From a bacterium (GTDB taxonomy: Bacteria > Patescibacteriota > Microgenomatia > Levybacterales > UBA12049): 64,000 nt of DNA. Location: contig JAJYDJ010000001.1 of assembly GCA_021777565.1 (NCBI GenBank), positions 24,431 through 88,430 of the forward strand, in the 5' to 3' direction. How positions within the stretch are numbered: position 1 is the first letter of the stretch; every line of letters starts with the position of its first letter. The notes under the pieces were generated by a model. It searched no databases and had not been told where the DNA came from. It was given only the letters and a program-made list of their open reading frames with translations. The position numbers were made by a program, and so were the translations under genes. Below, piece by piece: positions 1 to 64,000 of the stretch.

Positions 1-587
1 GAAAAATGAGCTCTCGAACAGGGGATATTGTCACAGTAGATGATCTGCTCGATGAAGTGAAGCATGCGGCGAGTGAATTGATGAAGGTTGACGTCCTTTC
101 TGAGAACGAGCGGGCTGATGCGCTGGAAAAAGTTACCATTGGCGCAGTCAAGCACTCAGTGCTAAAGGTCGGCACTGGCCAAAATGCAGCCTTTGATATC
201 AAAACCTCAGTCTCCCTGGAAGGCAATTCAGGCCCTTATGTCCAGTATTCCTATGTGCGAACCCAAAGTATCCTGGGGAAGGCTGGGGCATCTGAGTTAA
301 CCCAGGTCGAGGGTGAGCTCCTGCCTGAGGAAGAGGCGCTCGCCAGACAGATTTATCATTTTCCAGACGTCATCGAGCAGGCAGCCTCAGATCTGGCACC
401 TCAGGTAATCGCGACCTACCTGTTTGAGCTGTCCCAGACCTTTAACAGTTTTTACCAGAAATATCGCATTATTGAGGCTGAAAATGACGAAAAAAAGGCT
501 CAACGACTGCTTCTGACGGCTGCGGTGGGCAAGGTTTTAGCCCAAGGACTCTCCCTTTTGGGCATTGAGGCACCTGCCAAAATGTGA
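1..587 (+). CDS. argS: Arginine--tRNA ligase, C-terminal (DALR anticodon-binding) portion; the gene starts upstream of the window
   Basis: The ORF is open from the window edge. The C-terminal sequence ...YVQYSYVRTQSIL...DLAPQVIATYLFELSQTFNSFYQ... matches the ArgRS DALR domain pattern. Confidence 0.7.
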   Translation, partial: KMSSRTGDIVTVDDLLDEVKHAASELMKVDVLSENERADALEKVTIGAVKHSVLKVGTGQNAAFDIKTSVSLEGNSGPYVQYSYVRTQSILGKAGASELTQVEGELLPEEEALARQIYHFPDVIEQAASDLAPQVIATYLFELSQTFNSFYQKYRIIEAENDEKKAQRLLLTAAVGKVLAQGLSLLGIEAPAKM

Positions 588-712
588 TAAAATAGGTCAA
601 AGTGAATCAGATTTGTCTGATGCAGTGAGCTATTTAAGGCTGGAAGATGTTGGCAGGGATTTTTTAGAAGCGCTATAGCTCCTCTGAGGGTGTCCGACCT
701 CTTCATTCTTCA

Positions 713-2011
713 ATGGCTTACTCCTTTGGAAAGGGAGCTATGCAACATAAACGATTTATTCTCGAAAATGGTCTGAGGGTTATTGCTGTGCCTATGCCAG
801 GCATCGCCAGTGTGACGGTGATGGTCTTGGTGGGTGCTGGTAGCCGCTATGAAAAACGATCAACCAGTGGTATTTCTCACTTCCTTGAACACATGGCCTT
901 CAAAGGCACAGAAAAGCGCCCTAGTGCTCTTGGAATGGCAAGCCTGATAGAAGGAGTGGGTGGGGATTTTAATGCCTTTACAGGCAAAGAAGTGACAGGA
1001 TTTCACATCAAAGCTCAGAACACCCAGCTGGAGCTGTGCATGGACGTGCTTTCAGACATTCTGCAAAACTCACTTTTTGACCCAATTGAGATCAAGAAAG
1101 AGGTTGGGGTGGTCATAGAGGAGATCAACATGTATGAGGACAGTCCTATGCAGAACTTGGGTATTGTCTATGAACGGCTTCTGTATGGAGACACGCCACT
1201 TGGCTGGGACACCGGGGGATTTAAAGATGTCCTGAAAAAAGTGAACCGTGAGGATTTCTTGAAATACCTGAAGACGTATTATTCCAGTGACAATATGACG
1301 GTTGTGGTGGCTGGTGGGGTAACCCCAGAGCACGTAAAGAAAGTAGCTGATACCTATTTTGGTAGTTTGAAACAGTTTGATACACCAAAACTACAGTTGG
1401 TGTCAGAAAAACAGGACAGTCCTCGGGTTTTTATTAAAAGACAAAAGACTGAGCAGGTGCATCTGAGTATTGGATTTAGAACTGTGGGCCTTGGGCATCC
1501 TGACCAATATGCTCTGGACGTGTTGGCGACCATTATGGGTGGCGGAATGAGTAGTAGGCTATTTGGTGAAGTACGTGAAAAACACGGACTGGGCTACTAT
1601 GTGCGTACGACCAGTGATAATTATCTGGATTGTGGCACGATCGTAACGAGTGCCGGGGTAGATAAAAAGAAAGCCTACCAGGCAGTAGAAATTCTCCTTA
1701 AGGAGATTAAAAAGATCGCGATGGAGGGTGTGACTGCCGAGGAGCTGCAAAATGCCAAAGAAATGATGAACGGACACTTTGTACTGGAACTTGAGGATAG
1801 TCATGATGTGGCATCATTCTATGCACATGAAGAAATACTTGAGAAAGAACTCCTGACACCGGAGGATGTTATCGAGAAAACCAATGCCGTGACGCTAGAA
1901 CAGGTCAATGCAGCCGCCGCAAAATATCTGATCAAAGAGACACTTAATCTTGCTATCATTGGCAATTTTGCCAGTAGTGAAACATTTGAAGAGATGGCAA
2001 AGGCATACTAG
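713..2011 (+). CDS. M16-family zinc peptidase (insulinase-like)
   Basis: 432-aa ORF carrying the inverted zinc motif HFLEHMAFKGT (HxxEH) near the N-terminus. Length is typical of the family. Confidence 0.75.
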   Translation: MAYSFGKGAMQHKRFILENGLRVIAVPMPGIASVTVMVLVGAGSRYEKRSTSGISHFLEHMAFKGTEKRPSALGMASLIEGVGGDFNAFTGKEVTGFHIKAQNTQLELCMDVLSDILQNSLFDPIEIKKEVGVVIEEINMYEDSPMQNLGIVYERLLYGDTPLGWDTGGFKDVLKKVNREDFLKYLKTYYSSDNMTVVVAGGVTPEHVKKVADTYFGSLKQFDTPKLQLVSEKQDSPRVFIKRQKTEQVHLSIGFRTVGLGHPDQYALDVLATIMGGGMSSRLFGEVREKHGLGYYVRTTSDNYLDCGTIVTSAGVDKKKAYQAVEILLKEIKKIAMEGVTAEELQNAKEMMNGHFVLELEDSHDVASFYAHEEILEKELLTPEDVIEKTNAVTLEQVNAAAAKYLIKETLNLAIIGNFASSETFEEMAKAY

Positions 2012-2057
2012 TGATCTTCTTCTGGACAACAAGAACTAACTTCGATATACTTATCTT

Positions 2058-2528
2058 ATGCAAACAAGTCGTTGTGTAGTACTGGTAAAACCAGACGGCG
2101 TCCAAAGAGGACTGATTGGTGAAATTATTCACCGCTTCGAAAGAAAAGGACTTCACATGATCGGGCTGAAGATGATCGCCCTTGATGATGAAACACTGAG
2201 TGATTGGTATGTTGAGCACAAAGATAAGCCATTTTTTGGTGATTTGAAGAAATTCATGTCATCCAATCCAGTCGTTGCCATCCTTTGGGAAGGCATTGAA
2301 GCATCAGTCGCGATCCGCAACATTCTTGGTTCTACCAAAGGACGTGAAGCAGCACCTGGTACCATCCGTGGTGATTTCTCTATGAGTAAACAGTACAACA
2401 TCGTGCATGCATCAGACAGTGCAGAAGCAGGAGACCGTGAACAGAAATTGATCTTCAAAGATGATGAGATCTTCCCATGGAAGAAAATGAACCTTGATCA
2501 AATCTACGCTCCAGACGAAATGGAATAA
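2058..2528 (+). CDS. ndk: Nucleoside diphosphate kinase
   Basis: 156 aa. VLVKPDGVQRGLIGEIIHRFERKGL and NIVHASDS (active-site His) are canonical NDK motifs. Confidence 0.85.
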   Translation: MQTSRCVVLVKPDGVQRGLIGEIIHRFERKGLHMIGLKMIALDDETLSDWYVEHKDKPFFGDLKKFMSSNPVVAILWEGIEASVAIRNILGSTKGREAAPGTIRGDFSMSKQYNIVHASDSAEAGDREQKLIFKDDEIFPWKKMNLDQIYAPDEME

Positions 2529-2578
2529 GTCCTTTCCTCTTTATCTTTTCTCCCGATTGTTCTAAAATACATGTATAT

Positions 2579-2617
2579 TCCGCGATAGTCCGCCAGCTGG
2601 CGGACAGGAAGCTGTTA
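2579..2617 (+). pseudogene. Orphan 5' half of a tRNA-Asn-like gene (acceptor 5' strand, D-arm, anticodon stem-loop through position 37), then broken
   Basis: tccgcgatag...caggaagctgtta is identical to the 5' acceptor strand and anticodon stem/loop (GTT) of the intact tRNA-Asn at 2869. It has a different but self-complementary D-arm (gtcc/ggac). Identity ends exactly after anticodon-loop position 37, 2 nt before the ATG of the GIY-YIG ORF. Confidence 0.55.
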
Positions 2618-2619
2618 TT

Positions 2620-2868
2620 ATGTGGTATGTATATGCCATTTATAACAAAGAGAATAGTCAAATATATATTGGTCAAACATCGAATATTGATCGGCGGTTA
2701 AGTGAACATAATAGAAAGATTGGTAATCACTTTACTGCTAAATACAATGGAGATTGGAACCTAATATATGCGGAAGAGTGTTACTCAAGGCGAGATGCAC
2801 TTAAAAGAGAAAAAGAATTAAAAAGTTATCAGGGGAGAATGTTTATAAAAACATATATTCCCAAATGA
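2620..2868 (+). CDS. GIY-YIG nuclease superfamily protein (YhbQ/UPF0213-like, 82 aa)
   Basis: MWYVYAIYNKENSQIYIGQTSNIDRRLSEHN gives the GIY...YIG core with a conserved Arg and Glu. Size and pattern resemble E. coli YhbQ. The stop codon abuts the tRNA-Asn 5' end. Confidence 0.7.
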   Translation: MWYVYAIYNKENSQIYIGQTSNIDRRLSEHNRKIGNHFTAKYNGDWNLIYAEECYSRRDALKREKELKSYQGRMFIKTYIPK

Positions 2869-2943
2869 TCCGCGATAGCTCAACGGCAGAGCAGGAAGCT
2901 GTTAACTTCAAGGTTCCAGGTTCGAATCCTGGTCGCGGAGCCA
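2869..2943 (+). tRNA. tRNA-Asn (anticodon GTT), with encoded CCA
   Basis: Manual fold gives a 7-bp acceptor tccgcga/tcgcgga. D-stem is gctc/gagc. Anticodon loop is ctGTTaa with U33 and A37. T-arm is ccagg-ttcgaat-cctgg. Discriminator G is followed by CCA. Confidence 0.8.
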
Positions 2944-4389
2944 GAGTTGACGATCATTGCAATTGATGATCTCGTCAAAGGGTTTTAGCGCGTCATATCG
3001 GACTGTTCTACCTTCTAGTGTAAGGTTCGATAGTACGAACTTGAGTAACTGCCTTTTTTCTTCAACTTCTGAACTCATAAATAGATCGTATGCACGATTA
3101 GCTATATCCAGTATGTATTTCGTGGTGATAAAGTAGTTATCTTCTGCATCACTCAGAAGTGCCAAGCGTGACCCAATTTCTACCTTTTTATCACTCAGGT
3201 CTTGGAAGAATTTGTCATATTGATCCTCAGTAATACGCCCTTTTAGTCTATCCAAATACAGATTGTCCATCATTGTACTCGTTTCTTGTTGTTCTTTGGT
3301 CAGTTTCTTATATTGCTCATTGTGCAAGTCCATTTTTCCTTGGTGAACGCTATTAAGATTGTCTACAACCTGCCGTACTACATGTTCTGGTAGTTGTAGT
3401 CTCTTGAAGACATTTTCGAACTGCTCAGTAATAGAGGCCTCTGTAAGCCATTCTGCGCTATGTTTTCCGTTATATTGAGTACAATGATAGTAAACAATAC
3501 CTTTGTGCTTTTCTGGAGTCACTGCAAGCCCACATGTAGCGCATTTAATAAGGCCACGATAGGCATATGGTTTGCCAGCAAACTTATGCGGTATCTTATT
3601 GTATCCTGCCTTGATTCGTTGGACTTGGTCAAAAAGTTCTTGTGTAATAATCGGTTGGTATTTGTGATGATAGTATTTCCCATTCCACTTCATCATACCG
3701 TAATAAAATGTATCCTTGAGGATCTTATCTATAAATCCTTGTGACCACTTGATGCCATAATCACGATCAAGTTTCTCTCGTAAAGTCATCATGGAATATG
3801 CACCTGTGGCATAGAGCTCATATGCTTGTTTAACAATCTTTGATTGGAAGTCTTCAATCACAATCTCAGTTTTATCTTTTGCTATGGGAACTCTTTTATA
3901 GCCGTAAGATGGTCTGCTCGGATATGTACCCATTCTGAGCATTTGCTCTTGAGCTCGTTTTACATTGTCGCTGATAGCATCGGAGTAATATTTAGCGAGG
4001 CCTAGACTGATACTGAAGTTGAATTTCTCTACAGCTGATAACTGGCTATTGATTACTTGTCCGTCGGAAACAAAATGTAGTTCAATTTCATCCTTGAGTG
4101 CTTTGTCGTATAATAGTGAAACACGTTTATCAAAGACATTACGTGATAGTCTATCTACCTTATCAAAACACACTGCCACTTTCTCTTTTTGTTCAATCAC
4201 GTAATCGAGTATGTTATCAAAGTCACTACGCTGTGTTTTGTATGCACTTTCATCAAAACTGAATTCTTTGAGCATCTCAAATTCCTTATTTTGACCATAC
4301 TTTTTCATCCTAGCCATTTGAGCAGGAAGCGAGTTGTTGGCTTCTTTTTGTTCTTCTGTTGATACTCGTGCAATATATATGCTTTTCAT
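2908..4389 (-). CDS. Large serine recombinase (integrase). The 3' end overlaps tRNA-Asn antisense
   Basis: N-terminal resolvase motif YIARVSTEEQ carries the catalytic Ser. 493 aa with a Cys-rich zinc ribbon CATCG...YYHC and a coiled-coil region. The C-terminal tail is the antisense translation of the tRNA T-arm and acceptor. Confidence 0.8.
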   Translation of the reverse strand: MKSIYIARVSTEEQKEANNSLPAQMARMKKYGQNKEFEMLKEFSFDESAYKTQRSDFDNILDYVIEQKEKVAVCFDKVDRLSRNVFDKRVSLLYDKALKDEIELHFVSDGQVINSQLSAVEKFNFSISLGLAKYYSDAISDNVKRAQEQMLRMGTYPSRPSYGYKRVPIAKDKTEIVIEDFQSKIVKQAYELYATGAYSMMTLREKLDRDYGIKWSQGFIDKILKDTFYYGMMKWNGKYYHHKYQPIITQELFDQVQRIKAGYNKIPHKFAGKPYAYRGLIKCATCGLAVTPEKHKGIVYYHCTQYNGKHSAEWLTEASITEQFENVFKRLQLPEHVVRQVVDNLNSVHQGKMDLHNEQYKKLTKEQQETSTMMDNLYLDRLKGRITEDQYDKFFQDLSDKKVEIGSRLALLSDAEDNYFITTKYILDIANRAYDLFMSSEVEEKRQLLKFVLSNLTLEGRTVRYDALKPFDEIINCNDRQLWLRDQDSNLEP

Positions 4390-4466
4390 AGTGTTTGTTT
4401 ACCTACTTTATCCTGGACAGAATTTTTCCGTCCAGTTGTAAAATAGATAACTTCATCTCGTTATCA

Positions 4467-5144
4467 TTACTGAGTAAGGTGTTGGATAGCGTAATCTGCC
4501 TCTGCTTGCGTAAACTTTTCACCAGCATTAGATGTTAATTGGTCATGAATAGCTGATGGTGACATACTCATAGTATCTTGATAAGTCTTTGCTTTAGCTA
4601 GGGCGTTTGCATTCCAATCTGCTTTTACATTATCTACTGCATATTGTGCAGCGTCTGCCGAGAACTTTTCGCCATAGTCTGAGACTAACTGGTCATATAC
4701 GCCTCTTTTAGACATGTGCATGGTGTTAGCGTAAGTAGTAGCTTTGTTTAAAGCGGATGTATATTCCGCTGGCACACTTGGTTGTTTGTTTGCACTTGTT
4801 GCTGTTGGACTACTATTATTAGTTTTATCCTGTTGGACTTGTTGGCTATTTGTGTCAGGTGAGCTCATGGTAGGAGTACCTGAAGCACCAGCCATAGTAC
4901 CACCAATACCTAACAAGACAAAAAAGACTATTATCTTTAATACTCTTGATAGCTCAAAATTAGTCTTTGTTTTTAGGAACTTCACCGCTGGAGGGAAAAT
5001 AACCAAGCCTGCAAGAAGAGTAAATATACCCGTCGCTGGCTTACCAAATAGTTCACTAAGACCACCTATAACTAGTATCCCTCCTAAGCCCCAACCGAGA
5101 ATAAGTCCAAGCCCTATTTTATTTGTTTTCTTATCTGTTTCCAT
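4467..5144 (-). CDS. Ltp-family (phage superinfection-exclusion-like) membrane-anchored protein with two Ltp repeats
   Basis: N-terminal transmembrane helices and a Ser/Thr/Gln-rich linker. Two tandem repeats, ...VYDQLVSDYGEKFSADAAQYAVDNV... and ...IHDQLTSNAGEKFTQAEADYAIQHL..., match the Ltp repeat pattern QL..EGFS..EA.YAV. Confidence 0.5.
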   Translation of the reverse strand: METDKKTNKIGLGLILGWGLGGILVIGGLSELFGKPATGIFTLLAGLVIFPPAVKFLKTKTNFELSRVLKIIVFFVLLGIGGTMAGASGTPTMSSPDTNSQQVQQDKTNNSSPTATSANKQPSVPAEYTSALNKATTYANTMHMSKRGVYDQLVSDYGEKFSADAAQYAVDNVKADWNANALAKAKTYQDTMSMSPSAIHDQLTSNAGEKFTQAEADYAIQHLTQ

Positions 5145-5228
5145 TACATTTTCACCTCCTTTCGTATGTATTGTGACTTATATTCCGTAGACTAATAATC
5201 CACTTTTCTCTGATTATAGACTTGAAGC

Positions 5229-5447
5229 ATGAGCAAATCAACCCTATTAAGCAAAAAGTTTGGGGAAAGGACACGATCCTTGCGAAAACAATTGGGAATT
5301 TCCCAAGAAGAGCTAGGTTTTCAAACTGGGCTCGATAGAACCTATATCTCTGGTATCGAAAGAGGAGAAAGAAACCCCTCGTTAAAAAACATAGGCAAAC
5401 TTGCCAGAAAATTAAAAGTTTCATTGAAAGAATTGTTTTCATTTTAG
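5229..5447 (+). CDS. XRE-family helix-turn-helix transcriptional regulator (Cro/CI-like)
   Basis: LRKQLGISQEELGFQTGLDRTYISGIERGERNPSLKNIGKLARKLKVSLKELF is a classic HTH_3 pattern. Confidence 0.8.
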   Translation: MSKSTLLSKKFGERTRSLRKQLGISQEELGFQTGLDRTYISGIERGERNPSLKNIGKLARKLKVSLKELFSF

Positions 5448-6571
5448 TTAGGGAAATAGTAAGGACTTTTATAATTCGTGAGTTTCATTTGCTCGAATGT
5501 ATCTAAATAGTGTCTAACTAAAACAAAAGGACTCTTTGTTGTAGGGAGGTGAATATTATTTGTCTCTGTCATAAGTCTTTGCCAGCTTCTGTCGCGGGAT
5601 TTTCCAAACAGTTCTTTTAATTCTCGTAATGTATAGGTTTTTGTAGCTTCCATGAGCCCAACAGTTTGCAGTGCTTTAAGCATTCCCATCTTTGGATTGC
5701 TAACTATCAGATCGCTGAGTAATTGAGGAGTTGTTTTGTGCTTGTAATCAAGAATTTTGGGTATGCCTGCTTCTATTGTATCAAGGTAATAAAGGAGAAC
5801 TTTTTGTGAGATGTCCTTATTGAAGAGTTCCTTGAATGTCAGTCTTGGACTTAGACTGATAATACCAAAAAGTTGTTTCATTTTTTGTCTATTATTTAGG
5901 CGAACTTCCATACGAAGAACTTCAGGAATGGTATAACGTTTTTGATCAAAGAGATGGAGTTGTGTGGCATTGTCCTGTTCAATAGCTCGCTTCTCGCTAA
6001 TTCCTGCTGCCTGCAGATCTTTAATTTTGTCATAAAAAGCTATCTCGTATGAGTTGGCATGTATTTTATAACTGTATCCGTCATTTCTGTAATCAGTCTG
6101 GTTGATGTCTAGTGAACGTGTAACATAGGCCTCCTTTATTTTACTGATAAGATAATGAGGTGTGATGCCATCAGTAAGTGGAATGTTTTTAGAATAGTGA
6201 ATTGTGGAGACGGGCGCATTTATGAGTATTTCATAGAAAACTTTGACCCCCATTTCTTTCAGTCTACCTTGAAGGGCGAGTACAACTTTCTCAAAATTAT
6301 CCTCAGTGAGTTCATCAAAGTTGTTACCATAGAGTAGTTTCGGGGCAGAAAATTCGATAGATAGTGTACTTTCACTTCTGCCTGTGATATTAAATCGCTT
6401 TGTGAGTGTCAAACGTGGTTTGTATATCCCGTCCTTGAGTTCTGATTTAGTTGGATTCTGTACGAGCGTAAAATAGCCACGAGAAGCGTTTTGCCTTTCT
6501 CTTTGAAATAATGACAAATCAGTGAGCCAGAACATGCTGCTACTCAATGTGAGCTTTATTGTGTCTACCAT
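5444..6571 (-). CDS. Putative rolling-circle replication initiator (Rep_trans-like)
   Basis: 375 aa. LRMEVRLNNRQ and IAFYDKIKD resemble the WRVEIELKRD and IRIYNK blocks of pT181-type RepC (Rep_trans family). Weak, read by eye only. Confidence 0.35.
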   Translation of the reverse strand: MVDTIKLTLSSSMFWLTDLSLFQRERQNASRGYFTLVQNPTKSELKDGIYKPRLTLTKRFNITGRSESTLSIEFSAPKLLYGNNFDELTEDNFEKVVLALQGRLKEMGVKVFYEILINAPVSTIHYSKNIPLTDGITPHYLISKIKEAYVTRSLDINQTDYRNDGYSYKIHANSYEIAFYDKIKDLQAAGISEKRAIEQDNATQLHLFDQKRYTIPEVLRMEVRLNNRQKMKQLFGIISLSPRLTFKELFNKDISQKVLLYYLDTIEAGIPKILDYKHKTTPQLLSDLIVSNPKMGMLKALQTVGLMEATKTYTLRELKELFGKSRDRSWQRLMTETNNIHLPTTKSPFVLVRHYLDTFEQMKLTNYKSPYYFPN

Positions 6572-6839
6572 AGGGATTCATTACTTCTTCAAATTTCTCG
6601 ATAACTACTTTTTCAAGAATGGCAGCCGTCTCCTTTCTGATGGGATAAAATATATTGATATTCGCTATTCCTGTTTTTCTCGTTGGGTAGGTGAGTCTGT
6701 ATCCGCCTTCAGGACGTGTAAATATGCCTATAGAGCCAAGATAAAGACATCCATTGAACACAACGCTAGCAAACCCAACAAGGCCGTTGACTGGCTTTAT
6801 AGGAATAACTTGTACTTCGGTAATCATTACTTCTTGCAT
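6540..6839 (-). CDS. SpoVG-family protein
   Basis: ITEVQVIPIK...GLVGFASVVFNGCLYLGSIGIF..PEGGYRLTYPTR...NIFYPI follows the SpoVG pattern (V.V..I....LKAFASV.FD..FVV.D..V..G..GLFVAMPSR......DIAHPI). Confidence 0.55.
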   Translation of the reverse strand: MQEVMITEVQVIPIKPVNGLVGFASVVFNGCLYLGSIGIFTRPEGGYRLTYPTRKTGIANINIFYPIRKETAAILEKVVIEKFEEVMNPYGRHNKAHIE

Positions 6840-7161
6840 CTTTTGTTTCCTTTCGATAACTTAATACCTCTTTTGATGCATTCACTTAGTTGTTGTTTGT
6901 ACATTTCCGTGAGCAATAGCATCAGTTTTTCCTGAAATTGTTCCATTTTGCTTCCTCCTTTCTCGTTGGTCAATTTGTATAAGCAATTGAAAAAAATCTG
7001 TCAAACGTTTTAAACCATCTGCAGGTAGGACATGACCATCGGCAGGTAGTATTTGAGTTTGCTCAATTGGTTTTATTGCATTGCTTGTTTCCATTAAGCA
7101 AAGTTTATGAAAAGTGGATCGTACCTAATCGTAGAAGTTCCGTGTACGGAAAATTTTGAAG

Positions 7162-8862
7162 CTAAACTGACTTTTTATATATCGGATTTATCTTTGCGTG
7201 ATTATAGTCATACGACAGGAAGTCAGTAATGCCAGCTTTAGCTAAAGTAATTTCTATGCCACGACACGCCTCGTAATAAATGTTCTTTGTGTCCATTGTC
7301 TCATCAGTCATAGCGCCTTCTAATTCATCAACTGCTTCAGCATAATAAATGCCCTTTGGTTTCTTTATAAGTAATTTGAGCAGTGCAAGTTTCCTTGTAT
7401 CCTTTTTGAATTTTGCCATTTTGCCATTTATATCCAGCGTTGTAGTTTCATCATTGAAGGTGAATGGAATATGGTTCTTAATCTCATTTTCTTTAATTTC
7501 AGGTTCTTCTGCTAAGCTCATTGTTTCAAACTGCGCTATCTCATTGATGAGTTGCCTGTGTGCCTTGTGGAGGTATGTAATATAGTTGTCATAAACAAAT
7601 ACTTGCATTTGGTCATAGGTTGTATCCTTCAAAATGCCCTTAATTTCTTCTATAAGATGGGTCAGGTTCATTCCCTCAAACCATCGTTGGTTCTTGACGA
7701 GCTCTGAGCGCATTCCTTCATAGTCATTAAACATTTCATAAAACAGGCGTAAGTATTCCCAGGCGTTCCAGCCTCGTGTTTCTCTGAGACGTTGCATTTT
7801 TTCTAACTCAGCCTTATATGCATCATTTATTTCTAATGCGCGCCATTTGGTTGCCCTTTTCCCGTCATGTTGTTCTACCCCAAGGAGATCAAGGATAGTT
7901 TGGTTTATTGGATCTTGCCTAAAAGCATTCCAGCTTAATGTTTCGATATGTCCAAAAATACTCAACCATCCTTCTGGGTCTCCCATAACTTGTATGGTAC
8001 CTGCTCTGATTGAGAGGATTTCTCTTATATCATCTTTTTCGGAGGGATCATCTGATTGATACGTTTCTAGTTTAGGTATAAGGGCTTCTATGTATTCAAT
8101 AAGCTCGTTTTTGTATTGCTCGGCTGTTTCATAGTCAGCCTTTTTATGTACATAAAATACATCTGACAGTTGAGCTAACGTGTCGGTTGTAAGAATGTAG
8201 TTCACATATTCATAAATTGCTAAGAAGAATGGCTTGGTAGGCTTTGCGGTAAGTGCCTGTTGGTATATTGCCTCTAGATTTTGTATCCAAAGGCCTGTAT
8301 TCACTTTTTTTGTTGATTTACCAGATGCGTTAGTATTAGTGCTATGTGTGTAGGGTATATGTGCGTCTTGAGACGTATTGGAGTGTTCCTTATTATCATC
8401 TGAGTCATTATGCTTTGTGTCAGACCCTTTCTCTTCTGTTAGTTTGCTTTGTGACTGAATAGTATTTCCTGGGTGCAAATCTGATATGTCTCGAATAAGT
8501 GGTACGCTATATCTCGTGGGTACTTTGCCTGTAAATTCTTGATATTCTGGTTCACTTTGTGTTTTCAGAAAGTAATCGCTAAAAGAGGGAAGTAGGTCAA
8601 TGTGATAACAGCCATCGTCAGCGTGCTCATACGGATCATGTTCATCAAGCCATGAAGTTTCCCTTTTGGGTGCTTTGATGACCTGTAGAATCAGTTCATC
8701 GTGTTCCAGCTTGGCAAATAGCTGGCGTAATTCAACAGTACTGTATTTACGATTGAGATCATTTGTTGGATTTATAATCAAAAGTTCATTAGAAGGAGCG
8801 ATTGCTCTTGCATCGTTAAGAGCATCTAATAGAAAGTAGAGTTTTTGTTTGCCACTCATCAT
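7162..8862 (-). CDS. Hypothetical protein (566 aa) in island 1
   Basis: Long uninterrupted ORF in an AT-rich region. No recognisable motif and no Walker A. Confidence 0.5.
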   Translation of the reverse strand: MMSGKQKLYFLLDALNDARAIAPSNELLIINPTNDLNRKYSTVELRQLFAKLEHDELILQVIKAPKRETSWLDEHDPYEHADDGCYHIDLLPSFSDYFLKTQSEPEYQEFTGKVPTRYSVPLIRDISDLHPGNTIQSQSKLTEEKGSDTKHNDSDDNKEHSNTSQDAHIPYTHSTNTNASGKSTKKVNTGLWIQNLEAIYQQALTAKPTKPFFLAIYEYVNYILTTDTLAQLSDVFYVHKKADYETAEQYKNELIEYIEALIPKLETYQSDDPSEKDDIREILSIRAGTIQVMGDPEGWLSIFGHIETLSWNAFRQDPINQTILDLLGVEQHDGKRATKWRALEINDAYKAELEKMQRLRETRGWNAWEYLRLFYEMFNDYEGMRSELVKNQRWFEGMNLTHLIEEIKGILKDTTYDQMQVFVYDNYITYLHKAHRQLINEIAQFETMSLAEEPEIKENEIKNHIPFTFNDETTTLDINGKMAKFKKDTRKLALLKLLIKKPKGIYYAEAVDELEGAMTDETMDTKNIYYEACRGIEITLAKAGITDFLSYDYNHAKINPIYKKSV

Positions 8863-8978
8863 ACGTCATTACTTCTTCTTATGTATTTACTTATCAGGCA
8901 TATCTTATCAGGAGATAGGAGAATAGTAAAATATCAAATATGGTAGGAATACTTGTAACACAAGGTTTATCTGTAAAT

Positions 8979-9536
8979 CTAACGCCCCTGCGTTTGTATG
9001 TCTTGTATAATCAATTTTCTGATTTCTTCCGTTTTACTTGTATTATTTTGCTTCGCCTTTTCTTTGAGGAATTGATCTAATTTTTTTTCAAGTACAAGGT
9101 TAAACCTCGCGAATTGATCATTTTCTTCTGCCCACTTGAAGAAGTCCTTAATAATTTGGTCAATTGTGTCTACAGAATAGGTTTTTCTTACCAAATGTTT
9201 CATTTGCTCACGTGAAATAAACGATCCAATATTGGAGTTTGTATCTTTAGGGGTTAATAACAAAACAGGGATGTTTTCCTCAAACGCTATGGACATTTGT
9301 TGGCCAATAGAGGAAATATCAGATGTACATTCAAGTATTACGGCATCAGCAGACTTGATTGCTTTTAGGGTTCTTTCATACATGTCTGATAACCCTAATT
9401 CTTTACCTAAACTCTCTTCTTTAATCCAATCTCTGAGGATGATGCCTTGATTTTTTATTATTGCTTGCCTTATTTTTTTATAAGACTCAGGATTTTCTTT
9501 AAATGCAGGCAATGATCCACCAAAGTGCACTTTCAT
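8979..9536 (-). CDS. Nucleoside 2-deoxyribosyltransferase-like (LOG/SLOG-superfamily Rossmann) protein
   Basis: 185 aa. GSLPAF...NQGIIL..W...S.G.E.G..DMYER.L..I..ADAVILECTSD.SSIGQ.M.IA.E..IPVLLL matches the fold pattern of nucleoside 2-deoxyribosyltransferase-like (Nuc_deoxyri_tr2/3-type) proteins. Confidence 0.45.
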   Translation of the reverse strand: MKVHFGGSLPAFKENPESYKKIRQAIIKNQGIILRDWIKEESLGKELGLSDMYERTLKAIKSADAVILECTSDISSIGQQMSIAFEENIPVLLLTPKDTNSNIGSFISREQMKHLVRKTYSVDTIDQIIKDFFKWAEENDQFARFNLVLEKKLDQFLKEKAKQNNTSKTEEIRKLIIQDIQTQGR

Positions 9537-9642
9537 TAAAGTAATTATACTACAAAGTACAATAGTACAGTTATTCTTCTTGTTGCATTTCAGAGAAACA
9601 TGATGTACATTCGGTGTACATTATCTGTTTAGGCTATTAAAG

Positions 9643-11103
9643 ATGAAGAAAGTGAATATTATAGAAATAGGAATCGGCCCACATGCCAAACGGGTATACG
9701 TTCCAGCGATCATAAAGTTATCCCAAACTTATAACATTGAGCTATCTTTAGCTATTGATCTTAAGGAGAAAGAAGAGGATGTAAAGTCATACTTTAGCTC
9801 AGTAAGTATTGCTCCTCAACTGCTATTCGTTGATCCATTTGATGGTGACCTTCCACAAGATCTTAAAAAGGCCCTAAATGACTTTGTAAAAGTAAATCAA
9901 ATTCAGGCTGTCATTATCTCAACAGAGCCACGCTCACATTATGTGTATGCGAAATGGGCATTAGATCAAGGTCTCAACATCTTAATGGACAAGCCTATCT
10001 CAACAAGAGAAAATGTTGTCACAGATATTGATGCAGCTCTAGGCATACGTGAGGAGTATAACGATCTTTTGAAAAAATATGTAAGTTTACAAAAAAGGAA
10101 GCAGACAGCATTTACTATAAATGCTCAACGTAGATACCATGATGGTTTTGAACTGGTCTCTAGTTTACTTAAAGAAATTGCCTCTAAAACGAATTGTCCT
10201 GTTACTTCAATACAGTCCATGCACTGTGATGGGCAATGGAGATTACCTTCAGAAATTGTCACTCAAAAATACCATCCCTATGGAGAAGGATATGGCAAGG
10301 CTTCCCATAGTGGGTATCATATCTTTGATATTGCTTATACCTTCTATAAGTCCTCGTTAATCACTGGTAAGTTGGCTGACTCAGCAGAAGTCTATTCGTC
10401 CTTTATTCAACCAAATGGCTTTTTGTTTCAATTGAGCGAAGCCGATTATGCACGATATTTTGGAGAAGAATATAAGAAAGTAAAACTGTACTCTGATAAA
10501 CAATTAAAGAAAAAATACCAAGGATTTGGCGAGATGGATGCGTTTTCCAATATAAGATTTCTAAAACAAGGTGAAAATGTCTGTAATATTTCAATCAACC
10601 TTCTTCACAATGGATTTGCTAGAAGGACATGGATAAAGCCAGGTAGCGATTTATATAAAGGAAACGGTAGAGTGAAGCATGAATATCATAATATTCAGCA
10701 AGGACCATTCCAAAATATTCAAATTCACTCCTATCAATCAAACGACAAACATGAGACAAGCACAGAACAAGACTACGAAATCGGGGGCAATAATCACTTT
10801 GATATTTATGTATTTAGAAATTTTGAAATGACAGGAGATGATAAACCATTAAAGATAATAAGGATGAGTGATTTATCAAAGAAGAATAATTATGATAAAA
10901 GTAAACTTGTGGTTGAGTTAACTAAAGAATCTGTAGTAAAAGAGTTTTTTGATTTTATTTACGGGAAGATTGGAAAGGACAAGTTAAGATCAAACATAGA
11001 CGATCATGAAATCCCTGTTAACATAATGAGTTCTGTATACAGCTCGCATGTTAACCAACAAGCAAAGAAAGACCCTGTCGCAAGATTTAAACTAAATATA
11101 TGA
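9643..11103 (+). CDS. Gfo/Idh/MocA-family NAD(P)-dependent oxidoreductase (486 aa, extended C-terminus)
   Basis: The N-terminal Rossmann domain KVNIIEIGIGPHAKRVYVPAI...AVIISTEPRSHYVYAKWALDQGLNILMDKP is typical of the family. Confidence 0.6.
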   Translation: MKKVNIIEIGIGPHAKRVYVPAIIKLSQTYNIELSLAIDLKEKEEDVKSYFSSVSIAPQLLFVDPFDGDLPQDLKKALNDFVKVNQIQAVIISTEPRSHYVYAKWALDQGLNILMDKPISTRENVVTDIDAALGIREEYNDLLKKYVSLQKRKQTAFTINAQRRYHDGFELVSSLLKEIASKTNCPVTSIQSMHCDGQWRLPSEIVTQKYHPYGEGYGKASHSGYHIFDIAYTFYKSSLITGKLADSAEVYSSFIQPNGFLFQLSEADYARYFGEEYKKVKLYSDKQLKKKYQGFGEMDAFSNIRFLKQGENVCNISINLLHNGFARRTWIKPGSDLYKGNGRVKHEYHNIQQGPFQNIQIHSYQSNDKHETSTEQDYEIGGNNHFDIYVFRNFEMTGDDKPLKIIRMSDLSKKNNYDKSKLVVELTKESVVKEFFDFIYGKIGKDKLRSNIDDHEIPVNIMSSVYSSHVNQQAKKDPVARFKLNI

Positions 11104-12458
11104 AAAGTGAACAGAACACACTTCAAGCACTGATTGATGGCCTTCACGATGGGGGTGTACAAATTGTCACAAATTTCCCTGGGTTTAAGTCTCACGAGCT
11201 ATTTAGTGGGCTAGGAGGAAAGACTACATCTATCAATGAAAAGGCTGCTTATGAAATAGCATGGGGAGCAAGTCTTGCAGGCAAAAGATCTGTTGTTACG
11301 TTTAAAAATGTAGGATTAGACGATGCAGCAGATCCATTCCTAAATTCAATGTTATTGAAAATAAACGCTGGACTGGTTGTTGTAGTATTTGATGATGTTG
11401 AGGTAACAGGCTCACAATCTCGCCAAGACTCAAGACACTACTTTGATTTCTTTGGAGGATTATGGTTTGAGCCATACTCAACAGAGTCTGCTTATGAAAT
11501 TGCACTTAATAGCTTTAACTACTCAGAAAAGCTACAAGTACCAGTTGTTATCCGACTTACAAATGAGGTTTTGTCAAAAAGTGGCTCTTATAAGAGATCT
11601 AAAATAAGGACTGCAACCAAGTCATTAAAGCATGATAAGATACGATTTGTTGTTCATCCAGTAAATGCAAAGTTACAGAATAAGGAATTAGAAAACAAGA
11701 ACCTAGAAATAAGAAAATTTGTCGAGAATTTATACAGCAAAGCTACTGCCTCAGGAGTAATTGCGTTTGGTGATTGTGAGAGAGAGATAAACGCACTTCC
11801 AATTTCTAGAGAAAATGTTTTTCAAGTATATACCTTGCCTACTCCCAATAATACTCTTAAAAAGAACTTTGCTAAATCGAAAGAAATTAAAGTATTTGAA
11901 CAAGGTACGTCATACGGAGCAGAGAAAGTGAGTGCTATCTTTTCTTCAAAAGAAGTTGTTAGTAACAGTGGCGACTTTGTCGATCACTCAAAAGGACATA
12001 TTATTACGAAAAACTATGAAACAATGTTTCAAGCATTAAAAAATACCAAGCCACAGCTCGTTGTAGGAGATTTAGGAGAATACACTATGGACAATCTTCA
12101 TTCTATTGATGCTTGTCTTTGTTTTGGATCAGCTATTAGCGTAAGTATTGGTGCTAGTCTCGCGGGGGTCAAAGATATATTCTGTATTATTGGTGATGCG
12201 GCATTTTTGCATTCAGGTAAAAACGTAATAGCAGAAGCGCTTGAGCGTAACTTAAAGCTAAATATTATCGTTATTTGTAATGGGGGCTCGCAAGGCACAG
12301 GAGGACAAAAGATACCTGGGGATCTAAAAACACAAAATAAGAGTATAATATCTTTCACTGAGATCTATGATGATTTAAATGTTAAAAAGTTTGGGGTGTT
12401 ATTTGAGCAAATGAAAAAAAGTAAACAGATGGCTATTTTGTATCTGGTAAAGAAATAA
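11100..12458 (+). CDS. Thiamine-pyrophosphate-dependent enzyme (sulfopyruvate/phosphonopyruvate decarboxylase-like or IorA-like, Pyr then PP domain order)
   Basis: N-terminal pyrimidine-binding domain. C-terminal TPP motif GDLGEYTMDNL...GDAAFLHSG...NLKLNIIVICNGG (GDG...N). Start overlaps the upstream oxidoreductase stop (ATGA). Confidence 0.55.
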   Translation: MKSEQNTLQALIDGLHDGGVQIVTNFPGFKSHELFSGLGGKTTSINEKAAYEIAWGASLAGKRSVVTFKNVGLDDAADPFLNSMLLKINAGLVVVVFDDVEVTGSQSRQDSRHYFDFFGGLWFEPYSTESAYEIALNSFNYSEKLQVPVVIRLTNEVLSKSGSYKRSKIRTATKSLKHDKIRFVVHPVNAKLQNKELENKNLEIRKFVENLYSKATASGVIAFGDCEREINALPISRENVFQVYTLPTPNNTLKKNFAKSKEIKVFEQGTSYGAEKVSAIFSSKEVVSNSGDFVDHSKGHIITKNYETMFQALKNTKPQLVVGDLGEYTMDNLHSIDACLCFGSAISVSIGASLAGVKDIFCIIGDAAFLHSGKNVIAEALERNLKLNIIVICNGGSQGTGGQKIPGDLKTQNKSIISFTEIYDDLNVKKFGVLFEQMKKSKQMAILYLVKK

Positions 12459-12459
12459 T

Positions 12460-13080
12460 ATGGAACAAGTAAGATATATACATTTTGAAGGAATGGATCT
12501 CGCAGGGAAAACTACTGCAACACAGGGCTTCATAGCTGCTGATGGAGGAACGTGGGAAATAAGAAGAAACAGCATAGCTACTGATAATCCAATATATCTT
12601 CTTGCAGATTCGTTGAGAAGAGCTGATGCTTATGATGCTGAAACGCTAGGTAATTTGTTTGTGGCTGCGCTAATGGCTGACATACGTAGTTTTGTACCAC
12701 CTACAGCTGATACGATACAAGACTCAACGATTCTTTTGCGATCACTTGCTTATCATTCAGTAAGAGGAACACCTCGAATCCCTCAAGTGCTTCAGGATAT
12801 GGTTCCTGAGCATCCACAATTCACGGCTTCGTTTCTATTTACAGCAAGTATTGATAGAAGGCGTGAAAGATTACAGCAAAGGATGCAAAGAGCACCAGAA
12901 GAAGTAGCGCCTGAAGATTTAATGGTCTTAGATGCACCAGAAAAGTTTTTGGCAATGGAAGCGCGATTGATAGACTTGTCTACAGGGATATTTCATTCAG
13001 TGGTTATAGATACAACATCGTTAACGCCAGAAATGGTTGTTGAGAGTATCCAGACAAATATGCCGTCTAGACGTGAATAG
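12460..13080 (+). CDS. Thymidylate-kinase-like P-loop nucleotide kinase
   Basis: IHFEGMDLAGKTT is the Tmk-type P-loop (FEG.DG.GKTT). An Arg-rich lid IDRRRERLQQR is present. 206 aa. Confidence 0.55.
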   Translation: MEQVRYIHFEGMDLAGKTTATQGFIAADGGTWEIRRNSIATDNPIYLLADSLRRADAYDAETLGNLFVAALMADIRSFVPPTADTIQDSTILLRSLAYHSVRGTPRIPQVLQDMVPEHPQFTASFLFTASIDRRRERLQQRMQRAPEEVAPEDLMVLDAPEKFLAMEARLIDLSTGIFHSVVIDTTSLTPEMVVESIQTNMPSRRE

Positions 13081-13102
13081 AAAATAACTATTGACCACCT
13101 TT

Positions 13103-13717
13103 TTAACTCTCAGTAACAAGATCATTAACCTTTTCAATGACAACGTCTTCATAGACTGGTTCCTTTGTCTCTAGATCTCTAAAACTGTGATCAGCACCAT
13201 CAATGTTAATGTATGTGATTTTTTTGGTAGCCAAACCTTCAAGATCGCTTTTAACTTTTTCTATGTTGCCAAACTTGTCGTTACTGCCTTGAATGACTAC
13301 AATATTTCCAGTAAATTCCTTTAGATCTACACTTCCGAGCACGTATCCTAAGATGATTACAGAATACTTTTTCTGTTCATGTATGGGTAGTTTTTTTGAA
13401 AAATAACTCGCAACAATACCACCGAGTGACTTACCTATTAGTCGAATGTGGCGATATTCTTTAATTGAAGCGTATTCAATAACTCTCTTGAGAACCTCTA
13501 ACTCTTCTTGAAGCTCTGGCCCAGAGGATTGCTCCTCGCCTCGGTCTAAATATGGGAAGTTAAATGCAATAACGCTATGCGCATTATCTTGTGAAGCTTT
13601 GAATAGTTTTTGTATAAAAGATGACTCAATCCCTTTTGACCCGCCGTGTAGGAGCACATCAAGAGTATCAGAATCTGTATTGTATGAAAAATAAAAGTTT
13701 ATACCTTGCATCAGCAA
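13103..13717 (-). CDS. Alpha/beta-fold hydrolase
   Basis: Nucleophile elbow GKSLGG (GxSxG). 204 aa. An HGG motif lies near the N-terminus. Confidence 0.6.
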   Translation of the reverse strand: MLMQGINFYFSYNTDSDTLDVLLHGGSKGIESSFIQKLFKASQDNAHSVIAFNFPYLDRGEEQSSGPELQEELEVLKRVIEYASIKEYRHIRLIGKSLGGIVASYFSKKLPIHEQKKYSVIILGYVLGSVDLKEFTGNIVVIQGSNDKFGNIEKVKSDLEGLATKKITYINIDGADHSFRDLETKEPVYEDVVIEKVNDLVTES

Positions 13718-13941
13718 TATAATATCTAAGTTTGTCTATTTGTGCAATCTCCAATACGAATTGTTATCATCCAATGATGGTTATTGTATGCTATTTATAG
13801 AGAATGGCAAGTTAAAGGTATCATAGAGAGTTTTTATGTTTCCTAGAGGAACATCAAGCTGTATCTCTTTTTTCCTGAACATGTCTACCAAGGGGAGCAA
13901 AGTAAAACTTACACGAACTAATTACTTAAGGTACAGTTACA

Positions 13942-14358
13942 ATGGATTGGACTATTCTCAAAGGCTTTTTGTCTGGACTCCCCGTTGGAGGACTGATTGT
14001 CTATTTCTCACATGGTTGGATAGATGACTACTTTAGAAAAAACACCGAGGTCCGCACTGATAAAAGAAAATTGGCAAAAGAAATCCTTTCTACTATAGCT
14101 GAAGCTGAGTCAAGCAATTATCAAAAAACTGCAAGGAATAGAGAGCAGATAAAAAATCTTGCTATTCAAGCAGGACCATATAACTCTAAAATAGACGATT
14201 TAGTCCGACGCTATGAATTTACATGGTGGCTTGCTTCTGAAATCTTCTCAAGAATACCTGAATTACAAGAGAATCTATTTTTCTATAGGGAGTTGGAAGA
14301 ACGTGCAAGAGATCAGTCTCTTCAAGTAAAAAACATCGTGAATAAGTGGTTAAAGTAA
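13942..14358 (+). CDS. Hypothetical protein with an N-terminal transmembrane helix
   Basis: 138-aa ORF with a hydrophobic N-terminus. No motif recognised. Confidence 0.35.
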   Translation: MDWTILKGFLSGLPVGGLIVYFSHGWIDDYFRKNTEVRTDKRKLAKEILSTIAEAESSNYQKTARNREQIKNLAIQAGPYNSKIDDLVRRYEFTWWLASEIFSRIPELQENLFFYRELEERARDQSLQVKNIVNKWLK

Positions 14359-14431
14359 TTTTCTGAGTAAAATTTTCTCAATGATTTCTCTTTACGTGTA
14401 CTACCCCGCTTTTGGGCAGGACTTGTAAAAT

Positions 14432-15427
14432 TTAGAAGTATTTTTCGTTCAAGCCTCTGAATTCTCTTATGCTCTGACCGTACTTTTCTCTGACCTGAGT
14501 CTCTAGACTCTTGTACGCGTTGTCAATTTCCAGAAGAGTACTTGCATCTAGTTTCACATCGTTCGCTTTAAGATTTATTTCCGTGTAAGCAGGATTTGTA
14601 TTACCAACAATGACAAAACCCATGTACTTCTGGTGCAAAGCCCATGCGATTGACAATTGTCCTAACGTAATGCCAAGTCGTTTGGCTATTGGTGAGAGTG
14701 ATAATTTTACCCAATCAGCGATGACATCTACTTTCTCTGGTAACCAGTCACTTCTCCCAGTTCGCAAATCACCTTCGCGCAGATTTTCGATACCCTCGAA
14801 GACCTTTCCTGTTAATTGACCACGATCAATAACTTGATAGGGGACAAGTTTAATTGCATGTTCCATCATGTATTCTTCAAGTTCTGGCTCGATACTCCGA
14901 TTCAAAAGACTAAAACGATTTTGTATGAAACTGATCTTGCCCGATTGATTGTATTCTTTCAGCTCGAAAAGATTTACATTTGATGTGCCAATTTCTCTTA
15001 TCTTTCCCTCTGTCTGAAGCTTTATCAAAGCCCGCATTGTCTCCTCAATTGGCGTCTGGGGGTCTGGACTGTGCATGAAATAGAGGTCAATATAATCAAT
15101 ATTGAGTCTTTTGAGTGAGCGTTCGCACTCGCGAATGACATCATCATATTTGCCACTTTTCTGAATAGTTTGGAATGACTTGCCCTCAACATCGATATAT
15201 CCACACTTAGTCGCGATATAGTAACTCTCTCGGGGATAAGTATGGAGTGCTTCACCAATCAAAGTTTCTACTTCTCCAAAACCGTACATTGGCGCGGTAT
15301 CGATGTAGTAGCCACCTTTATCAATAAACTGCCTGACAATATCCTTGGCCCCGTCTTTAGAAATATGAGAAAAGACATCTGCAAGGGGGAATGTGCCAAG
15401 TCCTACACGATTTTTATTCATGTCCAT
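14432..15427 (-). CDS. Aldo/keto reductase family oxidoreductase
   Basis: RVGLGTF.L......KDIVRQFIDKGGYYIDTAPMYGFGEVETLIGEAL is the canonical AKR N-terminus. 331 aa. Confidence 0.8.
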   Translation of the reverse strand: MDMNKNRVGLGTFPLADVFSHISKDGAKDIVRQFIDKGGYYIDTAPMYGFGEVETLIGEALHTYPRESYYIATKCGYIDVEGKSFQTIQKSGKYDDVIRECERSLKRLNIDYIDLYFMHSPDPQTPIEETMRALIKLQTEGKIREIGTSNVNLFELKEYNQSGKISFIQNRFSLLNRSIEPELEEYMMEHAIKLVPYQVIDRGQLTGKVFEGIENLREGDLRTGRSDWLPEKVDVIADWVKLSLSPIAKRLGITLGQLSIAWALHQKYMGFVIVGNTNPAYTEINLKANDVKLDASTLLEIDNAYKSLETQVREKYGQSIREFRGLNEKYF

Positions 15428-15495
15428 GGACTTATTCTATCAAAAAATCATGGAATATGTATCGCATTAAGTGGTACACTCAAGAGGAGCAGAAT

Positions 15496-16020
15496 ATGGA
15501 CTGGACAACATCAATATTAGTACGTGACAATATAAAGCTTCGGTTGCTTGTTCCCGATGATGCTGGGAGAATCTTTGAAATCCTCGAAAAAGATCCGGCG
15601 ATCCGTGAGAAGTTTGTAACTTGGACTGCAGGACTAACCACTGAAGATGCTGTTCGCAGTGCAATTGAAAAATTTCAACAAAACAGCAGTCTTCGGTTTG
15701 GGATTATCGATGGTGACAGACTTATTGGCTACGTAGGCACCTGGTCAAACACTCCTGATGGCAAAGAGTATGATGCAGGGTATTTTATTGACCGAGATAA
15801 GCGTGGTAAGGGGATAGTAACATCAGCAATGAAGGCACTAATTGAGGTTGCAAGTAAAAATTTACCCATCGAGTTATTTGCAATGTATATATGGGATGAA
15901 AATGAGCCAAGTAAGGCAGTTGCTCAAAAGCTCGGTTTCACACGTACAGATGTAATTGAGCCAGAACCAGCGCTCGGTGGAGTGCCAGAACGCCGCTGGG
16001 AACTATCTGTAAAGAAATAG
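15496..16020 (+). CDS. GNAT-family N-acetyltransferase
   Basis: The acetyl-CoA binding region RDKRGKGIVTSAMKALIEVA fits Q/RxxGxG/A. Start is taken at MDWTTS to avoid overlapping the divergent AKR gene. Confidence 0.65.
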   Translation: MDWTTSILVRDNIKLRLLVPDDAGRIFEILEKDPAIREKFVTWTAGLTTEDAVRSAIEKFQQNSSLRFGIIDGDRLIGYVGTWSNTPDGKEYDAGYFIDRDKRGKGIVTSAMKALIEVASKNLPIELFAMYIWDENEPSKAVAQKLGFTRTDVIEPEPALGGVPERRWELSVKK

Positions 16021-16074
16021 GTATTTCATTGGATCCATAGAAGAGCACAGCTTCTCATCTGCTATACTTAGTTC

Positions 16075-16593
16075 ATGAATCAAATCATTATCCAAGGCAT
16101 TGGTTATCTTGCTCTTCTCTTTGTCATTTTATCTTTTCAAAAAAGCAAACGTGTAAATATTCTCCTGGTCATGCTTGTAGGCTTACTTTTTTTTGTGCTT
16201 CATTATAGTTTGCTTCATGCATGGACGGGGGCGTTGATGAATTTGGTCGAAGCAGGGGTTGTTTTTGTCTCTTATAAGAAAGAGACACGAGAGTGGGCAC
16301 AGAAAAAGTTCTGGCCATATGTTTTTATACTTTTATACATCCTTGCAGGAATACTTACGGCAAAATCTAGGGTAGATTTCCTTCCAATTGTGGCACAAAT
16401 TTTTGGTGCACTGGCAGTGTGGCAAACAAATCCAAGAACCATTCGCTTCCTCATGCTCATCCCACGACCGATGTGGTTTACTTACAACTTTGTCGTTGGT
16501 TCCTATGCTGGGATGACTACAGAAATACTTATATTAGCGTCTGTTCTTATTGGAATATTGCGTTTTGATATTCTGAAACAGAAAGAGAAGTAG
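16075..16593 (+). CDS. YgjV-like inner membrane protein
   Basis: 172 aa with four to five transmembrane segments. The N-terminus IIQGIGYLALLFVILSFQ is typical of the YgjV family. Confidence 0.45.
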   Translation: MNQIIIQGIGYLALLFVILSFQKSKRVNILLVMLVGLLFFVLHYSLLHAWTGALMNLVEAGVVFVSYKKETREWAQKKFWPYVFILLYILAGILTAKSRVDFLPIVAQIFGALAVWQTNPRTIRFLMLIPRPMWFTYNFVVGSYAGMTTEILILASVLIGILRFDILKQKEK

Positions 16594-16617
16594 GTGGAGT
16601 AAATCTGAAGCTGTAGT

Positions 16618-17154
16618 TCAGTTTCTTACTTTTTGCCCCTTGTTGCCCCAGGTCCTTTGAAAGAAGCCACCCTTATCTGCAATATTCGTATGAATAAGTC
16701 TCGTGCTTGGGCTGAGAATAAGTTGTTTCAGCTGTGCTCGTGTACCGACAAACACGTGATTGTGGCCTGCGACGTATTGGCCAATGGAGGGGTCGATGAT
16801 GACTTCTACACCATCGACCACAGTCCGTAGTGATCTGTGCCAGGTTGTCTGTCTGTCTTCACTAATACACATCTCCGTTGGTAGCCCTGTGTCGGACAAT
16901 GCCCTCTGAAGTTCTCCTGCGAGGATGCCACATTTACCCATAAGAGCCTCAGAAGTGACGGTAGTTCTAAAAGGGCAGGTAGACAGAGCACCTTGGAAGG
17001 CTTGTGCGTGGGGATTGTCTGCGAAGCCACTATCGAACGCAGCTTCAGCGAGTGCTCGTACCGTGGATACTGCACGTGCTTGGGGATCGAGGGATTCAGC
17101 TGACTCATTTCGGAGCATAGGGGAGAGTATACACAAAATAGCCTGCCAGTGCAA
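16618..17154 (-). CDS. Hypothetical protein, GC-rich, possible Cys/His-dependent enzyme
   Basis: ORF in a roughly 55% GC block. Contains GKCGILAGE and VAGHNHVF, a possible Cys...His catalytic pair. The start codon is uncertain (TTG at 17154 or ATG at 17118). Confidence 0.4.
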   Translation of the reverse strand: MHWQAILCILSPMLRNESAESLDPQARAVSTVRALAEAAFDSGFADNPHAQAFQGALSTCPFRTTVTSEALMGKCGILAGELQRALSDTGLPTEMCISEDRQTTWHRSLRTVVDGVEVIIDPSIGQYVAGHNHVFVGTRAQLKQLILSPSTRLIHTNIADKGGFFQRTWGNKGQKVRN

Positions 17155-17203
17155 TATTATAGGATTTAATGTCTTTAAAATTGGATTATGGTATCATACC
17201 TAC

Positions 17204-18298
17204 ATGAGAGTGGAAGATGCTGGAGTAGCCTCATTTAACGTGCCACCGGTGACAGACATGACGGGTCTTCGTGACTCATCCTTTCTATACGATCTTCGAG
17301 CAAAGATAGAGAGTGCACATGACGCAGTTGGTATTGTTACAAGAGAGATTGTCGATGACTTTGAAGCTCCATTAAGTACTCAGATTAGAGAATATACTGT
17401 CCCCAATGAAGAGTATCTACATAATCTAGCGTCCCAGGTGGCAGAAACTAGAGGAACAATTCTTGCAGCTGGAGCAGACCAAGGGCTTCGACTACTTGCA
17501 ATGTGTCCGTTAGCAGAAGGATTAGATATTATCGACATTGATCCGACTGTAACTTTAACAAGTTCCCTTCTCCTGGAGTCTGCCTTCCGAACTCGAGAGT
17601 TATTAGGACGTACTCCAAGTCCAGAAGAAATGATAGAGCTCTATTCAGATCCTGATATATTGATCTCACTACTGGCGCGTGAGCCATCAAATCCTAACCA
17701 GCACAGATTTTCACAGGCAGAATTGATTACAATTCGGGGTATGCTGGAAATGCCAAATGGACTGGAAGGATATTTAGTAAGGCAGCTAGAGGTAAACGAT
17801 TCCTTTTGGATGAAATCTCAACAGATCGATAGAATTCTTGATATTTATGGGAGGGGAGATATTAGAATTCATAGGGGTAATATCACAGGTGGGGCGGCGA
17901 TGGATTCTATTATCGCATCAAGGCAGCATATAGGCTTAGTATATCTATCTAATATTGTAAATAGAGGTTATTTGTCTTTGGAGGAGATAGACTTGTTGAG
18001 GTCGACAATGGAGCAGATGACTGGCATCGAGGGTGCAAAGTTCATTCAGGCCGTAGCTGCTGTGGAAACATCACCAGTACAGCGTTATGGTGATGAAATA
18101 ATGACTAATCAAAGTGCCTCTGAAGGCCCTAGTGACTGGCATTATCTTGTACAAGATTTCCAGAGCTTCAGGGTCTATGCAAGTAGAACTAACCCACCGC
18201 TTGTGAGTGGCACTGTTTTTATGAGAATAAGTAGAAAGCTACCTGGCACCAATGTTACTCATGTCGGTCCAGGGGTCTTCCTTCAAGAGGCTGCCTAA
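17204..18298 (+). CDS. Hypothetical protein (365 aa), GC-rich, divergent from the previous gene
   Basis: Long ORF. Start reassigned to ATG 17204 because the upstream extension overlaps the divergent gene. An AT-rich 50-nt spacer separates the two genes. Confidence 0.5.
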   Translation: MRVEDAGVASFNVPPVTDMTGLRDSSFLYDLRAKIESAHDAVGIVTREIVDDFEAPLSTQIREYTVPNEEYLHNLASQVAETRGTILAAGADQGLRLLAMCPLAEGLDIIDIDPTVTLTSSLLLESAFRTRELLGRTPSPEEMIELYSDPDILISLLAREPSNPNQHRFSQAELITIRGMLEMPNGLEGYLVRQLEVNDSFWMKSQQIDRILDIYGRGDIRIHRGNITGGAAMDSIIASRQHIGLVYLSNIVNRGYLSLEEIDLLRSTMEQMTGIEGAKFIQAVAAVETSPVQRYGDEIMTNQSASEGPSDWHYLVQDFQSFRVYASRTNPPLVSGTVFMRISRKLPGTNVTHVGPGVFLQEAA

Positions 18299-18380
18299 GT
18301 GACATAAGATTTTGTGTATAGCGCTCGCTTATTATACTCATTTGCATCTCACTTTTGGGTCTGTTACGCTGGAGACAGAT

Positions 18381-18821
18381 ATGCAAGAGAATGACGTAGA
18401 GAAGGCACGAACACAGGTGCACCAGCTTATTTTGAGTAAAAATGCTCAGAAAAAGGTGCATGGAAGTAGCCTGGTGGGGAGATTTAACACCTTTTTAGCT
18501 GTGTATATTACAAAAGTAGTCGGGTCGATGTGGTGTGCCTATATCTTTGCAGGACTAGCACTTGTGTCATTGCCTGCCGTGATCCATTCTCATGATCCGC
18601 TGGTCATCGTAGCCTGGATTGCCCAGACCTTCTTGCAGCTCGTTCTTCTCCCTATCATCATCGTGGGGCAGAATGTGCAGGCTGAGGCCAGTGATGAACG
18701 AGCAGAGCATGATCATGATACCCTCATGGCAATTCACACACTAAGTGCTGAGATATATAAGATTAATCAACAACAGGAGAAAATCCTCACTATGCTTGAG
18801 GCTAAAAAAGCTCAAAAGTAA
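18381..18821 (+). CDS. DUF1003-family membrane protein
   Basis: Hydrophobic core SMWCAYIFAGLALVSLP...WIAQTFLQLVLLPIIIVGQNVQ followed by a coiled C-terminus is typical of DUF1003. Confidence 0.5.
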   Translation: MQENDVEKARTQVHQLILSKNAQKKVHGSSLVGRFNTFLAVYITKVVGSMWCAYIFAGLALVSLPAVIHSHDPLVIVAWIAQTFLQLVLLPIIIVGQNVQAEASDERAEHDHDTLMAIHTLSAEIYKINQQQEKILTMLEAKKAQK

Positions 18822-18855
18822 TAAAAGACAATCGGCGCGGGTGTATAATACGACT

Positions 18856-19386
18856 ATGGCAGCAATTCACTTCTCAGCAAAACTTACGACCATTGGTTCC
18901 TGGACGATCTTGCACCTTCCTGTATCGGCCAGTGCCAAGCTCCCATCTCGTGGTATGGTCGTAGTGAAAGGCATGCTTAATGGCGTTCCGGTTATCGAGC
19001 CACTCGAGCCTGATGGAGTAGGAAGTCATTGGTTTCGCCTGCAGAAGCCACTTCTAGATAAGATCAACGCAAAGTCGGGGGACAGTGTGGAGATGGATAT
19101 GGAGCCTACCAAAGAGTGGCCAGAGCCAGAAGTGCCTGACGATCTGGCAAAAGCATTGAAGGAAGATGAGAAAGCACGCGCAGTCTGGGAAAGTACGACT
19201 CCTATCGCACACTGGGATTGGGTGAGATCAATTCGCTCGACTAACAATCCAGCTACGCGTCAGAAGCGAGTAGAAGTCGCCATCTCCAAGCTTCGATCGG
19301 GCAAGAAAAGACAGTGCTGCTTTAATCGCTCCAGTTGCACTGACATGACCGTGTGTACCAACGGGAGACTTGCAGTAACGTTATAA
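18856..19386 (+). CDS. DUF1905 / YdeI-OmpD-associated family protein
   Basis: FSAKLTTIGSWTILHLPVSASAKLPSRGMVVVKGMLNGVPV matches the DUF1905 N-terminal domain. The C-terminal region resembles the bacteriocin-protection YdeI domain. Confidence 0.5.
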   Translation: MAAIHFSAKLTTIGSWTILHLPVSASAKLPSRGMVVVKGMLNGVPVIEPLEPDGVGSHWFRLQKPLLDKINAKSGDSVEMDMEPTKEWPEPEVPDDLAKALKEDEKARAVWESTTPIAHWDWVRSIRSTNNPATRQKRVEVAISKLRSGKKRQCCFNRSSCTDMTVCTNGRLAVTL

Positions 19387-19406
19387 ATGTGTGATATACT
19401 TCTCAT

Positions 19407-19799
19407 ATGAGTAACCCTGTCGTCCACTTCGAAATGCCTGCAAAAGATAAAAAACGTGTCGCAGATTTCTACACACAAGCATTTGGTTGGAATATGGTGC
19501 AAATGGGACCAGATATGGCCAATTACATTGTTGCCCAGACTAGTGAAACAGATGATCAAGGTATGGTAAAGACTCCAGGAACCATTAACGGTGGATTTTT
19601 TGATTATAAAGATGATGATCTCAATCGTGCACCACACTTAGTGATTTCTGTTGATAATCTTGACGAGAGTATTAAGGCAGTAGAAGCTGCCGGGGGAGAG
19701 ATGGCTGGTGAAAAAATGAATATTCCTGGTATTGGTTGGTATATTTCTTTCTACGATAGTGAGCACAACATCGTTGGTATGCTGCAGGCGACTCGCTAA
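19407..19799 (+). CDS. VOC-family (glyoxalase/bleomycin-resistance fold) protein
   Basis: 130 aa. VVHFEMPAKDKKRVADFYTQAFGW...INGGFF is a typical VOC pattern. Confidence 0.65.
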   Translation: MSNPVVHFEMPAKDKKRVADFYTQAFGWNMVQMGPDMANYIVAQTSETDDQGMVKTPGTINGGFFDYKDDDLNRAPHLVISVDNLDESIKAVEAAGGEMAGEKMNIPGIGWYISFYDSEHNIVGMLQATR

Positions 19800-20113
19800 A
19801 CGCGCTTCTTGGTTACAAACTCATAAATCTTCCAATTCATAAATGCACATGCGGCAAAGATAACCAGGAAAAGTGTCATAACAGGCTTGTGAAACATCAC
19901 CAGATCAACCGTCTCAATAAGACAGAGTGTATTCACCCCAAAGGCGATGTATGCAATATGTTCCCACAATTGATCAGTCATATATATTATTTTTTGATCA
20001 GCGTGGAGAGTTACCGACCTGTCGATAGGTCTGTAGAACACCTACTGAGAAGAATTATGGGGATACTGCGCAACGAAATCCTGTCTGTGACCTGATCTTT
20101 TTTCGCAATCTAC

Positions 20114-20488
20114 CTACTTTGTACTCAATTCCTTTTCGTAATTTGTATCAAGAATAAAGACTTCTAAAATTTCACCTGTTTTGGTACTCACATCACTGTG
20201 TGAGCTGACGACTGGATGATTGGTTATCGTACTCACTATTTCTCCCAATTGGGTCGTCAGAACGGTATGAAGTTGCTTCCTGATGTCTTTCACGATAGCA
20301 ACACCATTCTCACCCTCCAACAGCTTCTCCTCGATGGGGAGGAGTTTGCCTTTCAGGCGCAGAATAACCATATCCTCAACAATATAGATACGTGTCTCTT
20401 CAGGTCCTTGTCCCAGGGTCTGAACGTAGCACTTCGTTACTTGCTTTGAAATCTGGTCTTTAATTTGTCCAATAGTTAGTGTATCCAT
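20114..20488 (-). CDS. DUF2294 (MpsC-like) protein
   Basis: ISKQVTKCYVQTLGQGPEETRIYIVEDMVILRLKGKLLPIEE matches the DUF2294 consensus. Confidence 0.55.
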   Translation of the reverse strand: MDTLTIGQIKDQISKQVTKCYVQTLGQGPEETRIYIVEDMVILRLKGKLLPIEEKLLEGENGVAIVKDIRKQLHTVLTTQLGEIVSTITNHPVVSSHSDVSTKTGEILEVFILDTNYEKELSTK

Positions 20489-20656
20489 AGTACGAAAAAA
20501 ACCAGCAACATTTGCGATAAATATTACTGGTCTACTCTTGAACGATTGAAATTCAATCTTCCAACGGTCAACCTAAATAATATTATACGGGAAAAAAAGG
20601 AAGAATTCAAGGAGAAAATGATGCATTATGATTTATTACTATATATTTTGATATTC

Positions 20657-21070
20657 TTATTGCATGGATGCCGCCAGATAGTAGAAGATAATTGCTCCTA
20701 ACCCCCAAATAGGCATGGTGAGAAAGCTAGTGTAGCCAGAAATGGCAAATCGATGGTATGTCCAGAGCTTCTGGCCAACCACTGACTCGTAAGCAAAGCC
20801 AATCAGCCACTCCAGTACCGGCCCTAAGAGTGCAAAGATGATAAAGATACGAATCGGGGTCATCCCGCTCAGGAGATAGAGGACGATCATAGCCAGAAGT
20901 GGCATAGACATCAGGTAGAGATAGCGAGAGAGATAAAAATGAGAGGGATGTTTGGCTTTGCCTCTGCGATAGAAGCGTGAGAAGATGCTTTCAATCATTG
21001 CACCACCGATCAAAAGTGTGACAAAGAGGATGAGCGTGGGCAGCGGCTTCATACATTTATGATAACACAC
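20657..21070 (-). CDS. Small polytopic membrane protein (possibly 'putative ABC-transporter type IV' family)
   Basis: 137 aa with four transmembrane helices. ...YESVVGQKLWTY...IWGLG resembles the PF06541-type pattern. Weak. Confidence 0.35.
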   Translation of the reverse strand: MCYHKCMKPLPTLILFVTLLIGGAMIESIFSRFYRRGKAKHPSHFYLSRYLYLMSMPLLAMIVLYLLSGMTPIRIFIIFALLGPVLEWLIGFAYESVVGQKLWTYHRFAISGYTSFLTMPIWGLGAIIFYYLAASMQ

Positions 21071-21077
21071 TAGGAAT

Positions 21078-21572
21078 GTGATCCACTTGACAAGTTTTTG
21101 TTATTTTCATTATCCTGAAGAGGTGCAGAAGATTACGCCTTTTCTCTGGTTTGAAAAAGACGCCTCAAAAGTAGCAGAGTACTACACTTCTATTTTCAGA
21201 GATTCCAAGATGTTAACCTCACAGGAGGTTCATAACACCCCATCAGGTGATGTCGAAATTGTATCTGTCTCACTTGCTGGCCAGGAATTTACGCTCATGA
21301 GTGCAGGACCGATGTTTCATTTTACTGAGGCTATCTCTTTTGTCATTAGCTGTGATAACCAGGAAGAAATTGACTATTACTGGGAGAAATTAACCGCGGA
21401 TGGGGGAGAAGAAGGACAATGTGGCTGGTTGAAAGATAAATACGGCGTGTCTTGGCAAGTCGTCCCAAATCGTCTTGGTGAACTGCAAAAAGATCCTGAA
21501 CGAGCAGGCAGAGTGACCCAAGCCATGCTCAAAATGAAAAAATTTATCATCGCTGATCTAGAAAATGCCTAG
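21078..21572 (+). CDS. PhnB-like / 3-demethylubiquinone-9 3-methyltransferase-domain protein (VOC fold)
   Basis: ITPFLWF...AEYYTSIF......GQEFTLMSAGPMFHFTEAISFVISCD.QEEIDYYWEKL...CGWLKDKYGVSWQVVP matches this family closely. Confidence 0.7.
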   Translation: MIHLTSFCYFHYPEEVQKITPFLWFEKDASKVAEYYTSIFRDSKMLTSQEVHNTPSGDVEIVSVSLAGQEFTLMSAGPMFHFTEAISFVISCDNQEEIDYYWEKLTADGGEEGQCGWLKDKYGVSWQVVPNRLGELQKDPERAGRVTQAMLKMKKFIIADLENA

Positions 21573-21573
21573 G

Positions 21574-21822
21574 CTATGTCTGTTTCATGAGCACATGAAC
21601 GCCTTTTGGCAGATGAGTTGCCATATATAAGGCGAGGAAAATACCCGCAAGCATAATAATAACTCCAATGCTGGTGCTGTTGAGTTCGAAGGTATCCCAC
21701 TTGAGGCTAAATGTGGCTACACCACCAATCCCAAGGGCAGCAACCCCAGCTCCAAAGATGGCAAGAATATTGCCAACCCAGATGATGGCAGTATAGGTAA
21801 TAGAGGATTTCTTTTTGGCCAT
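21574..21822 (-). CDS. Small membrane protein (two transmembrane helices)
   Basis: 82 aa with two hydrophobic helices, tail-to-tail with the upstream gene. Confidence 0.35.
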   Translation of the reverse strand: MAKKKSSITYTAIIWVGNILAIFGAGVAALGIGGVATFSLKWDTFELNSTSIGVIIMLAGIFLALYMATHLPKGVHVLMKQT

Positions 21823-21899
21823 ACTTTAGCATAGGGTGATTTTTTCTCATGTGTCAGTGACCTACTTGACAAGTTTTCTCCACTGCCGGCATACTGAGG

Positions 21900-22379
21900 A
21901 TGGATATGAAAAAAATAGGCGTTGTTCTGCTTGTTGTTGTCATTCTGGTAGGTGCTGCTGGCTATGTTGGCCGTCATAAGATCAAATCGCTTCTTGCTGG
22001 TCCTACGCCGACTCCTGCTCCTACTCATGCCATGATGCCAGTCGCTGCCCCAACCGATAATATTTATAAAACAGCAACTGATGCCAAGAAGGGAACTTAT
22101 CTTACAGATTTCCAGGGTATGACACTCTATGTCTTTGACAAGGATACCCCCGGGATGAGCAACTGCACTGGCAAATGTCTGACTCTCTGGCCAGTCTACA
22201 CCTCTGGAGCAACGGCACAAAAAGAATTCCCAGTACACATTAGTGTTATCACCCGCAGTGATGGATCAAAACAATTTGCCTGGGATAATAAGCCACTTTA
22301 TTACTATGCTGGAGACAGTAAAGCCGGTGATCTGACCGGGGATGGTATCGGCGGCATTTGGCATATAGTTACTCCATAA
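21900..22379 (+). CDS. Secreted lipoprotein of the COG4315 family (Y-x-[FWY]-x-x-D repeats)
   Basis: Signal peptide. LYVFDKDTPG...C...C...WP and YYYAGD...GD are the paired repeats characteristic of COG4315. Confidence 0.55.
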   Translation: MDMKKIGVVLLVVVILVGAAGYVGRHKIKSLLAGPTPTPAPTHAMMPVAAPTDNIYKTATDAKKGTYLTDFQGMTLYVFDKDTPGMSNCTGKCLTLWPVYTSGATAQKEFPVHISVITRSDGSKQFAWDNKPLYYYAGDSKAGDLTGDGIGGIWHIVTP

Positions 22380-22411
22380 AAAAGAACTTCCTTTGTTTGC
22401 CTAACGAAGAT

Positions 22412-23467
22412 TTATAAGCGGTGGCTGCTTACCCAATTCTCGTACATGGTTGGATCTACTGGTGTGCGGACTCCTTTGGTGACGTCATATTGATAGGCTC
22501 CTGTACCGTCACTATCCAAGAAAGTCGTGGCACTATTCCAATATTTGGCACTGTTTGACGAAACAATTTGTGTCGCGCCACCAAACTGTACAAAGGTATT
22601 GGTCTGAAGATTGTAGACGGAGAGCATATAGGTTGGCTGTGTTCCTGCATACGTTACGATAATTGCATAGGTGCCATTTTGATTAACAACTGCATTTTGA
22701 ACGTGTTCACCCTTTAAAGAATCAGTAGTAAAGATCGTTCCCCAGTTGTTGCCTGAACCTGAGCTGAGTATGGTGCCATTACTATAATTGGCAAAAATTG
22801 CCCCCAAAGGTTGCACTTTGAGCGGTGTTTGATGGAGAAACGACGTTGCAATGCTGTCAGAAAGGGGTTCATCACTAGCTCGTGAGGTCTGTGGATAGGT
22901 AAAATTCACACCCGTTGCATTAAGAAGAAAGCCATTGGCCTGCTGTGCGCCGTTGGCAAATGCAAAATAGGTCGTTTGCATACTGCCAGTTGTTGGATCT
23001 ATCTGCACATCTTTGCCAATACCAGCAAATTTTGTGCCAGAAACTATGGTATATGGTCTGCCATAGAGCGTATTGGTTGTTCCAATTCCTGCTTGGTGTG
23101 TCAGGTGCATGGTCAGTGTTTGATAGGAGAGAGTCAGTGAATAGCAGTCGGTACTACATACCGCTGTGTCAGGGTCAGTGATGGTTATTTGTGCCCCTTG
23201 GGGGTATTGAAACGTGAGTGAAGGATATGCAGCATTAGTATAAGAAACCCAGGTAATCTGGGGCTGCTGTGCTTGTTTTGTGGCGTTGGGGTAGAAAAAG
23301 TGGGTAATGTTTTCTCTGAGTTGCGTGTTCACCAGTACGGAAGATGCCCCACCAACGATAACAACAAAGAAAAAGGTAGCGATAAGCACCACCACTCGTG
23401 AGGTATGTTTGTGTACCGGATGGGGCAGAACGGTGCGAGGATGTGGTGCTAAATTAATCTCTTCCAT
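22412..23467 (-). CDS. Hypothetical membrane-anchored secreted protein
   Basis: 351 aa. N-terminal transmembrane anchor followed by a Thr/Ser/Gly-rich beta-type composition. Confidence 0.45.
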   Translation of the reverse strand: MEEINLAPHPRTVLPHPVHKHTSRVVVLIATFFFVVIVGGASSVLVNTQLRENITHFFYPNATKQAQQPQITWVSYTNAAYPSLTFQYPQGAQITITDPDTAVCSTDCYSLTLSYQTLTMHLTHQAGIGTTNTLYGRPYTIVSGTKFAGIGKDVQIDPTTGSMQTTYFAFANGAQQANGFLLNATGVNFTYPQTSRASDEPLSDSIATSFLHQTPLKVQPLGAIFANYSNGTILSSGSGNNWGTIFTTDSLKGEHVQNAVVNQNGTYAIIVTYAGTQPTYMLSVYNLQTNTFVQFGGATQIVSSNSAKYWNSATTFLDSDGTGAYQYDVTKGVRTPVDPTMYENWVSSHRL

Positions 23468-23547
23468 ATCTTTACGATAACATAGTTTTGATATGCAGAG
23501 GAACTATTGCTTATATCACAAATCTGGGTATATGCTGAATAAAGAGT

Positions 23548-24813
23548 ATGCGTTCACTCATCGCGTTCACCGGAAAGTTTTGGGAATGGAGAAAACAATA
23601 TAAACTTCTTTTTGCCTTGTGTCTGATGTTTTTCTTCTGGACGCTTTTTGACGGGACTGTCTCCTACATCACGCCACTTGCTATCAAACAAGCAGGTTTT
23701 TCTGACACACTTATTGGATTTATTATCGGGAGTTCATCCATCTTTGGGGCATTGTTTGACATGTTTTTAAGCAAATTCTTGAAAAGCACACACTTTAGAC
23801 GAATTTATCTGTTGATGTTTATTCTTTGTTTTGCCTTCCCAGTAGTTTTACTTATTGGCAGGACGCTTTTTATGTTTGTTTTGGCGATGGCCATCTGGGG
23901 ACTGTATTTTGACCTGATGAATTTTGGGACACTGGATTTTGTGGGCAGAAAAGCCGATGAATCTGAGCGCGCTGATCATTTTGGAAGACTCTCTATCTTT
24001 AAAGAACTTGGATATATGTTGGCACCACTGGTTGTCGGGTTAGTTATTGGCGAGTCAGATATCATTGGTGCACCGCCACTGATTCTTATGTGTATTTTCC
24101 TCGGTATATCAGTCCTGTTTTTTGTCGTGGTAACAAGTATTTCTAAAAAAGAAAAACAGGAATATATTGAGGATGAAAAACTTCGTATCCGTAATGTGTT
24201 TGTAGAAATTTATCTCTGGCGCACCTTCGGCAGAGCACTGTTCCCGGCACTCGTTCTTTTTACCCTCTTAAATATTTTTGATTCATTTTTCTGGACGCTC
24301 GGTCCACTTTTGGCAGAGTCTTATACCAATCTGCACCCTTTTAACGGCATTCTGTTGACGGTGTACACACTGCCGTCTCTTCTGGTGGGGTGGTTTGTGG
24401 GTAATGTGACCAGTAAATTTGGCAAAAGGAGAACTGCCTACGGTGCATTCTTCTTAAGTTCAGTTGCCATCGCATTTTTCTCCAGTATGCATAACCCCTA
24501 TCTCATCCTTTTGGATGTCTTTGTTGCGTCATCGTTCCTAGGATTCTCATTCCCAGCACTCAACGGGGCATTCTCAGACTATCTGGTCGAGAGTGCCAAT
24601 CGTGAACGCGAGATAGAGGCACTTGGCGATTTTTATACCAACATTGGATACGTAGTAGGGCCGATGGTTGCTGGATTACTTGCTGATAAAGTTGGCATTG
24701 CAGGATCGTTTAGCTACTTGGGTATTTTCTGTGCCGTGTGCGGAGCACTTCTTTTGGTCATGGCGCCGCGTAAAATTCATCCTCAAATTGTGGTTCCTCG
24801 AAGTATTAGTTAA
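23548..24813 (+). CDS. MFS-family transporter
   Basis: 421 aa with about 12 predicted transmembrane segments. The loop motif GRKADESERADHFGRLSIF is between TM2 and TM3, the usual MFS position. Confidence 0.55.
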   Translation: MRSLIAFTGKFWEWRKQYKLLFALCLMFFFWTLFDGTVSYITPLAIKQAGFSDTLIGFIIGSSSIFGALFDMFLSKFLKSTHFRRIYLLMFILCFAFPVVLLIGRTLFMFVLAMAIWGLYFDLMNFGTLDFVGRKADESERADHFGRLSIFKELGYMLAPLVVGLVIGESDIIGAPPLILMCIFLGISVLFFVVVTSISKKEKQEYIEDEKLRIRNVFVEIYLWRTFGRALFPALVLFTLLNIFDSFFWTLGPLLAESYTNLHPFNGILLTVYTLPSLLVGWFVGNVTSKFGKRRTAYGAFFLSSVAIAFFSSMHNPYLILLDVFVASSFLGFSFPALNGAFSDYLVESANREREIEALGDFYTNIGYVVGPMVAGLLADKVGIAGSFSYLGIFCAVCGALLLVMAPRKIHPQIVVPRSIS

Positions 24814-25268
24814 GAAGCAATGACTGGGATGTCATGTCGATAACGCTTCACTACCAATTGCAGCAGTGAGAGTATCCAAATAAGTGTGTTGAGTGCCTCA
24901 ACAAAGAGACAATACTGGCAAAACATATGTAACATTTCTGCCTGGACAAATATGAGTATGATCGATATGACCAGTGCCATACTTGTAAAGAAAAAAGTTA
25001 CTTGTGTGAGAAGACGTTGTCGTGTCTCGTGAGAGAGGATTAAAAGCGCTAATAGGAAGACATAATACAGCGCTCCAATCAATGCAATGGGAATGCCAAA
25101 GACAACGGCGTATTGACTGGTCAGAACAGTCTCACAACTCCCACTGACGGAACAAGGGGGAATAATATGGCGATAATGAACGATGGTTAAGTATGCTGCA
25201 TCCAAAAAAGCCAGAAATGCAAAAAATGCAGTAGCAAGAGTGATATGCGTACGAGTCAGCAGGTGCAT
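24810..25268 (-). CDS. Vitamin K epoxide reductase (VKOR) family membrane thiol oxidoreductase
   Basis: AYLTIVHY....PCSVSGSCETVLTSQYAVVFGIPIALIGALYY matches the VKOR core C...SC..VL.S.YA...GIP.AL.G. Confidence 0.6.
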   Translation of the reverse strand: MHLLTRTHITLATAFFAFLAFLDAAYLTIVHYRHIIPPCSVSGSCETVLTSQYAVVFGIPIALIGALYYVFLLALLILSHETRQRLLTQVTFFFTSMALVISIILIFVQAEMLHMFCQYCLFVEALNTLIWILSLLQLVVKRYRHDIPVIAS

Positions 25269-25453
25269 AGAGGTATTGTAGCACAGGAAGAAGACGAAAC
25301 GGGATTGACGGATAACATCTCTCTACAGTACAATCAACATATGTTCAATAAAAACTTTACCTCCTGGATGCGCGGTCACCTTATTATTAAGGTTGGCTAG
25401 GCGGTGGGAGTAACGTTTTTTTTCTAGAACCTCCCACAACAAGGGGAGGTTTT

Positions 25454-27931
25454 TTGTATATGAAAGAATTATCTTTTAAACCAACAAACTATCAGGTCAC
25501 ATACACCGTAGATTTTGAAAAATTTACTTTTTCGGCAGAAGAGGTAATGACATTTTCTGTAGTGAAAGCTACCAAGGTGCTTACACTGGATGTTGTTGCA
25601 CTCAGTATAGATGCCTGTCAATTTGAAGGTGAGGACATCGCATATGAAGTTGATGAAAAGAAACACACATTGACAATTACGCTGCCAAAAACATTGCCTG
25701 CAGGTGAATATGCAGTGACGATACACTTTTCGGGTGCATATAAGGATCAACATGCTGGTTGGTATCGAGCAAGCTATATGGCTAATGGAGAGAAAAAATA
25801 TATGCTGACGTCCCATTTTGAGGCAGCAGATGCCCGAAGGGCTCTTCCTTGTGTAGATCACCCAAATTATAAAGCCACATTCTCAATAACATTTGTGATG
25901 CCAGAGTCCCTGGAAGGACTTTCTAACATGCCTATCGCATCGGTTGAGGAGATAGGTAATGGTATGAAGCGGGTTGTCTTTGAAGTTTCTCCTAAAATGT
26001 CTACGTATCTGCTTTATTTGGGTATTGGAGACTTTGAATATGTAGAAGACGCATATCGTGATGTTATGGTGCGCGGTGTAGCAGTGAAAGGGAAGGCAGA
26101 ATATACAAAATTCGCCATTGAGGTAACGAAGAAAACATTGGAATTCTTTGAAGACTACTTCGGTGTGCCATATCCACTGCCTAAAATGGATCTGATCGCT
26201 GATCCCGACTTTGCGATGGGTGCTATGGAGCAGTGGGGCGCTATTACCTTCCGTGAAACAAGACTTCTAGTCTATCCAGGCAAAACCTCACTCGCCGCAA
26301 GACAACGCTGTGCAGAAACAGTAGCGCACGAGCTGGCCCACCAGTGGTTTGGCAACTTGGTAACTATGAAGTGGTGGGATAATCTCTGGCTCAACGAAAG
26401 TTTCGCGACGGTCATGGCATACAAGACTATTGAAGTGTTATATCCCGAATGGGATCTGTGGACAGAATACGTAGAAGATACAGTATTTGATGGCATGGGG
26501 CTGGATGTTCTAGCCTCCTCTCATCCGGTTGTGCAGCCTTTAGAGGATGTTTCAGAGGTAGAGAGTCGATTTGACGAAATTACCTATGACAAGGGAGGTT
26601 CAGTGCTTCGCATGTTGGAGGGATACGTTGGCAAAGAAGCATACAGAGAGGGGCTACAGGCATATATTAAGAAGTTTGCGTATGCCAATGCCCAAGGAGA
26701 GGATTTGTGGGGAGCAATTCAGGAAGCATCAGGGAAACCTGTCACACCTATGATGGAATCGTTCTTAACACAAAGTGGGTTCCCACAAGTACAATTCACT
26801 CGAGATGGGGATACAGTAATTGTGTCGCAGTCGCAGTTTCTTTTGAATCAGGATGTAGCTTCTGAGAAGATTTGGGATATTCCTATTTCAATAAAAGATG
26901 TTCATGGAAAAGAATATGCATTCCTTCTTCATAAACAAAAAGAAGAAGTACGTATCCCTGTAGGAGAGATAGTGGCCACCAATACTGACTATATGAATTT
27001 CTATGTTAGCTCTTGTGATGGAGCACTTGTGGAGGAAATGCGCAAGAATAAAGAGCACATGAATGCTAGAGAGAAGCTTGGATTTATCCATGATTTGGGC
27101 TTTTTGGCAAAAGGATGTGTCCTGCCTATGCTGGAATACCTGAATGTTATCGAGAATTTCTTTGGTTCAGAACAAGATCCTTCAGTGCTTGGTTACCTGC
27201 TTGGCCAATTGGAAGATTTGCATGGACTGGTACCGACCGATGCAGGAGAACGTCTACTTGGGCAGTTGGCACGAAGGAGTTTGGAACTATTTGGCTATCG
27301 TCCTAAAGAAGGGGAGTCATCACACGTTCCTGCGATGCGTATTGCAGCATTGTATATACTTGGGATGCAGGATGATACTGACGTCATTGACTTTGCAAAG
27401 CAGGCATTTGAAGAGTTCCTTATTGATGAAGCATCACTCCATGCAGATCTGAGAGGAGTAGTGTATGCGCTTGCAGCATGGCAAAGTAGCGAAAATCACA
27501 AAAAACTTCTCTCCTTATATAAGGAGCATGCCGTAGAAGAAGAGAAAACCAAGTTCCTTGCGGCACTGGGATACAGTAAAGAGGTAGACCGTATTCAGGA
27601 CGTGTTATCACTCGCTCTTACCCCTGAAGTTCGTTTTGTCAATCTAATTTACTTAAATCCTGCCTTCCAGCGCAATCCACACATGAAACCACATGCCTTC
27701 CAGTGGCTTGATACCAACTGGGACTTGCTTATGGAACTCAGTGGAGGAGGCATGGGACAGATGCTTCTGCGCAGAAATATGAAGGCAATCTTACCTGGAC
27801 ATAGCACTCGTGATACAGAAGAGGCTTTGTCATTCCTTGACAAAGTGACAACGCCAACTCTCCAGCAGGCAAAAAGAGAAGTGCGAGAAGAGATTGAGAA
27901 TATTAAGAGGTTTGTAAACTACAATAAATAA
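25454..27931 (+). CDS. pepN: Aminopeptidase N (M1 family)
   Basis: GAMEQWG, HELAHQWFGNLVTMKWWDNLWLNESFA (HExxH...E) and 825 aa length are all typical. Confidence 0.85.
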   Translation: MYMKELSFKPTNYQVTYTVDFEKFTFSAEEVMTFSVVKATKVLTLDVVALSIDACQFEGEDIAYEVDEKKHTLTITLPKTLPAGEYAVTIHFSGAYKDQHAGWYRASYMANGEKKYMLTSHFEAADARRALPCVDHPNYKATFSITFVMPESLEGLSNMPIASVEEIGNGMKRVVFEVSPKMSTYLLYLGIGDFEYVEDAYRDVMVRGVAVKGKAEYTKFAIEVTKKTLEFFEDYFGVPYPLPKMDLIADPDFAMGAMEQWGAITFRETRLLVYPGKTSLAARQRCAETVAHELAHQWFGNLVTMKWWDNLWLNESFATVMAYKTIEVLYPEWDLWTEYVEDTVFDGMGLDVLASSHPVVQPLEDVSEVESRFDEITYDKGGSVLRMLEGYVGKEAYREGLQAYIKKFAYANAQGEDLWGAIQEASGKPVTPMMESFLTQSGFPQVQFTRDGDTVIVSQSQFLLNQDVASEKIWDIPISIKDVHGKEYAFLLHKQKEEVRIPVGEIVATNTDYMNFYVSSCDGALVEEMRKNKEHMNAREKLGFIHDLGFLAKGCVLPMLEYLNVIENFFGSEQDPSVLGYLLGQLEDLHGLVPTDAGERLLGQLARRSLELFGYRPKEGESSHVPAMRIAALYILGMQDDTDVIDFAKQAFEEFLIDEASLHADLRGVVYALAAWQSSENHKKLLSLYKEHAVEEEKTKFLAALGYSKEVDRIQDVLSLALTPEVRFVNLIYLNPAFQRNPHMKPHAFQWLDTNWDLLMELSGGGMGQMLLRRNMKAILPGHSTRDTEEALSFLDKVTTPTLQQAKREVREEIENIKRFVNYNK

Positions 27932-27934
27932 TTT

Positions 27935-28666
27935 CTATTTTTCTGATCCCATGACTGTATTCTTGAAGTCGTCATAGTTGGATGCATTCGTAATTGATTT
28001 ACCATTCACAAAGAAGGTCGGTGTTGCATTTACCCCTGCAGTCGTACCTGCATCTTCTTCATCGTTAATAAATTTGAGTGTACTATCAGCATTCATATCT
28101 TGCTGTAATTTCGTGGTGTCTAGTCCAAGACTTTGTGCATATTTCATGAATTGGGAAGTTGGATCGGGAAGTTCTGCCCATTCAGACTGGTGCTCAAAAA
28201 GGATATCGTTGACTTGCCAGAATTTACCCTGCAGTGAGGCGGCATACGCAAATCTTGCTGAGGCAAGTGCATTCTGGTGAATCTGGGTCAGTGGGAAGAA
28301 GCGATAAATAAAGTGAATCTTTGATCCTTCTTCTGCAATAAGTTGTTTTACAAATGGATGATAGGCCGCACAGGCTGGGCACTGGAAATCTGAGTACTCG
28401 ATGACCGTTATCTTGGCTTGTGCTGAGCCGGTCGCGATATCTTGTGCAGTAACGGCAGGCGCGGTCATGGCGGGCGCTTCTGATGGAGCAGTAGCAAGTT
28501 TATACAATCCAAATACTGAGGCAATAAGAACGACTGGGATAGTGCCCCATAGAACCCACTTTTTCATCTTTTGTTGCTTCTCAGATTGTTCTAATTTCTC
28601 TTCCCACTCTTGTCTCTCGAGTTTTCTTTGTGCTTTTTTCTCTGCTTTTGTCAGAACCTGATCCAT
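27935..28666 (-). CDS. DsbA-like thiol:disulfide oxidoreductase with an N-terminal membrane anchor
   Basis: Thioredoxin-fold CxxC active site YSDFQCPACAAYHP. Transmembrane helix near the N-terminus. Confidence 0.65.
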   Translation of the reverse strand: MDQVLTKAEKKAQRKLERQEWEEKLEQSEKQQKMKKWVLWGTIPVVLIASVFGLYKLATAPSEAPAMTAPAVTAQDIATGSAQAKITVIEYSDFQCPACAAYHPFVKQLIAEEGSKIHFIYRFFPLTQIHQNALASARFAYAASLQGKFWQVNDILFEHQSEWAELPDPTSQFMKYAQSLGLDTTKLQQDMNADSTLKFINDEEDAGTTAGVNATPTFFVNGKSITNASNYDDFKNTVMGSEK

Positions 28667-28705
28667 ACCCCAATAATGACAGAGAAAACAGGAGATTGCA
28701 AGAAG

Positions 28706-29446
28706 TTAGGCACCAATTGTCACACCATGGACTTTCACTCGTGGATTACCAGCAGCGACAGCCTCTGCCTCTTGAAGTAATGTCCCAAGTGGGACAGATC
28801 CTGGTTGATTATCCGTGATAACAACAACATGAAAGGGATGTTCGGTAGTAAATCGCTCACCAAATCCATGTGGCCCCATAGCGATCGCAATTCCTAATTC
28901 TACCTGGCGTTGCCCAACTTCAGCACTGCCAAATATGCCCCTACTATGGACAAAACCTAATGGTGCCCCATCAACAAGATTTGGATTAAACCCTCGTGCT
29001 GTCCCGTCGACATAAAATGTGTCTGCAATATGGACGTGAGCGGGTCTTCTCATGTCACTTGCTGTAATGCTTCCTTCATAGGGGATACCTAACGCTTCAG
29101 CTTTTGTTTGGGCAAATGTTTCTCCATATGCGTCAGAATCACCTTGAAAACCCGCCTCTCTGGCTGCCAGTGCGGCTGCACCACATCCCGCATGGCTTGT
29201 CATCCCGTGAATGGCACCTGAGCCTAAAAGGGGATCTATGACTGAGTCTTCTTCAAGAATACCGCTTCCTGCAATAAAAGCAACGTTTCTTCCGCGAGGC
29301 ATACCTTCATCAATACAGGCAACGACCACTGGTTGACCTGGTTCATTGTAGGCATGTTGTATCTGGGGAGCCTGATCAAATGTTCTCTGATAGTCTCTTT
29401 CAGGTTCGGGCTTCCAATACTGCTCAAGTGATTCGGTGTGTGACAT
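28706..29446 (-). CDS. Hypothetical protein, GC-rich, with weak beta-carbonic-anhydrase-like Cys/His motifs
   Basis: ACIDEGMPRGR and MTSHAGCGAA resemble the CxDxR and HxxCG metal-binding motifs of beta-CA, imperfectly. Start reset to ATG 29446 because the longer ORF overlaps tRNA-Pro. Confidence 0.35.
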   Translation of the reverse strand: MSHTESLEQYWKPEPERDYQRTFDQAPQIQHAYNEPGQPVVVACIDEGMPRGRNVAFIAGSGILEEDSVIDPLLGSGAIHGMTSHAGCGAAALAAREAGFQGDSDAYGETFAQTKAEALGIPYEGSITASDMRRPAHVHIADTFYVDGTARGFNPNLVDGAPLGFVHSRGIFGSAEVGQRQVELGIAIAMGPHGFGERFTTEHPFHVVVITDNQPGSVPLGTLLQEAEAVAAGNPRVKVHGVTIGA

Positions 29447-29506
29447 GAGGGAAAGTGTAACAAAGAACCCTACCGAAGTCAAACTATAGGTTTCTGCCGC
29501 TCTGTC

Positions 29507-29581
29507 TGGTCGGGGTGCCGGGAATTGAACCCGGTGTCTCTTCGTCCCGAACGAAGCGTGATACCGATTCACTACACCCCG
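29507..29581 (-). tRNA. tRNA-Pro (anticodon CGG), CCA encoded
   Basis: Reverse complement folds with acceptor cggggtg/caccccg, D-stem gtga/tcac, anticodon loop ttCGGga and T-arm ccggg-ttcaatt-cccgg. The 3' end reads ACCA. Confidence 0.75.
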
Positions 29582-29602
29582 TGAGTTTGGGATGAGTGTA
29601 TT

Positions 29603-31390
29603 TTAGCACAGGACAGGTATGGTACAATGAGGCCATCTGTCCTCGTAGCTCAGCTGGATAGAGCAGGCCCGTCCTAAGGGCAAGATCGGAGGTTCGAATC
29701 CTCTCGAGGACGCAGAAGACACTTTTTTATCTACAATTGTATAAATTGAAGCTAATTTTGGTGTTCCAATCTTTAATTCTTCATAAGTTGGTTGTTTATC
29801 AAATAACAACCCAAACATTGCGCCATTTTGGAGTGGATCTGTGCCTCCAAGTATCAATTCGTCTAGGTGTTCCATATAATATTTGAGGTTATTAATGAGT
29901 ACCTGTATATTTATTTGTTGCTCATCCTTTTTATCTCTCAGCACTGTTGCTTGCACTCTCTGTAACTCTAGCTTGTCTATATCTTCTTCCAAAGCCCTGA
30001 TAGCTACTTCGCTAGTAAGCATTTTTATCTTCCCTGCTAGCATAAGTTGTTGTTCTTTGATTGAGGCTACTTGTTGGTCTAGGGAGATAGTATCTTTCAT
30101 GATGCTTGCTTTTCTCTTTTCCCATTCAGACAAAAGTATTTCTTCCATTCTTTTTCTATATTTGTCTGTAAAATGCACATTTCCTACAAATGACGTTACT
30201 AGATCATGAACATCTTTCAGCTTAACACCAAAGCGTTTATGTCCTCTATTGCAATGATATGCTGGAAAGCGCTCTCCGGACTTGCCTGGAGTAGCACTGC
30301 CATAAAATTCTTTATTACATTTTGGGCAAAGGATTTGTTGCTTAAATGGGTATAGTGGATTAAGTTTATTCTTTTTCAGCTTCCATTCTTCGATTTGCCC
30401 TTTTATAACGAGTACTTCATTCGGATGGTCTTGTTGTTCAATAATTTTTACTTTGCCCCTATTGGCCTTATTAAATACCTCTATCGAGACTAATCCGCCG
30501 CCATACATTTTAATTGCTTTCCCGCCCGTCCACTTTTCTGTATTGATCCCCGCATAAATTGGATTTCTGATATACTCTTGCAATTGTTTTACTGCTAATG
30601 GTTTACCACCCGTATGCCCAATAATCTTTGTTCTGTCGTTTTTGTCGTACTTCCGTTTTATTCTGGATAAAAAACCCCTTGCATTAATTTCATAAACAAT
30701 TTCTCTATCTGATAGATTACCCTGTTCTCGTAGCTCAAACATGCGAATAAACCAAGAAGATTCTAGCGGATGAGGTTTCATTACAGATCGTAAACCGTGC
30801 GGAGTTTCTATCTTTACATTTATAAATCCCATTTGTGGCTGTCTTGTTTTATATCCTAATCTTGTATAATTAATTTCTGCACCAATCATTCGAGTTAAAA
30901 TATCTCGTACTTCTGCTTTAGCTCGTTCTGCCTCAAGTAACTCAGTTATCCAAGATGGGCTGTATTCACTCCACTTATATTGTGTGCCAAGATATGCCAA
31001 TGTATTGACTGTCTGAGAACTGATAATTCCATATGTATCGATAAGTGTAACTCCTGTCTTTGCAAATTCAGCTTTAAGATACCCATAAGTTGCACTACCT
31101 CCTCTTGTAACTCTATCTATGCTTTTAATAAAAGCAAATTTTATCTTGTTATTTTGATTTTTGCAGTATTCTATCGCTTTTATAAGAGGTTGTAGATCAA
31201 TGTCTCCACTTGCTGATTCAGTAAAATCAAATTGTTCTTTTATTACAATCTTGCAGGAATGCATTTGTTCAACACGACTTATTGCTTGGCCTACTTGCTT
31301 TTCTTGATCTTCAAGGCTATCACCGGTAAGTCCCTGTTTTTGACTTGAAACCCTACCTATGCTTATTCCGTAAAAAACTTGTAACTCCAT
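29603..31390 (-). CDS. Large serine recombinase (second copy). The ORF runs antisense through the whole of tRNA-Arg
   Basis: N-terminal resolvase motif ISIGRVSSQKQ. 595 aa with zinc ribbon CPKCN...YHCNRGH and a coiled coil. The C-terminal 36 codons are the antisense of tRNA-Arg. Confidence 0.75.
   Translation of the reverse strand: MELQVFYGISIGRVSSQKQGLTGDSLEDQEKQVGQAISRVEQMHSCKIVIKEQFDFTESASGDIDLQPLIKAIEYCKNQNNKIKFAFIKSIDRVTRGGSATYGYLKAEFAKTGVTLIDTYGIISSQTVNTLAYLGTQYKWSEYSPSWITELLEAERAKAEVRDILTRMIGAEINYTRLGYKTRQPQMGFINVKIETPHGLRSVMKPHPLESSWFIRMFELREQGNLSDREIVYEINARGFLSRIKRKYDKNDRTKIIGHTGGKPLAVKQLQEYIRNPIYAGINTEKWTGGKAIKMYGGGLVSIEVFNKANRGKVKIIEQQDHPNEVLVIKGQIEEWKLKKNKLNPLYPFKQQILCPKCNKEFYGSATPGKSGERFPAYHCNRGHKRFGVKLKDVHDLVTSFVGNVHFTDKYRKRMEEILLSEWEKRKASIMKDTISLDQQVASIKEQQLMLAGKIKMLTSEVAIRALEEDIDKLELQRVQATVLRDKKDEQQINIQVLINNLKYYMEHLDELILGGTDPLQNGAMFGLLFDKQPTYEELKIGTPKLASIYTIVDKKVSSASSRGFEPPILPLGRACSIQLSYEDRWPHCTIPVLC
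29639..29712 (+). tRNA. tRNA-Arg (anticodon CCT)
   Basis: Acceptor gtcctcg/cgaggac, D-stem gctc/gagc, anticodon loop gtCCTaa (U33, A37) and T-arm ggagg-ttcgaat-cctct. No encoded CCA. Confidence 0.7.
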
Positions 31391-31787
31391 AGCTTTATGG
31401 TAACACTATCATTTGGTAAATCTCAACTTTCCATTCTTTTGGTCGTCTAGAACACGATCTATGATAAGGTTAGCAAGTATACGCATGCGCTCTTCAATTT
31501 CTAATTCTTTTTTATTTTCTTCTAATCCTATCGTGGCGTTTTCAGTTGCAGTAGGCTTATGTATCATAAAAATGCCTCCCTCGTTTGCAGCTAGGGCGGG
31601 AGACCTAGCGCAAACCAGAAAGGCATTGACTTCTCCCGCTATTAACGAAAAAGCGCTTACAAAGCAACACGAAATTCGTGCTACCGTGTAAGCGCAGTCC
31701 TGCTAATCAGGGTTAGCCTCCTCGAGGTAACTTCTTCACCAATACTGTGTCAACAATTTTTGTACACTGTCAAGACCTGTTTTGAGC

Positions 31788-32126
31788 CTATTTCTGTGAT
31801 ATCTCAACCATTCCCTTAAACCTCTGTTTGATATATTTCAGCTTCAAACATGTCCTACAACCAATCAATCCTACTGCCGGATGTCTATACAAAACTCCTT
31901 TTCTTTTTCCACACAGAGAACACAAAAACCAAAACCTTTCACCGTGAAATAATGTCTTTGAAGTAGCGAGCTGTACAGATATTCCTAGAGCTTCAATCTG
32001 AGCTTCTACAAGCCTCCTGCGAAGCATTTTGTTTGCTTTTCTTACTAATTCATCAACAGAGATTCTTTGACAATTTTCCGCTACGAAGAAGTTTCCTAAA
32101 TCATATGGAGATAATGAATTACCCAT
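31788..32126 (-). CDS. Small zinc-ribbon hypothetical protein
   Basis: 112 aa carrying CSLCGKRKG....GCRTC (CxxC...CxxC). Confidence 0.4.
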   Translation of the reverse strand: MGNSLSPYDLGNFFVAENCQRISVDELVRKANKMLRRRLVEAQIEALGISVQLATSKTLFHGERFWFLCSLCGKRKGVLYRHPAVGLIGCRTCLKLKYIKQRFKGMVEISQK

Positions 32127-32676
32127 GTTGCTCCTGTATTACTTGGTTTTGACCAACAATAGCTGTTTCTGTTTTGATATTCACTTGTAGCTGAGGCTGT
32201 TTCATTATTTTAAGCGCTTGGAGAGATGAAAGGTATTGTCGTATTGCTCTATCAAGATCTTTACTTAATAACCCAAAAAGGATTAGATCCGCATTATTCA
32301 TATTGCTATCGTAGATGTAACGATTAAGTCTGCGTTCTAGGTCTAGCATGCGGATATAGGAGAGAGTCGCTAGTTCAACAGTTGCCTTCTCACTTACTGT
32401 AGTGCAGTTATACTCTTTTTGCAGGTCTCTTAACATTTGGATACCAAATGTTTTATACGGCTCGGATACGTTAGTTGCCAGTAGGAAGCCACTCTCAAAC
32501 TCAGATAAAGAAATTGCCTGAAAGAGATCTCCTTTTGCTGTAATGTCTCTCTTGTCTTGCTTTTTTTCAAGCTCTTTCTTTGCATTTTTTATAACTGTAT
32601 TTGGATCACAGGGCAGACTAATCCCAAGTTCTCTCAATACATCTTTAGATTCATTTTGTTTAACAATGCTATCCAT
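32119..32676 (-). CDS. Hypothetical protein in island 2
   Basis: 185-aa ORF whose stop overlaps the start of the downstream gene, suggesting translational coupling. Confidence 0.4.
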   Translation of the reverse strand: MDSIVKQNESKDVLRELGISLPCDPNTVIKNAKKELEKKQDKRDITAKGDLFQAISLSEFESGFLLATNVSEPYKTFGIQMLRDLQKEYNCTTVSEKATVELATLSYIRMLDLERRLNRYIYDSNMNNADLILFGLLSKDLDRAIRQYLSSLQALKIMKQPQLQVNIKTETAIVGQNQVIQEQHG

Positions 32677-32719
32677 GCTCTAGGTATAGCAAACTTTTTT
32701 GTCACAAGGCGCAAGGGAT

Positions 32720-32926
32720 TTATTCAAGGAGATCTTTTGGAGATACTTTTAAGGCTTTTGCTAGCTTTTGTATTGTTTTCAAGGTTGGATTTCTTTTTCC
32801 GGCTTCAATAGCAATTATAGATTTTGGGTCTACCTTTGTAAGTTCTGCTAGCTTTTCTTGCGAAAACTTTCTCCCTTTACGTAAATTTCGCACATTCTCG
32901 CCGAGTTTTTGATAAGTATTTGTCAT
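32720..32926 (-). CDS. XRE-family HTH regulator
   Basis: LRKGRKFSQEKLAELTKVDPKSIIAIEAGKRNPTLKTIQKLAKALKV is an HTH_3 pattern. It is paralogous to the island 1 regulator. Confidence 0.75.
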   Translation of the reverse strand: MTNTYQKLGENVRNLRKGRKFSQEKLAELTKVDPKSIIAIEAGKRNPTLKTIQKLAKALKVSPKDLLE

Positions 32927-33032
32927 GGAATTGACAGGATTATGGAATATATGTCAGAATCTGAACAGGAAATATATTCCAGTTTTAGCTTTGGTCTCAA
33001 ACCTAAATCGCAAAATAAATAACTAAAAATCT

Positions 33033-33224
33033 ATGAAAACAATTTTTATTAAGCCATTGAGCATTCTTATTGCGCTTACCTGCCTCGTAGTAATCACATA
33101 TTTTGGCATCATGATTTATAAAGAGCTTACGCCTCCTTCTTATAACGACCAGAAAATGCAATGTTTAGAACTGGGGAGTAATTTGCGATATAGACAATGT
33201 ATGCAAATGATAAATCAAAAATAA
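33033..33224 (+). CDS. Small membrane protein
   Basis: 63 aa with a single transmembrane helix. First gene of a plus-strand run in island 2. Confidence 0.3.
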   Translation: MKTIFIKPLSILIALTCLVVITYFGIMIYKELTPPSYNDQKMQCLELGSNLRYRQCMQMINQK

Positions 33225-33683
33225 ATGATTCAAAAAATAGGATTAAAATTTATTGATTCTTTTTGGGTATATTTAATAATTGGCGCAATTGGATTAGCTG
33301 GATACTTGTTTTACATAAATCATCAAGATCAACAAAAACAGATTGAGCAGCATAAACAAGAAGTAAAGGCTAATAAAGAAGATGCACTTGTAAAAGTTGC
33401 GAATATAAAATATATAAAAACCCTCATTCCTATTTGTGATAAAAAAGTTAAGGATATTACAGGTATTGATTTTTTTCGTTGTGAAAAATTGTCTGATATT
33501 AATATCATTCAGGTACTCTACCTTAGCGGTATTTTAGACCTTAAATCCTCTCTCGCAGACCCAAATATTCCTGAGATTTGTCAAAAAAAGATAGGAGAAA
33601 TTTCAGCAAGTGATTTTATTGACTGCCTAAATGAACCAACACCTGAACCAGATCAACCATCAAGTAGTCAATCAGTGCAATAA
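33225..33683 (+). CDS. Hypothetical membrane-anchored protein
   Basis: 152 aa with an N-terminal transmembrane helix. Start overlaps the upstream stop. Confidence 0.4.
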   Translation: MIQKIGLKFIDSFWVYLIIGAIGLAGYLFYINHQDQQKQIEQHKQEVKANKEDALVKVANIKYIKTLIPICDKKVKDITGIDFFRCEKLSDINIIQVLYLSGILDLKSSLADPNIPEICQKKIGEISASDFIDCLNEPTPEPDQPSSSQSVQ

Positions 33684-33715
33684 AACCTTCTAATAAGATA
33701 TAATCTTAAATAGAG

Positions 33716-34021
33716 ATGAAAAAAGGTATAGGGATAGTATCCGCAATATTTTTACTGTATGGGATGGGGTATGGACACGCTTATTCATACTATGAATTTC
33801 TTAGGTGGGCAACTTTTCTCTCTTCATTATTCTTTTCTTGGAGGTTTTATAAATCAAAAACTTTTGTTGGTATTGCAATATTTCTTACTATTGCCTATTT
33901 ATTTAATCCTATTTTTCCTGTCTACCTTCAAAAATCAACCTGGGTAACTATTGATTTTATTGCTGCAATAATCTTGATTATTGGTGGTTTTTATAAAGCT
34001 AAAAACGATGTAGTTATCTAA
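33716..34021 (+). CDS. Small polytopic membrane protein
   Basis: 101 aa with three hydrophobic helices. Confidence 0.35.
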   Translation: MKKGIGIVSAIFLLYGMGYGHAYSYYEFLRWATFLSSLFFSWRFYKSKTFVGIAIFLTIAYLFNPIFPVYLQKSTWVTIDFIAAIILIIGGFYKAKNDVVI

Positions 34022-34022
34022 A

Positions 34023-35123
34023 ATGATGAAAAATTCAATAAAGATAGTAGCGCAAATATTCTTTTCTCTAGCAACAACAGCTATTTTTGCAATCAATTTT
34101 CTAAGTGGAATTGTCGGTGGTATTTGGCTGTTACTTGCAGGAGGATGGGCATTGATACTTCAAGGAATAATTATGGGAATAATTATGCCTTATGTCTTTT
34201 CAATAGTAAGCGCACCTACATTTCTCATAGTACCTTTTGCAGAGAAGCTCAAGAATAACAAAATAGCTTTAGCAATAGTATTGTTTTTTGCCTCCATCTT
34301 CAACTACGGACCCCTACTGTTGTGGGTAAATTTTGTCTTTTACAAGTTTGTTTCAAATAATCAATTTCCTTTCATAGCTCTCATTTTGGCTGGATATGCA
34401 ACTGTGATGAGTCCTTTGAGTTATATGACAAGCCATGAAAACGAAGGAGGTTTAGGAACGACTTTGGGCTTACTTTACGCACAGTTGTGTTATTTGTTTT
34501 TAGTTCTCGGTTTACTATTTCAATGGAACCCATCCTCTGTATTTTGGTCTGAAATATGGCTAGCGTTACTTTTCATGTTGTTAAGTGTATTTACTCTTTC
34601 CACAGTGAAATTTGAGGAAGACGTTTCAATAGATGAAGATATATTTGCAGATCCACTTGTGGAGGAGGCTATCACAATTTGCTTTTCCTATGAAAAAGTT
34701 AGTCCAGCATTATTTCAGAGAGCTTTAGGTATCGATTATGAGAAAGCAACAGAAATATTCAAGGAGCTTAACAGGAAAAGACTAATAGGAAATATTAGGA
34801 TTGAAGATCAAGAAGATTTAATGCCAATAGGAAAGGTGAGCAAACGAAAACTTAAAAAGTATGAATACCTAATAAAAAAGGTAAAAGAATATAAAAAATA
34901 CCAATATCTAAACAGTTCTCCAAATGATCCCTTCCTTGACCAAGCAAAACAGTATGCATATGAATTTGAAACAATTGTCCCAGAGGATATTCAAAGAAAA
35001 TTTAAGACAGGATATGCACGAGCTGCCAAAATATTAGATCAACTAGAATTAGCTGATATTATTGTAAGCGTGCCGGGAAAAAGATATAGGAAAGTAAATA
35101 AAAATCCTGAAATACCCTATTAA
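34023..35123 (+). CDS. Polytopic membrane protein with two C-terminal FtsK-gamma-like winged-helix domains and no ATPase motor
   Basis: Five to six N-terminal transmembrane helices. Then DPLVEEAITICFSYEKVSPALFQRALGIDYEKATEIFKELNRKRLIG and DPFLDQAKQYAYEFETIVPEDIQRKFKTGYARAAKILDQLELADIIVSVPGKRYRKV. The second closely matches the FtsK gamma consensus ...LQRRLRIGYNRAARLIDQLE..GIV....GSKPREV. Confidence 0.55.
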   Translation: MMKNSIKIVAQIFFSLATTAIFAINFLSGIVGGIWLLLAGGWALILQGIIMGIIMPYVFSIVSAPTFLIVPFAEKLKNNKIALAIVLFFASIFNYGPLLLWVNFVFYKFVSNNQFPFIALILAGYATVMSPLSYMTSHENEGGLGTTLGLLYAQLCYLFLVLGLLFQWNPSSVFWSEIWLALLFMLLSVFTLSTVKFEEDVSIDEDIFADPLVEEAITICFSYEKVSPALFQRALGIDYEKATEIFKELNRKRLIGNIRIEDQEDLMPIGKVSKRKLKKYEYLIKKVKEYKKYQYLNSSPNDPFLDQAKQYAYEFETIVPEDIQRKFKTGYARAAKILDQLELADIIVSVPGKRYRKVNKNPEIPY

Positions 35124-35342
35124 CCTCTCGTTCTTTAATACAAAATAACTCATTTATGTCTTAATAAAGCTAAAAAGCGTTAGTTCAATACCGCTTGAGG
35201 TATCTTCATTTAATAGTTATGTATATAATACTTGTGCCTGGGGGATTATAATTCCAAACTGCTGAAATACTGAAATCATTCTGCTAGAATACAAACTGAG
35301 CGTGTTCCAAAAATTAAGGTCAAAGCACACTAGAAAAGTGGG

Positions 35343-36017
35343 TTATGCGGCAATACGGCGAGGTTCTTCAAATTCGTCTTCAGGCAGGGTTTCCATCTTT
35401 TTAGATTCAACTTGTACAAGCTGTCGATAAAGACTTTCTAATTGCTCGCGAGCTTGTCCTGCTGGCAGTGAGATCATTAATCTTCGTACGTTATTGAGTG
35501 TTGCATGAATATCTTCCAGTGAAAGTGTTTCAAGTGCCACTGTGGCTGCAACAATCGTTACTCGTGCTTCTGCGATAGCATCCTGTACCTGTGCTTCTTG
35601 TGCTGGAGCGAGTTCGGAATCCTTCTCGGTAAGACTATCGGTGATTTCCTGGACATTGACAGCCTCACTGACGGCAGTACTTGTTCCTTGATATCCTACG
35701 ACCAAGGCGCCTGCACTATCCAAGTTTACCTGTATATCACCCATAGCCTGTGCACGCTCTTCTCTTGGAAGAAGTGCCATTGCAGCGATGTTTTGAACTT
35801 TGCCTTGGATACGGTCTCTTGTGGCTGCATCTCTCTGTCCAGCCTCACTTGCTGCGTAGGCAGTATCTGAGAGTCTGTCATTGATTGCTTGGATTCTGAT
35901 GACTGCTGCTGCGACGACGTAGGCACGATCGTGTGAGAGAGGGGATTCAGGGGTGCGAACTGGCTGGGCTATTTCAGCTTTTGCGGTGGCAGTGGTTGTT
36001 TCTGTTACTAATGCCAT
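35343..36017 (-). CDS. Hypothetical Ala/Glu-rich protein, GC-rich
   Basis: 224-aa ORF with helical-type composition. The local GC shift marks the edge of island 2. Confidence 0.4.
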   Translation of the reverse strand: MALVTETTTATAKAEIAQPVRTPESPLSHDRAYVVAAAVIRIQAINDRLSDTAYAASEAGQRDAATRDRIQGKVQNIAAMALLPREERAQAMGDIQVNLDSAGALVVGYQGTSTAVSEAVNVQEITDSLTEKDSELAPAQEAQVQDAIAEARVTIVAATVALETLSLEDIHATLNNVRRLMISLPAGQAREQLESLYRQLVQVESKKMETLPEDEFEEPRRIAA

Positions 36018-36148
36018 AGGTTTGGTCTTGTAACTAAGACTTTGCGAGTATACCTAAAAAGAGCACTTTTGTCAACTTATAGGGTGAAATTCGTGCGTAA
36101 TGTGACCTATGTCATGATTCTGGGGTAATTTTCACCTATAATGAGCTT

Positions 36149-37927
36149 ATGCACAGGTTTCTTACTGCTTTTTGGAGGCCGCTGGTAGTACTTCTTCTTA
36201 TTGTTATATCTCTGCCGCTTCTTTTCCTCTGGAAGATAGGGCCTGTTGCTGATGGACTGCTTATTCTAGGCATACTTTTGGGGACGTATGACCTCTTTCT
36301 GGAGGCTATTGGTCAGATGTGGAGGAGACAATTTGGTATTGACTACATTGCGATCCTTGCGGTGGTTACCTCGGTTATCACGGGAGAATACTTAGTTGGT
36401 GCAATTATTGCATTGATGGCGAGTGGGGGAGTCACCCTTGAGAATTATGCCAGTGCTCAGGCAAAAGGGACACTGACCGCTCTTGCCAAACGTCTTCCAC
36501 AAGAAGTGTTAACGCTGCAGGGTGACGCACACGTGAAGAAATCTATTCATGAAGTAAACATTGGGGATGTCGTTATCGTTCGACATGGAGAAGTAGTCCC
36601 AGTCGATGGAAAACTTGCTGGAACTACCGCAAGTCTTGACGAATCCTCGCTCACCGGAGAATCTTACCCGGTAGATAAAACAGCAGGAGACATCATTCGC
36701 GCAGGAACGGTGAATGTTGGAGAGATGTTTCAATTCGTTGCAACGACCAGTGAAACAAGTTCTGGGTATCATCATATTATCGACATGGTGTCACAAGCTC
36801 AGGTAGAAAAAGCACCGATGGTCCGTCTTGCGGATCAATACAGTGTCTATTTCACGCTGATCACTTTCGTTATCGCAGGGATTGCCTATCTCCATGGACA
36901 TTCTCTCTATGCCGTTTTGTCCGTCTTGGTGGTAGCAACACCATGTCCATTAATTTTGGCTACCCCTATTGCCCTTTTGGGAGGAGCAAATAAATCTGCA
37001 AAATCGCGTGTCATTATTAAAAAACTTGCCAGTATTGAAGTGTTATCTCGGGTCAATGCGCTTGTTTTTGATAAAACCGGGACACTTACTCTGGGGCATC
37101 CTCGCGTTATTGATTTTACAGTCCATGGCAGGTACGAAAAAGAACGTCTACTCGCGATTTCCAGCTCAATTGAACACAATTCTCTGCATCCTCTGGCACA
37201 TGCTATTGTGCTGTATGCCAATGAACACAAGGTCCCACATTTTATTGTAAAAGACATAAAAGAAGTCGTTGGCAAAGGCATTTCTGGGGTTATCGCCGGC
37301 AAAACATATAGTCTGGTTAAAATAACTGATCATCAATCAGGTGATATGAATATTGGTCTGTATCAAGGAAGAACTCATGTGGCAACGTTTACTCTTCAAG
37401 ATGAAGTAAAAGAAGATGCCAGAAGAATTTTACAGAAATTACAAGGAATGGGATTTGTCCTGCATTTGTTTACCGGGGACAGAAAACAGGTGGCAGAGCA
37501 ACTGGTATCCCATCTGCGCCTGTCATTGGCGATTCGCAGTGAATGTTCTCCAGAAGATAAACTCAATGGCATCAAGCAGTTACAAAAATCTCACGTCGTT
37601 GCTATGGTAGGAGATGGAATTAACGACGCACCAGCACTGGCAACCGCAGATGTTGGCATGGTGTATGGTTCCTATGAACAGACGGCGGCGACAGAAGCCG
37701 CAGATATTGTCTTGTTCGGTGTATCTATCCATGCCATTTTGCAGACGATACTTGAGGCAAAACAAACTATTCGCATAGCCATGCAGAGTATCCTTTGGGG
37801 AATCGGACTGAGTATTATTGCAATGATTTTTGCAGCGTGGGGACTTATTCCACCGGTGTATGGAGCGATTTTACAGGAACTGATTGATGTGGCAGTAATT
37901 TTTAATTCACTTCGCGCTGCACGATAA
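36149..37927 (+). CDS. P1B-type heavy-metal-translocating P-type ATPase, no N-terminal HMA domain, TPC variant of the CPx motif
   Basis: DKTGTLT phosphorylation motif, GDGINDAPAL hinge, TGES actuator and the membrane motif ATPCPLILATP aligned to CPCALGLATP. 592 aa. Confidence 0.8.
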   Translation: MHRFLTAFWRPLVVLLLIVISLPLLFLWKIGPVADGLLILGILLGTYDLFLEAIGQMWRRQFGIDYIAILAVVTSVITGEYLVGAIIALMASGGVTLENYASAQAKGTLTALAKRLPQEVLTLQGDAHVKKSIHEVNIGDVVIVRHGEVVPVDGKLAGTTASLDESSLTGESYPVDKTAGDIIRAGTVNVGEMFQFVATTSETSSGYHHIIDMVSQAQVEKAPMVRLADQYSVYFTLITFVIAGIAYLHGHSLYAVLSVLVVATPCPLILATPIALLGGANKSAKSRVIIKKLASIEVLSRVNALVFDKTGTLTLGHPRVIDFTVHGRYEKERLLAISSSIEHNSLHPLAHAIVLYANEHKVPHFIVKDIKEVVGKGISGVIAGKTYSLVKITDHQSGDMNIGLYQGRTHVATFTLQDEVKEDARRILQKLQGMGFVLHLFTGDRKQVAEQLVSHLRLSLAIRSECSPEDKLNGIKQLQKSHVVAMVGDGINDAPALATADVGMVYGSYEQTAATEAADIVLFGVSIHAILQTILEAKQTIRIAMQSILWGIGLSIIAMIFAAWGLIPPVYGAILQELIDVAVIFNSLRAAR

Positions 37928-37967
37928 ATACTTTACCTACCCCTAATCTTTTCTCTACAATGGTGTC

Positions 37968-39194
37968 ATGGGTATGTGGCGATTTTTAGAAAAACAGTGG
38001 AGCCAGGCTACACTAGGACTTCTTGCGGGGCGAACGATTGCTTCCTATGAAAGAGATTTTTTTACCTTAAAAACAGTCTCACTTCCAAAAACACAACTGG
38101 CAAAAGATTTGGAGAAACTTTGCAAGGAAAAAGATGGATTTTTAACGCTGGAAGAATTTTATCAAGAAGAATTGTATGGCGAGCATGGATATTACGCCAC
38201 CAAATATCGTAATGTGTTGACCAATACACCACCACGGTGGGCACACAGTATGTTGCACCTGTGTAAACTCTTTGGGTATCATTTTTTTGCAGAGCTTGGT
38301 CCGGGTGATGGAAGACTTGCCATTATGACACTCATTGAGGCAGAGAAAGCCAAGTACGATCTCTCCTGGGGTGGGGTAGAAATCGCTGCCCCGATGCGTG
38401 AGGCGATCACCCAAAACTTTAAAAAGTATGGCTTCACAGCAAAAAAAGAATTTCTTGTGTCACAGGTCAAAGATATGAAGGTGAAAGACCCGTGTCTTTT
38501 TATTTTCCCGTATGGACTTGATAGCATCTCACCTGAGGTTTTTATCAACACGTCAGAACATTTGGATGTGCCAGATAGTCTGGTTGGAGTGACGATTGAG
38601 AAGGGAATACTGACCGAAATTATTCTTTCACCCAAACAGTTAGCGTCTCGTGGGGTCAGTATCAAGAAGGGGATCTATGATGATGGGAAGATACAGGTAG
38701 ATCTTTCTTCTTGGAAATTAGTACCAATGCAGCGAGCATACATCGCGCCAAAAGTCTTGCATGCCGTGAAAGATGTGGTTGAAAAGCTTCCCAGCACCTC
38801 ACGACTCTGTATCATTGACGAGTTTCGAACAGATAGAGGCAATTATGTTTCAAGTCATTTACTAGCGCCACGTAATCTTCTGGCGACAGAACGCGATTGT
38901 GTGGATTTGGTGGATGGATATGAACGCATTGGCAAAACTGATTACTATTTTCCATTTTATCTCAAGTCATTCTTGGGATTTCTTAAATCTCTGGGGATAG
39001 AGGTCGAGTATGTTGACTCGGAGTATTATGCAGCGCAAATTCTCTCAACGGTCAAAGAACTGCCAAAAGAGACAAAACTTCCCGGGGCATATTCACAAGT
39101 AATTATTACTGCTCCCTTGAAAGGGAAAAAGCTTGCTGAGAAGCTGGATTTCCCACTTGACCCGAGCGATCTTCGTACCAGGATCAGATCCTGA
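37968..39194 (+). CDS. MidA-family (COG1565/DUF185) SAM-dependent methyltransferase-like protein, paralogue 1
   Basis: EELYGEHGYY and the motif-I-like FFAELGPGDGRLAIMTL (E.G.G.G.L) are MidA/NDUFAF7 hallmarks. Confidence 0.5.
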   Translation: MGMWRFLEKQWSQATLGLLAGRTIASYERDFFTLKTVSLPKTQLAKDLEKLCKEKDGFLTLEEFYQEELYGEHGYYATKYRNVLTNTPPRWAHSMLHLCKLFGYHFFAELGPGDGRLAIMTLIEAEKAKYDLSWGGVEIAAPMREAITQNFKKYGFTAKKEFLVSQVKDMKVKDPCLFIFPYGLDSISPEVFINTSEHLDVPDSLVGVTIEKGILTEIILSPKQLASRGVSIKKGIYDDGKIQVDLSSWKLVPMQRAYIAPKVLHAVKDVVEKLPSTSRLCIIDEFRTDRGNYVSSHLLAPRNLLATERDCVDLVDGYERIGKTDYYFPFYLKSFLGFLKSLGIEVEYVDSEYYAAQILSTVKELPKETKLPGAYSQVIITAPLKGKKLAEKLDFPLDPSDLRTRIRS

Positions 39195-39206
39195 TACAAT
39201 AGGTGC

Positions 39207-40415
39207 ATGAGTACTCGAGAAGAGCTGTCTCGCACCATCAGAAGTATCTTTCGTCCACTTCTTGCAGGGACACGCGTTAGTGATTTTCAAAAGAAATTCT
39301 ACGATCTCCAGACGGTCAAACTTCCGGATACGCTTCTTGTGCATGATCTCGAGGAGTTGTGTAGAAGAAATGGTGGGTTTTTGACCATGGGGGAGTTATA
39401 CCAGGAGGAATTGTATGGAACGCATGGGTATTATGCCAAAAAATCAAATACCGTGCTGACGGACACGCCATCTCGATGGGCTGATGGTATCGTGGCAATC
39501 TGCAAAGAGTTTGGTCTCACGCATTGTGTCGAGATTGGTCCTGGAGATGGGTCACTGGCACTCTCTATGCTTGCACAAGAGCCACAGCTTAACTGGAGTG
39601 GAGTAGAGATAGCAGGGGTACTGCGAGAGAAGATCGCTGAGAAGTTTCACAGTGCTGGTAGGCAGTACGACCAACTCGTAGAAAATGTCGGACAATTGCG
39701 ACAGAAAGATGCTGCCTTGTATCTTTTTGTGTATGCACTGGATAGTATGCCCCCAGAAGTGTTCATCAATACCGGAAAGAAAACGAGTGCCCCAAATGCA
39801 CTGCTTGGAGTGCGCATACAGAATGGGATGCTCCAGGAAGTAGTTTTATCTCACAAAGAATTAGCACAAAGAAAGATGTCTCTTGCAAAAGGTGTGATGA
39901 CGATTGGTGATGAGAGAATTGATCTTTCTTCCTGGCACCTTATGCCACAGCAGCGGGCATACATTCCAATGAGTTCTTTAGTACTTTTGTCCAAGACGGT
40001 TTCTCGTGCTCCCAAAGGGTCACGCATCTGTATTATTGATGAGTTTCGAAAAGATAAAGGCGCATATGTATCACCACACTTGTTGGTCCCTCGTGATCCG
40101 AGGCTTTATCGCAGAGACAAAACAAACATCCGCCAGAATTATGAACATATAGGGACTATAGATTATTACTTCCCCCAATACAGCTATTCGCTGCAGAAAT
40201 ATTTGGCATCTCTGGGTGTGTCCTGTGTTCTGGTAGATAGTGAGATGGCATTGAGCGCTTACATGAAAGCACATCATAAACTCCCGCGTAAGCCACTTGA
40301 TACTGAAAGTAAAACGCAATGTTTTATTACCAATACTATTGAAAAAAGGAAAAAGAAAGTAGTATATCCACTTCGACCAGAGGATATGCATACACACTCA
40401 AGTTGGGAATGGTGA
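39207..40415 (+). CDS. MidA-family SAM-dependent methyltransferase-like protein, paralogue 2
   Basis: About 40% identical to the upstream gene along its whole length (ELYGTHGYY, VEIGPGDGSLALSML, SRICIIDEFRKDKGAYVS). Confidence 0.5.
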   Translation: MSTREELSRTIRSIFRPLLAGTRVSDFQKKFYDLQTVKLPDTLLVHDLEELCRRNGGFLTMGELYQEELYGTHGYYAKKSNTVLTDTPSRWADGIVAICKEFGLTHCVEIGPGDGSLALSMLAQEPQLNWSGVEIAGVLREKIAEKFHSAGRQYDQLVENVGQLRQKDAALYLFVYALDSMPPEVFINTGKKTSAPNALLGVRIQNGMLQEVVLSHKELAQRKMSLAKGVMTIGDERIDLSSWHLMPQQRAYIPMSSLVLLSKTVSRAPKGSRICIIDEFRKDKGAYVSPHLLVPRDPRLYRRDKTNIRQNYEHIGTIDYYFPQYSYSLQKYLASLGVSCVLVDSEMALSAYMKAHHKLPRKPLDTESKTQCFITNTIEKRKKKVVYPLRPEDMHTHSSWEW

Positions 40416-40443
40416 GGGGATATGGTATCATTTCCCTAGGTTT

Positions 40444-40530
40444 GGAGAGGTGTCTGAGTGGTTGAAAGAGCCGCTCTCGAAAAGCGGTGTGGGAGTAATC
40501 TCATCGTGGGTTCGAATCCCACCCTCTCCG
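40444..40530 (+). tRNA. tRNA-Ser (anticodon CGA), long variable arm
   Basis: Acceptor ggagagg/cctctcc. Anticodon stem ccgct/agcgg with loop ctCGAaa. An 18-nt variable arm. T-arm gtggg-ttcgaat-cccac. Confidence 0.75.
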
Positions 40531-40531
40531 C

Positions 40532-41062
40532 ATGTATTTTATAACGGGTAGTCAAGGAAAATTTGAAGAAGCAAAACGAATACTGCCTGATCTCAAGCAA
40601 CTAGATATCGACTTGCCAGAGATTCAAGAAATGGATCCTCAGGCTATTATCAAGGCAAAGCTTCAGGCTGCCTTTGAGCATCATCAAGGACCGTTTATGG
40701 TTGAAGATACTTCTTTGTCCTGTGAGGGCTTAGGAGGGCTTCCAGGGCCCCTTATTAAGTGGTTTCTTAAGGCTCTTGGTCCATCCGGCACTGCCAAACT
40801 TGCCCTGCAATCAGGCAACACACAGGCCGTTGCACGCACGTGTGTTGGGTATGCACAAAATCCCACAGATATTCATTTTTTTGAAGGCACCATTGCGGGC
40901 ACGATCGTTGCGCCACGAGGAGAATTTGGCTTTGGGTGGGATAGCATCTTTCTTCCAGATGGATTTACCAAAACATTTGGTGAAATGACACGCGATCAGA
41001 AACAAGAGATCAGTATGCGAGCAATTGCCGTAGGAGCTTTGAAAGACTTCTTAACGAGTTAG
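40532..41062 (+). CDS. rdgB: Non-canonical purine NTP pyrophosphatase (RdgB/Ham1 family)
   Basis: The FGFGWDSIFLP...T.GEM block (Ham1 GFGYDPIF) and the N-terminal D/E pattern are typical. Starts 2 nt after tRNA-Ser. Confidence 0.7.
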   Translation: MYFITGSQGKFEEAKRILPDLKQLDIDLPEIQEMDPQAIIKAKLQAAFEHHQGPFMVEDTSLSCEGLGGLPGPLIKWFLKALGPSGTAKLALQSGNTQAVARTCVGYAQNPTDIHFFEGTIAGTIVAPRGEFGFGWDSIFLPDGFTKTFGEMTRDQKQEISMRAIAVGALKDFLTS

Positions 41063-42318
41063 TGAGTGTAACTCAGGCCGTATTGACCCATGGACCTTCT
41101 GAGGAGATTGTAGTCAATGCCATCAATGGAACCATCGTCATTTAAGTCAGAGTACAAACCAAAGGTGGAATCATAGTAAAAAATGTTTTTGTCAGGAATA
41201 CTCATGGCAGCTTGGCAGTTTGGATCAAGTGATGCTGGTGTGTTGGTGCAGTGTAACATGTAGGTATTTAACCAGAGATTGTAGTCTGCTGTGTCAATGG
41301 CATTGTCTCCGTTAATGTCTCCAACAGAGAGAAGTGGTGTCTTTGAAGGATCAGCTGGTACTTTGATGGGAGAAGGATTGGAAGCATTCTCAGTCTGACC
41401 AGAACCAGTGTTGGGATCGGTGGTAATAGAACCATCAGCATTTACGGTAAATGGATCATTGTCATCAAGAAGGCTCTCAATGGTCAGGTTTGGGAATCGT
41501 ATGGCAGTGTAGTATGTTCCAGGATACAGAGCAACCGTCACTTGTGTGTTCTGGTATACATCAAGAGATGCATTGAAAGGGAAGGTAACCTTCATGCTCT
41601 TGGCAATAATCTTGTTGGTGATGTCCTTGTAAAAGGTAAGGACAACAGTACGTGGTTGAATACCAGTTAATCCACTTCCAGGAGAGCCATCACCATTCAG
41701 TTGGAGATTGTAACGATCAATACCCATAACGTGAGCAGCAATACTTAACTTTACAGGGAAAGGAGCAGGAGTAGCCGTCGGACCAGAAGGAGTAGGTGAT
41801 GGGGTTGGTGAGGGTGAAGGAGTAGGAGTTGGGGTATTGGCACAATTTGGAACCGTTGCTCCAAAATCAGCAGTATACCCGGTGGTGATACCCGAACCCC
41901 CTTCTGATTTTGGTACCCCACCAGTAATTTTCCCTCCAATATATTCACCTGGTGAGAGTGGTGCATTATCCTGTCCCGCACTCCCATCATTACCAAACGG
42001 AGGAGTTTTCATAGCAAAGGAAGTTACATTCCCAACATGGAATTGATACCAGTTGTTATTTCGACTATAAACGATATTGAAACTCGTATCTCCATAATTA
42101 TTACTCCAGTTCCATGTCATAACTGGTGAGTTGCCAGAACAGGATGGCGTTAGTGCTAATGTATTACATTCATATTTTCCGCTGTAGCTGCTACATGGGT
42201 ATGCTTCTGCTGCATAGGATTTTGCGATCGGAGCATTTGATACGGATGCCGCTGGGACAATATTTACGACCAAAAGGAGGATAGTCAGAACTGCGAGAGT
42301 ACTTTTAACAATGAACAT
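41059..42318 (-). CDS. Secreted protein with Pro/Thr/Ser linker and a C-terminal type-I dockerin-like domain
   Basis: Signal peptide. TPTPTPSPSPTPSPTPSGPTATPAP linker. Two dockerin repeats GDINGDNAIDTADYNLWL and DLNDDGSIDGIDYNLLRRS match DxNxDGxIDxxDxxxL. Confidence 0.55.
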   Translation of the reverse strand: MFIVKSTLAVLTILLLVVNIVPAASVSNAPIAKSYAAEAYPCSSYSGKYECNTLALTPSCSGNSPVMTWNWSNNYGDTSFNIVYSRNNNWYQFHVGNVTSFAMKTPPFGNDGSAGQDNAPLSPGEYIGGKITGGVPKSEGGSGITTGYTADFGATVPNCANTPTPTPSPSPTPSPTPSGPTATPAPFPVKLSIAAHVMGIDRYNLQLNGDGSPGSGLTGIQPRTVVLTFYKDITNKIIAKSMKVTFPFNASLDVYQNTQVTVALYPGTYYTAIRFPNLTIESLLDDNDPFTVNADGSITTDPNTGSGQTENASNPSPIKVPADPSKTPLLSVGDINGDNAIDTADYNLWLNTYMLHCTNTPASLDPNCQAAMSIPDKNIFYYDSTFGLYSDLNDDGSIDGIDYNLLRRSMGQYGLSYTH

Positions 42319-42358
42319 ATATCTCTAGTATATCCACTGAAGAGTTTGGAGTGCAAGA

Positions 42359-43588
42359 CTATCTAAGATTAATGGTATAGAGGTTTGGCACAATCTCTGA
42401 GTTGCCAAGATTGGTCAAGATCACGATCTTACTTCCTGTTGGCCAGGGGATGGCAAATCCATCGACAAATGGTCCGGCATAGAGGATATGTTGGTTGCTT
42501 CCATCACTATCAACAACGGTAACTTGTTTGTTTTGGACATAGACGATGTGTCGACTATCGAAAAACCAGTGTGGCATGATGTCAGGCCCGACACTTACAG
42601 GAAGAGCAAAATTCTTGTCCTCTTTAATACTGTAAACGTAGAATGTCCCTGGCTGAAGGACGCGCTGTTGGGTAACGGTGTTACTGTCTGGTAATGGCTT
42701 CATCATCGGTTCTAGTGTTGCAGCCTGTGTCGCTTGATAGAAGATCTGAGAATCATCTGGTGACCAGACCAGGTTGGCTGCGTTGGTACTTAAAAAGGTT
42801 CTCAGAGAAAGAGGAAGGGCACTCAGCTTTGCTGTTATCTTATCTTCTCGGTCTTTTGCCCAGCCATTGGTGACATCAGCATAGGTTTCAGTAATATCCT
42901 GTGGGGTGCTATTAAATGAAGTGGCATCCAAAAGATACTGGACTGGTTTGGCATTTGCCTTGGCACTCATACTGGCAACCAACTTGGTCCCGTCTGGTGA
43001 CCAGGAGAGCTGGGACTGAGAAAATGTGTCAGTAGTATCGTCTGTGATCTGTTGCGAGCCACTTTGTAACGTTAGTAGCATGTTGTTATTCATGTTGAGG
43101 ACATAGACTCCATTTTTCTTGGCTGATTGAGAGGCGACGGTGTAGGCAATTTTTGTTCCTGATGGGTCAACAACTGGATTGCTGACACCAAGCTCAGTAA
43201 TATTCTCAAGTTGTGGAGCGATGGGGAAGAGATAGGCAGTAAGTTTGGTGACTACTTCTTGGTTGACCTTCACGGTGCGCTCCCATGGCAGGTATCCATC
43301 CTTTTTAATAGAAACATCATACGTATCTGGAGCGAGATTAATAGTGTTATTGGTTGCGGTCGTGAGATGGCCGTTGATGAACACTTCAGCCCCGTCAGGA
43401 TCACTGGTCACGACCAGTATGCCACTCCCGGTAAGTTGAGGTTTACCCGTGTTGAAGGACAACTGGTACCCACGTGCATAAAGAATTACCACCAGTGTCG
43501 CAACCGCAAGAAAAAGAAGGGTCGCAATAGGCATGATAATGTTCCAGCGCATAGGGTTATTATATCTCTTGTCCTTACAATAGTCCAA
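42359..43588 (-). CDS. Membrane-anchored beta-propeller (TolB/PD40-like) protein
   Basis: N-terminal transmembrane helix. Repeated SPDG/WSPD motifs (LSWSPDGTKLVAS, LVWSPDDSQIFYQ) are typical of PD40 blades. Confidence 0.45.
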   Translation of the reverse strand: MDYCKDKRYNNPMRWNIIMPIATLLFLAVATLVVILYARGYQLSFNTGKPQLTGSGILVVTSDPDGAEVFINGHLTTATNNTINLAPDTYDVSIKKDGYLPWERTVKVNQEVVTKLTAYLFPIAPQLENITELGVSNPVVDPSGTKIAYTVASQSAKKNGVYVLNMNNNMLLTLQSGSQQITDDTTDTFSQSQLSWSPDGTKLVASMSAKANAKPVQYLLDATSFNSTPQDITETYADVTNGWAKDREDKITAKLSALPLSLRTFLSTNAANLVWSPDDSQIFYQATQAATLEPMMKPLPDSNTVTQQRVLQPGTFYVYSIKEDKNFALPVSVGPDIMPHWFFDSRHIVYVQNKQVTVVDSDGSNQHILYAGPFVDGFAIPWPTGSKIVILTNLGNSEIVPNLYTINLR

Positions 43589-43717
43589 TTACGGACACAT
43601 ATTCAAGCGTCATCTCATGTTTGCACTCCTGCGTTTTATTGTTATAATCAGATAAGCGAAAATATAGAGATTCTGATACAGTAATAATGTATTCTGATCT
43701 ATTCGCCAATACATATT

Positions 43718-44737
43718 ATGCTTTCAAAACGTATTGGTATTGATTTAGGGACTGCAAACACACTGGTTTATCTTGCTGGAGAAGGAAGAATTGTGCTCAA
43801 TGAGCCTACGGTCGTGGCTGTCACCGCAGAAGAAAATCAGGTGGTCGCTGTGGGAACAGAAGCCAAGGAAATGCTTGGGAGAACTCCGGGGAACATTGTG
43901 GCACTCAGACCGCTCAAGGATGGCGTTATCGCTGACTACACGATCACACAGGCCATGCTTTCATACTTTATTGATAAAGCCTGTGGCCGCTCTCGTTTTT
44001 TCAAACCTGAAGTCATGATCTGTATCCCATCAGGAGTTACTCAGGTCGAGCGTCGTGCAGTCTATGATGCGGCAATTGCTGCTGGTGCACGCGCGGTCTA
44101 TCTCATTGACGAACCGCTCGCTGCTGCCATTGGTGCCAAAATCCCTATCGCACAGCCTGCAGGGCATATGATTGTCGACATTGGTGGAGGCTCAGTCGAG
44201 GCTGCCGTTATCTCACTGGGTGGTGTCGTCGTGCATAACAGTGTGCGTATGGCTGGCAACAAGATCGATGAAGCAATTGCAAACTATCTCAAGAAGAAAT
44301 GTAACCTCCTGATCGGGGAGCGCACGGCTGAAGAGATCAAGATCGCCATCGGTAATGCCTTCACCGAGGGTATGAAGGAAGCAGATATCCGTACGATGGA
44401 GGTACGCGGGCGGGATAGTATCACCGGACTTCCACGAAGCGTTGAAGTTACTGAGTTGCAAATCAACGAGGCTATCAAGCCTGTCCTTGTGGAGATGGTC
44501 AATGGTGTGAAGAAAGTACTTGAAGACACCCCACCTGAGATGGCAAGTGACATTATAAACAAGGGGATCGTGCTCAGTGGAGGCACCGCACAGCTGTACA
44601 ACCTCGACCGTTTTGTGCGTGAACAGACTGGTGTCCCTTGCCATGTTGCTGAGGACCCACTTTTGTGCGTGGCTCGTGGGACAGGCATAGCGCTTGAGAA
44701 TCTTGAGCTCTACAAACGCAGTATTACCAAACGCTAG
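43718..44737 (+). CDS. mreB: Rod-shape-determining actin homologue MreB
   Basis: IGIDLGTANTLVY, MIVDIGGGSVE and VLSGGTAQL are the actin-fold phosphate 1, phosphate 2 and adenosine motifs. 339 aa. Confidence 0.85.
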   Translation: MLSKRIGIDLGTANTLVYLAGEGRIVLNEPTVVAVTAEENQVVAVGTEAKEMLGRTPGNIVALRPLKDGVIADYTITQAMLSYFIDKACGRSRFFKPEVMICIPSGVTQVERRAVYDAAIAAGARAVYLIDEPLAAAIGAKIPIAQPAGHMIVDIGGGSVEAAVISLGGVVVHNSVRMAGNKIDEAIANYLKKKCNLLIGERTAEEIKIAIGNAFTEGMKEADIRTMEVRGRDSITGLPRSVEVTELQINEAIKPVLVEMVNGVKKVLEDTPPEMASDIINKGIVLSGGTAQLYNLDRFVREQTGVPCHVAEDPLLCVARGTGIALENLELYKRSITKR

Positions 44738-45272
44738 GCTCCAAATCTTTAATAATTTTCACAGAATAAATAGCCTAAAGTAATATGCCTCATTTGGCTT
44801 AAAAAAGACCACTTTTTCAACAGGAAGTACTCGTTTTTACCCTTTCATTAAGACGATCGACAAGTTGAGAAACGTGCACAATTTTTACTCTCTTCCTGGC
44901 AATACCCGTGGGAGTACTGGCACAGAAGCGTCCTATATATGCAAAGTTCAGTATTGTGAAAACTTTTGACAAAAAATATCATTTTGACATCAAAAATCTT
45001 ATAAGACATATCAGGGAAACAAGTTTTTGAAAATTCACTAGCTCTGAAGACACAAAAAGAGAGGAGAGAGAAACGCCAAAATTTGGTGTTAGAAAGAGTA
45101 TTTTAGATTGATTTAACGACCAAATTGTCAAGTCAAGAGAATTTAGCAATCTTAAGCAATGAGTGCTAAATTGGGGGGTATTCCAAGAATTATCGGATGT
45201 AACTTTAATCTCTTTCCAGTGAGAAATTCCTGACATGCGCTTCTTTTGCCAGTTTTGCTATACTGAAAAGGT

Positions 45273-46061
45273 ATGCAGGTTGAGATCCTCGGTATCCCGG
45301 TGACGTTCATTAAGCATGAAAAGGCGCTTGTGATGATATCTGAACGTGCCAAAGCCTCAAAGGAAAAACAACCTTTCTTCATTATAACCGCAAATCCTGA
45401 GTTTTTACTCTATGCCAGAGAGCATGAAGGATTTAGAGAAGCTATGCTTGCTGCAGACTTAGTGCTTCCTGATGGGGTAGCGCTTGCTCAGGCACGATAC
45501 TTCCTGGAATCAAGGCCAAAAAATTTCCTTCAAAAGCTTTCACTCGCCTGCGTCATTTGCCTCAAAACCGTGAAAGGTGACTTTCACCAAGATAAAGTAA
45601 CTGGAGTTGCCTTGGTAAAAGATCTCCTGCAAGATCAGGCGCTGTCAGTATTCTTACTGGGAGGAAGGGAAAAAGTCGGGGAGATCGTGGCACAGAAGTA
45701 TCAGAGACCCTTCTTTGAAGGGCCAATGCGTATTAAGAAGGCAACCCGTGAGGAGCACGAAACGATTCTGGAGAAGGTGAAGGAGGTACGTCCTGAGGTA
45801 CTTCTCGTCTCATTTGGGCACTTCTCGCAGGAGTTGTGGATTCATGAGCATCTTCGTGATCTTGCCTGTCAGGTGGTCATAGGAGTGGGGAGCACGTTTG
45901 ATGAGCTAGCTGGTCGTGGATACTGGTCGAAGCAAGTCCCTGGTGTCTTTGAAAAAGCTGGACTCAAATGGCTGTGGAGACTGTTGCATGACAGGAGTCA
46001 TTTTATTCGTGTGTGGAAAGCGGTGATAGTATTCCCTTGGGTCATTGCGTTCGGTTCATAA
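45273..46061 (+). CDS. WecB/TagA/CpsF-family glycosyltransferase
   Basis: VEILGIPVTFIKHEKALVMI....FFIITANPEFLLYAREHEGFREAMLAADLVLPDGVALAQ matches the family closely. Confidence 0.7.
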   Translation: MQVEILGIPVTFIKHEKALVMISERAKASKEKQPFFIITANPEFLLYAREHEGFREAMLAADLVLPDGVALAQARYFLESRPKNFLQKLSLACVICLKTVKGDFHQDKVTGVALVKDLLQDQALSVFLLGGREKVGEIVAQKYQRPFFEGPMRIKKATREEHETILEKVKEVRPEVLLVSFGHFSQELWIHEHLRDLACQVVIGVGSTFDELAGRGYWSKQVPGVFEKAGLKWLWRLLHDRSHFIRVWKAVIVFPWVIAFGS

Positions 46062-46100
46062 GATCTTTGCGCGGGACAGATTGTTTGCTATGCTAGCTAT

Positions 46101-46976
46101 ATGGCAAGTTTTGAATTCTTAGAAGATGCGTCACACCAGTCTGTGATCCTTGCCCCCAGACGCGCCAGACGTCCCAGACGAGGGAAAGAAGCTCCTAAAA
46201 AAGAATGTCCATTCTGTCACATACATCAGGAAGAAGTCATAGAGAAAGTCCACCTGGAAGATGTTGGTTACGAAAAGACGGGTCAGGAGTGGGATTTGTT
46301 GGTGATGCAGAATAAATTTCCATTTGCGACCCATCATGAAATGATCATCCACAGCCCAGATCATAAGAAGAATATTGATGAACTTCCTGAAATGTACACG
46401 GTGGCACTGTTAAGAACATTTCAACAACGTATGCGACTTCATGCAGAACACGGTCGTGTTATTTGTTTTCATAACTTTGGTGATCGCAGTGGGGCAAGTT
46501 TGAGCCATCCACATAGTCAGGTGGTTGTTGTTCCAGAATCGGTACCTTTTAGTATGACGCATGCGCCACGAGAAGTAGGTGAGTATGGATTTGCTCCAGT
46601 GGATGGTATCAGTCTGGTATGTCCTCACGCATCACAATGGCCTGATGAGACGTGGGTTATTGACCATGCAGAGAGTTCTTTTGCACACATGTCGCCTCAA
46701 AAAATAAAATACATGGCACATGTGCTTCGTCGTGCTATCCAGCTTCTGGTTCTGCGCCATGGAGTTGGCTTCTCATACAACTTTTATGTGAGCACTGATG
46801 CGCCTGCCTACATTCGTATTGTGCCACGCGTGAAGCGTATTGGTGGGTTTGAACTTGCAACTGGTATCTTTGTAAACACGCAAGATCCTGCAGAGACAGT
46901 GGCATTCCTGAAGGAACATTTCAATAAGGTGACATTACAAAAGGGATACAAAGCGAAGTATAAGAAGGCAGTTTAA
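46101..46976 (+). CDS. Galactose-1-phosphate uridylyltransferase-like HIT-superfamily nucleotidyltransferase
   Basis: N-terminal CPFC...H zinc site and the HPHSQ block (GalT HPHGQ). 291 aa. Confidence 0.5.
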   Translation: MASFEFLEDASHQSVILAPRRARRPRRGKEAPKKECPFCHIHQEEVIEKVHLEDVGYEKTGQEWDLLVMQNKFPFATHHEMIIHSPDHKKNIDELPEMYTVALLRTFQQRMRLHAEHGRVICFHNFGDRSGASLSHPHSQVVVVPESVPFSMTHAPREVGEYGFAPVDGISLVCPHASQWPDETWVIDHAESSFAHMSPQKIKYMAHVLRRAIQLLVLRHGVGFSYNFYVSTDAPAYIRIVPRVKRIGGFELATGIFVNTQDPAETVAFLKEHFNKVTLQKGYKAKYKKAV

Positions 46977-47185
46977 ATTTGGCCTTTTGCTTGCATGCCA
47001 AGCATGTAGAGAACAGCTTCTTTTTTATAGCGGCGATCGCCACGAGAGTTGATGCGGATAGCTGGAAGTTTTCCTCGCTTACCCCAACGCTTGATGGTGA
47101 GTACTGATACGCGCAAGATTTGTGCAACTTCTTTGACAGTGAGAAGATCTGGTAAGTTATCGATTGATAGTGTTTGATTCGCCAT
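46973..47185 (-). CDS. Excisionase/MerR-like HTH_17 DNA-binding protein
   Basis: LLTVKEVAQILRVSVLTIKRWGKRGKLPAIRI is the classic HTH_17 pattern (Xis/AlpA type). Confidence 0.6.
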   Translation of the reverse strand: MANQTLSIDNLPDLLTVKEVAQILRVSVLTIKRWGKRGKLPAIRINSRGDRRYKKEAVLYMLGMQAKGQI

Positions 47186-47269
47186 AGCCTTAAGAGTATA
47201 TCAATGTGAATATATCTAGTTACAAAGATACTAAATTATGCGTAATAAGTCAAGAAGAAAAACGTATTT

Positions 47270-48085
47270 TTATGCAGCAGTAAATGCAGGTTTTGGACTA
47301 ACAAGTCTACGTAAACTCCATCCTGGTTTTGCATCTGTTGTCTCATCTGTTGTCCATGATTCACTAGGACCTCCTAAACTCTTTTCCAACGCTTTCACAA
47401 TAGGAGTGAGATGCTGGTATTGAATGCCTGAAAGAAGGTTGCGTGCAATGCGATACGCAAAGAGATTAGTTGTATCCAGCAGAAGTGTTTCATTACTTTG
47501 TGAATCGATAACAAAAATCTCACCGCTGAGAGTAATCTGGAAAGAAAAGTGTCCATGAGTCAGCGTAACAGATTCTAGTCCTTTCGCTCCATACTGAACT
47601 TGCATGGTTCCAATAGGTTCATCAGCAGCATCAAGCATGTGATAGTGAAGTGCTCGTGTCCCACCAGCACCGTCAGTCGTCTCTGCCACTCTCTGCAGTC
47701 CGCCTGGGAACGTTTGGTGAGGGAAGACGAGATCGGCATACTTGCGCGCGCGAGCATTATCATCATTTGTAATGGCTGCAAGATGCTCGATAGTCGCTGC
47801 AATATCAGGGGGACACGTAGGGACTGATTTTGTCATGTAATCAGTCAAGACGATTGGCCGAATAGCTGAGTTGAGCAAGGTAAATCGTGCTGCCATGATG
47901 GTTCCACCAGTGTCAATGAATACTCCTTGACCATGAGAGTAATACGCATCTCTCGCAGGCTGAAGCATTTGGTAGGGGTCACCAAGAAGAAGGCCCTCAT
48001 CAGTCTCTGCAAAGACTACCATGGTGCAGCCTTGTGGCTGGGCACTTGCTTCTGGGCCTGTTGTCTGTGTCTCGACAGTTGCCAT
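47270..48085 (-). CDS. Hypothetical protein, GC-rich
   Basis: 271-aa ORF at about 55% GC, in an operon-like arrangement with the excisionase-like gene. Confidence 0.4.
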   Translation of the reverse strand: MATVETQTTGPEASAQPQGCTMVVFAETDEGLLLGDPYQMLQPARDAYYSHGQGVFIDTGGTIMAARFTLLNSAIRPIVLTDYMTKSVPTCPPDIAATIEHLAAITNDDNARARKYADLVFPHQTFPGGLQRVAETTDGAGGTRALHYHMLDAADEPIGTMQVQYGAKGLESVTLTHGHFSFQITLSGEIFVIDSQSNETLLLDTTNLFAYRIARNLLSGIQYQHLTPIVKALEKSLGGPSESWTTDETTDAKPGWSLRRLVSPKPAFTAA

Positions 48086-48450
48086 TTTGAAAGTATACGT
48101 CTCCAGAACGGCTCTGTCAATAGTATTATAGGGTGGATTTAGCCTCGAGTAAGGTTATTTAAGGCCTGGAGTAAGTGAATTCCACAAGATATCCCCAAAG
48201 TGTGGATTAGTAGTTATATATCCTATATCTAGCGAGGCATTTAAATGCGATTTTTTACGTACTTTCTCTTCGGAGAAAGTACCAAAGACTCTTGTGCTGG
48301 CAAGTCGACCTGATTTTTGCGTTCGTTCGTCGGGGAAATGCTGCCCTTTCACGCACAAGGCGTGGCTTCCCCTGATGTCACTCACGCAAGAATCTATACG
48401 GTCTTGATTGCAACGCACGAATGTATAATGGAGAGTTTTTACTGGTTTGC

Positions 48451-48490
48451 CAAACAAAAACCGATGGAAAAGTTGTCTCTTCCACCGGTT
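48451..48490 (-). terminator. Rho-independent terminator downstream of rplL
   Basis: On the minus strand, hairpin ccggtggaagag-acaa-cttttccatcgg (one mismatch) is followed by tttttgtttgg, 30 nt after the rplL stop. Confidence 0.5.
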
Positions 48491-48522
48491 TTGTTATTCG
48501 AATTGACGAATAGAGTGAGCCG

Positions 48523-48909
48523 TTACTTGAGGGTAACTGCTGCGCCCGCTTCTTCAAACTTTTTCTTAGCTTCGTCTGCGGTCTCTTTATTTACTCCTGT
48601 CAAAACGACTTTTGGTGCGGTATCAGCCAATGCTTTTGCGTCGGTGAGACCGAGCGTTGGCACGAGTTCGCGAATAACCTTAATTACTGCGATCTTGTTT
48701 GCGCCTGCTGAAGTAAGTTCCACATCAAAGGATGTTTTTTCTTCAGCTGGTTCAGCTGCACCTGCTGCTGGAGCTGCTGCTGCTGGGGCGGCCATCATTG
48801 CTGCTGACACACCAAACTTTTCTTCCAAGGCTTTGACCAATTCGTTAAGTTCCAAAACGGTCATTTCCTCGACTGCTGATAAAATTTCTTCTGTTGTTAA
48901 CTTTGCCAT
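48523..48909 (-). CDS. rplL: 50S ribosomal protein L7/L12
   Basis: [34 protein letters not shown] followed by an Ala-rich hinge and a C-terminal domain. GGAGGTG lies upstream of ATG 48909. Confidence 0.9.
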
Positions 48910-48929
48910 ATGTCTCACCTCCTTTTGAA

Positions 48930-49475
48930 TTATGACTTCTTTGACGCGACTGCGTTCAAAGTCATCACAAATTTCTGCATATTCCAATTCAATGAACGAT
49001 GAAGTCCAAAGATTGGAGACTTAAGAGTGCCTACGAGCTGGGTCAAGAGGGTTTCTTTACTTGGCAGGGTAGCAAGCTTCAAAACTTCTTTGTCTGAAAT
49101 CACTTTACCACTGAGGATTCCGAACTTAATTTTTGGTTTTTCCAGATCTTTGACCATCTTAGAGACGGTTTTGAGAGGTTCAACAACTTCCTTTGTCAAA
49201 AAGAGTGCACCTGTTTGGCCTTCAAATACTTGGCTTTCGACTGCATCTTTGGCTGGGGTATCAGCAAGAGCTCTTTTGAGAAGAGTGTTTTTAACAACGA
49301 CGAATGAAGCACCAGACTTTTTGATGGTACGCTTCATGTCTTCAAGCTGTTTGTGGGTGAGTCCACCGAAATCTGCAAAAACCATAGCCTCAGACGCATT
49401 GGCCTTATCGGCAATTTCTGCGATGACGCCTGCTTTTTGCTGTTTGTTTTTGGATAGTACGTCTTGATTTTTCAT
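48930..49475 (-). CDS. rplJ: 50S ribosomal protein L10
   Basis: 181 aa with an L10-type N-terminus (...[60 protein letters not shown]), directly upstream of rplL. Confidence 0.85.
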
Positions 49476-49607
49476 AAAAAAACTCGCCCTAAGACGAGTA
49501 CTGTGGCAATCTCAAGTGAGATGCTGTCTTCCTCGGAAGGTCTTATTGTTCGCCTTCTGTCTTAGGTACTGCTAGTATAGCAGAATTTGGAGTAAAGATG
49601 CAATATA
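49476..49607 (-). promoter_or_regulatory. Probable rplJ leader (L10 autoregulatory region)
   Basis: A 130-nt untranslated region upstream of rplJ with paired elements (gcctcagacg / cgtcttagggcgag). Called by position only. Confidence 0.25.
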
Positions 49608-50900
49608 TTACTTGTCATAGGCCTTTTGGCCTTGGAGGTATTTGTAGTAGAAGAAAAGGTAGGATTTTGGGTCGCCAACGGTGTAGTTGATATAGTGATT
49701 CTCTTGGACTGCCTGTTGTACCTCTTGGCGCATTTGGGGTAGAGAGCTATGTTCTGGCCATTTAAAGAACGTATATACATTTGAATACAAATAGTATCCA
49801 ATAATAAGAACGGGTAAAATCTTGAGTACTATTTGTTTCTGATTCCACAAAAGGGCAAAGGGGTAGGCAAGTAGTGCCAGACAAAGGAAACGATTGATGG
49901 CATAGTAGTAGTCAGAACTTTCCCCACTATAGATAGTAAAGATGACCCAGGGCACTACAAAGAAACAGGTCATGACATAGACCATACTCCGCCAGCTACG
50001 CACGTTTTGCCTCTGGAGAAGTGCATAGATAACAAAGATTGGGAAGAAGAGATACTTAATGTTTATGTTCCTGATCTCTCTTGGAAGGAAATTATCTAGC
50101 TGAGTAAAGACATCTCCAATGATCTGTAGCATCCTTTTGAGGTGAAATCCGTGTGAGTATTGCGCGGCATAGGTCATGAGACTATTGGCCTGTGAATGCT
50201 TACTACTGAGCTCAGAAATGATATTTGGGGCTATTGCGATTAGTAAAATAAGAAGGCCTAAAATACCATATTTGAACACTTCTTTTGTTCGAGGGAAAAG
50301 AGGGAGGCAAAGGGCGGTAATAATTGGTACAAAGATGGCGGTAAAGTGTACTTGCCAGAAAAGACCAATGACAATGGCAAGTGATAGAATGTGTTTTGTT
50401 TTTCCCGAAATAATTTCGTGTAAAAAGTAAAATGCCAAAAGACCTAACAGTGGAATAAAATCTACAGGCCACTGCACGCGATCAAAATGAATCGCTTCAG
50501 TAGAAAAAGTTTGTATCAGAAGTGCGATAAGAGTGACAGATTTACCAAATTTTCTGATGAAAACATAATAAATGCCCCAAAAACTTACAATGGCACTGAG
50601 CCCCGCAAAGATACCAGAGGCAATAGGGTCATAATTGGTGAAGAAATATGCCGGGGCGATAGCATAGTAATATAACGGACCGATGTAAAACCCAGAATTT
50701 TGTTTGGCCACCATACCAAGGAGTGGATAGTGGTGATTATAAAGAATATTTTTGGCTGCCCAGGCGTTATCTATTTGATCCCAACTGAAAGGATTACGCT
50801 CAGGAATTTGATAAAAACGAAAGAAAAGGAAAGCAAGAAAGATAATGCCGATGGCAATGAAGAACTTATTTTTTCTTATAAATGCGATCCAAGTGGCCAT
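49608..50900 (-). CDS. GT39/ArnT-like (PMT_2 fold) polytopic membrane glycosyltransferase
   Basis: 430 aa with about 12 transmembrane segments. The N-terminal loop FRFYQIPERNPFSWDQIDNAWAAKNIL has the DE-containing first-loop pattern of GT-C enzymes. Confidence 0.45.
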   Translation of the reverse strand: MATWIAFIRKNKFFIAIGIIFLAFLFFRFYQIPERNPFSWDQIDNAWAAKNILYNHHYPLLGMVAKQNSGFYIGPLYYYAIAPAYFFTNYDPIASGIFAGLSAIVSFWGIYYVFIRKFGKSVTLIALLIQTFSTEAIHFDRVQWPVDFIPLLGLLAFYFLHEIISGKTKHILSLAIVIGLFWQVHFTAIFVPIITALCLPLFPRTKEVFKYGILGLLILLIAIAPNIISELSSKHSQANSLMTYAAQYSHGFHLKRMLQIIGDVFTQLDNFLPREIRNINIKYLFFPIFVIYALLQRQNVRSWRSMVYVMTCFFVVPWVIFTIYSGESSDYYYAINRFLCLALLAYPFALLWNQKQIVLKILPVLIIGYYLYSNVYTFFKWPEHSSLPQMRQEVQQAVQENHYINYTVGDPKSYLFFYYKYLQGQKAYDK

Positions 50901-50920
50901 ACATTCAGTATAGCAAATTA

Positions 50921-51733
50921 TTATTTTTCTGCTTTGGAAGCATTGGCACGGTCACTAAATGCATTCACGAGCACCAGCGTGATGAGATAAAAGACAAGGA
51001 TAAATAGTGCATCAAGTTGATGATTGTAGAAATCAAATACTTCTGTGAGAAAGATGGAGGTTAAGAGAGAGAGTCGAAAAAGACGATAGCCAAACTTTCT
51101 GAACTTAAAAAAGACCAATGCACCACAGACAGCAAGTGTTGAACTGAGCAGTGATGATCCAAACTGCATAATATCGCTAATATCATCAAGCTGATACGGA
51201 CTCGTGGCGCGTCCACTGAGAAAAAGCAGTGATCGTACCAGGGTAAAAAGAGAAATCCCAATAAAAAAGAGAATAACACTGGTCCCAAATCCTCTAAATT
51301 TCATGACAGATTGGATGAGGGATTTAAATGGTGCGTCTTTATCGGTAAGGTGTTCCGTTTTGTGGGCAAAAAATCGAATAACCAGAAAGAGAAGTACAAA
51401 AATAACATAAATAATGGAGGTAGCTGGTGCAAAAAAGTAATTGTTGTCATTGGTGATATATTTACCCAGCTCATCAATAAAAAGACCAAATCCAGCACCT
51501 CCAAGAATCGCCGCGATACGAGTGGCTCGTGGATTGTGCATAGCAATAAGGATAATATTGGCTGCCAGAAGGAAAAGCCCACCCCAGAGCATGTGTGCGA
51601 TATGCCATCCATGCATCCCAAGACGTGGGTAATTGGTCAGCTGCAGATAGAATCTGGTGACCAGAATACTCGCTATTGCACTCACAAAAAGAGTTTCTAA
51701 ATAGGCCCCAGCATCTTTGCGATAGATAATCAT
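50921..51733 (-). CDS. Polytopic membrane protein of unknown function
   Basis: 270 aa with about eight transmembrane segments. Co-directional and contiguous with the GT39-like gene. Confidence 0.45.
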   Translation of the reverse strand: MIIYRKDAGAYLETLFVSAIASILVTRFYLQLTNYPRLGMHGWHIAHMLWGGLFLLAANIILIAMHNPRATRIAAILGGAGFGLFIDELGKYITNDNNYFFAPATSIIYVIFVLLFLVIRFFAHKTEHLTDKDAPFKSLIQSVMKFRGFGTSVILFFIGISLFTLVRSLLFLSGRATSPYQLDDISDIMQFGSSLLSSTLAVCGALVFFKFRKFGYRLFRLSLLTSIFLTEVFDFYNHQLDALFILVFYLITLVLVNAFSDRANASKAEK

Positions 51734-51766
51734 ATCTGTAGTATAGTGCAGAAAGGATGAGTGAGA

Positions 51767-52660
51767 CTAGCCAATTCTCAAACTTGGACTCATGGTGGAC
51801 TTGAGATAGACAGACTTAACTTTGCCTTTCTCCAATGAACCAAGGAATGCTTTAATATTGTCAGCAAGTTTTTCTTTCCCAAAACTCAACTTACCAAGTG
51901 CCATGTGAACGATATTTACTTTTCCTTCGGTCTTGTAGTTGATTTGGCCACCGGCAAATTTCTTGGCAGCTTCTTCAGGGTTTGCTGCGACGGTGCCATT
52001 TTTTGGATTTGGCATAAGTCCTCGAGGACCGAGAATCTTAGCTGCTTTTGCCAAACGTGGCATAGCATCAGGAGTTGCGATCAAAAGATCAAAATCAATT
52101 TGTCCTGCATCGATCTTATCAAGGAGCTTTTGTGCTGCCTGTGCATCCTGAAGAGGAGCAAGAATAGCGACACGAACTTCTTTGCCAGTTCCGTGAGGAA
52201 GAACAACACTTCCAGTAACTTTGTCAGTAGTATTAACGTGGAGTTCTACTGTTTCATCAAACTTTGCTGATTGGAATCCAAGCAAAGTATCCAGAGCAGT
52301 TGAGACAGAGTATTGAGTGTCTTTTGCCTTCTGAACGTTCGCATTGTGGCGAGGTGATGGCTGATATGTACTCACTGCTTCTTTTTTCTCCATCTTTTTC
52401 TTTGGTTTTTCTTCAGTGTCATTCTGAGCCATAGGCGAAGAATCTCTTTCTTCAGACGTGGTATCGGTAGAGTGGGATCCTTCACTATCGTTCAGGATGA
52501 CAGAAGAAGAGTCTGTTGTCTCACTCTCCGTAACATTTGTTGCATCAGATTCTTTCTCTGCAGCCTTTGCCACTTTTTTAGCTTCGCGGCGCTTCGCTGC
52601 CTCGTCTTTCTGCATTTGTTCTTCTTCAGAGCCAATAGTAATAGTGCGTTTCTTTCCCAT
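51767..52660 (-). CDS. rplA: 50S ribosomal protein L1 with a roughly 100-aa low-complexity N-terminal extension
   Basis: The conserved L1 core runs from ...YSVSTALDTLLGFQSAKFDETVELHV...GSVVLPHGTGK...ILGPRGLMPNPK.GTV.... The 276 nt upstream are in frame and stop-free up to an ATG placed 1 nt after the rplK stop. Confidence 0.8.
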   Translation of the reverse strand: MGKKRTITIGSEEEQMQKDEAAKRREAKKVAKAAEKESDATNVTESETTDSSSVILNDSEGSHSTDTTSEERDSSPMAQNDTEEKPKKKMEKKEAVSTYQPSPRHNANVQKAKDTQYSVSTALDTLLGFQSAKFDETVELHVNTTDKVTGSVVLPHGTGKEVRVAILAPLQDAQAAQKLLDKIDAGQIDFDLLIATPDAMPRLAKAAKILGPRGLMPNPKNGTVAANPEEAAKKFAGGQINYKTEGKVNIVHMALGKLSFGKEKLADNIKAFLGSLEKGKVKSVYLKSTMSPSLRIG

Positions 52661-52661
52661 A

Positions 52662-53081
52662 TTAAACTACTTTCACTCCCATACTTCGTGCGACACCTGC
52701 GACGATCTTGGCTGCTTGCTTCACATCATCGGTATTGAGATCTTCGAGCTTTTTCGCTGCGATTTCCTCAGCTTGTGCTTGCGTAATCGTGCCTGCTTGT
52801 TCTTTCCCTGGCTTGCCTGCGCCTGGACGACCGATTGTCTTTTTGATCATTTCAGAAATCGGTGGCTGTTTGACGATAAAGTCAAAAGAGCGATCTTCAT
52901 AAACGGTAATAACCACAGGAACCAATGTCCCTTTCAAAGGTGCAGTTCGGTCATTAAATGCCTTCACGAATTCCATAATTGGAATACCGTGTTGACCAAG
53001 AGCTGGACCTACCGGTGGTGCAGGAGTAGCTGCGCCAGCCTGAATTGCCAATTTAATAAATGTTTTTATCTTCTTTGCCAT
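52662..53081 (-). CDS. rplK: 50S ribosomal protein L11
   Basis: [44 protein letters not shown] is the canonical L11 N-terminus. Confidence 0.9.
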
Positions 53082-53086
53082 ATGAA

Positions 53087-53641
53087 TTAGATTTTACTGA
53101 CTTGCAAGAAGTCCAGTTCGACAGGTGTTTCTCGGCCAAAGATACTGACCAAGACTTTGAGTTTGCCCTTAGCCTCATCAATAGATTCAATAGTACCAAG
53201 GAACTCTGCGAATGGTCCATCGACGATCTTAACTGCTTCACCAACCACAAATGCTGATTTGAAGGTGGTTTGCTGTTGCTGAGAGAATTGCTTAATAGCC
53301 TCAACTTCTTTTGGAGAAATTGGGGTTGGGGTGTTGGCTGCACCAACGAATCCAGTTACGCCTGGGGTTGTACGAACCAAGATCCATGATTCATCAGAGA
53401 GAACCATGCGAACGAGAATGTATCCTGGGAAGACTTTTTCTTCAACCTGGTGCTTTTTGCCTTGAGAAACTTTGGTTACTTCACGAGTTGGGACGATGAT
53501 TTCAAGGATACTGTCGGCAAAACCCATGGTTTCGGCACGCTGTTGAAGCGTCTTGGCAACTTTATTTTCGTGCCCAGAGTAGGTGTGTACGATATACCAT
53601 CGTCCAGCCTCAGTATTCATTGATGTTGTTGTGTTTTCCAT
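53087..53641 (-). CDS. nusG: Transcription termination/antitermination factor NusG
   Basis: NGN domain [14 protein letters not shown] and KOW domain [25 protein letters not shown]. Confidence 0.85.
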
Positions 53642-53642
53642 A

Positions 53643-53825
53643 TTATTTTGTGACCATTTGCAGAAGTGTTGTGAATATGAAGTCTATGGCTCCTATAAAC
53701 AGGCCTACAGCGACACTGATAATGATCACCATTCCGGTTAACCTGATCACCTCAGTACGTGTTGGCCAAACTACTTTCTGCATCTCCTGATAAGTTTCAG
53801 TAAGAAACGATACAGGGTTTGGCAT
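53643..53825 (-). CDS. secE: Preprotein translocase subunit SecE
   Basis: 60 aa. [41 protein letters not shown]. Sits at the conserved position upstream of nusG. Confidence 0.8.
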
Positions 53826-53876
53826 AAAGGAATTTTACCATGCAGAGGTTGACATGTAAAGGGGAGGCTGTCTACA

Positions 53877-54791
53877 ATGGGTGTACGCGATATGCAGAAA
53901 GTACGCAAGGCTGTTATCCCCGCGGCAGGCTTTGGAACACGGTTTCTCCCGCAGACAAAGGCAATGCCAAAACAAATGCTCCCTATTGTCCATAAGCCGA
54001 TTATCCAGTATGTCGTGGAAGAGTTGGTCTCCGCAGGCATTGAGGATATTATCATCGTTACCAACCACCTCGAGCGCTCCATTGAGGACCACTTTGATGA
54101 TCCAAATCAAGACGTTGTCGGGGCACTGCGCATGGGAGGGCCTAAAAAAGAGCCACTTCTCAAAGAGCTTGAGGATATAGGCCGCATGGCTAATTTTGCC
54201 TATGTTCGCCAGAAAGGCCCAATTGGGAACGGGACGCCGTTTCTCAATGTCCGTCACATCATTGGGAACGAGCCATTTGTTGTTGTGTGGAGTGATGAGT
54301 TTGTCATTTCAAGGCCAACTTCTGTCATCCGCCAGCTGATTGACACGTATAACGAGTTTGGGTGTAGTGTGTTAGGGACGGTTAAAGCAGATAAGGAAAA
54401 AGACTTTGATCGATATGGGTATGCAGGGGGAACCGAGATCCGTCCAGGTCTCTATGATGTGAATGAAATCATTGAGAAACCTGGGAAAGAAAGAGTTCCT
54501 GCCTCCATGGCTGCACTTATTTGGGCATGTGTCTACACGCCAGATATTTTTGACTATATGAAAGAAGTCTTGGTGAATTTGCCAAACGGGGAGGAACTTT
54601 GTTATGTCGATGCAGTGCATAGAATGTATAAAGATAATAAGCGAGTGATCGCCAAGATTTTCGAGAATGCTGAGTATTATGACTGTGGGACAGTGCTTGA
54701 GTACATGAAAACAGCCACCAGGCTTGGTCTTGCCGACCCTGAAATAGGGGAATCTTATAAAACATTCTTACAGAGCCTCACCTTGAAGTAA
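53877..54791 (+). CDS. galU: UTP--glucose-1-phosphate uridylyltransferase
   Basis: KAVIPAAGFGTRFLPQTKAMPKQMLPIVHKPIIQYVVEE is the GalU signature. Confidence 0.8.
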   Translation: MGVRDMQKVRKAVIPAAGFGTRFLPQTKAMPKQMLPIVHKPIIQYVVEELVSAGIEDIIIVTNHLERSIEDHFDDPNQDVVGALRMGGPKKEPLLKELEDIGRMANFAYVRQKGPIGNGTPFLNVRHIIGNEPFVVVWSDEFVISRPTSVIRQLIDTYNEFGCSVLGTVKADKEKDFDRYGYAGGTEIRPGLYDVNEIIEKPGKERVPASMAALIWACVYTPDIFDYMKEVLVNLPNGEELCYVDAVHRMYKDNKRVIAKIFENAEYYDCGTVLEYMKTATRLGLADPEIGESYKTFLQSLTLK

Positions 54792-54833
54792 TTCAGGGAA
54801 CAAAACCGGGCCTTTTGTTATACTAATACCGCT

Positions 54834-55469
54834 ATGAATAAGAAGTTATTGTATTTTCTCTCTGGCGCTGGGCTTTTTAGCATCTTTGTCGGGTTTTCCT
54901 ACATCGTACACAAGAATGTTCTGAATCAGTTTGACTTTGACATGACGGTCAAGATTCAAGACCACATGCCAAGGCGTTTTGATAACTTCTTTTCGCTTTT
55001 AAGTGACATAGGGGCGGTAGAAATTACGGGTATTTTTGTGGCAATTTTGGTCATTTGGCTTTTCTGGAAGAGAAAATGGTTCGTTGGGCTGTTGACTGGC
55101 TTCCTTTTTGTCTTTTTTCATGTGTTTGAAATCTATGGCAAAACATTTGTGAGACACCTGCCTCCACCTCATTTTATGCTGAGAACGCATGATGTATTTA
55201 ATTTCTCACGATTTTATGTCAGAGAAGAAAATTCCTACCCGTCAGGGCATGCGGGCCGTGCACTCTTCGTGACAACTGTTCTCGCAGTCCTGATAACCCA
55301 CAGTAAGTTATCTCTCAATAAAAAACTGATCTCATATGGCTTTTTGATTGCCTATGATCTGACGATGGTGGTCAGCCGTGTGTACTTGGGTGAACACTGG
55401 ACGAGCGATGTGATCGGAGGATCACTCCTCGGATCTTCATTTGGGCTTCTGATTGGAATACTTCTCTAA
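54834..55469 (+). CDS. PAP2-family membrane phosphatase
   Basis: PAP2 motifs SYPSGHAGRA and SRVYLGEHWTSDVIGG. Six transmembrane helices. Confidence 0.75.
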   Translation: MNKKLLYFLSGAGLFSIFVGFSYIVHKNVLNQFDFDMTVKIQDHMPRRFDNFFSLLSDIGAVEITGIFVAILVIWLFWKRKWFVGLLTGFLFVFFHVFEIYGKTFVRHLPPPHFMLRTHDVFNFSRFYVREENSYPSGHAGRALFVTTVLAVLITHSKLSLNKKLISYGFLIAYDLTMVVSRVYLGEHWTSDVIGGSLLGSSFGLLIGILL

Positions 55470-55482
55470 AGAATAGTTAGTT

Positions 55483-56313
55483 TTAATATCCTGTGGTTCG
55501 TGATGGCATGGGGGAAGGATACGTTGGTGCCGTCGCTGTTCGTGGAGAGGAATAACTATTACTGCTAAGCATGTACAGGAGCGCAACTATGATCAGAGCG
55601 ATTTTAATCCACTTGTGGTTCATCGAAATCCTAAAGCTGGGGTATGTGTCGGAAATACCCAACATATAGGCTGAAAGGGCAAAATTTAGGCGATAGCCAT
55701 CAACATAGATCTCATGGGTAGACTCAGGGTATTTCCCAGTGAAAAGTACCGGGAAACAGCTGATAAGAACTCCTATATAGGCTGCAGTGCTGATAACTCG
55801 CTGATAGAGTCCAAATGGAATCATCATAAGGATACGAATAAATCCTCCAACAATTGGGGTAGCGAACATGCGATTTGGGTGTTCTGGGTAGGTAAATTCC
55901 AGAAGCCCAGTGTCTTTTATCGAAAATCCAGGGTAGGTGTCCGTAATGCCTGCCCAGAAGAAGGAAATACGTGCTCCAAGTGTCATGACGCCTACCGCAA
56001 GGGTAAATGCATACTGTGAGTAATTGCCAAATATCCAGACACGGAAACTGTTATAAATAACCACCATGAAAAGCCAGACACTGACCAACCCAAGCCAGAG
56101 AGCCACGGGGATAAGCATAATGATTTTTACGAGCCCTCCCAGAATCATCACGGCATACCATCTATTTGGGTGCATATTGCGTGAAATTGCAATGTGGGGA
56201 TACATACGAATGTCTCGTTCTGTGTGGGGAGTAGATGTCTCAGAAATGGCTGCTGGAGCCTCTGTGTGCTCTTTATGATGTACTGTATGCTTGTGAGCCT
56301 TTACCATACACAT
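55483..56313 (-). CDS. Polytopic membrane protein of unknown function
   Basis: 276-aa ORF with about eight hydrophobic segments. Confidence 0.4.
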   Translation of the reverse strand: MCMVKAHKHTVHHKEHTEAPAAISETSTPHTERDIRMYPHIAISRNMHPNRWYAVMILGGLVKIIMLIPVALWLGLVSVWLFMVVIYNSFRVWIFGNYSQYAFTLAVGVMTLGARISFFWAGITDTYPGFSIKDTGLLEFTYPEHPNRMFATPIVGGFIRILMMIPFGLYQRVISTAAYIGVLISCFPVLFTGKYPESTHEIYVDGYRLNFALSAYMLGISDTYPSFRISMNHKWIKIALIIVALLYMLSSNSYSSPRTATAPTYPSPMPSRTTGY

Positions 56314-56367
56314 CCAGTATCAGTGTTTTTATGGACTTTGTCAACAAAGATTCAGCAGGGGAAATGC

Positions 56368-57735
56368 TTATGCGAGTTTGGTGAATCTCTTCAGGAAGGC
56401 ACCAAATGGTACCATGGCCAAAAGGTAGCCAAGGTCTTCAGGACCTGTCTTTGGCAGTGAGGTAGCTTGTGCAGCAGGCTGTACTTGGACAGAACCGTTA
56501 CTGCCAGCATAGGAACCGTAGACAATCTGTGAAGCAGGCACGTTAATCGTGTTGTTGTTGGTACTGTTCACGTTGATTGTTGGGTTAAATGTGTTGGAAT
56601 TGTTACTGTTGCCACTGTTATTGATAGAATTGTTGCCACTGTTGTTCACGCCACTTGATGAGTTACTTGAACTGTTAGAGTCACTTGAACTATTTGAGTC
56701 ACTTGAACTGTTGGATGAACTTGAGTTGTTGTTGTTGTTGTTGTTGTTGTTGCAATTACTATTGTCGTTATTGTCCCCACAAGTTGGTGTTGGAGGGCAC
56801 CATCCACCTGCTGGTTCAGCAATTTCACAGGCTGGGTTTGCGTCCAAACATGCAGGGCGTGGTGAACAGGTTGGTGTTGGAGGGCACCATCCACCTGCTG
56901 GTTCAGCAATTTCACAGGCTGGGTTTGCGTCCAAACATGCAGGACGTGGTGAACAGGTTGGTGTTGGTGATGGTGGGCACCATCCGCCAATTGGTTCAGC
57001 AATTTCACAGGCTGGGTTTGCGTCCAAACAGGCAGGACGAGGTGTGCAGGTTGGTCCTGGCACGGTTGGAGTAGGCGTAAAGGTAGGTGTACTCACTGGT
57101 GTTGTTGGTGTAGGAGATGATGTAGGCGTCATAGTAGCCGTTGGTGTAGGAGATGACGTTGGTGTTGCAGTAGGTGGGACACCATATTGGCATGGGTTTC
57201 CTGTGTTATACCAAGCTGCTGCCCATGTGGTGTAGAGATGATTAATATCAGGTGCGCCATACATACTACTCCAGCCATTGCCATTTGCAAGGAAGAAGAA
57301 GTCATATTGGAATGCTCCACACGCAGGGTTCACAACACTGGTATTAAGATAGTAATTGGTATTTGTACTTACAGAAATATCTTTTTCTCCCCATGGACCA
57401 AGAGAATCAGACTGGGAGATGATGTGCTGATTTTGCAGACATGAACTAGAACCGCTTGATGAATTTCCGTCACAGAAGTTCACAAGCCATCGAATGGTCA
57501 AACTTACATTATCTCCAGTATTATTTTTAAGGTGGAATGCTGCCTGGTATGTCCCATCACTAGATTTATAGGATTCATTGCCTGTCCAGGTTACGGTAAC
57601 TTTTCCACCTGCTGAAGTACTAACGTAGGCCTTTCCATCTGCATGAGAAACTTGCTTTGGGACCATAGTCCACAAATATGCGACTGCAAGAAGTGCGCCG
57701 AAAACAACTAACAATTTTTTTATAATTCCTGACAT
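56368..57735 (-). CDS. LPXTG-anchored surface protein with three 29-aa Cys-containing repeats and poly-Asn/Ser tracts
   Basis: Signal peptide. Threefold repeat ...CSPRPACLDANPACEIAEPAGGWCPPTPT.... N9 and (SSSNS/D)n low-complexity tracts. C-terminal sorting signal SLPKTG followed by a hydrophobic stretch and a basic tail. Confidence 0.7.
   Translation of the reverse strand: MSGIIKKLLVVFGALLAVAYLWTMVPKQVSHADGKAYVSTSAGGKVTVTWTGNESYKSSDGTYQAAFHLKNNTGDNVSLTIRWLVNFCDGNSSSGSSSCLQNQHIISQSDSLGPWGEKDISVSTNTNYYLNTSVVNPACGAFQYDFFFLANGNGWSSMYGAPDINHLYTTWAAAWYNTGNPCQYGVPPTATPTSSPTPTATMTPTSSPTPTTPVSTPTFTPTPTVPGPTCTPRPACLDANPACEIAEPIGGWCPPSPTPTCSPRPACLDANPACEIAEPAGGWCPPTPTCSPRPACLDANPACEIAEPAGGWCPPTPTCGDNNDNSNCNNNNNNNNNSSSSNSSSDSNSSSDSNSSSNSSSGVNNSGNNSINNSGNSNNSNTFNPTINVNSTNNNTINVPASQIVYGSYAGSNGSVQVQPAAQATSLPKTGPEDLGYLLAMVPFGAFLKRFTKLA
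56725..56751. repeat. (GTT)9 trinucleotide microsatellite, read as (AAC)9 = Asn9 in the coding strand
   Basis: A perfect 27-nt run of nine units, visible directly in the sequence. Confidence 0.85.
56783..57050. repeat. Three tandem copies of an 87-bp coding repeat
   Basis: ggttggtgttggagggcaccatccacctgctggttcagcaatttcacaggctgggtttgcgtccaaacatgcagggcgtggtgaaca is repeated at 56783, 56870 and 56957. The third copy is diverged. Confidence 0.8.
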
Positions 57736-57809
57736 AAGCCTAAGTAGCCCGGAGTATACATCAAATTATAGGATGTGTCAAGAGTCGCTCATAGCGACAT
57801 TGACAGAAC

Positions 57810-58532
57810 TTGTATATACTAGAAAAAGAGGAGAATAAATTTATGGCGATGAAGAAATCAGACATTGCACGTTTTTTGATCCTGAGAAGTATTGGGAATT
57901 TTCTCGTGTTATTTGGCCTTTTTGGTGTGGGTATGACCTTTGGTCCTGCCTTGTATGAAGAAGGTCGATACCAGCTGGATCGTATGGAAGGAGTGACGTA
58001 CGTTGTGGCAACTCCTCATCAAAATCCATTCACTGGAGCCTTCTCAAACGTTATTGCCCAGACTGGGAATGTGCATGTTTTGGTCCCACCAGATCCATTT
58101 TTTAGTATCGTCATTCCCAAAATAGGTGCTGCCGAGAGAGTGATCCCAAATGTGGATACCACCAATCAGGCTGAGTATGTTGCTGCACTGCAGAAAGGCA
58201 TTGCCCATGCAAAAGGAAGTGTCTTCCCAGGGCTCAAAGGGACAACCTACCTTTTTGCCCATTCAACTGACAGCTGGTGGAATGTAGGAAGATACAATGC
58301 GGTGTTTTATCTCCTGAAAGATTTGACGGTGGGAGATGATGTCTATGTCTTCTTTAATGGGGTCAGATATAACTATAAGGTGGTAAAGACAGAAATTATT
58401 GATCCATCCGATGTGTCACTCCTGGTGAATGCCCAGACATCTGATGAGCAGTTAGTACTCCAAACCTGCTGGCCTCCGGGAACGACCTTCAAACGTCAGA
58501 TGGTGATCGCAAAACTTATCGGAAGTAATTAA
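57810..58532 (+). CDS. Sortase (transpeptidase) with an N-terminal membrane anchor
   Basis: Catalytic motifs LFAHST (His), LVLQTCWP (TLxTC Cys) and FKRQMVIA (Arg). Divergent from the LPKTG protein. Confidence 0.7.
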   Translation: MYILEKEENKFMAMKKSDIARFLILRSIGNFLVLFGLFGVGMTFGPALYEEGRYQLDRMEGVTYVVATPHQNPFTGAFSNVIAQTGNVHVLVPPDPFFSIVIPKIGAAERVIPNVDTTNQAEYVAALQKGIAHAKGSVFPGLKGTTYLFAHSTDSWWNVGRYNAVFYLLKDLTVGDDVYVFFNGVRYNYKVVKTEIIDPSDVSLLVNAQTSDEQLVLQTCWPPGTTFKRQMVIAKLIGSN

Positions 58533-58533
58533 C

Positions 58534-59121
58534 TCATGCATTGAGGATAAGTTCGTTGTTTTTCCCCGCAATCATATCTCGAATTTGTCCGATCCTGGTC
58601 AAAAAAATGAGAGCAGTAACAAGGATGGTATATCCAAAAGAGAGAAGTGGCTGTCCAGTGATAAGTGTGAGAAATGGGACAAGGGCGGTGACGGCAAGGT
58701 GGGTAAAAAATGTCATATTGCTTTCTCGACGAATAAAGATCCACATAGCGATAAGTAGTAGCGCAAAAAACCACCCAAATAGGATGGCGAGAGTGCCGGC
58801 AAAAATGGGGAAACAATTGTCATATTTACTTTTAAATAATGGGAAAACTTGCCCAATAATACCCGCAAAACAAGCTCCGAGAATATACAGAGGGGTTGAG
58901 AGAAAATGAAGCGCTATCAGTGCGATAAGACAACCTGAGGCGAATTCGAAAACGATATTGGAAAAGACTTCGGCCTTTGTAATAAAAGGATATAGCCCAA
59001 GAAGTGATTGATGCAGCTTTTGTACAAAGCCTATCTTTTGTACCTCTTCGAAAAACATATCAGCAGATAGTGATCCGATAAGATAGTTGGTCAAAAAAAG
59101 TACTATAAGTGTAACGTACAT
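58534..59121 (-). CDS. Polytopic membrane protein, distantly PlsY-like
   Basis: 195 aa with five to six transmembrane helices. YLIGSL and VFPLFKSKYD loosely recall the PlsY motifs YLLGSI and HIFPVFLKFKGG. The GSGN.GATN motif is absent. Confidence 0.3.
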   Translation of the reverse strand: MYVTLIVLFLTNYLIGSLSADMFFEEVQKIGFVQKLHQSLLGLYPFITKAEVFSNIVFEFASGCLIALIALHFLSTPLYILGACFAGIIGQVFPLFKSKYDNCFPIFAGTLAILFGWFFALLLIAMWIFIRRESNMTFFTHLAVTALVPFLTLITGQPLLSFGYTILVTALIFLTRIGQIRDMIAGKNNELILNA

Positions 59122-59141
59122 TCTGGTAGCATTATTGTAAT

Positions 59142-60494
59142 ATGTCTCAGGAAAAGTTGCAAAAATGGCACCTAGGATTTGTCCTTTTGATTCTCATAAG
59201 CGTTGTTATCCGCCTGTGGGTCATGTCTGCGTCATTACAGCTTCGTGAACATACGGACGTCACTCGATACAAAGATTGGGCACGGATCGCGTACCTGTAT
59301 GGGTTTGCCGACAGCTATCTGCCCACACATCTCACCTTTGGCAATATGCCAAATAACCAACCGCCAGGAACATTGTATGTGCTGGATGGTGCCTATACTG
59401 CACAGCTTCGCGCGGCAAATATCTATATGAAGTTTACTCACCAAAAACCAGGGACAAATTTGTTTATCAATGGTCCACTGGTCAATATCTTTTTGCGCAT
59501 CCCATCACTTCTTGCAGATATCGTCATTGGTTTGCTTTTGTATGTTTTGATTGGGAGGTTGAAAGGGAATAGAACGTGGCAACTGATCGGCAGTGGCTTG
59601 TTTCTTCTCAATCCTGTGGTTATCTATAACAGTGCATTTTGGGGACAGATGGATAGTGTGAATAATGTATTTTTTATTCTTGCGCTGTTACTTCTCACAT
59701 ATAAAAAATATTTTGTTACGGTGCTTGTGTTTTTCTTGGGACTTTTTATCAAATTCTCACTTGTCATATTTTTGCCATTTCTTTTACTCTTTATATACCA
59801 GCAAGGAATTTCATGGCGACGACTTCTGTGGTATCCACTGATTGCCTGGATTATGCTTTGCAGCTTTAGTTTGCCTGTTACCAGTAATGCCTTTGTGTGG
59901 CTCACGAGTTTTTTACAAACAGCCAGTGGGGAAATGCAAAACGTGACGGTGTATGCATTTAACTTCTGGTGGATGCTGTTTCACCCTCATATGTATAGTA
60001 GCGTCTCTGCAGTCCAGAATTTGTATCAGTTCAGTAGTGTCAATCTGACAGGTGTACCGCTGGTGACGGCGCCACTTCTTGGGACGACGCTTTTGACATG
60101 GAGTTTGGTCCCGGTGTGTTTGCTCTTGGGGCTTTTGTTTGAACGCATGTGGCACGCAAAGCCAACCCTGACGCAAAGCATGTTCATTTCTGCGGTAGTT
60201 GCCCTAATGGTTTTCCTTTTTCTCCCAAGTAAGCATGCGCGGTACATGTATCCGATGTTTGCGCCACTCGCACTCTATATTGGGATAAAAAAACAATTTC
60301 TTTTAGAATTTATCATCTTGTCAGTGGCAAACATGTTGAATTTATATATGGTGTGGCATCCATTTGCGCTGTCGTGGTTCCCTCTGGGACTTATCAATAG
60401 TCAGGTGTTTCAGTGGGTGATTGCGACTGTTTCTGTCATGGTAGGTCTGTGGCTGTATATGCGCGTACTTCAGATGCTGCGATCAACGAGTTAA
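59142..60494 (+). CDS. Large polytopic membrane protein, possible GT-C-fold glycosyltransferase
   Basis: 450 aa with about 12 transmembrane segments. A large first periplasmic loop carries D/E and aromatic residues as in PMT/ArnT-like enzymes. Weak. Confidence 0.35.
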   Translation: MSQEKLQKWHLGFVLLILISVVIRLWVMSASLQLREHTDVTRYKDWARIAYLYGFADSYLPTHLTFGNMPNNQPPGTLYVLDGAYTAQLRAANIYMKFTHQKPGTNLFINGPLVNIFLRIPSLLADIVIGLLLYVLIGRLKGNRTWQLIGSGLFLLNPVVIYNSAFWGQMDSVNNVFFILALLLLTYKKYFVTVLVFFLGLFIKFSLVIFLPFLLLFIYQQGISWRRLLWYPLIAWIMLCSFSLPVTSNAFVWLTSFLQTASGEMQNVTVYAFNFWWMLFHPHMYSSVSAVQNLYQFSSVNLTGVPLVTAPLLGTTLLTWSLVPVCLLLGLLFERMWHAKPTLTQSMFISAVVALMVFLFLPSKHARYMYPMFAPLALYIGIKKQFLLEFIILSVANMLNLYMVWHPFALSWFPLGLINSQVFQWVIATVSVMVGLWLYMRVLQMLRSTS

Positions 60495-60530
60495 TTTGCA
60501 TTTGCCGTGCTATTTTGTTAGATTGGTGGT

Positions 60531-61244
60531 ATGCAACCCCGTGAAATCCTCGCCCAGGCAGTTGATGCACTGGAGCATGAACAAAACACTCATCGTGCAC
60601 TTGAGCTTGATCAACAGGCCGCACAAGAAGCAGAAAATGCTGGAGATTTGGCTACTGCAGCCGAGGCAAAATCTCATGAAGCCTTAGTTCTTAGAAGAAT
60701 CTATAGACAGACAGATGATCATCAGTATCTGGATCAGTCAGTACAGGTTGCTCGACAGTCCGTAGAACTTGCCAAACGACTTTCAGACACAAGCGCATGG
60801 ATGATGCCTCTTTTTAAAGCGGCCAGCTCATATTATGCAGCAGGTCTTGCACAGGAAGCAGTCGCAGCGATGGATGAGGCCATACAGATTATGCATACCA
60901 ATCCTCCTGCAACACACGATAGGCCATCAGTACTCCATGATATGCGCATACACCGAGAGTACTTTGCCTACCAGGCTGGGGACAAAACTGCTATTGATCG
61001 TTTGGAGCAGGCTATAGATGATTTACGTTCAGCAGGGGATCCGGACATCTATGCACTCGATGTATGGGCGAGTGGTGGGTATCTCAAAGCAGCTGAGGTA
61101 TTGGTAGATGATGATCCTGCCAGAGGGTTGGCAAATCTTATGAAGGCGCGAGATATTATTGCGGCAAATCCCGAATTGGTATTGAGAAGAAGTGATTGGA
61201 ATGCCCTGGCAGAGAGATATGGCAGGGGAGATTTATTTGCGTAA
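60531..61244 (+). CDS. Hypothetical Ala-rich protein, GC-rich
   Basis: 237-aa ORF with helical-repeat (TPR-like) composition at about 55% GC. Confidence 0.4.
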   Translation: MQPREILAQAVDALEHEQNTHRALELDQQAAQEAENAGDLATAAEAKSHEALVLRRIYRQTDDHQYLDQSVQVARQSVELAKRLSDTSAWMMPLFKAASSYYAAGLAQEAVAAMDEAIQIMHTNPPATHDRPSVLHDMRIHREYFAYQAGDKTAIDRLEQAIDDLRSAGDPDIYALDVWASGGYLKAAEVLVDDDPARGLANLMKARDIIAANPELVLRRSDWNALAERYGRGDLFA

Positions 61245-62237
61245 CAGCAGCTTCTCACCACGATGCCAGAGGTAATCAACTGCCAGAATCCCCGTTGTCG
61301 CCAAACCTGTTGAGATAATCCCATTGAATCGTTCTTTCCACTCTGCGATAACTGGTGAGACATGAAGGGCAATGTAGATATTGTAGATGTAAAGAAACGC
61401 CAAAAACTGCCATCCCAAAAGTGCAAGCGTATGTTTCCCAATGTATTCAAGAACTCGATTGGCATTGATAAGCATACTCAGAATAACGGTCATAAGGATG
61501 CCAGCAAGTGCTCCTATGTAAAAAAGAGCGTAGTTATTCAGGTGTCCAATACGCATATCAATCTGGTTCCCAAACCATTGAAAGTTGAGCTGTGCCGCAA
61601 TGAGCCATAGGGGGATAGACACGAGAAGGAGTTGCCACCGGTGAGATTGTATCCAGGAAGTGAGTTTTTGCTGTTCCATAAGGAGCGCGCCTGCACCGAA
61701 AAAAACAACGGCCGTGAATGCGGTCTCTAGGCCAAAAGGTAAATGACTGTCCGGGAAAAGTCTCGTGTAGGCAAATCCGAGTCCCGAGAAAAAGAATAAC
61801 CAAGTGATGATAAATGGAGTTGTTTTGGCATAGTTCTGGATACCGTAATAAAGCATTCTGGTCACAAAAAGGCAGGGGAGGAACCACAAAATTATGTTAT
61901 ATCCCAACCCTCCATTGGCACCACTGCCATAGATCACGCCCCAGAAGTCGCCCCAAAATCTCGCCCAGGTGAGTGGATTACTGTCAGTAAAATGTCCGAT
62001 GCCGTAGGTGGCAGCTGCCAAAAAAAGGTACGGAATCAGAAGCGTCTGGGTTGATCGTTTAAGAAAGTGTCTAAAAGGTGCGGGGTGAAAAAGCATGCCA
62101 GAGAGGAAAAAGAAAAACGGCATATGGAAGGCATAGATAAGATAGCGGTATTGCCTGTCATCGATCGTATGGCCATAAATGACCAACAACATTCCTATTC
62201 CGCGTGCGACATCGATCCAATGAATTCTTTCTTTCAT
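61233..62237 (-). CDS. Acyltransferase-3 (OatA-like) family membrane acyltransferase
   Basis: RIHWIDVARGIGMLLVIYGHT....FHMPFFFFLSGMLF is the conserved N-terminal acyl_transf_3 block. Ten transmembrane helices. Confidence 0.7.
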   Translation of the reverse strand: MKERIHWIDVARGIGMLLVIYGHTIDDRQYRYLIYAFHMPFFFFLSGMLFHPAPFRHFLKRSTQTLLIPYLFLAAATYGIGHFTDSNPLTWARFWGDFWGVIYGSGANGGLGYNIILWFLPCLFVTRMLYYGIQNYAKTTPFIITWLFFFSGLGFAYTRLFPDSHLPFGLETAFTAVVFFGAGALLMEQQKLTSWIQSHRWQLLLVSIPLWLIAAQLNFQWFGNQIDMRIGHLNNYALFYIGALAGILMTVILSMLINANRVLEYIGKHTLALLGWQFLAFLYIYNIYIALHVSPVIAEWKERFNGIISTGLATTGILAVDYLWHRGEKLLLRK

Positions 62238-62240
62238 GTG

Positions 62241-63014
62241 TTAGCTCAAGGCAGTATATTTCTCTTCAATGTGAGTGAGTGAATCTTTAAAGGTCTCAGG
62301 AGTAATATGCCACATGTCACCAAAGAAAGGATTATCAAGATCTTCAATAATGTATATGAGAAGTGCCAGACTAAAAACAAATGTTCCGGTTACCAGAGTA
62401 CCATAGTAGATATTTACAAATGGCATAAAGATAAACGTGATGACCATAAAGAAAGATGAGGCATAGAAAAAGACGCGGATAGGAAGGGGAAGTCTGAGAA
62501 TACATTTGTGGAGCCTCTCGGTACGCGTCTGGGCAAGATTGGCATAGTGATCAACGATGAGTCCAAAGACTTGTCCATCGTGATCATCATCGAATTTCAC
62601 ATGATTAATATCTTGTGCCAGTTGATCAAATGCTTGTTCTTCTGCAGGATGTTTTTTCCCTTTTTTGAGGTGTTTGAAATTATTGTCAACGATAATACTA
62701 ATGTAGGTTTTAACATTGGCATATACTTTCTCGCTAAATTTTTTATCGTGGAAATACGTAGAGAGGAGATACAATTTCTCAAGACCTGCGGCTTCCTGTT
62801 CGATCAAATATTTGGTGTTGTTAAATTTATTCCAGACTTCAACAACAATAAAGGCAGAAATGATGCCATAAAGTGCACCAAAGGCGACTAAATAGGCACT
62901 GATGCCACCCATATCAGCGAGATACTTGTCGGTATGCAGAAATGCCTGTGCTGTCATCATGAGTATGACTGAGAAAAGTGCAAGAAGGGTCGATTTAACA
63001 AAGACAGAAATCAT
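62241..63014 (-). CDS. Membrane protein of unknown function
   Basis: 257 aa with transmembrane helices at both ends. Contiguous with the acyltransferase gene. Confidence 0.4.
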   Translation of the reverse strand: MISVFVKSTLLALFSVILMMTAQAFLHTDKYLADMGGISAYLVAFGALYGIISAFIVVEVWNKFNNTKYLIEQEAAGLEKLYLLSTYFHDKKFSEKVYANVKTYISIIVDNNFKHLKKGKKHPAEEQAFDQLAQDINHVKFDDDHDGQVFGLIVDHYANLAQTRTERLHKCILRLPLPIRVFFYASSFFMVITFIFMPFVNIYYGTLVTGTFVFSLALLIYIIEDLDNPFFGDMWHITPETFKDSLTHIEEKYTALS

Positions 63015-63128
63015 ATATTGAGCATAGCAATCACAGGCTAGAGACGCAATGGCTCAAAGAAGTTGTCAAAGAGGTTGTGCTGCAGTACAATACCTACACT
63101 AATTAGTGATATTTATCACAATATAGAT

Positions 63129-64000
63129 ATGGCAATAACCGCAGAATCAATCGCAGAAGCAGGAAGAACAGAGCTCGGCCGAGTGTGTATGGACACCCAG
63201 TTGCGCTTAAACGTCATCGAGTCAGCAGATCCTGATGAACTCATCCCCGGGCAGCTTGAATCCGCACAACTTAACTACGCCATGGCACATGGGCTTGAAA
63301 GAGGCCAAGTGCGTGGGAATCTTTTTACGCCAGTACAAGAAGAGTTGGCACGAGATCCAGAAGATGAGATATGTACCCATGTGCTTCGCGAGATTGGTGT
63401 TAGGGAAGACATTATTGCTTGCTTTCATAGTTTGATGGCAGAAGGACGGTATAGGGATTTTCCTGAGACTGGAGTCGCTAACATCTGGAACTATGCACAG
63501 CATGTTATTAACTATAGAGCAATATACAGAATTCAAACTACCGATGAAGCTAGGGAAGATGTACATACGCTTTATCAACAGGCCATGGTAGAGTTCCTTG
63601 AAGCAGCTTATCGAGGAAGAGACGCTGTGGTCGTGAGTGAAGAGGCGCATGAGGCATTTGATGGCGTGAGAGACATACCAGAGGCAAGCCTAGAGGTGGC
63701 ACTTTCTGTGACGAGTCCATACTTGGAGTCTCTTGGTCAATCTGAGGACACGTATGACAGGGCAAATACTGCAGCCATTGTTGAACGCTTTGGCAATGAG
63801 CCGATGGTTCAAGAAGAGTTGATCACCTATACGCGTATGCTTTTGAGTGAAGGTGTCCCTATGGCACATATTGTGCTTTTGAGGGCCCATGCGGAGCAAC
63901 TTTTTGCACGAACCTATGCACATTTAGTGATACATCATCTTGAAGGGTCATCTCTGGCACGAGAGACGATGCAATATGTTGTGCAATCAGAACTACGCCA
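63129..64000 (+). CDS. Hypothetical protein, GC-rich, 5' portion (ORF runs off the window end; absent from the supplied ORF track)
   Basis: Frame 3 (ATG at 63129, so 63129 mod 3 = 0) is open for 290 codons to the window end with no stop codon, checked codon by codon. The composition is protein-like (MAITAESIAEAGRTELGRVCMDTQLRLNV...). Confidence 0.5.
   Translation, partial: MAITAESIAEAGRTELGRVCMDTQLRLNVIESADPDELIPGQLESAQLNYAMAHGLERGQVRGNLFTPVQEELARDPEDEICTHVLREIGVREDIIACFHSLMAEGRYRDFPETGVANIWNYAQHVINYRAIYRIQTTDEAREDVHTLYQQAMVEFLEAAYRGRDAVVVSEEAHEAFDGVRDIPEASLEVALSVTSPYLESLGQSEDTYDRANTAAIVERFGNEPMVQEELITYTRMLLSEGVPMAHIVLLRAHAEQLFARTYAHLVIHHLEGSSLARETMQYVVQSELR

Follow-up and report, generated by a model that had tools for sequence, protein, structure and literature searches.

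The closest described systems are scattered among phages, mitochondria and bacterial chromosomes. SegB is a phage protein of ~220 amino acids (aa) with a DNA-binding part. This free-standing GIY-YIG homing endonuclease of the phage T4/T6 tRNA cluster cuts within tRNA genes, spreads by break repair and has been shown experimentally to drive the tandem amplification of units made of the nuclease and a tRNA (PMC2330249; PMC13096335). By analogy, SegB seems the nearest counterpart of the locus studied here, a cassette of ~290 bases that consists of a tiny GIY-YIG gene and a conserved 16-base palindrome and that sits within a tRNA-Asn gene. Both place a GIY-YIG gene amid tRNA genes with no intron, and the tandem amplification of SegB resembles the arrays found in relatives of our locus. 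By contrast, the nuclease of our cassette is a bare UPF0213/Slx1-type catalytic domain of 82 aa encoded in cellular CPR genomes, and the cassette lies inside one single tRNA gene, with a partial tRNA duplication, a stop codon overlapping the tRNA and a conserved palindrome. We found no close homologues of the nuclease in viral contigs, where the only GIY-YIG relatives are distant (35–63% identity over partial matches).

Other systems share some of these traits. In the mitochondria of Allomyces, as Paquin is said to have described in 1994, the mobile endonuclease ORF atp6-ORF360 carries a replacement gene end. There too, an endonuclease gene enters an essential gene, brings a replacement piece and leaves the displaced piece behind as a fragment, but the setting is organellar and protein-coding and it is the 3′ end that is displaced, whereas our cassette occupies a bacterial chromosome and displaces the 5′ end of a tRNA. 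Mobile double-hairpin elements have also been described in Allomyces mitochondrial DNA (Paquin 2000, cited in PMC3787672). These short GC-rich hairpin elements can nest in one another, as does the palindrome of our cassette, but they are dispersed, whereas the palindrome is tied to its locus and has a single copy, at ≤2 mismatches, in the 64-kb window (the whole stretch of DNA that was analysed). Elements and prophages that integrate into tRNA genes likewise show a partial tRNA copy on one side and an intact tRNA on the other, and tRNA-Asn is a hotspot here too; unlike them, our cassette has no integrase, duplicates the 5′ and not the 3′ part, and holds a palindrome within the tRNA remnant. 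Group I introns with homing endonucleases in tRNA anticodon loops, and collaborative homing, in which free-standing endonucleases adjoin ORF-less introns, come close as well. They occupy this gene at much the same position, with nine relatives that pair an ORF-less intron at U35/U36 with an upstream GIY-YIG gene; the window copy is nonetheless intron-free, and its tRNA is kept functional by duplication, not by splicing. REPs also have a short palindrome flanking the gene of its specific enzyme, there the RAYT transposases, which are HUH enzymes, but REPs are dispersed in hundreds of copies, whereas the cassette palindrome is restricted to the tRNA locus and shows, over the 64 kb of the window, none of the many copies per genome typical of REP/RAYT-like or MITE-like repeats. 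Finally, UPF0213/YhbQ-type proteins and the Slx1 domain provide the best sequence and fold matches to the window nuclease, although they are only 22–30% identical to it and, to our knowledge, have not been reported as tRNA-linked mobile genes. Our literature searches retrieved no published description of the module.

In the window, a putative promoter and a leader are followed by tRNA nucleotides 1–10, the 16-nt palindrome, tRNA nucleotides 24–36, the GIY-YIG gene and a complete tRNA-Asn, every part except the strandless palindrome being on the forward strand. The two remnant blocks, at positions 2579–2588 (TCCGCGATAG) and 2605–2617 (CAGGAAGCTGTTA), are exact copies of nucleotides 1–10 and 24–36 (25–37 in standard numbering) of the adjoining tRNA-Asn (2869–2943), with which they are collinear, 290 nt upstream. 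Their only other exact matches in the 64-kb window are those in the tRNA itself (2869–2878 and 2892–2904, respectively), and we estimate the joint probability of this collinear arrangement arising by chance at ~1e-7. The second block runs from the 5′ strand of the anticodon stem to A37 in the loop, and its AGGAAG motif may act as ribosome-binding site. Between the blocks, in place of tRNA nucleotides 11–23 (the D-arm), lies TCCGCCAGCTGGCGGA (2589–2604), a perfect palindrome with a stem of 6–7 bp and a 4-nt loop, devoid of G18G19. The preliminary description had taken the whole of 2579–2617 for a real 5′ half of tRNA-Asn with compensatory substitutions in its D-arm. The copies of nucleotides 1–10 and 24–36 are genuine, but the middle 16 nt are no compensated D-arm, and the segment is rather a remnant whose D-arm has been swapped for a conserved palindrome. 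The Rfam tRNA covariance model misses this 39-nt fragment even at E ≤ 10, formally the very outcome that had been said in advance to speak against a tRNA origin; such a test is too strict for a half-tRNA lacking its D-arm.

As had been noticed, the GIY-YIG ORF (2620–2868) begins 2 nt past the remnant and its TGA stop codon abuts nucleotide 1 of an intact tRNA-Asn(GTT) with encoded CCA (ARAGORN; Rfam RF00005, 64.6 bits), the 5′ part of which is the copy carried in by the cassette. The presence of this intact tRNA 290 nt downstream of the remnant distinguishes the locus from split tRNAs of the Nanoarchaeum type. The ORF is the sole coding content of the 290-nt insert, which contains no integrase; it fills the available space and lies outside any intron or intein, as free-standing genes do. 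A -10-like TAAAAT box, read from the sequence at 2563–2568, 10 nt upstream of the remnant, is probably the native tRNA-Asn promoter, now driving the remnant, the ORF and the tRNA. We infer this assignment, since a simple scan for promoters and terminators returned nothing ahead of the remnant (nor any terminator at the palindrome). In tRNA-Asn genes free of the cassette, a TGnTAAAAT box precedes tRNA nucleotide 1 by 10–16 nt; in occupied loci this box precedes the remnant. The window locus was found identical on contigs from several independent samples, which excludes an assembly artefact.

The ORF matches PF01541 with 67.9 bits (cutoff 22.6; E = 1e-18) and codes for a single, exclusively catalytic domain without a separate DNA-binding domain. 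The catalytic Tyr, Tyr, Arg, His and Glu are all present (Y5, Y16, R26, H30 and E64) and invariant among 40 homologues, with a spacing that we take to match Y6/Y17/R27/H31 of I-TevI. The AlphaFold model (pLDDT 94) displays the GIY-YIG alpha/beta fold, and its nearest Foldseek matches are BH0048, EF2693 and the Slx1 nuclease domain (TM 0.72, rmsd 2.2 Å), with I-TevI and UvrC also among the matches, while a profile of the 40 homologues matches the UPF0213 structures 1ywl and 1zg2 (E = 1e-6 to 1e-5). Searches against NCBIfam, PADLOC and PHROGs yielded only sub-threshold motif matches to homing endonucleases. With an ORF intact in all 81 loci and a codon-position diversity of 0.35/0.26/0.54, the gene is under purifying selection and, considering also the invariant catalytic residues and the confident fold model, its product looks active.

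The same order of modules (tRNA 5′ remnant, palindrome, remnant, GIY-YIG ORF, intact tRNA) recurs in dozens of related species across the Patescibacteria (CPR bacteria). Each of the 80 related loci found by protein family has a tRNA gene at or near the end of the ORF: 66 tRNA-Asn, nine intron-bearing tRNA-Asn, one tRNA-Lys and four truncated genes. Partners in relatives are mostly tRNA-Asn but also include tRNA-Lys, tRNA-Ile, tRNA-Ser and tmRNA, which sustains the initial suspicion that small GIY-YIG genes beside tRNAs form a recurrent mobile association. The palindrome lies inside the 5′ remnant of the resident tRNA in 79/81 loci and, also in 79/81, 6–62 nt upstream of the GIY-YIG start codon, being degenerate or nested in the remaining two. 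The stop codon falls within the tRNA in 55/79 loci, at tRNA nucleotides 8–10 in most relatives. The first 8 nt of the remnant are those of the resident tRNA (65/76 loci) despite the variation of acceptor stems among species; to the right of the palindrome, the remnant is usually of the resident tRNA type, with foreign types in L006, L011 and L024. Identity in the window does break right after standard position 37, but this position, which had been proposed as the defining insertion point, is not conserved: the 3′ edge of the remnant ranges from ~nt 25 to 38 among relatives, and the conserved break is that in the D-arm. The true group I introns of nine related loci, ORF-less and with the GIY-YIG gene just upstream, are located between U35 and U36 of tRNA-Asn as separate elements. 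The RF00028 matches in L019, L041, L055, L056 and L077 are inside the downstream tRNA, and one locus was seen with and without the intron (L329 versus L330).

Across loci the palindrome has invariant arms and a variable centre of 4 nt. In ~600 kb from other loci it was found almost exclusively at tRNA sites that hold a cassette. It accompanies one nuclease subfamily specifically; in a second GIY-YIG subfamily the layout is the same but the hairpin insert differs. The palindrome also occurs in 55 viral stretches, none of them near a related GIY-YIG gene; many are GC-rich and these occurrences are probably chance matches, so that we dropped a link with phages. We also considered a rule by which the palindrome would replace the trinucleotide AGC; it fits nucleotides 9–11, 14–16 and 22–24 and the palindrome's own centre but fails for the junction type of the window itself and for L068 and L054, so that we treat it as a pattern only.

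Syntenic empty sites, tandem arrays, foreign remnants and the switch to tRNA-Lys, all read from sequence comparisons, point to mobility. Of 104 metagenome tRNA-Asn genes that share the anticodon arm and could be tested, 94 lack the cassette, and at least 13 of the empty ones have the window's own acceptor stem. One syntenic pair, occupied L013 and empty L198, has the upstream gene and promoter in common, and the leader of occupied L014 matches that of empty L180, which implies that the remnant is the 5′ end of the host tRNA in its native place. These empty genes and the L013/L198 synteny amount to the sporadic presence expected of free-standing homing genes. Junction type follows the nuclease clade across at least five different host tRNAs, and the palindrome is unchanged in the loci that switched to tRNA-Lys (L054 and L333). 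Together with the foreign-type remnants, these two features would represent horizontal transfer. Tandem or decayed units are found in L007, L011, L012, L014, L018, L022, L052, L059, L061, L080 and L084. Within the window's species, whose contigs were sought through the exact NDK protein of the window, the cassette is present on every contig and no empty allele was seen.

We interpret the interval, with a probability of roughly 55%, as one copy of a small selfish, free-standing GIY-YIG cassette of the homing type that inhabits the tRNA-Asn genes of Patescibacteria. In agreement with the preliminary description, this cassette would have split tRNA-Asn and supplied a replacement 5′ part. The nuclease would cut a tRNA-Asn gene that lacks the cassette, at some point between D-arm and anticodon arm, and the break would be repaired from a cassette-bearing copy, the left end pairing with the 5′ remnant and the right end with the intact tRNA. 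Repair would thereby carry over the palindrome and remnant together with the nuclease gene and a new tRNA 5′ part, and the essential tRNA would survive because the cassette ends with this new copy. The ORF would borrow the tRNA promoter, with the remnant as its 5′ UTR, and repeated cutting and repair would generate tandem arrays. The weakest step concerns the palindrome as putative binding site of the nuclease. Since it splits the direct repeat into short stretches, a recombination event on its right side would yield a nonfunctional tRNA, but a purely passive role as a spacer leaves its invariant arms unexplained. Several points weigh against homing: the nuclease lacks the DNA-binding domain that I-TevI and the Seg enzymes possess, the regenerated tRNA should retain the target, so that self-cleavage is not accounted for, and within the window's own species every contig is occupied. 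Moreover, in most cluster-1 loci the remnant to the right of the palindrome is that of the resident tRNA, yet the junction type is inherited with the nuclease, a combination that simple one-break gap repair does not predict. We also considered ends-in recombination of an excised linear unit and rejected it, as the palindrome would be erased.

The pairing of nuclease subfamilies with hairpins invites a more speculative interpretation, which we advance tentatively as a possible though not probable one. The minimal GIY-YIG nucleases of CPR bacteria might constitute a new class of prokaryotic mobile elements, each subfamily having its cognate hairpin (the 16-nt palindrome for one, a double hairpin for another) and using a hairpin-guided, structure-specific mechanism. 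As the site of recognition or processing, the hairpin would steer insertion to the D-arm region of genes for tRNA and tmRNA. This would differ from classical protein-only homing, and tRNA repair would be built in through duplication.

It is rather doubtful, although several loci lend it some credit, that the cassette is inserted by recombination centred on the palindrome instead of break repair. A circle or tandem unit of ~0.3 kb (tRNA piece, palindrome, tRNA piece and ORF, with or without the tRNA) would enter Campbell-style at or beside the palindrome, partial tRNA copies would remain at the junctions and the GIY-YIG protein would cut a hairpin or cruciform. The tRNA-Lys loci L333 and L054, where the insert is flanked by the palindrome on both sides and the tRNA pieces overlap, would fit this scheme, as would the nested or tandem palindromes of L025, L027, L050, L053, L068 and L070, the covariation of hairpin type with nuclease subfamily, and the fact that Slx1, a structure-specific nuclease, is the closest solved fold besides UPF0213. 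However, it requires rejoining, and we know of no GIY-YIG enzyme that rejoins DNA; furthermore, the palindrome is one-sided in most tRNA-Asn loci, with a downstream copy in 4/58.

The strong conservation of the ORF would also agree with domestication. Together, the GIY-YIG protein and the remnant-palindrome leader could form an operon beneficial to the host that regulates or protects the expression of tRNA-Asn, for instance where integrases and introns keep attacking the locus, with mostly vertical inheritance. The absence of the cassette from ~90% of tRNA-Asn genes of the same type, syntenic loci included, makes this improbable, as do the tandem, decayed and foreign-type remnants, the switches to other tRNAs and the weak motif matches that were all that defence-system models gave. 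In its favour, every one of the 81 loci has an intact ORF under purifying selection, the cassette is fixed throughout the contigs of the window's species, the overlap between stop codon and tRNA would couple translation to tRNA processing, and serine-integrase elements and group I introns do target the same tRNA-Asn gene.

A decayed group I intron with its homing endonuclease (5′ exon, ORF, ribozyme remains and 3′ exon), akin to the former intron that the preliminary description had listed among its options, is already largely refuted and very unlikely. Rfam searches at E ≤ 10 over 2000–3500 detected tRNA only, with neither a group I intron nor a known leader RNA, and of the 251 nt the ORF takes up 249. 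Downstream lies a complete tRNA and not a 3′ exon, the upstream piece lacks the D-arm, and the intron-bearing loci also hold the cassette, separate from the intron and upstream of it. In favour of such an intron are the nine related loci with true group I introns at U35/U36 of tRNA-Asn, the many remnants that end at CTGT and weak matches to intron endonuclease models. Least probable of all is that the remnant is an attachment-site duplication left by the neighbouring serine recombinase element (2908–4389) or another integrative element, with the ORF as unrelated cargo: integrative elements do duplicate parts of tRNA genes and, as in many relatives, the recombinase ORF here extends over the 3′ half of the tRNA, but the duplicated piece is the 5′ part, on the opposite side of the tRNA from the recombinase, 39/55 loci whose downstream sequence is long enough lack the recombinase, and palindrome and ORF stay together as a conserved unit in 80 loci. 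A second copy of the tRNA 3′ half, which would mark the far end of the integrase element, was not found in the window at ≤3 mismatches.

If the reading as a homing-type cassette is true, this would be the smallest self-contained nuclease cassette known in an essential single-copy tRNA gene without an intron, one that avoids lethality through a duplicate of the tRNA 5′ part and has its own stop codon fused to the tRNA. It would offer a candidate biological role for one branch of the uncharacterised UPF0213/YhbQ-like proteins and account for broken contigs and odd “half tRNAs” at tRNA-Asn in genome bins of CPR bacteria. The tRNA-Asn gene of these tiny genomes is contested by three kinds of elements, namely the GIY-YIG cassette, group I introns and serine-integrase elements, and the pairing of nuclease subfamily and hairpin provides a directly testable hypothesis for how a bare 82-aa GIY-YIG domain may find its target.

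At the window locus, an 82-aa GIY-YIG open reading frame (ORF; 2620–2868) ends in a TGA stop that abuts the first nucleotide of an intact tRNA-Asn(GTT) gene (2869–2943) and starts 2 nt past a displaced 5' remnant of that gene. The remnant comprises exact copies of tRNA nt 1–10 (TCCGCGATAG, 2579–2588) and nt 24–36 (standard numbering 25–37; CAGGAAGCTGTTA, 2605–2617), neither having exact copies in the 64 kb beyond the remnant and tRNA-Asn. In place of the tRNA's 13-nt D-arm, the two blocks enclose a perfect 16-nt palindrome (TCCGCCAGCTGGCGGA, 2589–2604) that, together with its flanking G and C, could fold into a 7-bp stem capped by a 4-nt loop. The preliminary description had taken this middle part for a D-arm with compensatory substitutions, a reading that has to be abandoned, as it shows no D-arm features at all; the remnant does not match the Rfam tRNA model. 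The window locus was recovered on contigs of several independent samples. In close relatives the 3' end of the ORF reads TAT ATT CCG CGA TAG and overlaps tRNA nt 1–10, whereas in the window (2851–2868) it reads TAT ATT CCC AAA TGA, followed by the tRNA start, which implies a 7-nt insertion (CAAATGA) between ORF and tRNA, atypical among relatives, that uncoupled the stop codon from the tRNA. The former anticodon stem supplies an AGGAAG motif 9 nt 5' of the ORF's ATG. In the predicted MFE fold of a putative precursor (2570–2946), the remnant segment UUCCGCGAU pairs with the 3' acceptor strand of the tRNA, displacing the tRNA's own 5' strand, so that the remnant could act as a competitor in the folding of the tRNA or release the last codons of the ORF.

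The encoded protein consists of the GIY-YIG domain alone (PF01541, E=1e-18). Among 5.8 billion proteins it has 105 relatives, the few with a named source being labelled Patescibacteria/CPR (e.g., Gottesmanbacteria and Kuenenbacteria), and a profile run against 1.84 billion cluster representatives retrieved 1,482 clusters at E≤1e-10. Residues Y5, Y16, R26, H30, and E64 are invariant in 40 aligned sequences, and codon positions 1, 2, and 3 differ pairwise by 0.35, 0.26, and 0.54, respectively, a pattern of purifying selection. AlphaFold models the protein with confidence (pLDDT 94); among solved structures, two UPF0213 proteins (BH0048 and EF2693) and the Slx1 nuclease domain (TM 0.72, rmsd 2.2 Å) come nearest, I-TevI and UvrC being more remote. 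Judging from conservation and model, the nuclease is apparently active.

A scan with one genome per species yielded 298 relatives, of which the best 80 were examined. ARAGORN placed tRNA-Asn(GTT) directly at the ORF end in 66 of these 80 loci and tRNA-Lys in one; all 13 others have the start of a tRNA-Asn there, nine of these genes carrying an insertion at one common point (a group I intron according to Rfam in five) and four being truncated at a contig end or by a stretch of N. The earlier suggestion that small GIY-YIG genes recurrently sit beside tRNAs thus holds, with a tRNA at the ORF end in 80/80 loci examined and in a second CPR subfamily. The ORF stop is the TAG of tRNA nt 8–10 in 49 of 79 loci, and in 6 further ones the ORF extends 21 nt into the tRNA. 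The palindrome (≤2 mismatches) lies 6–62 nt 5' of the GIY-YIG start codon in 79 of 81 loci, the remaining two having degenerate or nested versions, and wherever present it is invariably embedded in a fragment from the 5' part of the resident tRNA. This fragment is identical to the resident tRNA over its first 8 nt in 65/76 loci, despite acceptor stems that differ between species.

Scanning metagenomes with the 25-nt anticodon arm of the window tRNA finds tRNA-Asn genes with or without the cassette. Where enough upstream sequence was available, neither a GIY-YIG gene nor the palindrome was found near the tRNA in 94 of 104 loci; the full module occurs in five (L107, L140, L160, L169, and L182; L numbers denote compared genome, metagenome, or viral loci) and other GIY-YIG arrangements in another five. 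Of the empty loci, at least 13 have the window's own acceptor stem, TCCGCGA. A TGnTAAAAT box lies 10–16 nt 5' of tRNA nt 1 at empty sites, where GCTGGATTT often precedes it, and at occupied sites the same box and GCTGGATTT-type motifs lie 5' of the remnant. Presence is sporadic even at syntenic sites: occupied L013 and empty L198 have a common upstream gene (71–82% nucleotide identity), and the leader of occupied L014 matches that of empty L180. These promoter motifs, synteny, and leaders indicate that the remnant is the original 5' end of the host tRNA in its native place. As judged from these comparisons, the cassette is an insertion, not a standard part of the tRNA-Asn gene, by which the window gained ~290 nt relative to an empty site.

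Several loci bear signs of movement. Foreign remnants occur in L006, L011, and L024, where the anticodon stem of the remnant comes from a tRNA-Asn lineage other than that of the resident gene; in L024 the remnant acceptor also differs from the resident tRNA. Target switches are seen at the tRNA-Lys genes of L054 and L333–335, which have the same palindrome and a related nuclease, the inserted segment being flanked on both sides by palindrome-bearing partial tRNA; the ORF stop is the TAG at tRNA nt 8–10 in L333 and lies ~12 nt 5' of the tRNA in L054. Eleven loci contain tandem arrays or their traces, namely a decayed second unit between ORF and tRNA, a tandem ORF pair, or ORF-less solo units. 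Many contigs terminate within or just past the tRNA, as expected for a polymorphic hotspot. In L101, L123, and L129 (position ~600–1000, tRNA-forward orientation, some stored loci being the reverse complement), an intact tRNA-Asn lies 40 nt beyond a 5' fragment (nt 1–53) of another tRNA-Asn type, and on its 3' side comes a GIY-YIG gene with 42% identity to that of the window; these loci seem to represent a variant whose cassette brings a whole foreign tRNA. The titles of many third-party-assembled bins that have this CPR-type locus read 'uncultured Gammaproteobacteria' or 'Pseudomonadales' (L005, L007, L008, L010, and others), names that are probably unreliable since their gene content and tRNAs are Patescibacteria-like.

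The palindrome arms, TCCGCC and GGCGGA, are essentially invariant and (TCC...GGA) resemble a tRNA-Asn acceptor stem; no compensatory changes were found in them among the compared loci, and the central four bases vary (AGCT, GGCT, AGCC, AACT, AATT, and others). There are a few junction classes, in which the palindrome separates tRNA nt 1–13 from 17 onward (the majority), 1–10 from 24–35 (the window's class), 1–8 from 12 onward, or 1–21 from 25 onward. Junction class tracks the nuclease tree, the 1–10/24 junction being found in 17/17 members of the window's protein cluster across at least five different tRNA-Asn acceptor and anticodon stems, although the remnant to the right of the palindrome is mostly of the resident tRNA type. 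Palindromes may be nested (L025, L050, L053, L068, and L070) or in tandem (L027, L040, and L044), and L048 differs from L040 by a deletion between two palindromes. The exact 16-nt palindrome also occurs, in several copies per contig, in some phage contigs of ~40–53% GC (L278, L281, L282, L286, L288, L296, L316, and L322; also L271, L297, and L300), where it overlies longer inverted repeats and adjoins a common CCCCCTACTTTAGTAG motif; no related GIY-YIG gene was found near it in the viral loci compared.

We rejected the cassette as a split tRNA, as an integrase att scar, and as an intron, the last because Rfam gives no group I match at E≤10 within 2000–3500 and the tRNA past the ORF is complete. 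The cassette would rather work like free-standing homing endonuclease genes, although these usually encode a DNA-binding domain, which its protein lacks. Among experimentally studied systems, phage SegB comes nearest to it; SegB is a free-standing GIY-YIG enzyme with cleavage sites within tRNA genes, and its activity causes [segB + tRNA] units to be amplified in tandem (PMC2330249; PMC13096335). In the literature searched we found no CPR module described that combines GIY-YIG, palindrome, and tRNA-Asn; a survey from 2024 on insertions in CPR rRNA notes only sparse GIY-YIG ORFs in non-intron insertions (PMC11270868).

We infer that the nuclease would cut a tRNA gene lacking the cassette, at a point between D-arm and anticodon arm, and that a cassette-bearing copy would serve as repair template, its left end pairing with the remnant and its right end with the intact tRNA, so that everything between the paired ends would be copied in. 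The tRNA would survive because the cassette end supplies a new 5' part. The tRNA promoter would drive the ORF, and RNase P processing would remove the in-tRNA stop codon, holding nuclease levels low. A TAnnnT box lies exactly 6 nt 5' of the GIY-YIG start in 16/69 loci (e.g., L012, L015, L019, L026, L033, L064, L066, and L080, just upstream of position 2501), any other spacing occurring in at most four; absent from the window, it may represent a leaderless-mRNA promoter formed out of the former anticodon loop (CTGT+ATAAT). The palindrome would be a specific partner of the nuclease, judging from its invariant arms and from the different hairpin found in its place in another nuclease subfamily. 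A structural relative of the nuclease, Slx1, is structure-specific. The palindrome also divides a 35-nt direct repeat into pieces of 8–13 and 12–19 nt and, as recombination to its right would yield a dead tRNA, should stabilise the insert.

Other elements use the same tRNA. On the minus strand, a large serine recombinase ORF (493 aa, 2908–4389), followed by an Ltp-type lipoprotein gene (4467–5144), runs into the tRNA-Asn gene, its last ~12 codons being the reverse complement of tRNA nt 40–75. Recombinases homologous to it end at this same point of the tRNA in ~17 metagenome loci and adjoin the tRNA in 16/55 genome loci, which suggests a family of integrative elements with an integrase gene that extends into the 3' half of tRNA-Asn; a further copy of this half was not found within the 64-kb window at up to 3 mismatches. 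In nine related loci (L019, L023, L040, L041, L044, L048, L055, L056, and L077; about 2760–3080 in each) tRNA-Asn is split between U35 and U36, RF00028 being called in five and the 3' exon resuming with TAA in the six complete cases. L329 and L331 also have the intron, which the otherwise identical L330 lacks. Since a GIY-YIG gene lies just 5' of the tRNA in all nine and in L329, L330, and L331, collaborative homing with the group I intron is possible.

A search with the L121 ORF, ~30% identical to the window protein, uncovered another CPR subfamily with the same layout and a different hairpin. L324 has, in order, a promoter, tRNA-Asn nt 1–19, a 57-nt double hairpin, tRNA nt 18–26, ATG and ORF, and tRNA-Asn 5 nt on; the double hairpin follows tRNA nt 8 in L329–331 and L121 and lies within a 5' fragment of tRNA-Ile in L326. 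Its stems, as read from the sequences, vary with compensating changes (GGTGCTGAT/ATCAGCACC versus GGTTTTGAC/GTCAAAACC) between conserved flanks CGAsTCGG and CTAGA. More distant members (L097 and L336) have the mirror-image order of tRNA, ORF, and displaced 3' tRNA fragment. In L332 (781–2264) and L337 (755–1883), GIY-YIG genes of the second subfamily occupy the interval from smpB to the tmRNA gene, two copies flanking smpB in L332, so that the association also takes in the tRNA-like tmRNA. Together, the second subfamily and these distant loci make the combination of a small GIY-YIG gene, a tRNA-like gene, a partial duplication of it, and a hairpin a recurrent theme in CPR genomes.

Follow-up and report, generated by a model that had tools for sequence, protein, structure and literature searches.

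A probable plasmid-like integrative element at a tRNA-Asn gene of a Levybacteria-like bacterium

Positions 2942–13898 of the 64,000-nucleotide stretch of DNA analysed here (the window) are very probably a small integrative element, plasmid-like and in its integrated state, that belongs to a large family in Patescibacteria; this degree of confidence applies to the best explanation taken as a whole. The host is a Levybacteria-like bacterium of the candidate phyla radiation (CPR, Patescibacteria). The family numbers over 1,200 clusters among Patescibacteria, its elements measure 6–11 kb, and no description of it was found in the literature searched.

The low-GC element at tRNA-Asn proposed in the initial annotation is real: the tRNA, the drop in GC content and the listed genes were all found. 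Two natures had been offered for it, prophage remnant and integrative plasmid, and the second is retained in view of the 6–11 kb relatives, a 7.6-kb circle carrying attP and the lack of virion genes. Sequence comparison points to a plasmid-like element, and the reading as a prophage remnant is not favoured.

Target tRNA and boundaries

The element at 2942–13898, which directly follows the tRNA-Asn gene, has the lowest GC content of any 11 kb in the window. The GC content of the element is 37.1%, slightly above the 35% estimated initially, and that of the remaining window 43.1%; in 1-kb windows the GC fraction is 0.34–0.39 across about 2.5–15 kb and 0.41–0.49 in the flanks. The target and the ends are as follows.

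2869–2943, + strand: tRNA-Asn(gtt), the integration target (ARAGORN; cloverleaf fold)
2937–2941, unstranded: attL core GGAGC (junctions of identical elements compared across different flanks)
2942–13898, unstranded: integrated element, 10,957 bp, 37.1% GC (junction comparison, far-end arm and composition)
13856–13898, + strand: attR, formed by the conserved far-end (P) arm with the core GGAGC at its end, 13894–13898 (arm match to the family)

Both ends were fixed by comparison with about 90 related loci. Of particular use was a 5,922-bp element, 100% identical in five unrelated contexts (L010–L014), where blastn of the L010 flanks, on either side, found no similarity to the other four loci. 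One of its ends reads CAACTCTGGCTCC up to the tRNA, and the other reads GCTCCGCCTAGTAGAC from the flank inwards. In the window the 3' end of tRNA-Asn forms attL with the core GGAGC, and the terminal CA is supplied by the element. Because the L010 tRNA reads GCGAGC, the crossover is confined to GAGC (2938–2941), which lies in the tRNA at the acceptor end, the discriminator base and the first C of CCA. These comparisons show that the recombinase joins attP to the last bases of the tRNA gene through the shared core GAGC. Integration yields, by comparative sequence, neither a long repeat nor a displaced tRNA half.

No other site on either strand of the window matches as well as the far-end arm at 13856–13898, which fits at 21 of 27 positions; one shuffle in 300 reached that score. 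The arm shares 35 of 43 positions with that of L116. The right end that it defines coincides with the compositional boundary, and the flank beyond the attR core reads AAAGTAAAAC. The initial annotation had set this end at 14.4 kb, about 500 bp too far, and had seen no obvious repeat there; the boundary is marked at 13898 by the 5-bp core and the family-conserved arm, and the open reading frame at 13942–14358 lies outside the element. The conservation of the arm could come partly from recombinase binding instead of coding.

In the related locus L178, a terminal overlap of 123 bp closes the sequence into a 7,575-bp circle in which P' arm, core and P arm are contiguous and constitute attP. For the window element itself no empty site or excised circle was found, the 5–6 assemblies that carry its proteins all having the integrated form, and an exact attB search of JGI metagenomes gave no match. 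Tandem arrays of family elements also exist, and a circular assembly can come from such an array as well.

The overlap of tRNA-Asn and recombinase seen in the window is present in 19 related loci. Wherever a locus has both genes and ARAGORN called a tRNA at the recombinase 3' end, that tRNA lies across this end in antisense; it is tRNA-Asn in about 19 loci, Asp in 6, Glu in 3, and His and Gln in 1 each. Four loci without an ARAGORN tRNA carry a group I intron beside a tRNA-like 3' fragment and are read as probable intron-split target tRNAs.

The recombinase gene at the attachment site

2908–4389, − strand: large serine recombinase, integrated (truncated) form, 493 aa (Pfam PF00239, PF07508, PF13408; phrog_95)
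13781–13897, − strand: detached recombinase 3' end, 38 codons and stop, (W)LPLVDMFRKKEIQLDVPLGNIKTLYDTFNLPFSINSIQ

The recombinase, which is 68–74% identical to those of related elements, contains the Pfam domains Resolvase, Recombinase and Zn_ribbon_recom and matches the PHROG integrase family phrog_95 (4e-62). Together with its last 12 codons, which are antisense to the tRNA, these matches bear out the initial description of a serine recombinase antisense to the tRNA 3' end. No solved structure was detectable by sequence, and the model of the full-length protein has a pLDDT of 39.7, too low to be informative. The tail RDQDSNLEP of the 493-aa form is antisense tRNA sequence and to all appearances meaningless.

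Comparison of the related loci shows a recombinase gene that spans attP and loses a conserved C-terminal extension of 35–40 aa on integration. Since attP lies within the 3' end of the gene, the circle would encode 521 aa with an extension of about 38 aa, and the integrated form encodes 493 aa; the segment 13781–13897 is in frame with 2942–4389 solely after circularisation. Long recombinase reading frames without interruption occur naturally in two places, with 521 aa at the tandem junction of L012 and 540 aa in the circle of L178. Conservation of the extension peptide extends over about 35 distinct versions, and the entropy at its three codon positions is 1.05, 0.65 and 1.28. Of 29 sequences, 26 keep its frame open for 30 codons or more and none does so for either alternative frame (0 of 29 each); the stops cluster at 35–41 codons. 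This split, with attP inside the gene and truncation upon integration, had been missed in the initial annotation.

Backbone, cargo and proposed replication

4467–5144, − strand: membrane-anchored protein with two Ltp repeats, candidate superinfection-exclusion cargo (PF07553, 9e-48; phrog_4980, 2e-59)
5229–5447, + strand: XRE-family HTH regulator, 72 aa (NCBIfam and PADLOC HTH matches)
5444–6571, − strand: 375-aa family hallmark, candidate replication initiator (nicking enzyme) (homologs, AF2 model, Foldseek)
6540–6839, − strand: SpoVG-like protein, 99 aa (PF04026, 4.8e-9, 36.7 bits, above the gathering cut-off)
6882–7094, − strand: 70-aa backbone protein (tblastn matches at the same position in 25 loci; N-terminal 44 aa conserved)
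7162–8862, − strand: 566-aa backbone protein (N- and C-terminal parts conserved, middle variable)
8979–9536, − strand: 185-aa cargo protein (weak matches: nucleoside-deoxyribosyltransferase-like N-terminus, Arc/RHH-like C-terminus)
9643–13080, + strand: three-gene cargo operon, made up of the following three genes
9643–11103, + strand: GFO/IDH/MocA-like oxidoreductase
11100–12458, + strand: TPP enzyme, like the indolepyruvate-oxidoreductase alpha subunit
12460–13080, + strand: dTMP-kinase-like P-loop protein
13103–13717, − strand: alpha/beta hydrolase (Abhydrolase_11), last cargo gene (PF20408, 1.3e-20)

The backbone consists of the large serine recombinase, a regulator and the 375-aa Rep-like, SpoVG-like, 70-aa and 566-aa proteins. 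The order conserved in relatives is SpoVG-like, Rep-like, HTH_17, methyltransferase, serine recombinase and antisense tRNA. The regulator slot is occupied in most relatives by an excisionase-like HTH_17 protein, of which the window element has no homolog, and in the window by the XRE gene, for which the NCBIfam and PADLOC matches agree with the Cro/CI-like HTH noted initially. An 82% identical copy lies at the same position in L136, and the counterpart in L002 is matched by Pfam HTH_3 on the called gene.

The 375-aa protein has more than 1,665 homologs, which fall into 1,261 clusters at 50% identity. In its AF2 model (pLDDT 78.8, pTM 0.81) the N-terminal part is a mixed beta-sheet and the C-terminal part helical. 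Foldseek against BFVD gave matches with E-values of 6e-10 to 1e-6 and TM-scores of 0.38–0.57, mostly to unnamed viral proteins and including “Replication-associated protein G2P [Inoviridae sp.]”. To judge from this model, the protein matches the fold of inovirus replication initiators, and the idea of a rolling-circle-type initiator gains support. Membership in Rep_trans, the narrower reading of the initial “Rep_trans-like” assignment, is not supported: none of 28 Rep-like family members matched Rep_trans or another Pfam family, hhalign of the family against pT181 RepC gave no signal, and the protein had no match in NCBIfam or, by sequence or Foldseek, in the PDB. The phrog_702 “replication protein” was matched weakly by 3 of the 28. 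The protein resembles inovirus gpII (G2P) and Rep_trans (pT181 RepC/RepD) in size (about 375 aa) and in its sheet-then-helix architecture, but it has no detectable sequence similarity to Rep_trans, pT181 RepC or any PDB chain.

The SpoVG-like gene, whose earlier identification is upheld by PF04026, and the 375-aa gene overlap at the start of the latter; the two are paired across the family and adjoin in 64 of 91 loci. The 566-aa protein shares 67% identity with a 553-aa protein in the L101 element, its C-terminus matches a 347-aa protein of the L010 element, and it had no match among Pfam, PHROGs, NCBIfam and PADLOC families.

Cargo occupies two slots, which in the window element contain the exclusion-type Ltp protein and a metabolic cassette of five genes; relatives have methyltransferases, a restriction-modification system of type II or a peptide deformylase. 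The family phrog_4980 is the PHROG for superinfection exclusion. Pfam PF07553 and PHROGs sustain the two Ltp repeats and the exclusion type named in the initial annotation, but not its lipoprotein: the sequence has hydrophobic helices at its start and no N-terminal cysteine or lipobox, and the protein is therefore read as membrane-anchored. The three-gene block and the hydrolase are also found in L182, which the cassette position of the 185-aa protein resembles as well; in L183–L185 the GFO and TPP genes are paired in a housekeeping context.

In the mechanism proposed, the excised circle would be replicated from a putative nick made by the 375-aa protein, which matches the gpII-type fold of inovirus initiators, with the SpoVG-like protein as a possible DNA-binding partner, and would then be integrated by the full-length recombinase. 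The truncated recombinase may have altered or reduced activity, in which case the gene split would contribute to the control of directionality. The window copy may excise poorly, because the family HTH_17 gene is absent.

Alternative readings and related systems

A temperate phage at tRNA-Asn that lost its structural and lysis genes would account for the Ltp and XRE genes, which lysogeny modules of temperate phages typically carry, for the PHROG labels integrase and superinfection exclusion, and for a recombinase whose distant relatives (24–29%) are annotated as phage serine integrases. Such a remnant is nevertheless extremely unlikely: complete family members measure just 6–11 kb with both att arms intact, one of them as a 7.6-kb circle, and the window copy is itself intact at both ends. 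Capsid, tail, terminase and lysis genes were found neither in the window element (Pfam and PHROGs) nor beside the module in about 90 loci, and no relative of the Rep-like family was found in 2.9 M IMG/VR contigs or, by tblastn, in the phage (50,697 records) and plasmid collections. The absence from IMG/VR also weighs against a filamentous-phage-like (inovirus) prophage or a satellite that a helper virus would package; in either, the gpII-fold protein would serve to copy single-stranded DNA that is then exported or packaged. Inoviruses are small and frequently integrate by serine or tyrosine recombinases, and there are reports of them from CPR hosts (PMC6813254); by fold, the 375-aa protein is best matched by viral proteins, and some relatives (L178) encode small membrane proteins. 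However, the Zot/pI-type morphogenesis ATPase, the marker for inovirus detection in Roux et al. (PMC6813254), was not found by Pfam in the window element, nor was a Zot domain in the precomputed Pfam annotation of the minimal 5.9-kb member, whose 347-aa protein had no match; no helper virus is known, and this reading is considered quite improbable.

Serine integrase, Rep_trans-like enzyme, XRE regulator and cargo together form the architecture of streptococcal elements. The window element fits it and could be an integrative mobilizable element, with the 375-aa protein as a MobT/Rep_trans-type relaxase that nicks oriT for a conjugation machine acting in trans, an arrangement known from serine-integrase elements of Firmicutes; its hYDK and RhEhRL motifs are loosely like those of pT181 RepC. 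This appears very unlikely, as NCBIfam MobT, Pfam Rep_trans and hhalign against RepC were negative, and coupling protein or type IV secretion genes were found neither in the window element (Pfam) nor beside the module in nine loci with precomputed annotation. No conjugation system is known from reduced genomes of this kind.

The preferred plasmid-like integrative element and its family resemble AICEs in being small, modular and integrated at tRNA genes, with accessory genes. AICEs are site-specific at tRNA genes, with int/xis/rep modules, a replicating circle (rolling circle in pSAM2) and few accessory genes (PMC2440964). They have tyrosine integrases, the cited serine-integrase case being in thiC and not in a tRNA gene, an FtsK-like transfer gene and Kor/Pra regulators, and RepSA belongs to the pC194 family (PMC2440964). 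The window family differs in its large serine recombinase, lack of a transfer gene, different Rep-like family without Pfam or NCBIfam match, SpoVG-like partner and Patescibacteria hosts.

The “suicidal” tyrosine integrases of SSV1, pTN3 and pT26-2 also have attP in the integrase gene, which is split at a tRNA into large N and C parts; related copies could supply the intact enzyme, and such integrases are said to be exclusively archaeal (PMC8371274). In contrast, the window recombinase is a bacterial serine enzyme from which only the last 35–40 residues are detached, with its Pfam catalytic and DNA-binding domains intact. In BPs, Brujita and other mycobacteriophages, attP lies in a gene 3' end and integration at a tRNA swaps the C-terminal tail, which acts as a switch with no separate directionality factor; in this integration-dependent immunity the gene cut is the repressor, with an ssrA-like degradation tag, a tyrosine integrase and a core of about 35 bp (PMC9262239). 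In the window element the recombinase itself is cut, and it has a conserved extension of about 38 aa and no evident tag.

The integrases of phiC31, Bxb1, A118, TP901-1 and SPbeta (SprA) share with the window recombinase the order of Resolvase, Recombinase and zinc ribbon and a very short core without long direct repeats. Members of this group also use targets other than tRNA genes, and none is known to have attP inside its own reading frame. The window recombinase is only 24–27% identical to the integrases named.

The element at tRNA-Asn and its limits

The low-GC region that follows the tRNA-Asn gene is best explained as an integrative plasmid-like element, and sequence comparison places it at 2942-13898 (10,957 bp). 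The features within it and at its borders are:

2869-2943, (+), tRNA-Asn(gtt), found by ARAGORN
2908-4389, (-), large serine recombinase of 493 aa with Resolvase, Recombinase and Zn-ribbon domains; PHROG integrase, 4e-62
4467-5144, (-), Ltp protein with two Ltp repeats; PF07553 9e-48 in two stretches, phrog_4980 2e-59
5229-5447, (+), XRE regulator
5444-6571, (-), Rep-like protein of 375 aa
6540-6839, (-), SpoVG-like protein; PF04026 36.7 bits vs cut-off 29.6, 80/82 profile positions
13781-13897, (-), detached 3' segment of the recombinase gene, an in-frame extension across the core
13942-14358, ORF outside the element

In 1-kb windows the GC content is 0.34-0.39 from ~2.5 to ~15 kb and 0.41-0.49 on both sides. 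Within its final limits the element has 37.1% GC versus 43.1% for the remaining window, and it is the lowest-GC 11-kb stretch there. The initial annotation had described such a region after the tRNA, containing a recombinase, an Ltp protein, an XRE repressor and a SpoVG-like gene; the composition bears this out, and profile matches show these genes, including the two Ltp repeats, to be real.

A family member of 5,922 bp is 100% identical across five contigs (L010-L014), and blastn finds no similarity between the flanks of L010, on either side, and the other four loci. The identity ends at ...CAACTCTGGCTCC beside the tRNA and begins at GCTCCGCCTAGTAGACGCATTCTG... at the far end, so that the element has GCTCC at its borders, which is the tRNA 3' end GGAGC(CA) read in reverse complement. 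Because the tRNA of L010 reads GCGAGC, the shared core is GAGC. Only GGAGC (GAGC in L010) is common to attL and attR, a short crossover core of the serine-integrase type.

A search motif built from three far-end arms (the P arm, at the attR side) and scanned on both strands has a single match in the window, at 13856-13898 (+), with 21/27 positions and a score equalled in 1/300 shuffles. This arm is 35/43 identical to that of the related locus L116 and ends in GGAGC (13894-13898), exactly at the compositional boundary. The right boundary, previously put at ~14.4 kb with no repeat to mark it, is thus replaced by one at 13898 with a core and a conserved arm, which leaves the 13942-14358 ORF outside. 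No displaced tRNA 3' half and no direct or inverted repeats mark attR in the window, as expected because the crossover sits at the very end of the tRNA.

The reconstructed attP of the element is GAACATCAAGCTGTATCTCTTTTTTCCTGAACATGTCTACCAAGGGGAGCCAGAGTTGACGATCATTGCAATTGATGATCTCG and the reconstructed attB is GGTTCGAATCCTGGTCGCGGAGCAAAGTAAAACTTACACGAACTAATTAC; an exact search of JGI metagenomes for the latter found none. The attB junction joins ...TCGCGGAGC to AAAGT, from which it follows that the native tRNA gene probably lacks an encoded CCA and that the element supplies one.

A 9-bp core, CAAGGTTCC (2909-2917), had been deduced from two Logan contigs that end there from opposite sides. It was rejected, since tRNA k-mers common to community members break assemblies and the junctions of the identical elements place the crossover at GAGC. 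The two contigs, L003 (ending at window 2917) and L007 (ending at window 2909), come from different samples and stop inside the tRNA; these stops are best explained by k-mers common to the tRNA-Asn genes of co-occurring species and not by a recombination site.

The recombinase gene and its division at attP

The resolvase catalytic domain of the recombinase (PF00239, 6e-17) covers residues 6-154 and carries the motif IARVSTEEQ with the serine at position 10. It is followed by the Recombinase domain (PF07508, 5.8e-12) and a zinc ribbon (PF13408, 6.9e-6), both exceeding the cut-offs. The last 12 codons are antisense to tRNA-Asn. The attP site lies within the integrase reading frame and integration cuts the gene, as in the so-called “suicidal” integrases, although only the last ~38 aa are removed. 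Read across the core into the far-end arm, the frame continues as (W)LPLVDxFRNREIEFGFSLQNIQTVFETFxL... up to a stop, its Trp codon TGG being the antisense of the tRNA CCA. In the integrated state the enzyme has 493 aa and ends ...RQLWLRDQDSNLEP, while the predicted circular-form enzyme has 521 aa and ends ...RQLWLPLVDMFRKKEIQLDVPLGNIKTLYDTFNLPFSINSIQ. Uninterrupted long ORFs exist in nature, at the tandem junction of L012 (521 aa) and in the circular contig L178 (540 aa). In large serine integrases, directionality is controlled by a coiled-coil motif inserted in the zinc-ribbon domain. The AlphaFold model of the reconstituted 521-aa enzyme, run without an alignment, is unusable (pLDDT 39.7); with this very low confidence it places residues 335-382 in a long helix.

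The extension appears to be conserved at the protein level. It is kept in ~35 distinct versions of 19-52 codons, mostly 35-41, and the stops are concentrated at codons 35-41. In 26/29 sequences this frame runs without a stop for 30 codons or more, as opposed to 0/29 in both other frames. The entropy at codon positions 1, 2 and 3 is 1.05, 0.65 and 1.28, and leucine is spelled by five different codons.

It is possible, although we lean somewhat against it, that this layout acts as an integration-state switch, in which the circle would encode the full-length enzyme with the ~38-aa conserved peptide and the integrated copy a short enzyme, the two isoforms differing in directionality or stability. 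In one version, integration would be the task of the full-length form, and the short form would either be silent or need an HTH_17 partner in order to excise. Such a switch would give the archaeal “suicidal” integrases their first counterpart among bacterial serine recombinases and would represent a natural design principle for the control of large serine integrases. These enzymes are key genome-engineering tools, and their directional control is actively studied.

In gene layout the closest known systems are the archaeal “suicidal” tyrosine integrases, whereas the window enzyme is a bacterial serine recombinase. Integrases that cut their own gene have been stated to be exclusive to archaea (PMC8371274); in the family described here the same layout recurs in bacteria and involves the serine class. 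Mycobacteriophage integration-dependent immunity is also an analogue in layout, with attP placed in the repressor gene (PMC9262239). Mycobacteriophages that have serine integrases use no tRNA genes as targets (PMC9262239), whereas here tRNA targeting is the rule and holds as far as recombinases of 28% identity in human-gut contigs.

The latter are encoded on two unannotated “Bacteriophage sp.” contigs of 6-9 kb from human faeces, at 835-2403 of L186 (MT837677.1) and 7583-9156 of L187 (MT836653.1). The L186 ORF overlaps a tRNA-Leu antisense, and the aligned region of L187 stops ~30 nt before an antisense tRNA-Glu. Judging from these sequences, this recombinase clade seems to target tRNA ends outside Patescibacteria as well.

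Gene content of the element and its relatives

The neighbourhoods of homologs show a conserved family module that consists, in order, of a 347-566-aa protein, a small protein, the SpoVG-like protein, the Rep-like protein, an excisionase-type HTH_17 protein, cargo, the recombinase and the tRNA. The cargo slot beside the recombinase holds a methyltransferase or another gene. The family recombinase has ~490 aa, is 68-74% identical to that of the window, and its 3' end is overlapped antisense by the tRNA gene; among the 91 loci examined, this overlap is found in all those with both genes and an ARAGORN tRNA at the recombinase 3' end. The targets are tRNA-Asn (~19 loci), Asp (6), Glu (3), His (1) and Gln (1). 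Four further loci, negative in ARAGORN, have a group I intron (Rfam RF00028, 58-90 bits) beside a tRNA-like 3' fragment at the recombinase end:

L013 6205-6395, group I intron (Rfam)
L014 9453-9768, group I intron (Rfam)
L109 16834-17061, group I intron (Rfam)
L136 14175-14376, group I intron (Rfam)

These are probably intron-split target tRNAs, the introns being the probable reason why ARAGORN missed them.

The Rep-like protein had been called Rep_trans-like, a label that fails every sequence test. It has no sequence match in Pfam, NCBIfam, PHROG, PADLOC or the PDB, and tblastn against phage and plasmid collections finds none. No Rep_trans (PF02486) match was obtained at E <= 10 for any of 28 family members, hhalign gives a probability of 0.2% for kinship to pT181 RepC, and the modelled fold gives no match to the RepD/RepDE crystal structures. 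Over 1,665 homologs share 54-63% identity with it, the few named ones being from Levybacteria, Roizmanbacteria and other Patescibacteria, and a profile search yields 1,261 clusters at 50% identity. The phrog_702 “replication protein” profile is weakly matched by 3/28 members.

The AlphaFold model of this protein is good (pLDDT 78.8, pTM 0.81). Foldseek finds nothing for it in the PDB and six matches at E <= 0.001 in BFVD (6e-10 to 2e-5, probability 1.0, TM 0.37-0.57), one of which is named “Replication-associated protein G2P [Inoviridae sp.]” (G2P being the inovirus gpII). The unnamed A0A345... entries presumably come from the inovirus survey of Roux et al. From these fold matches we regard the Rep-like protein with moderate confidence as a gpII-fold candidate initiator.

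The SpoVG-like protein scores under the NCBIfam equivalog cut-off, and is therefore not taken as a housekeeping SpoVG. Its gene is overlapped by the Rep-like gene, and the two occur together in 64/91 loci, which suggests that they form a functional pair and hints at an uncharacterised replication module.

The Ltp protein was initially described as a lipoprotein. Its tandem repeats are confirmed, but its N-terminal part contains hydrophobic helices and no lipobox cysteine, and the protein is predicted to be membrane-anchored instead. The window element has no HTH_17 gene, unlike most relatives; the slot is filled by the XRE gene, which is 82% identical to that of L136. A 96-aa ORF (5152-5442, (-)), wholly antisense to the XRE gene, has an odd Cys/Phe-rich composition and no family match, is called as a gene in no assembly and is probably spurious. 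Apart from the XRE regulator, nothing in the element matches a defence-system library, and promoter and terminator scans found sites in numbers no higher than in shuffles.

Five genes lie between the backbone and the far-end arm, encoding a 185-aa protein, a GFO/IDH/MocA-like oxidoreductase, a TPP enzyme resembling the indolepyruvate-oxidoreductase alpha subunit, a dTMP-kinase-like protein and an Abhydrolase_11 hydrolase. We read them as captured metabolic cargo. The last four (9643-13717) form a conserved block that recurs at 1-4672 of L182. The GFO and TPP pair also occurs near housekeeping genes (SHMT, alanine racemase, ProRS) in the contigs L183-L185, where the TPP enzyme bears the source name “Nitrospirota bacterium”.

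Mobility, rival explanations and genomic setting

The two ends of the family member L178 (7,698 bp) overlap by 123 bp, which closes the contig into a 7,575-bp circle in which the P' arm, core and P arm are contiguous; it carries the backbone with N6_N4_Mtase and MvaI/BcnI, a type II restriction-modification pair. With attL at the tRNA-Asn 3' end and an attP-bearing circle assembled for one relative, the family resembles the AICE-type integrative plasmids, which integrate site-specifically at a tRNA gene and excise to a circle. The window element itself was seen in the integrated state alone, in 5-6 assemblies. Tandem arrays, with a P' arm abutting a P arm, were seen within long chromosomal contigs at L011, L012, L101, L102, L136, L172 and L173; they sometimes join different element types, one with a type I restriction system, and the upstream recombinase regains its full-length frame via the extension segment of its neighbour.

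In the proposed explanation, a plasmid-like element would insert at the tRNA 3' end by means of a large serine recombinase, cutting the recombinase gene in the process, and the circle would probably be replicated using the gpII-fold protein. The initial annotation had left the choice between a prophage remnant and an integrative plasmid; the L178 circle and the 6-11 kb size of the complete relatives speak for the latter. A prophage remnant is unlikely, as Pfam and PHROGs detect no virion, packaging or lysis genes in the element, complete relatives reach just 6-11 kb, and the family is not found in IMG/VR or phage records. An inovirus or a satellite is possible but improbable; no ORF of the element matches a pI/Zot-type morphogenesis ATPase. 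The profile tests speak against a mobilizable element with a MobT-type relaxase, the NCBIfam MobT and Pfam Rep_trans models both being negative, and the element has no transfer genes.

The integrative plasmid-like element is closest in lifestyle to the pSAM2-type actinomycete elements, which integrate at tRNA genes, have int-xis-rep modules and replicate by rolling circle (PMC2440964). Those elements use tyrosine integrases and an FtsK-like Tra transfer gene, whereas the window element has a serine recombinase and no FtsK/Tra domain. A non-exhaustive search of the literature on CPR mobile elements and Patescibacteria serine recombinases found no published description of the family.

Little is known about the mobile elements of candidate-phyla-radiation bacteria. 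The window provides a fully delimited example of a very common CPR family (>1,200 clusters of the hallmark Rep-like gene; identical copies in unrelated genomes), which moves restriction-modification, exclusion and metabolic genes between hosts. With recombinases that aim at the invariant tRNA 3' end and whose C-terminus would vary with the integration state, the family offers new enzymes, a new target-site class and a testable control mechanism.

The host is Levybacteria-like, the M16 peptidase in the flank being 50-60% identical to Levybacteria MAGs, the closest species representatives. In these relatives the gene order runs from NDK straight to homologs of the window genes at ~24.9 and 28 kb, on to tRNA-Pro and tRNA-Arg, and from there to homologs of the genes at 42-46 kb; the window regions 2.6-24.8 kb and 29.7-42.3 kb are therefore variable. 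The GIY-YIG gene, tRNA-Asn and the element are all absent at the NDK position in the relatives compared, so that no attB can be read there.

A small GIY-YIG gene (~82 aa) ends a few to ~50 bases before the target tRNA in the window (2620-2868) and in L172, L124, L015 and L128, an adjacency that spans several unrelated hosts and both tRNA-Asn and tRNA-Glu targets. For L134/L135 and L144/L145 its position is upstream of the Rep-like gene instead of next to the tRNA. Beyond the element, a detoxification-type block of host-like GC at 13.9-24.8 kb (AKR, GNAT, YgjV, DUF7790, glyoxalase, MFS, VKOR) is absent in the relatives. A second low-GC island (0.34-0.39) at 29603-36000 starts at tRNA-Arg(cct) (29639-29713), which is crossed antisense by a 595-aa ORF (29603-31390, (-)) followed by an FtsK_gamma protein and DUF6804. 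This ORF has no Pfam match at 1e-3, yet it shows the serine-recombinase hallmarks GRVSSQKQ, DRVTRGG and CPKC...YHC, and its N-terminus aligns to the recombinase of the tRNA-Asn element (E 0.005). The island resembles a further serine-recombinase element at a tRNA 3' end, distinct from the first.

Follow-up and report, generated by a model that had tools for sequence, protein, structure and literature searches.

Five genes at positions 8979-13717 of the window (the whole 64,000-nt stretch of DNA analyzed here) constitute a real, horizontally spread gene cassette, which we read, with a probability of roughly 0.4, as a repressor-controlled pathway in which the sugar of a nucleotide-linked substrate would be oxidized and then remodeled into a conflict metabolite. 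An earlier note had placed five ORFs here, and all of them are present at those coordinates. The features of the locus are as follows.

2869-2943, + strand: tRNA-Asn, island boundary
2908-4389, − strand: large serine recombinase gene (493 aa; phrog_95 integrase, E = 4e-62; Resolvase/Recombinase Pfam domains)
8979..9536, − strand: predicted repressor gene (185 aa; DNPH1/Rcl fold plus ribbon-helix-helix [RHH] tail), divergent from the operon
9557..9569, no strand: second GTACA half-site pair, GTACAataGTACA, ~20 nt from the regulator start codon, read from sequence
9604..9620, no strand: putative operator, TGTACAttcggTGTACA; consists of two palindromic hexamers spaced by 11 bp and ends 23 nt before the dehydrogenase ATG
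9643..11103, + strand: gene for an NAD(P)-dependent dehydrogenase of the Gfo/Idh/MocA fold (486 aa), first gene of the operon
11100..12458, + strand: thiamine-diphosphate (TPP) enzyme gene (452 aa)
12460..13080, + strand: P-loop kinase gene (206 aa)
13103..13717, − strand: alpha/beta serine hydrolase gene (Abhydrolase_11; ~202-204 aa), convergent with the operon

The 3' end of the serine recombinase gene overlaps the 3' end of tRNA-Asn at the boundary of the island; no att direct repeat was found. GC content is 0.34-0.39 over 3-15 kb versus ~0.43-0.46 across most of the remaining window, and together with the gene calls this profile bears out the AT-rich, recombinase-bearing setting at tRNA-Asn that had been described. 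The proposed translational coupling of the dehydrogenase and thiamine-enzyme genes corresponds to a real ATGA stop/start overlap, and a single base separates the thiamine-enzyme stop from the kinase ATG, also as noted earlier.

The same five genes are found together in Ca. Shapirobacteria (L010), in metagenome contigs L090 and L092, and in a 203-kb JGI contig; the neighborhood, for which a search in other genomes had been suggested, is thus conserved elsewhere, as expected of a co-localized cargo module on a recombinase-bearing island. The dehydrogenase and thiamine-enzyme genes form the core of this arrangement and are adjacent in ~19 of the 26 family loci, most of the others ending at a contig edge; in L096 and L097, upstream sequence is present and there is no dehydrogenase gene. 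The gene order, dehydrogenase then thiamine enzyme, is conserved, with 4-nt overlaps in most loci, and the pair is spread over CPR bacteria, Planctomycetota, Lentisphaerota, and Gammaproteobacteria. NUDIX (10), SHMT-like (8), and Tmk-like (8) genes are the most frequent neighbors, with cytidine deaminase, HIT, HD, dNK-like, and GNAT genes also represented; in Planctomycetota, a Csx3-AAA/cytidine-deaminase/nucleotidyltransferase fusion lies within the same operon as the pair. Fused dehydrogenase-NUDIX and dehydrogenase-APH genes exist as well. Of the two readings offered earlier, the nucleotide-centric one fits these NUDIX, SHMT-like, and Tmk-like neighbors and these fusions better than the sugar/phosphonate one.

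The 185-aa protein is likely the repressor of the operon and not an enzyme, as judged from its sequence and modeled structure, since it joins a dead DNPH1-fold catalytic site to a fused RHH domain. A Pfam search with this protein returned no match, and its AF2 model (pLDDT 83) has DNPH1, MilB, and NDT as its best Foldseek matches (E ~ 4e-6); profiles of the family match PDB Rcl with E = 7e-7 and 6.6e-17. Alignment to Rcl places Q80 at the catalytic Glu, T56 at the Asp, and H4 at the Tyr, and the nucleophile-Glu position is an invariant Gln in the family and mostly Gln in the wider family. At E < 1e-10, this wider family comprises 599 representative clusters; of the 150 listed, almost all are full length. 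Residues ~143-182 at the C terminus make up the RHH domain, which aligns to CopG by hhalign over 40 columns (P = 1.8e-4) and gives weak AvtR/Arc/CopG matches in the PDB (E = 0.1-0.5). The protein had been called deoxyribosyltransferase-like, which holds for its DNPH1/Rcl fold, a member of the nucleoside 2-deoxyribosyltransferase superfamily, but not for an enzymatic role, and its sequence looks more like that of a sensor or regulator than that of a hydrolase or transferase. The fusion of a DNPH1 fold to an RHH domain is a newly recognized kind of predicted repressor; RHH proteins are not known to carry an N-terminal ligand domain of this type, and our literature searches found none that does. 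Each of the four independent regulator-carrying loci (window, L010, L090, and L092) has the hexamer pair TGTACA-N5-TGTACA upstream of its dehydrogenase gene, with no further copies elsewhere in 2.3 Mb of fetched sequence, and the GTACA half-sites at 9557..9569 are a possible autoregulatory site.

Pfam GFO_IDH_MocA (PF01408) covers only the N terminus of the dehydrogenase, and the AF2 model (pLDDT 90) has the full Gfo/Idh/MocA fold, which together confirm the earlier family call. Its 1433 homologues, 50-63% identical across phyla, define a distinct, tightly conserved Gfo/Idh/MocA branch by sequence, in which G10/G12 and D116-K117-P118 are invariant. Foldseek places the fold nearest to secondary-alcohol dehydrogenases of sugars and cyclitols, including glucuronide-3-dehydrogenase, GFOR, scyllo-inositol DH, DgpA, GenD2, and levoglucosan DH (E ~ 1e-15). 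Homologues of 52-57% identity occur without the thiamine enzyme in ordinary-looking chromosomal contexts in Chitinophaga and Archangium, and Pedobacter genomes also hold close homologues.

The thiamine enzyme consists of fused Pyr and PP domains, has 432 homologues of ~455 aa, and matches TPP_enzyme_C (PF02775) with E = 1.6e-10 and IOR_alpha (TIGR03336) with E = 1e-51 (176 bits, relative to a cut-off of 651). The thiamine-binding motifs are kept, with E47 and G365-D366...N394 invariant in the family. Compared with IorA, the CxGCPH motif is lost, GDIGCY has become GDLGEY, and the C-terminal 2x[4Fe-4S] domain is absent; the enzyme is a pared-down IorA relative that lacks all iron-sulfur ligands and the ferredoxin domain, and given these losses it is predicted to be a non-redox decarboxylase, carboligase, or C-C lyase.

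The 206-aa protein is best described from its sequence as a P-loop kinase of the thymidylate-kinase/NMP-kinase superfamily rather than a bona fide Tmk. As a single sequence, it matches dTMP-kinase TIGR00041 with E = 6.6e-5 (22.7 bits, with a cut-off of 83), its family profile matches PDB Tmk with E = 1.5e-5, and it also matches phrog_761; this weak similarity sustains the Tmk-like call. D13, G16, K17, R94, R134, and R137 are invariant, and the gene comes after the thiamine-enzyme gene in 13 loci. The alpha/beta hydrolase call agrees with a match to Abhydrolase_11 (PF20408; E = 1.3e-20), and a GKSLG nucleophile motif plus Asp and His can be read from the sequence; the hydrolase and regulator genes are both present in the window, L010, L090, L092, and the P0009 contig. 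At the superfamily level, four of the five earlier family guesses were thus right, the exceptions in detail being the enzymatic role of the 185-aa protein and the subtype of the thiamine enzyme.

Four loci (the window, L006, L090, and the P0009 contig) have serine recombinases adjoining the cluster, and core GC is below flank GC in most of the loci compared (16 loci, 13 with flank sequence; L018, L095, and one flank of L170 are among the exceptions). Known defense and other conflict-related genes are found nearby in several loci: L006 has Shedu, L010 has an AriA-like ATPase together with a Cas4-like nuclease and a helicase, L093 has CARF-RelE, and the P0009 contig has an AAA_15/HNH pair; the Csx3 fusion of Planctomycetota also counts among them. 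None of the PADLOC models matches a protein of the cluster. Searches of phage collections found none of the core proteins either: IMG/VR has no thiamine enzyme, and the INPHARED phage records have no dehydrogenase, kinase, or regulator of this kind. A role of the cluster in defense is suggested by guilt by association only, and the link to defense genes could reflect common residence on mobile islands.

In the pathway that we favor, whose chemistry is drawn from fold-level analogy only, an RHH dimer-of-dimers of the regulator would bind the operator until a nucleoside monophosphate-like ligand releases it. In a nucleotide or a nucleotide-linked sugar, the dehydrogenase would oxidize a secondary hydroxyl of the sugar ring, giving a ketone, and the thiamine enzyme, unable to pass electrons to ferredoxin, would carry out non-oxidative C-C chemistry at or beside this carbonyl, either adding an acyl-anion unit donated by a 2-oxoacid (pyruvate, for example) or cleaving the ring or chain. 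The kinase may phosphorylate the product or supply a phosphorylated substrate, the hydrolase may take off a protecting or carrier group, and the end product would be a sugar-modified nucleotide acting as an antiviral or antimicrobial conflict metabolite. None of the named pathways tested against the cluster fits, and none is known to.

Several observations count against a conflict metabolite, among them the lack of PADLOC and phage-collection matches and the dehydrogenase homologues of Chitinophaga and Archangium that stand without the thiamine enzyme. Ligand-released repressors are met more often in catabolic operons, most of the top structural matches to the dehydrogenase are enzymes of catabolism, and Streptomyces contexts (PIG-L deacetylase, NAGPA-like, and APH) resemble sugar or aminoglycoside chemistry more closely than nucleotide chemistry. 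A serious rival, although we consider it rather unlikely, is a pathway induced by its substrate (a nucleoside, sugar, or cyclitol) that would catabolize or salvage it; if true, CPR bacteria, as scavengers, would find such cargo useful. Its logic would be that of myo-inositol catabolism, in which a Gfo/Idh/MocA dehydrogenase (IolG) is followed by thiamine-dependent C-C cleavage (IolD, of an acetolactate-synthase-like family) and then a kinase (IolC, a PfkB kinase): an IolG-like dehydrogenase would form the ketone, an IolD-like thiamine enzyme open or cleave the ring, and an IolC-like kinase phosphorylate the product. A repressor with a small-molecule pocket, divergent from its operon, is the classic catabolic layout; glucuronide-3-DH, DgpA, levoglucosan DH, and scyllo-inositol DH are catabolic 3-dehydrogenases; the standalone dehydrogenase of Archangium adjoins a pyrimidine-nucleoside phosphorylase with a cytidine deaminase nearby; and NUDIX, HAD, and histidine phosphatases could supply nucleotides to such a pathway. 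However, the recurrent SHMT-like, alanine-racemase-like, GNAT, aminotransferase, NRPS-like, and MFS partners seem biosynthetic, the neighbor census includes neither a conserved transporter nor a conserved downstream aldolase, and Csx3/CARF and defense-gene neighborhoods are unexpected here. Membership fails for IolG (20 bits versus a cut-off of 355) and for IolD, as the family matches of the thiamine enzyme are IorA-like.

An improbable reading is that of a non-nucleotide sugar or aminocyclitol secondary-metabolite cassette, aminoglycoside- or kanosamine-like, with the kinase and hydrolase serving self-resistance or pro-drug handling. GenD2 is among the fold matches, partners in some loci include an HDAC-like deacetylase or GNAT, a dehydrogenase-APH fusion on Streptomyces linear plasmids adjoins genes for a PIG-L deacetylase, a NAGPA-like protein, and oxidoreductases of the Ldh_2 and LLM types, and in Methylomonas a dehydrogenase is found with TauD, a glycosyltransferase, and APH. 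These dehydrogenases are only ~33% identical and lack the thiamine enzyme, and thus may be a different branch; moreover, the partners of the true pair are NUDIX, Tmk-like, dNK-like, cytidine deaminase, nucleotidyltransferase, HD, and HIT proteins, and the sensor domain of the regulator has a nucleoside-monophosphate-binding fold. A phosphonate or sulfonate pathway built around phosphonopyruvate or sulfopyruvate decarboxylase, the subtype and alternative named in the earlier note, is effectively refuted: TPP domains are present, but the TIGR03297 match is weak (E = 7e-6; 25 bits versus a cut-off of 312), spans ~40 residues of the common Pyr domain, and falls far below the 176 bits of the IorA model, so that we reject this enzyme assignment, and as no PEP mutase or other phosphonate gene is found in the window or in ~25 related loci, we reject the pathway too. 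The chance juxtaposition of five unrelated cargo genes has a negligible probability. The hydrolase gene lies on the opposite strand and varies in position in relatives, with an extra 472-aa gene inserted, but the gene set is common to at least five independent loci with conserved start/stop overlaps and a conserved putative operator, which refutes chance for the four genes other than that of the hydrolase.

Among known systems, DNPH1/Rcl (hm-dUMP N-hydrolase), MilB, and the nucleoside 2-deoxyribosyltransferases share with the regulator the fold of its first ~140 residues and an N-terminal "FxGS" motif, whereas in the regulator the nucleophile Glu, the Asp, and the Tyr are all replaced and an RHH domain is added. 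Its RFNLVL-helix-SKxExIRxLI pattern aligns to the strand-helix-helix of CopG, and, as with CopG/Arc/MetJ repressors, tandem short repeats (here 11 bp apart) adjoin the regulated gene; the similarity is weak, and the regulator adds a large N-terminal ligand domain. The dehydrogenase has in common with sugar and cyclitol enzymes of its superfamily (8tdi glucuronide-3-dehydrogenase, DgpA, levoglucosan DH, scyllo-inositol DH, GenD2, and GFOR) the two-domain fold, the GxGxxA dinucleotide motif, and the (E/D)KP lysine, but is only 10-14% identical to them, is ~120 residues longer, and carries extra helical insertions. IorA and other 2-oxoacid:ferredoxin oxidoreductases are the closest sequence relatives of the thiamine enzyme (24-28% identity), with the same order of Pyr, middle, and PP domains and the catalytic Glu and GD...N Mg/TPP motif kept; unlike IorA, it scores far under the family cut-off, and its gene is adjoined not by iorB but usually by the Gfo/Idh/MocA gene. 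The IolG-IolD-IolC pathway has the same types of chemistry in the same order, although none of the three cluster enzymes is orthologous. A Gfo/Idh/MocA dehydrogenase found alongside an aminotransferase and a NUDIX enzyme is reminiscent, by enzyme type, of the puromycin-type pathways to 3'-modified nucleotides (Pur10/Pur4/Pur7), in which the thiamine enzyme has no counterpart. Finally, viperin modules have no counterpart to the thiamine enzyme, and the cluster has no radical-SAM enzyme, but viperins linked to NMP kinases such as CMPK2 provide a precedent for the association of a nucleotide-modifying enzyme with a kinase of the Tmk/CMPK superfamily (bioRxiv 10.1101/2023.09.13.557418).

We find firm support for a real, conserved and horizontally mobile operon that carries its own predicted sensor-repressor. 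All five open reading frames named in the earlier note are present, and the features that matter here, from the start of the island to the last gene of the cluster, are as follows.

2620-2868: small GIY-YIG protein gene, abutting the tRNA-Asn gene on the side away from the recombinase
2869-2943: tRNA-Asn, start of the island
2908-4389: large serine recombinase, 493 aa; the 3' end of the gene overlaps tRNA-Asn
8979-9536, minus strand: regulator (predicted), 185 aa, ORF
9604-9620: putative operator TGTACAttcggTGTACA, between the regulator and dehydrogenase genes, ending 23 nt before the dehydrogenase ATG
9643-11103, plus strand: dehydrogenase, 486 aa, ORF, PF01408
11100-12458, plus strand: thiamine enzyme, 452 aa, ORF, TIGR03336 relative
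12460-13080, plus strand: kinase, 206 aa, ORF, Tmk/NMP-kinase superfamily
13103-13717, minus strand: hydrolase, 204 aa, ORF, Abhydrolase_11

The close coupling described from the sequence is borne out: the dehydrogenase gene ends and the thiamine-enzyme gene begins within one shared ATGA, and a single base separates the thiamine-enzyme stop from the kinase ATG. The island is indeed AT-rich, with a GC content of 0.34-0.39 over 3-15 kb versus ≈0.43-0.46 across most other window sequence. The serine recombinase ORF ends in 12 codons that read as the reverse complement of the 3' part of tRNA-Asn, which places the integration junction within the tRNA gene. No att direct repeat of ≥14 nt matching the tRNA end was found between 2.7 and 20 kb; serine recombinases need no such repeat. 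An island-free (empty-site) variant was not found among the three ENA contigs, all of which carry the island, and scans for sigma-70 promoters and terminators returned matches at chance level. Between the recombinase and the cluster, the backbone of the island (4467-8862) encodes an Ltp-type surface lipoprotein, a member of a prophage superinfection-exclusion family, a SpoVG-like 99-aa ORF, and two proteins of 375 and 566 aa that matched nothing in Pfam, NCBIfam, PHROGs or PADLOC. GC content is low again (0.31-0.38) at window ≈29600-35200, in a stretch that begins at a divergent tRNA-Pro/tRNA-Arg pair (29507-29713) and is possibly another integrated element; it encodes a DUF6804 protein, an FtsK-gamma-domain protein, and a 595-aa and several small proteins that match no family.

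The core of the operon is the dehydrogenase and thiamine-enzyme pair. In ≈19 of 26 family loci the two genes are adjacent and in this order, and most of these pairs overlap by 4 nt; most of the other loci are contigs that end at this point. Core-pair hosts include CPR bacteria (Shapirobacteria, Paceibacterota and Saccharibacteria), Planctomycetota, Lentisphaerota and one gammaproteobacterium. The distribution of the thiamine enzyme is patchy, with carriers comprising only ≈14 of 185,579 GTDB species representatives, and the GC content of the core is below that of the flanks in most loci for which flank sequence is available. In 13 loci the core pair is followed by a Tmk-like kinase gene. Regulator and hydrolase genes are found only in the clade of the window, which includes the window itself, Ca. 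Shapirobacteria locus L010, metagenome contigs L090 and L092, and a 203-kb JGI contig (the P0009 contig), and it is in this clade that the five-gene neighborhood is shared, as the earlier note had suggested looking for. A Pfam census of 126 neighboring ORFs is led by NUDIX (10), SHMT-like (8) and Tmk-like (8) proteins, with GNAT, cytidine deaminase, alanine-racemase-like, histidine phosphatase, HIT, HD, DegT and Cas_APE2256 as further partners. Relatives also encode a ≈472-482-aa protein with no Pfam match (L010 11977-13395, L090 7461-8882, L092 9983-11407 and, in the further locus L172, 12527-13975), located between the kinase and hydrolase genes except in L172, where the hydrolase is absent and the gene follows a second Tmk-like gene. 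Upstream of the regulator, L010, L090 and L092 also have an HDAC-like deacetylase gene. Both genes are missing from the window's copy of the cluster, which therefore looks reduced.

The 185-aa protein had been described as deoxyribosyltransferase-like, and this holds for the fold and fails for the enzymatic role. Residues 1 to ≈140 correspond to a flavodoxin-like NDT fold with the N-terminal (F/Y)xGS loop present; the AF2 model (pLDDT 83) retrieves DNPH1, MilB and NDT in Foldseek (E≈4e-6, TM 0.7-0.8), and family profiles match Rcl with E=7e-7 and 6.6e-17. In an active-site alignment with rat Rcl, Q80, which is invariant, T56 and H4 occupy the positions of Glu93, Asp69 and Tyr13, respectively, and the catalytic Glu position is mostly Gln across the wider family. 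An active N-glycosidase or transferase is excluded by these Glu→Gln, Asp→Thr and Tyr→His replacements, and we infer that the catalytically dead DNPH1 pocket may serve as a ligand sensor. Residues 143-182 follow the RFNLVL...SKxExIRxLI pattern of a putative ribbon-helix-helix (RHH) domain; the tail aligns with CopG over 40 columns in hhalign (P=1.8e-4), matches the Arc-like phrog_582 with E=0.003 and AvtR, CopG and Arc in the PDB weakly (E=0.1-0.75), and is rendered as helix in the AF2 monomer. A profile search of 1.84 billion representatives recovered 1383 family members at E<1e-3 and 599 clusters (50% identity) at E<1e-10; among the matches listed, nearly all are ≈185-205 aa long and matched end to end. 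A family of at least 599 clusters reuses the DNPH1/deoxyribosyltransferase fold as a predicted sensor on a putative RHH domain, and no Pfam family is matched by the window regulator at E≤0.01.

The sequence TGTACA-N5-TGTACA lies upstream of the dehydrogenase gene in four of four independent regulator-bearing loci (the window, L010, L090 and L092) and has no other occurrence in the 2.3 Mb of sequence examined. Short tandem or inverted repeats at the regulated promoter are a trait of CopG/Arc/MetJ repressors, of which the putative operator would be an example. Taken together, the conserved repeat and the putative RHH tail point to the 185-aa protein as the probable operon repressor.

The dehydrogenase is a Gfo/Idh/MocA protein, as had been proposed, with the Rossmann domain, the dinucleotide motif, the DKP lysine and the C-terminal domain all found. 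PF01408 scores above cut-off on the N-terminal Rossmann part only, and the AF2 model (pLDDT 90) matches the full two-domain fold; invariant residues include G10 and G12 of the GxGxxG/A motif and D116-K117-P118. The nearest solved structures (E≈1e-15, 10-14% identity) are sugar and cyclitol secondary-alcohol dehydrogenases, namely glucuronide-3-DH, GFOR, scyllo-inositol DH, DgpA, GenD2 and levoglucosan DH. The family is large, with 1433 matches, and its conservation is unusual: identities of 50-63% span CPR bacteria, Chitinophaga, Pedobacter, Archangium and Methylomonas. Distant homologues (≈33% identity) on two plasmids are fused to a NUDIX domain (Bacillus tropicus, L174 10010-11791) and to an APH-type kinase (Streptomyces, L173 9995-12550). 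Their surroundings look like small biosynthetic clusters, with an NRPS-like AMP-binding protein, a PPTase and an MFS protein in the former and a PIG-L deacetylase, a NAGPA-like protein and an LLM oxidoreductase in the latter. These fusions indicate that a tie of the dehydrogenase to phosphorylation and nucleoside-diphosphate hydrolysis arose more than once.

The 452-aa protein is a fused Pyr-PP thiamine-diphosphate enzyme, in agreement with the original domain call, and its invariant residues E47, G365-D366 and N394 correspond to the Pyr-domain Glu and the GD...N thiamine/Mg motif. The proposed likeness to phosphonopyruvate decarboxylase does not stand, since the protein is IorA-like: TIGR03336 is matched with E=1e-51 and 175.8 bits (cut-off 650.9), versus 25.2 bits for TIGR03297 (cut-off 312.5). 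A phosphonate or sulfonate pathway, offered in the earlier note as the alternative, is rejected on this low score and on the absence of PEP mutase from every context examined. The best GTDB match is a Ca. Shapirobacteria protein (49% identity), and a single-sequence PDB search returned nothing. We aligned the window protein and seven family members with eight genuine IorA sequences. All eight family proteins are missing the CxGCPH motif and the C-terminal 2x[4Fe-4S] domain; the Cys of GDIGCY is lost, and six of the eight, including the window protein and its closest relatives, have GDLGEY. There is no iorB beside the gene, whose neighbors encode the dehydrogenase and kinase. A bona fide IorA is ruled out by the loss of the Fe-S ligands, ferredoxin domain and IorB; the protein cannot be a ferredoxin oxidoreductase and is probably a non-redox decarboxylase, carboligase or C-C lyase. 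Fe-S loss combined with pairing to a Gfo/Idh/MocA dehydrogenase implies a new type of thiamine reaction on an oxidized sugar. Two other loci (L095 10575-10931 and L096 5767-6150) have, directly after the thiamine-enzyme or kinase gene, a gene for a lipoyl carrier resembling glycine-cleavage H-protein, a hint that the thiamine enzyme of some variants may pass an acyl group to a lipoyl arm.

The assignment of the 206-aa protein as a Tmk-like P-loop kinase holds at the superfamily level, with a family profile that matches solved thymidylate kinases (E=1.5e-5), P-loop residues G16-K17 and LID arginines R134 and R137, all invariant. It falls far below dTMP-kinase cut-offs (TIGR00041, 22.7 versus 83.25 bits; PF02223, 16.4 versus 27), and a single-sequence PDB search returned nothing. 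The 204-aa protein, correctly called an alpha/beta hydrolase, is an Abhydrolase_11 serine hydrolase with GxSxG intact and Asp and His present.

Mobility genes recur near the cluster. A serine recombinase is found within a few kb in the window, locus L006, L090 and the P0009 contig. Further mobility genes are a tyrosine integrase in L090, an IS3-type transposase in L092 and a decayed integrase in L172. The PADLOC look-up that had been suggested matched no model in PADLOC-DB 2.0 to any of the five cluster proteins or five neighbors, and matches are limited to neighbors at other loci (SduA, AriA/GajA, Cas4, CARF_RelE and Csx3). Known defense genes adjoin the cluster in several loci, among them Shedu SduA in L006. 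Immediately upstream of the Shapirobacteria cluster (L010 1699-6504) are a Type III REase/PbeA-like helicase, an AriA/GajA/OLD-type ATPase (E=2e-70 to AriA) and a Cas4-like PD-(D/E)XK nuclease, a trio that looks like a defense system beside the cassette. The P0009 contig has an AAA_15/AAA_21 ATPase and an HNH protein next to the cluster. In Planctomycetota, the dehydrogenase gene is immediately preceded by one that encodes a Csx3-AAA/cytidine deaminase/nucleotidyltransferase (Pol-beta-type) fusion and that, in L095, overlaps it; L093 has a CARF-RelE gene beside the cluster and a kinase with a fused HD domain. This arrangement suggests a tie to type III CRISPR signaling. The Planctomycetota fusion and kinase-variant loci are the following.

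L095, 3683-6511
L093, 55-1812 and 5943-7589
L019, 1890-2825

None of the core proteins turned up in the phage collections searched (IMG/VR and INPHARED), and a phage origin was discarded for lack of relatives there. On a 98-kb contig (L097, Ga0157369_10000151), a thiamine-enzyme homologue is followed by SHMT-like and NUDIX genes (8025-11096) with no dehydrogenase; many small co-directional ORFs surround it, several of which strongly match PHROGs that have no assigned function (E=1e-51 to 1e-60). The contig is possibly a phage genome with part of the pathway, yet the IMG/VR scan found none.

Our leading reading, to which we tentatively assign a probability of about 40%, is that the cassette is a conflict pathway that makes a sugar-modified nucleotide. 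A nucleotide-like ligand would free the repressor; the dehydrogenase would act on a nucleotide or nucleotide-sugar, oxidizing a hydroxyl on its ring; the thiamine enzyme, lacking clusters, would add an acyl-anion unit to the carbonyl, or cleave beside it; the kinase would phosphorylate the product or provide the phosphorylated substrate; and the hydrolase would deprotect, yielding a sugar-modified nucleotide used in conflict. This may parallel the logic of puromycin Pur10/Pur4/Pur7, in which Pur10 is an ATP 3'-dehydrogenase. The pairing of a nucleotide modifier with a kinase has a precedent in the viperin-NMP-kinase linkage (bioRxiv 10.1101/2023.09.13.557418). The main rival, less probable than the leading reading, is a substrate-induced catabolic route with IolG/IolD/IolC-like logic. 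In its favor are the layout of the repressor, the fact that the solved structures nearest to the dehydrogenase are catabolic in character, and a standalone dehydrogenase beside a nucleoside phosphorylase in Archangium; a non-nucleotide sugar or aminocyclitol as product is a further possibility. The pathway is modular and horizontally spread, and it sits amid nucleotide-processing enzymes and repeatedly in mobile and defense islands, including a type III CRISPR accessory-domain fusion. Were the product a modified nucleotide, antiviral or antimicrobial nucleotide analogues would gain a new chemical route, together with a ligand-responsive switch; a catabolic pathway would mean new nucleoside or sugar degradation in CPR bacteria with minimal genomes.

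We found no curated family, defense model or paper that describes the core pair, the DNPH1-RHH regulators or the IorA-like branch without clusters that falls within the 2-oxoacid:ferredoxin-oxidoreductase family. In the libraries and literature searched, this branch, the regulator family and the modular, mobile pathway are undescribed; nothing relevant was found in the literature on Gfo/Idh/MocA with thiamine and nucleoside, on keto-nucleosides or on Csx3 with deaminase. Since each part falls in a known superfamily and together they form a small-molecule pathway, the system is not categorically new. The new enzymology and the new regulator family are clear, and a link to immunity is plausible and unproven. 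The boldest form of that link, which we consider improbable, is an inducible antiviral nucleotide-analogue factory, in which the dead DNPH1-like pocket would sense an infection-specific NMP and free the TGTACA operator, and the dehydrogenase, thiamine enzyme and kinase would turn an ordinary nucleotide into a 3'-keto or 3'-C-branched NTP able to terminate viral polymerases. DNPH1 and MilB bind hm-dUMP and hm-CMP, modified nucleotides of the kind made by phages. If true, immune nucleotide synthesis would gain its first thiamine-dependent step, and the system would be parallel in function to viperin and CMPK2 but with entirely different chemistry.
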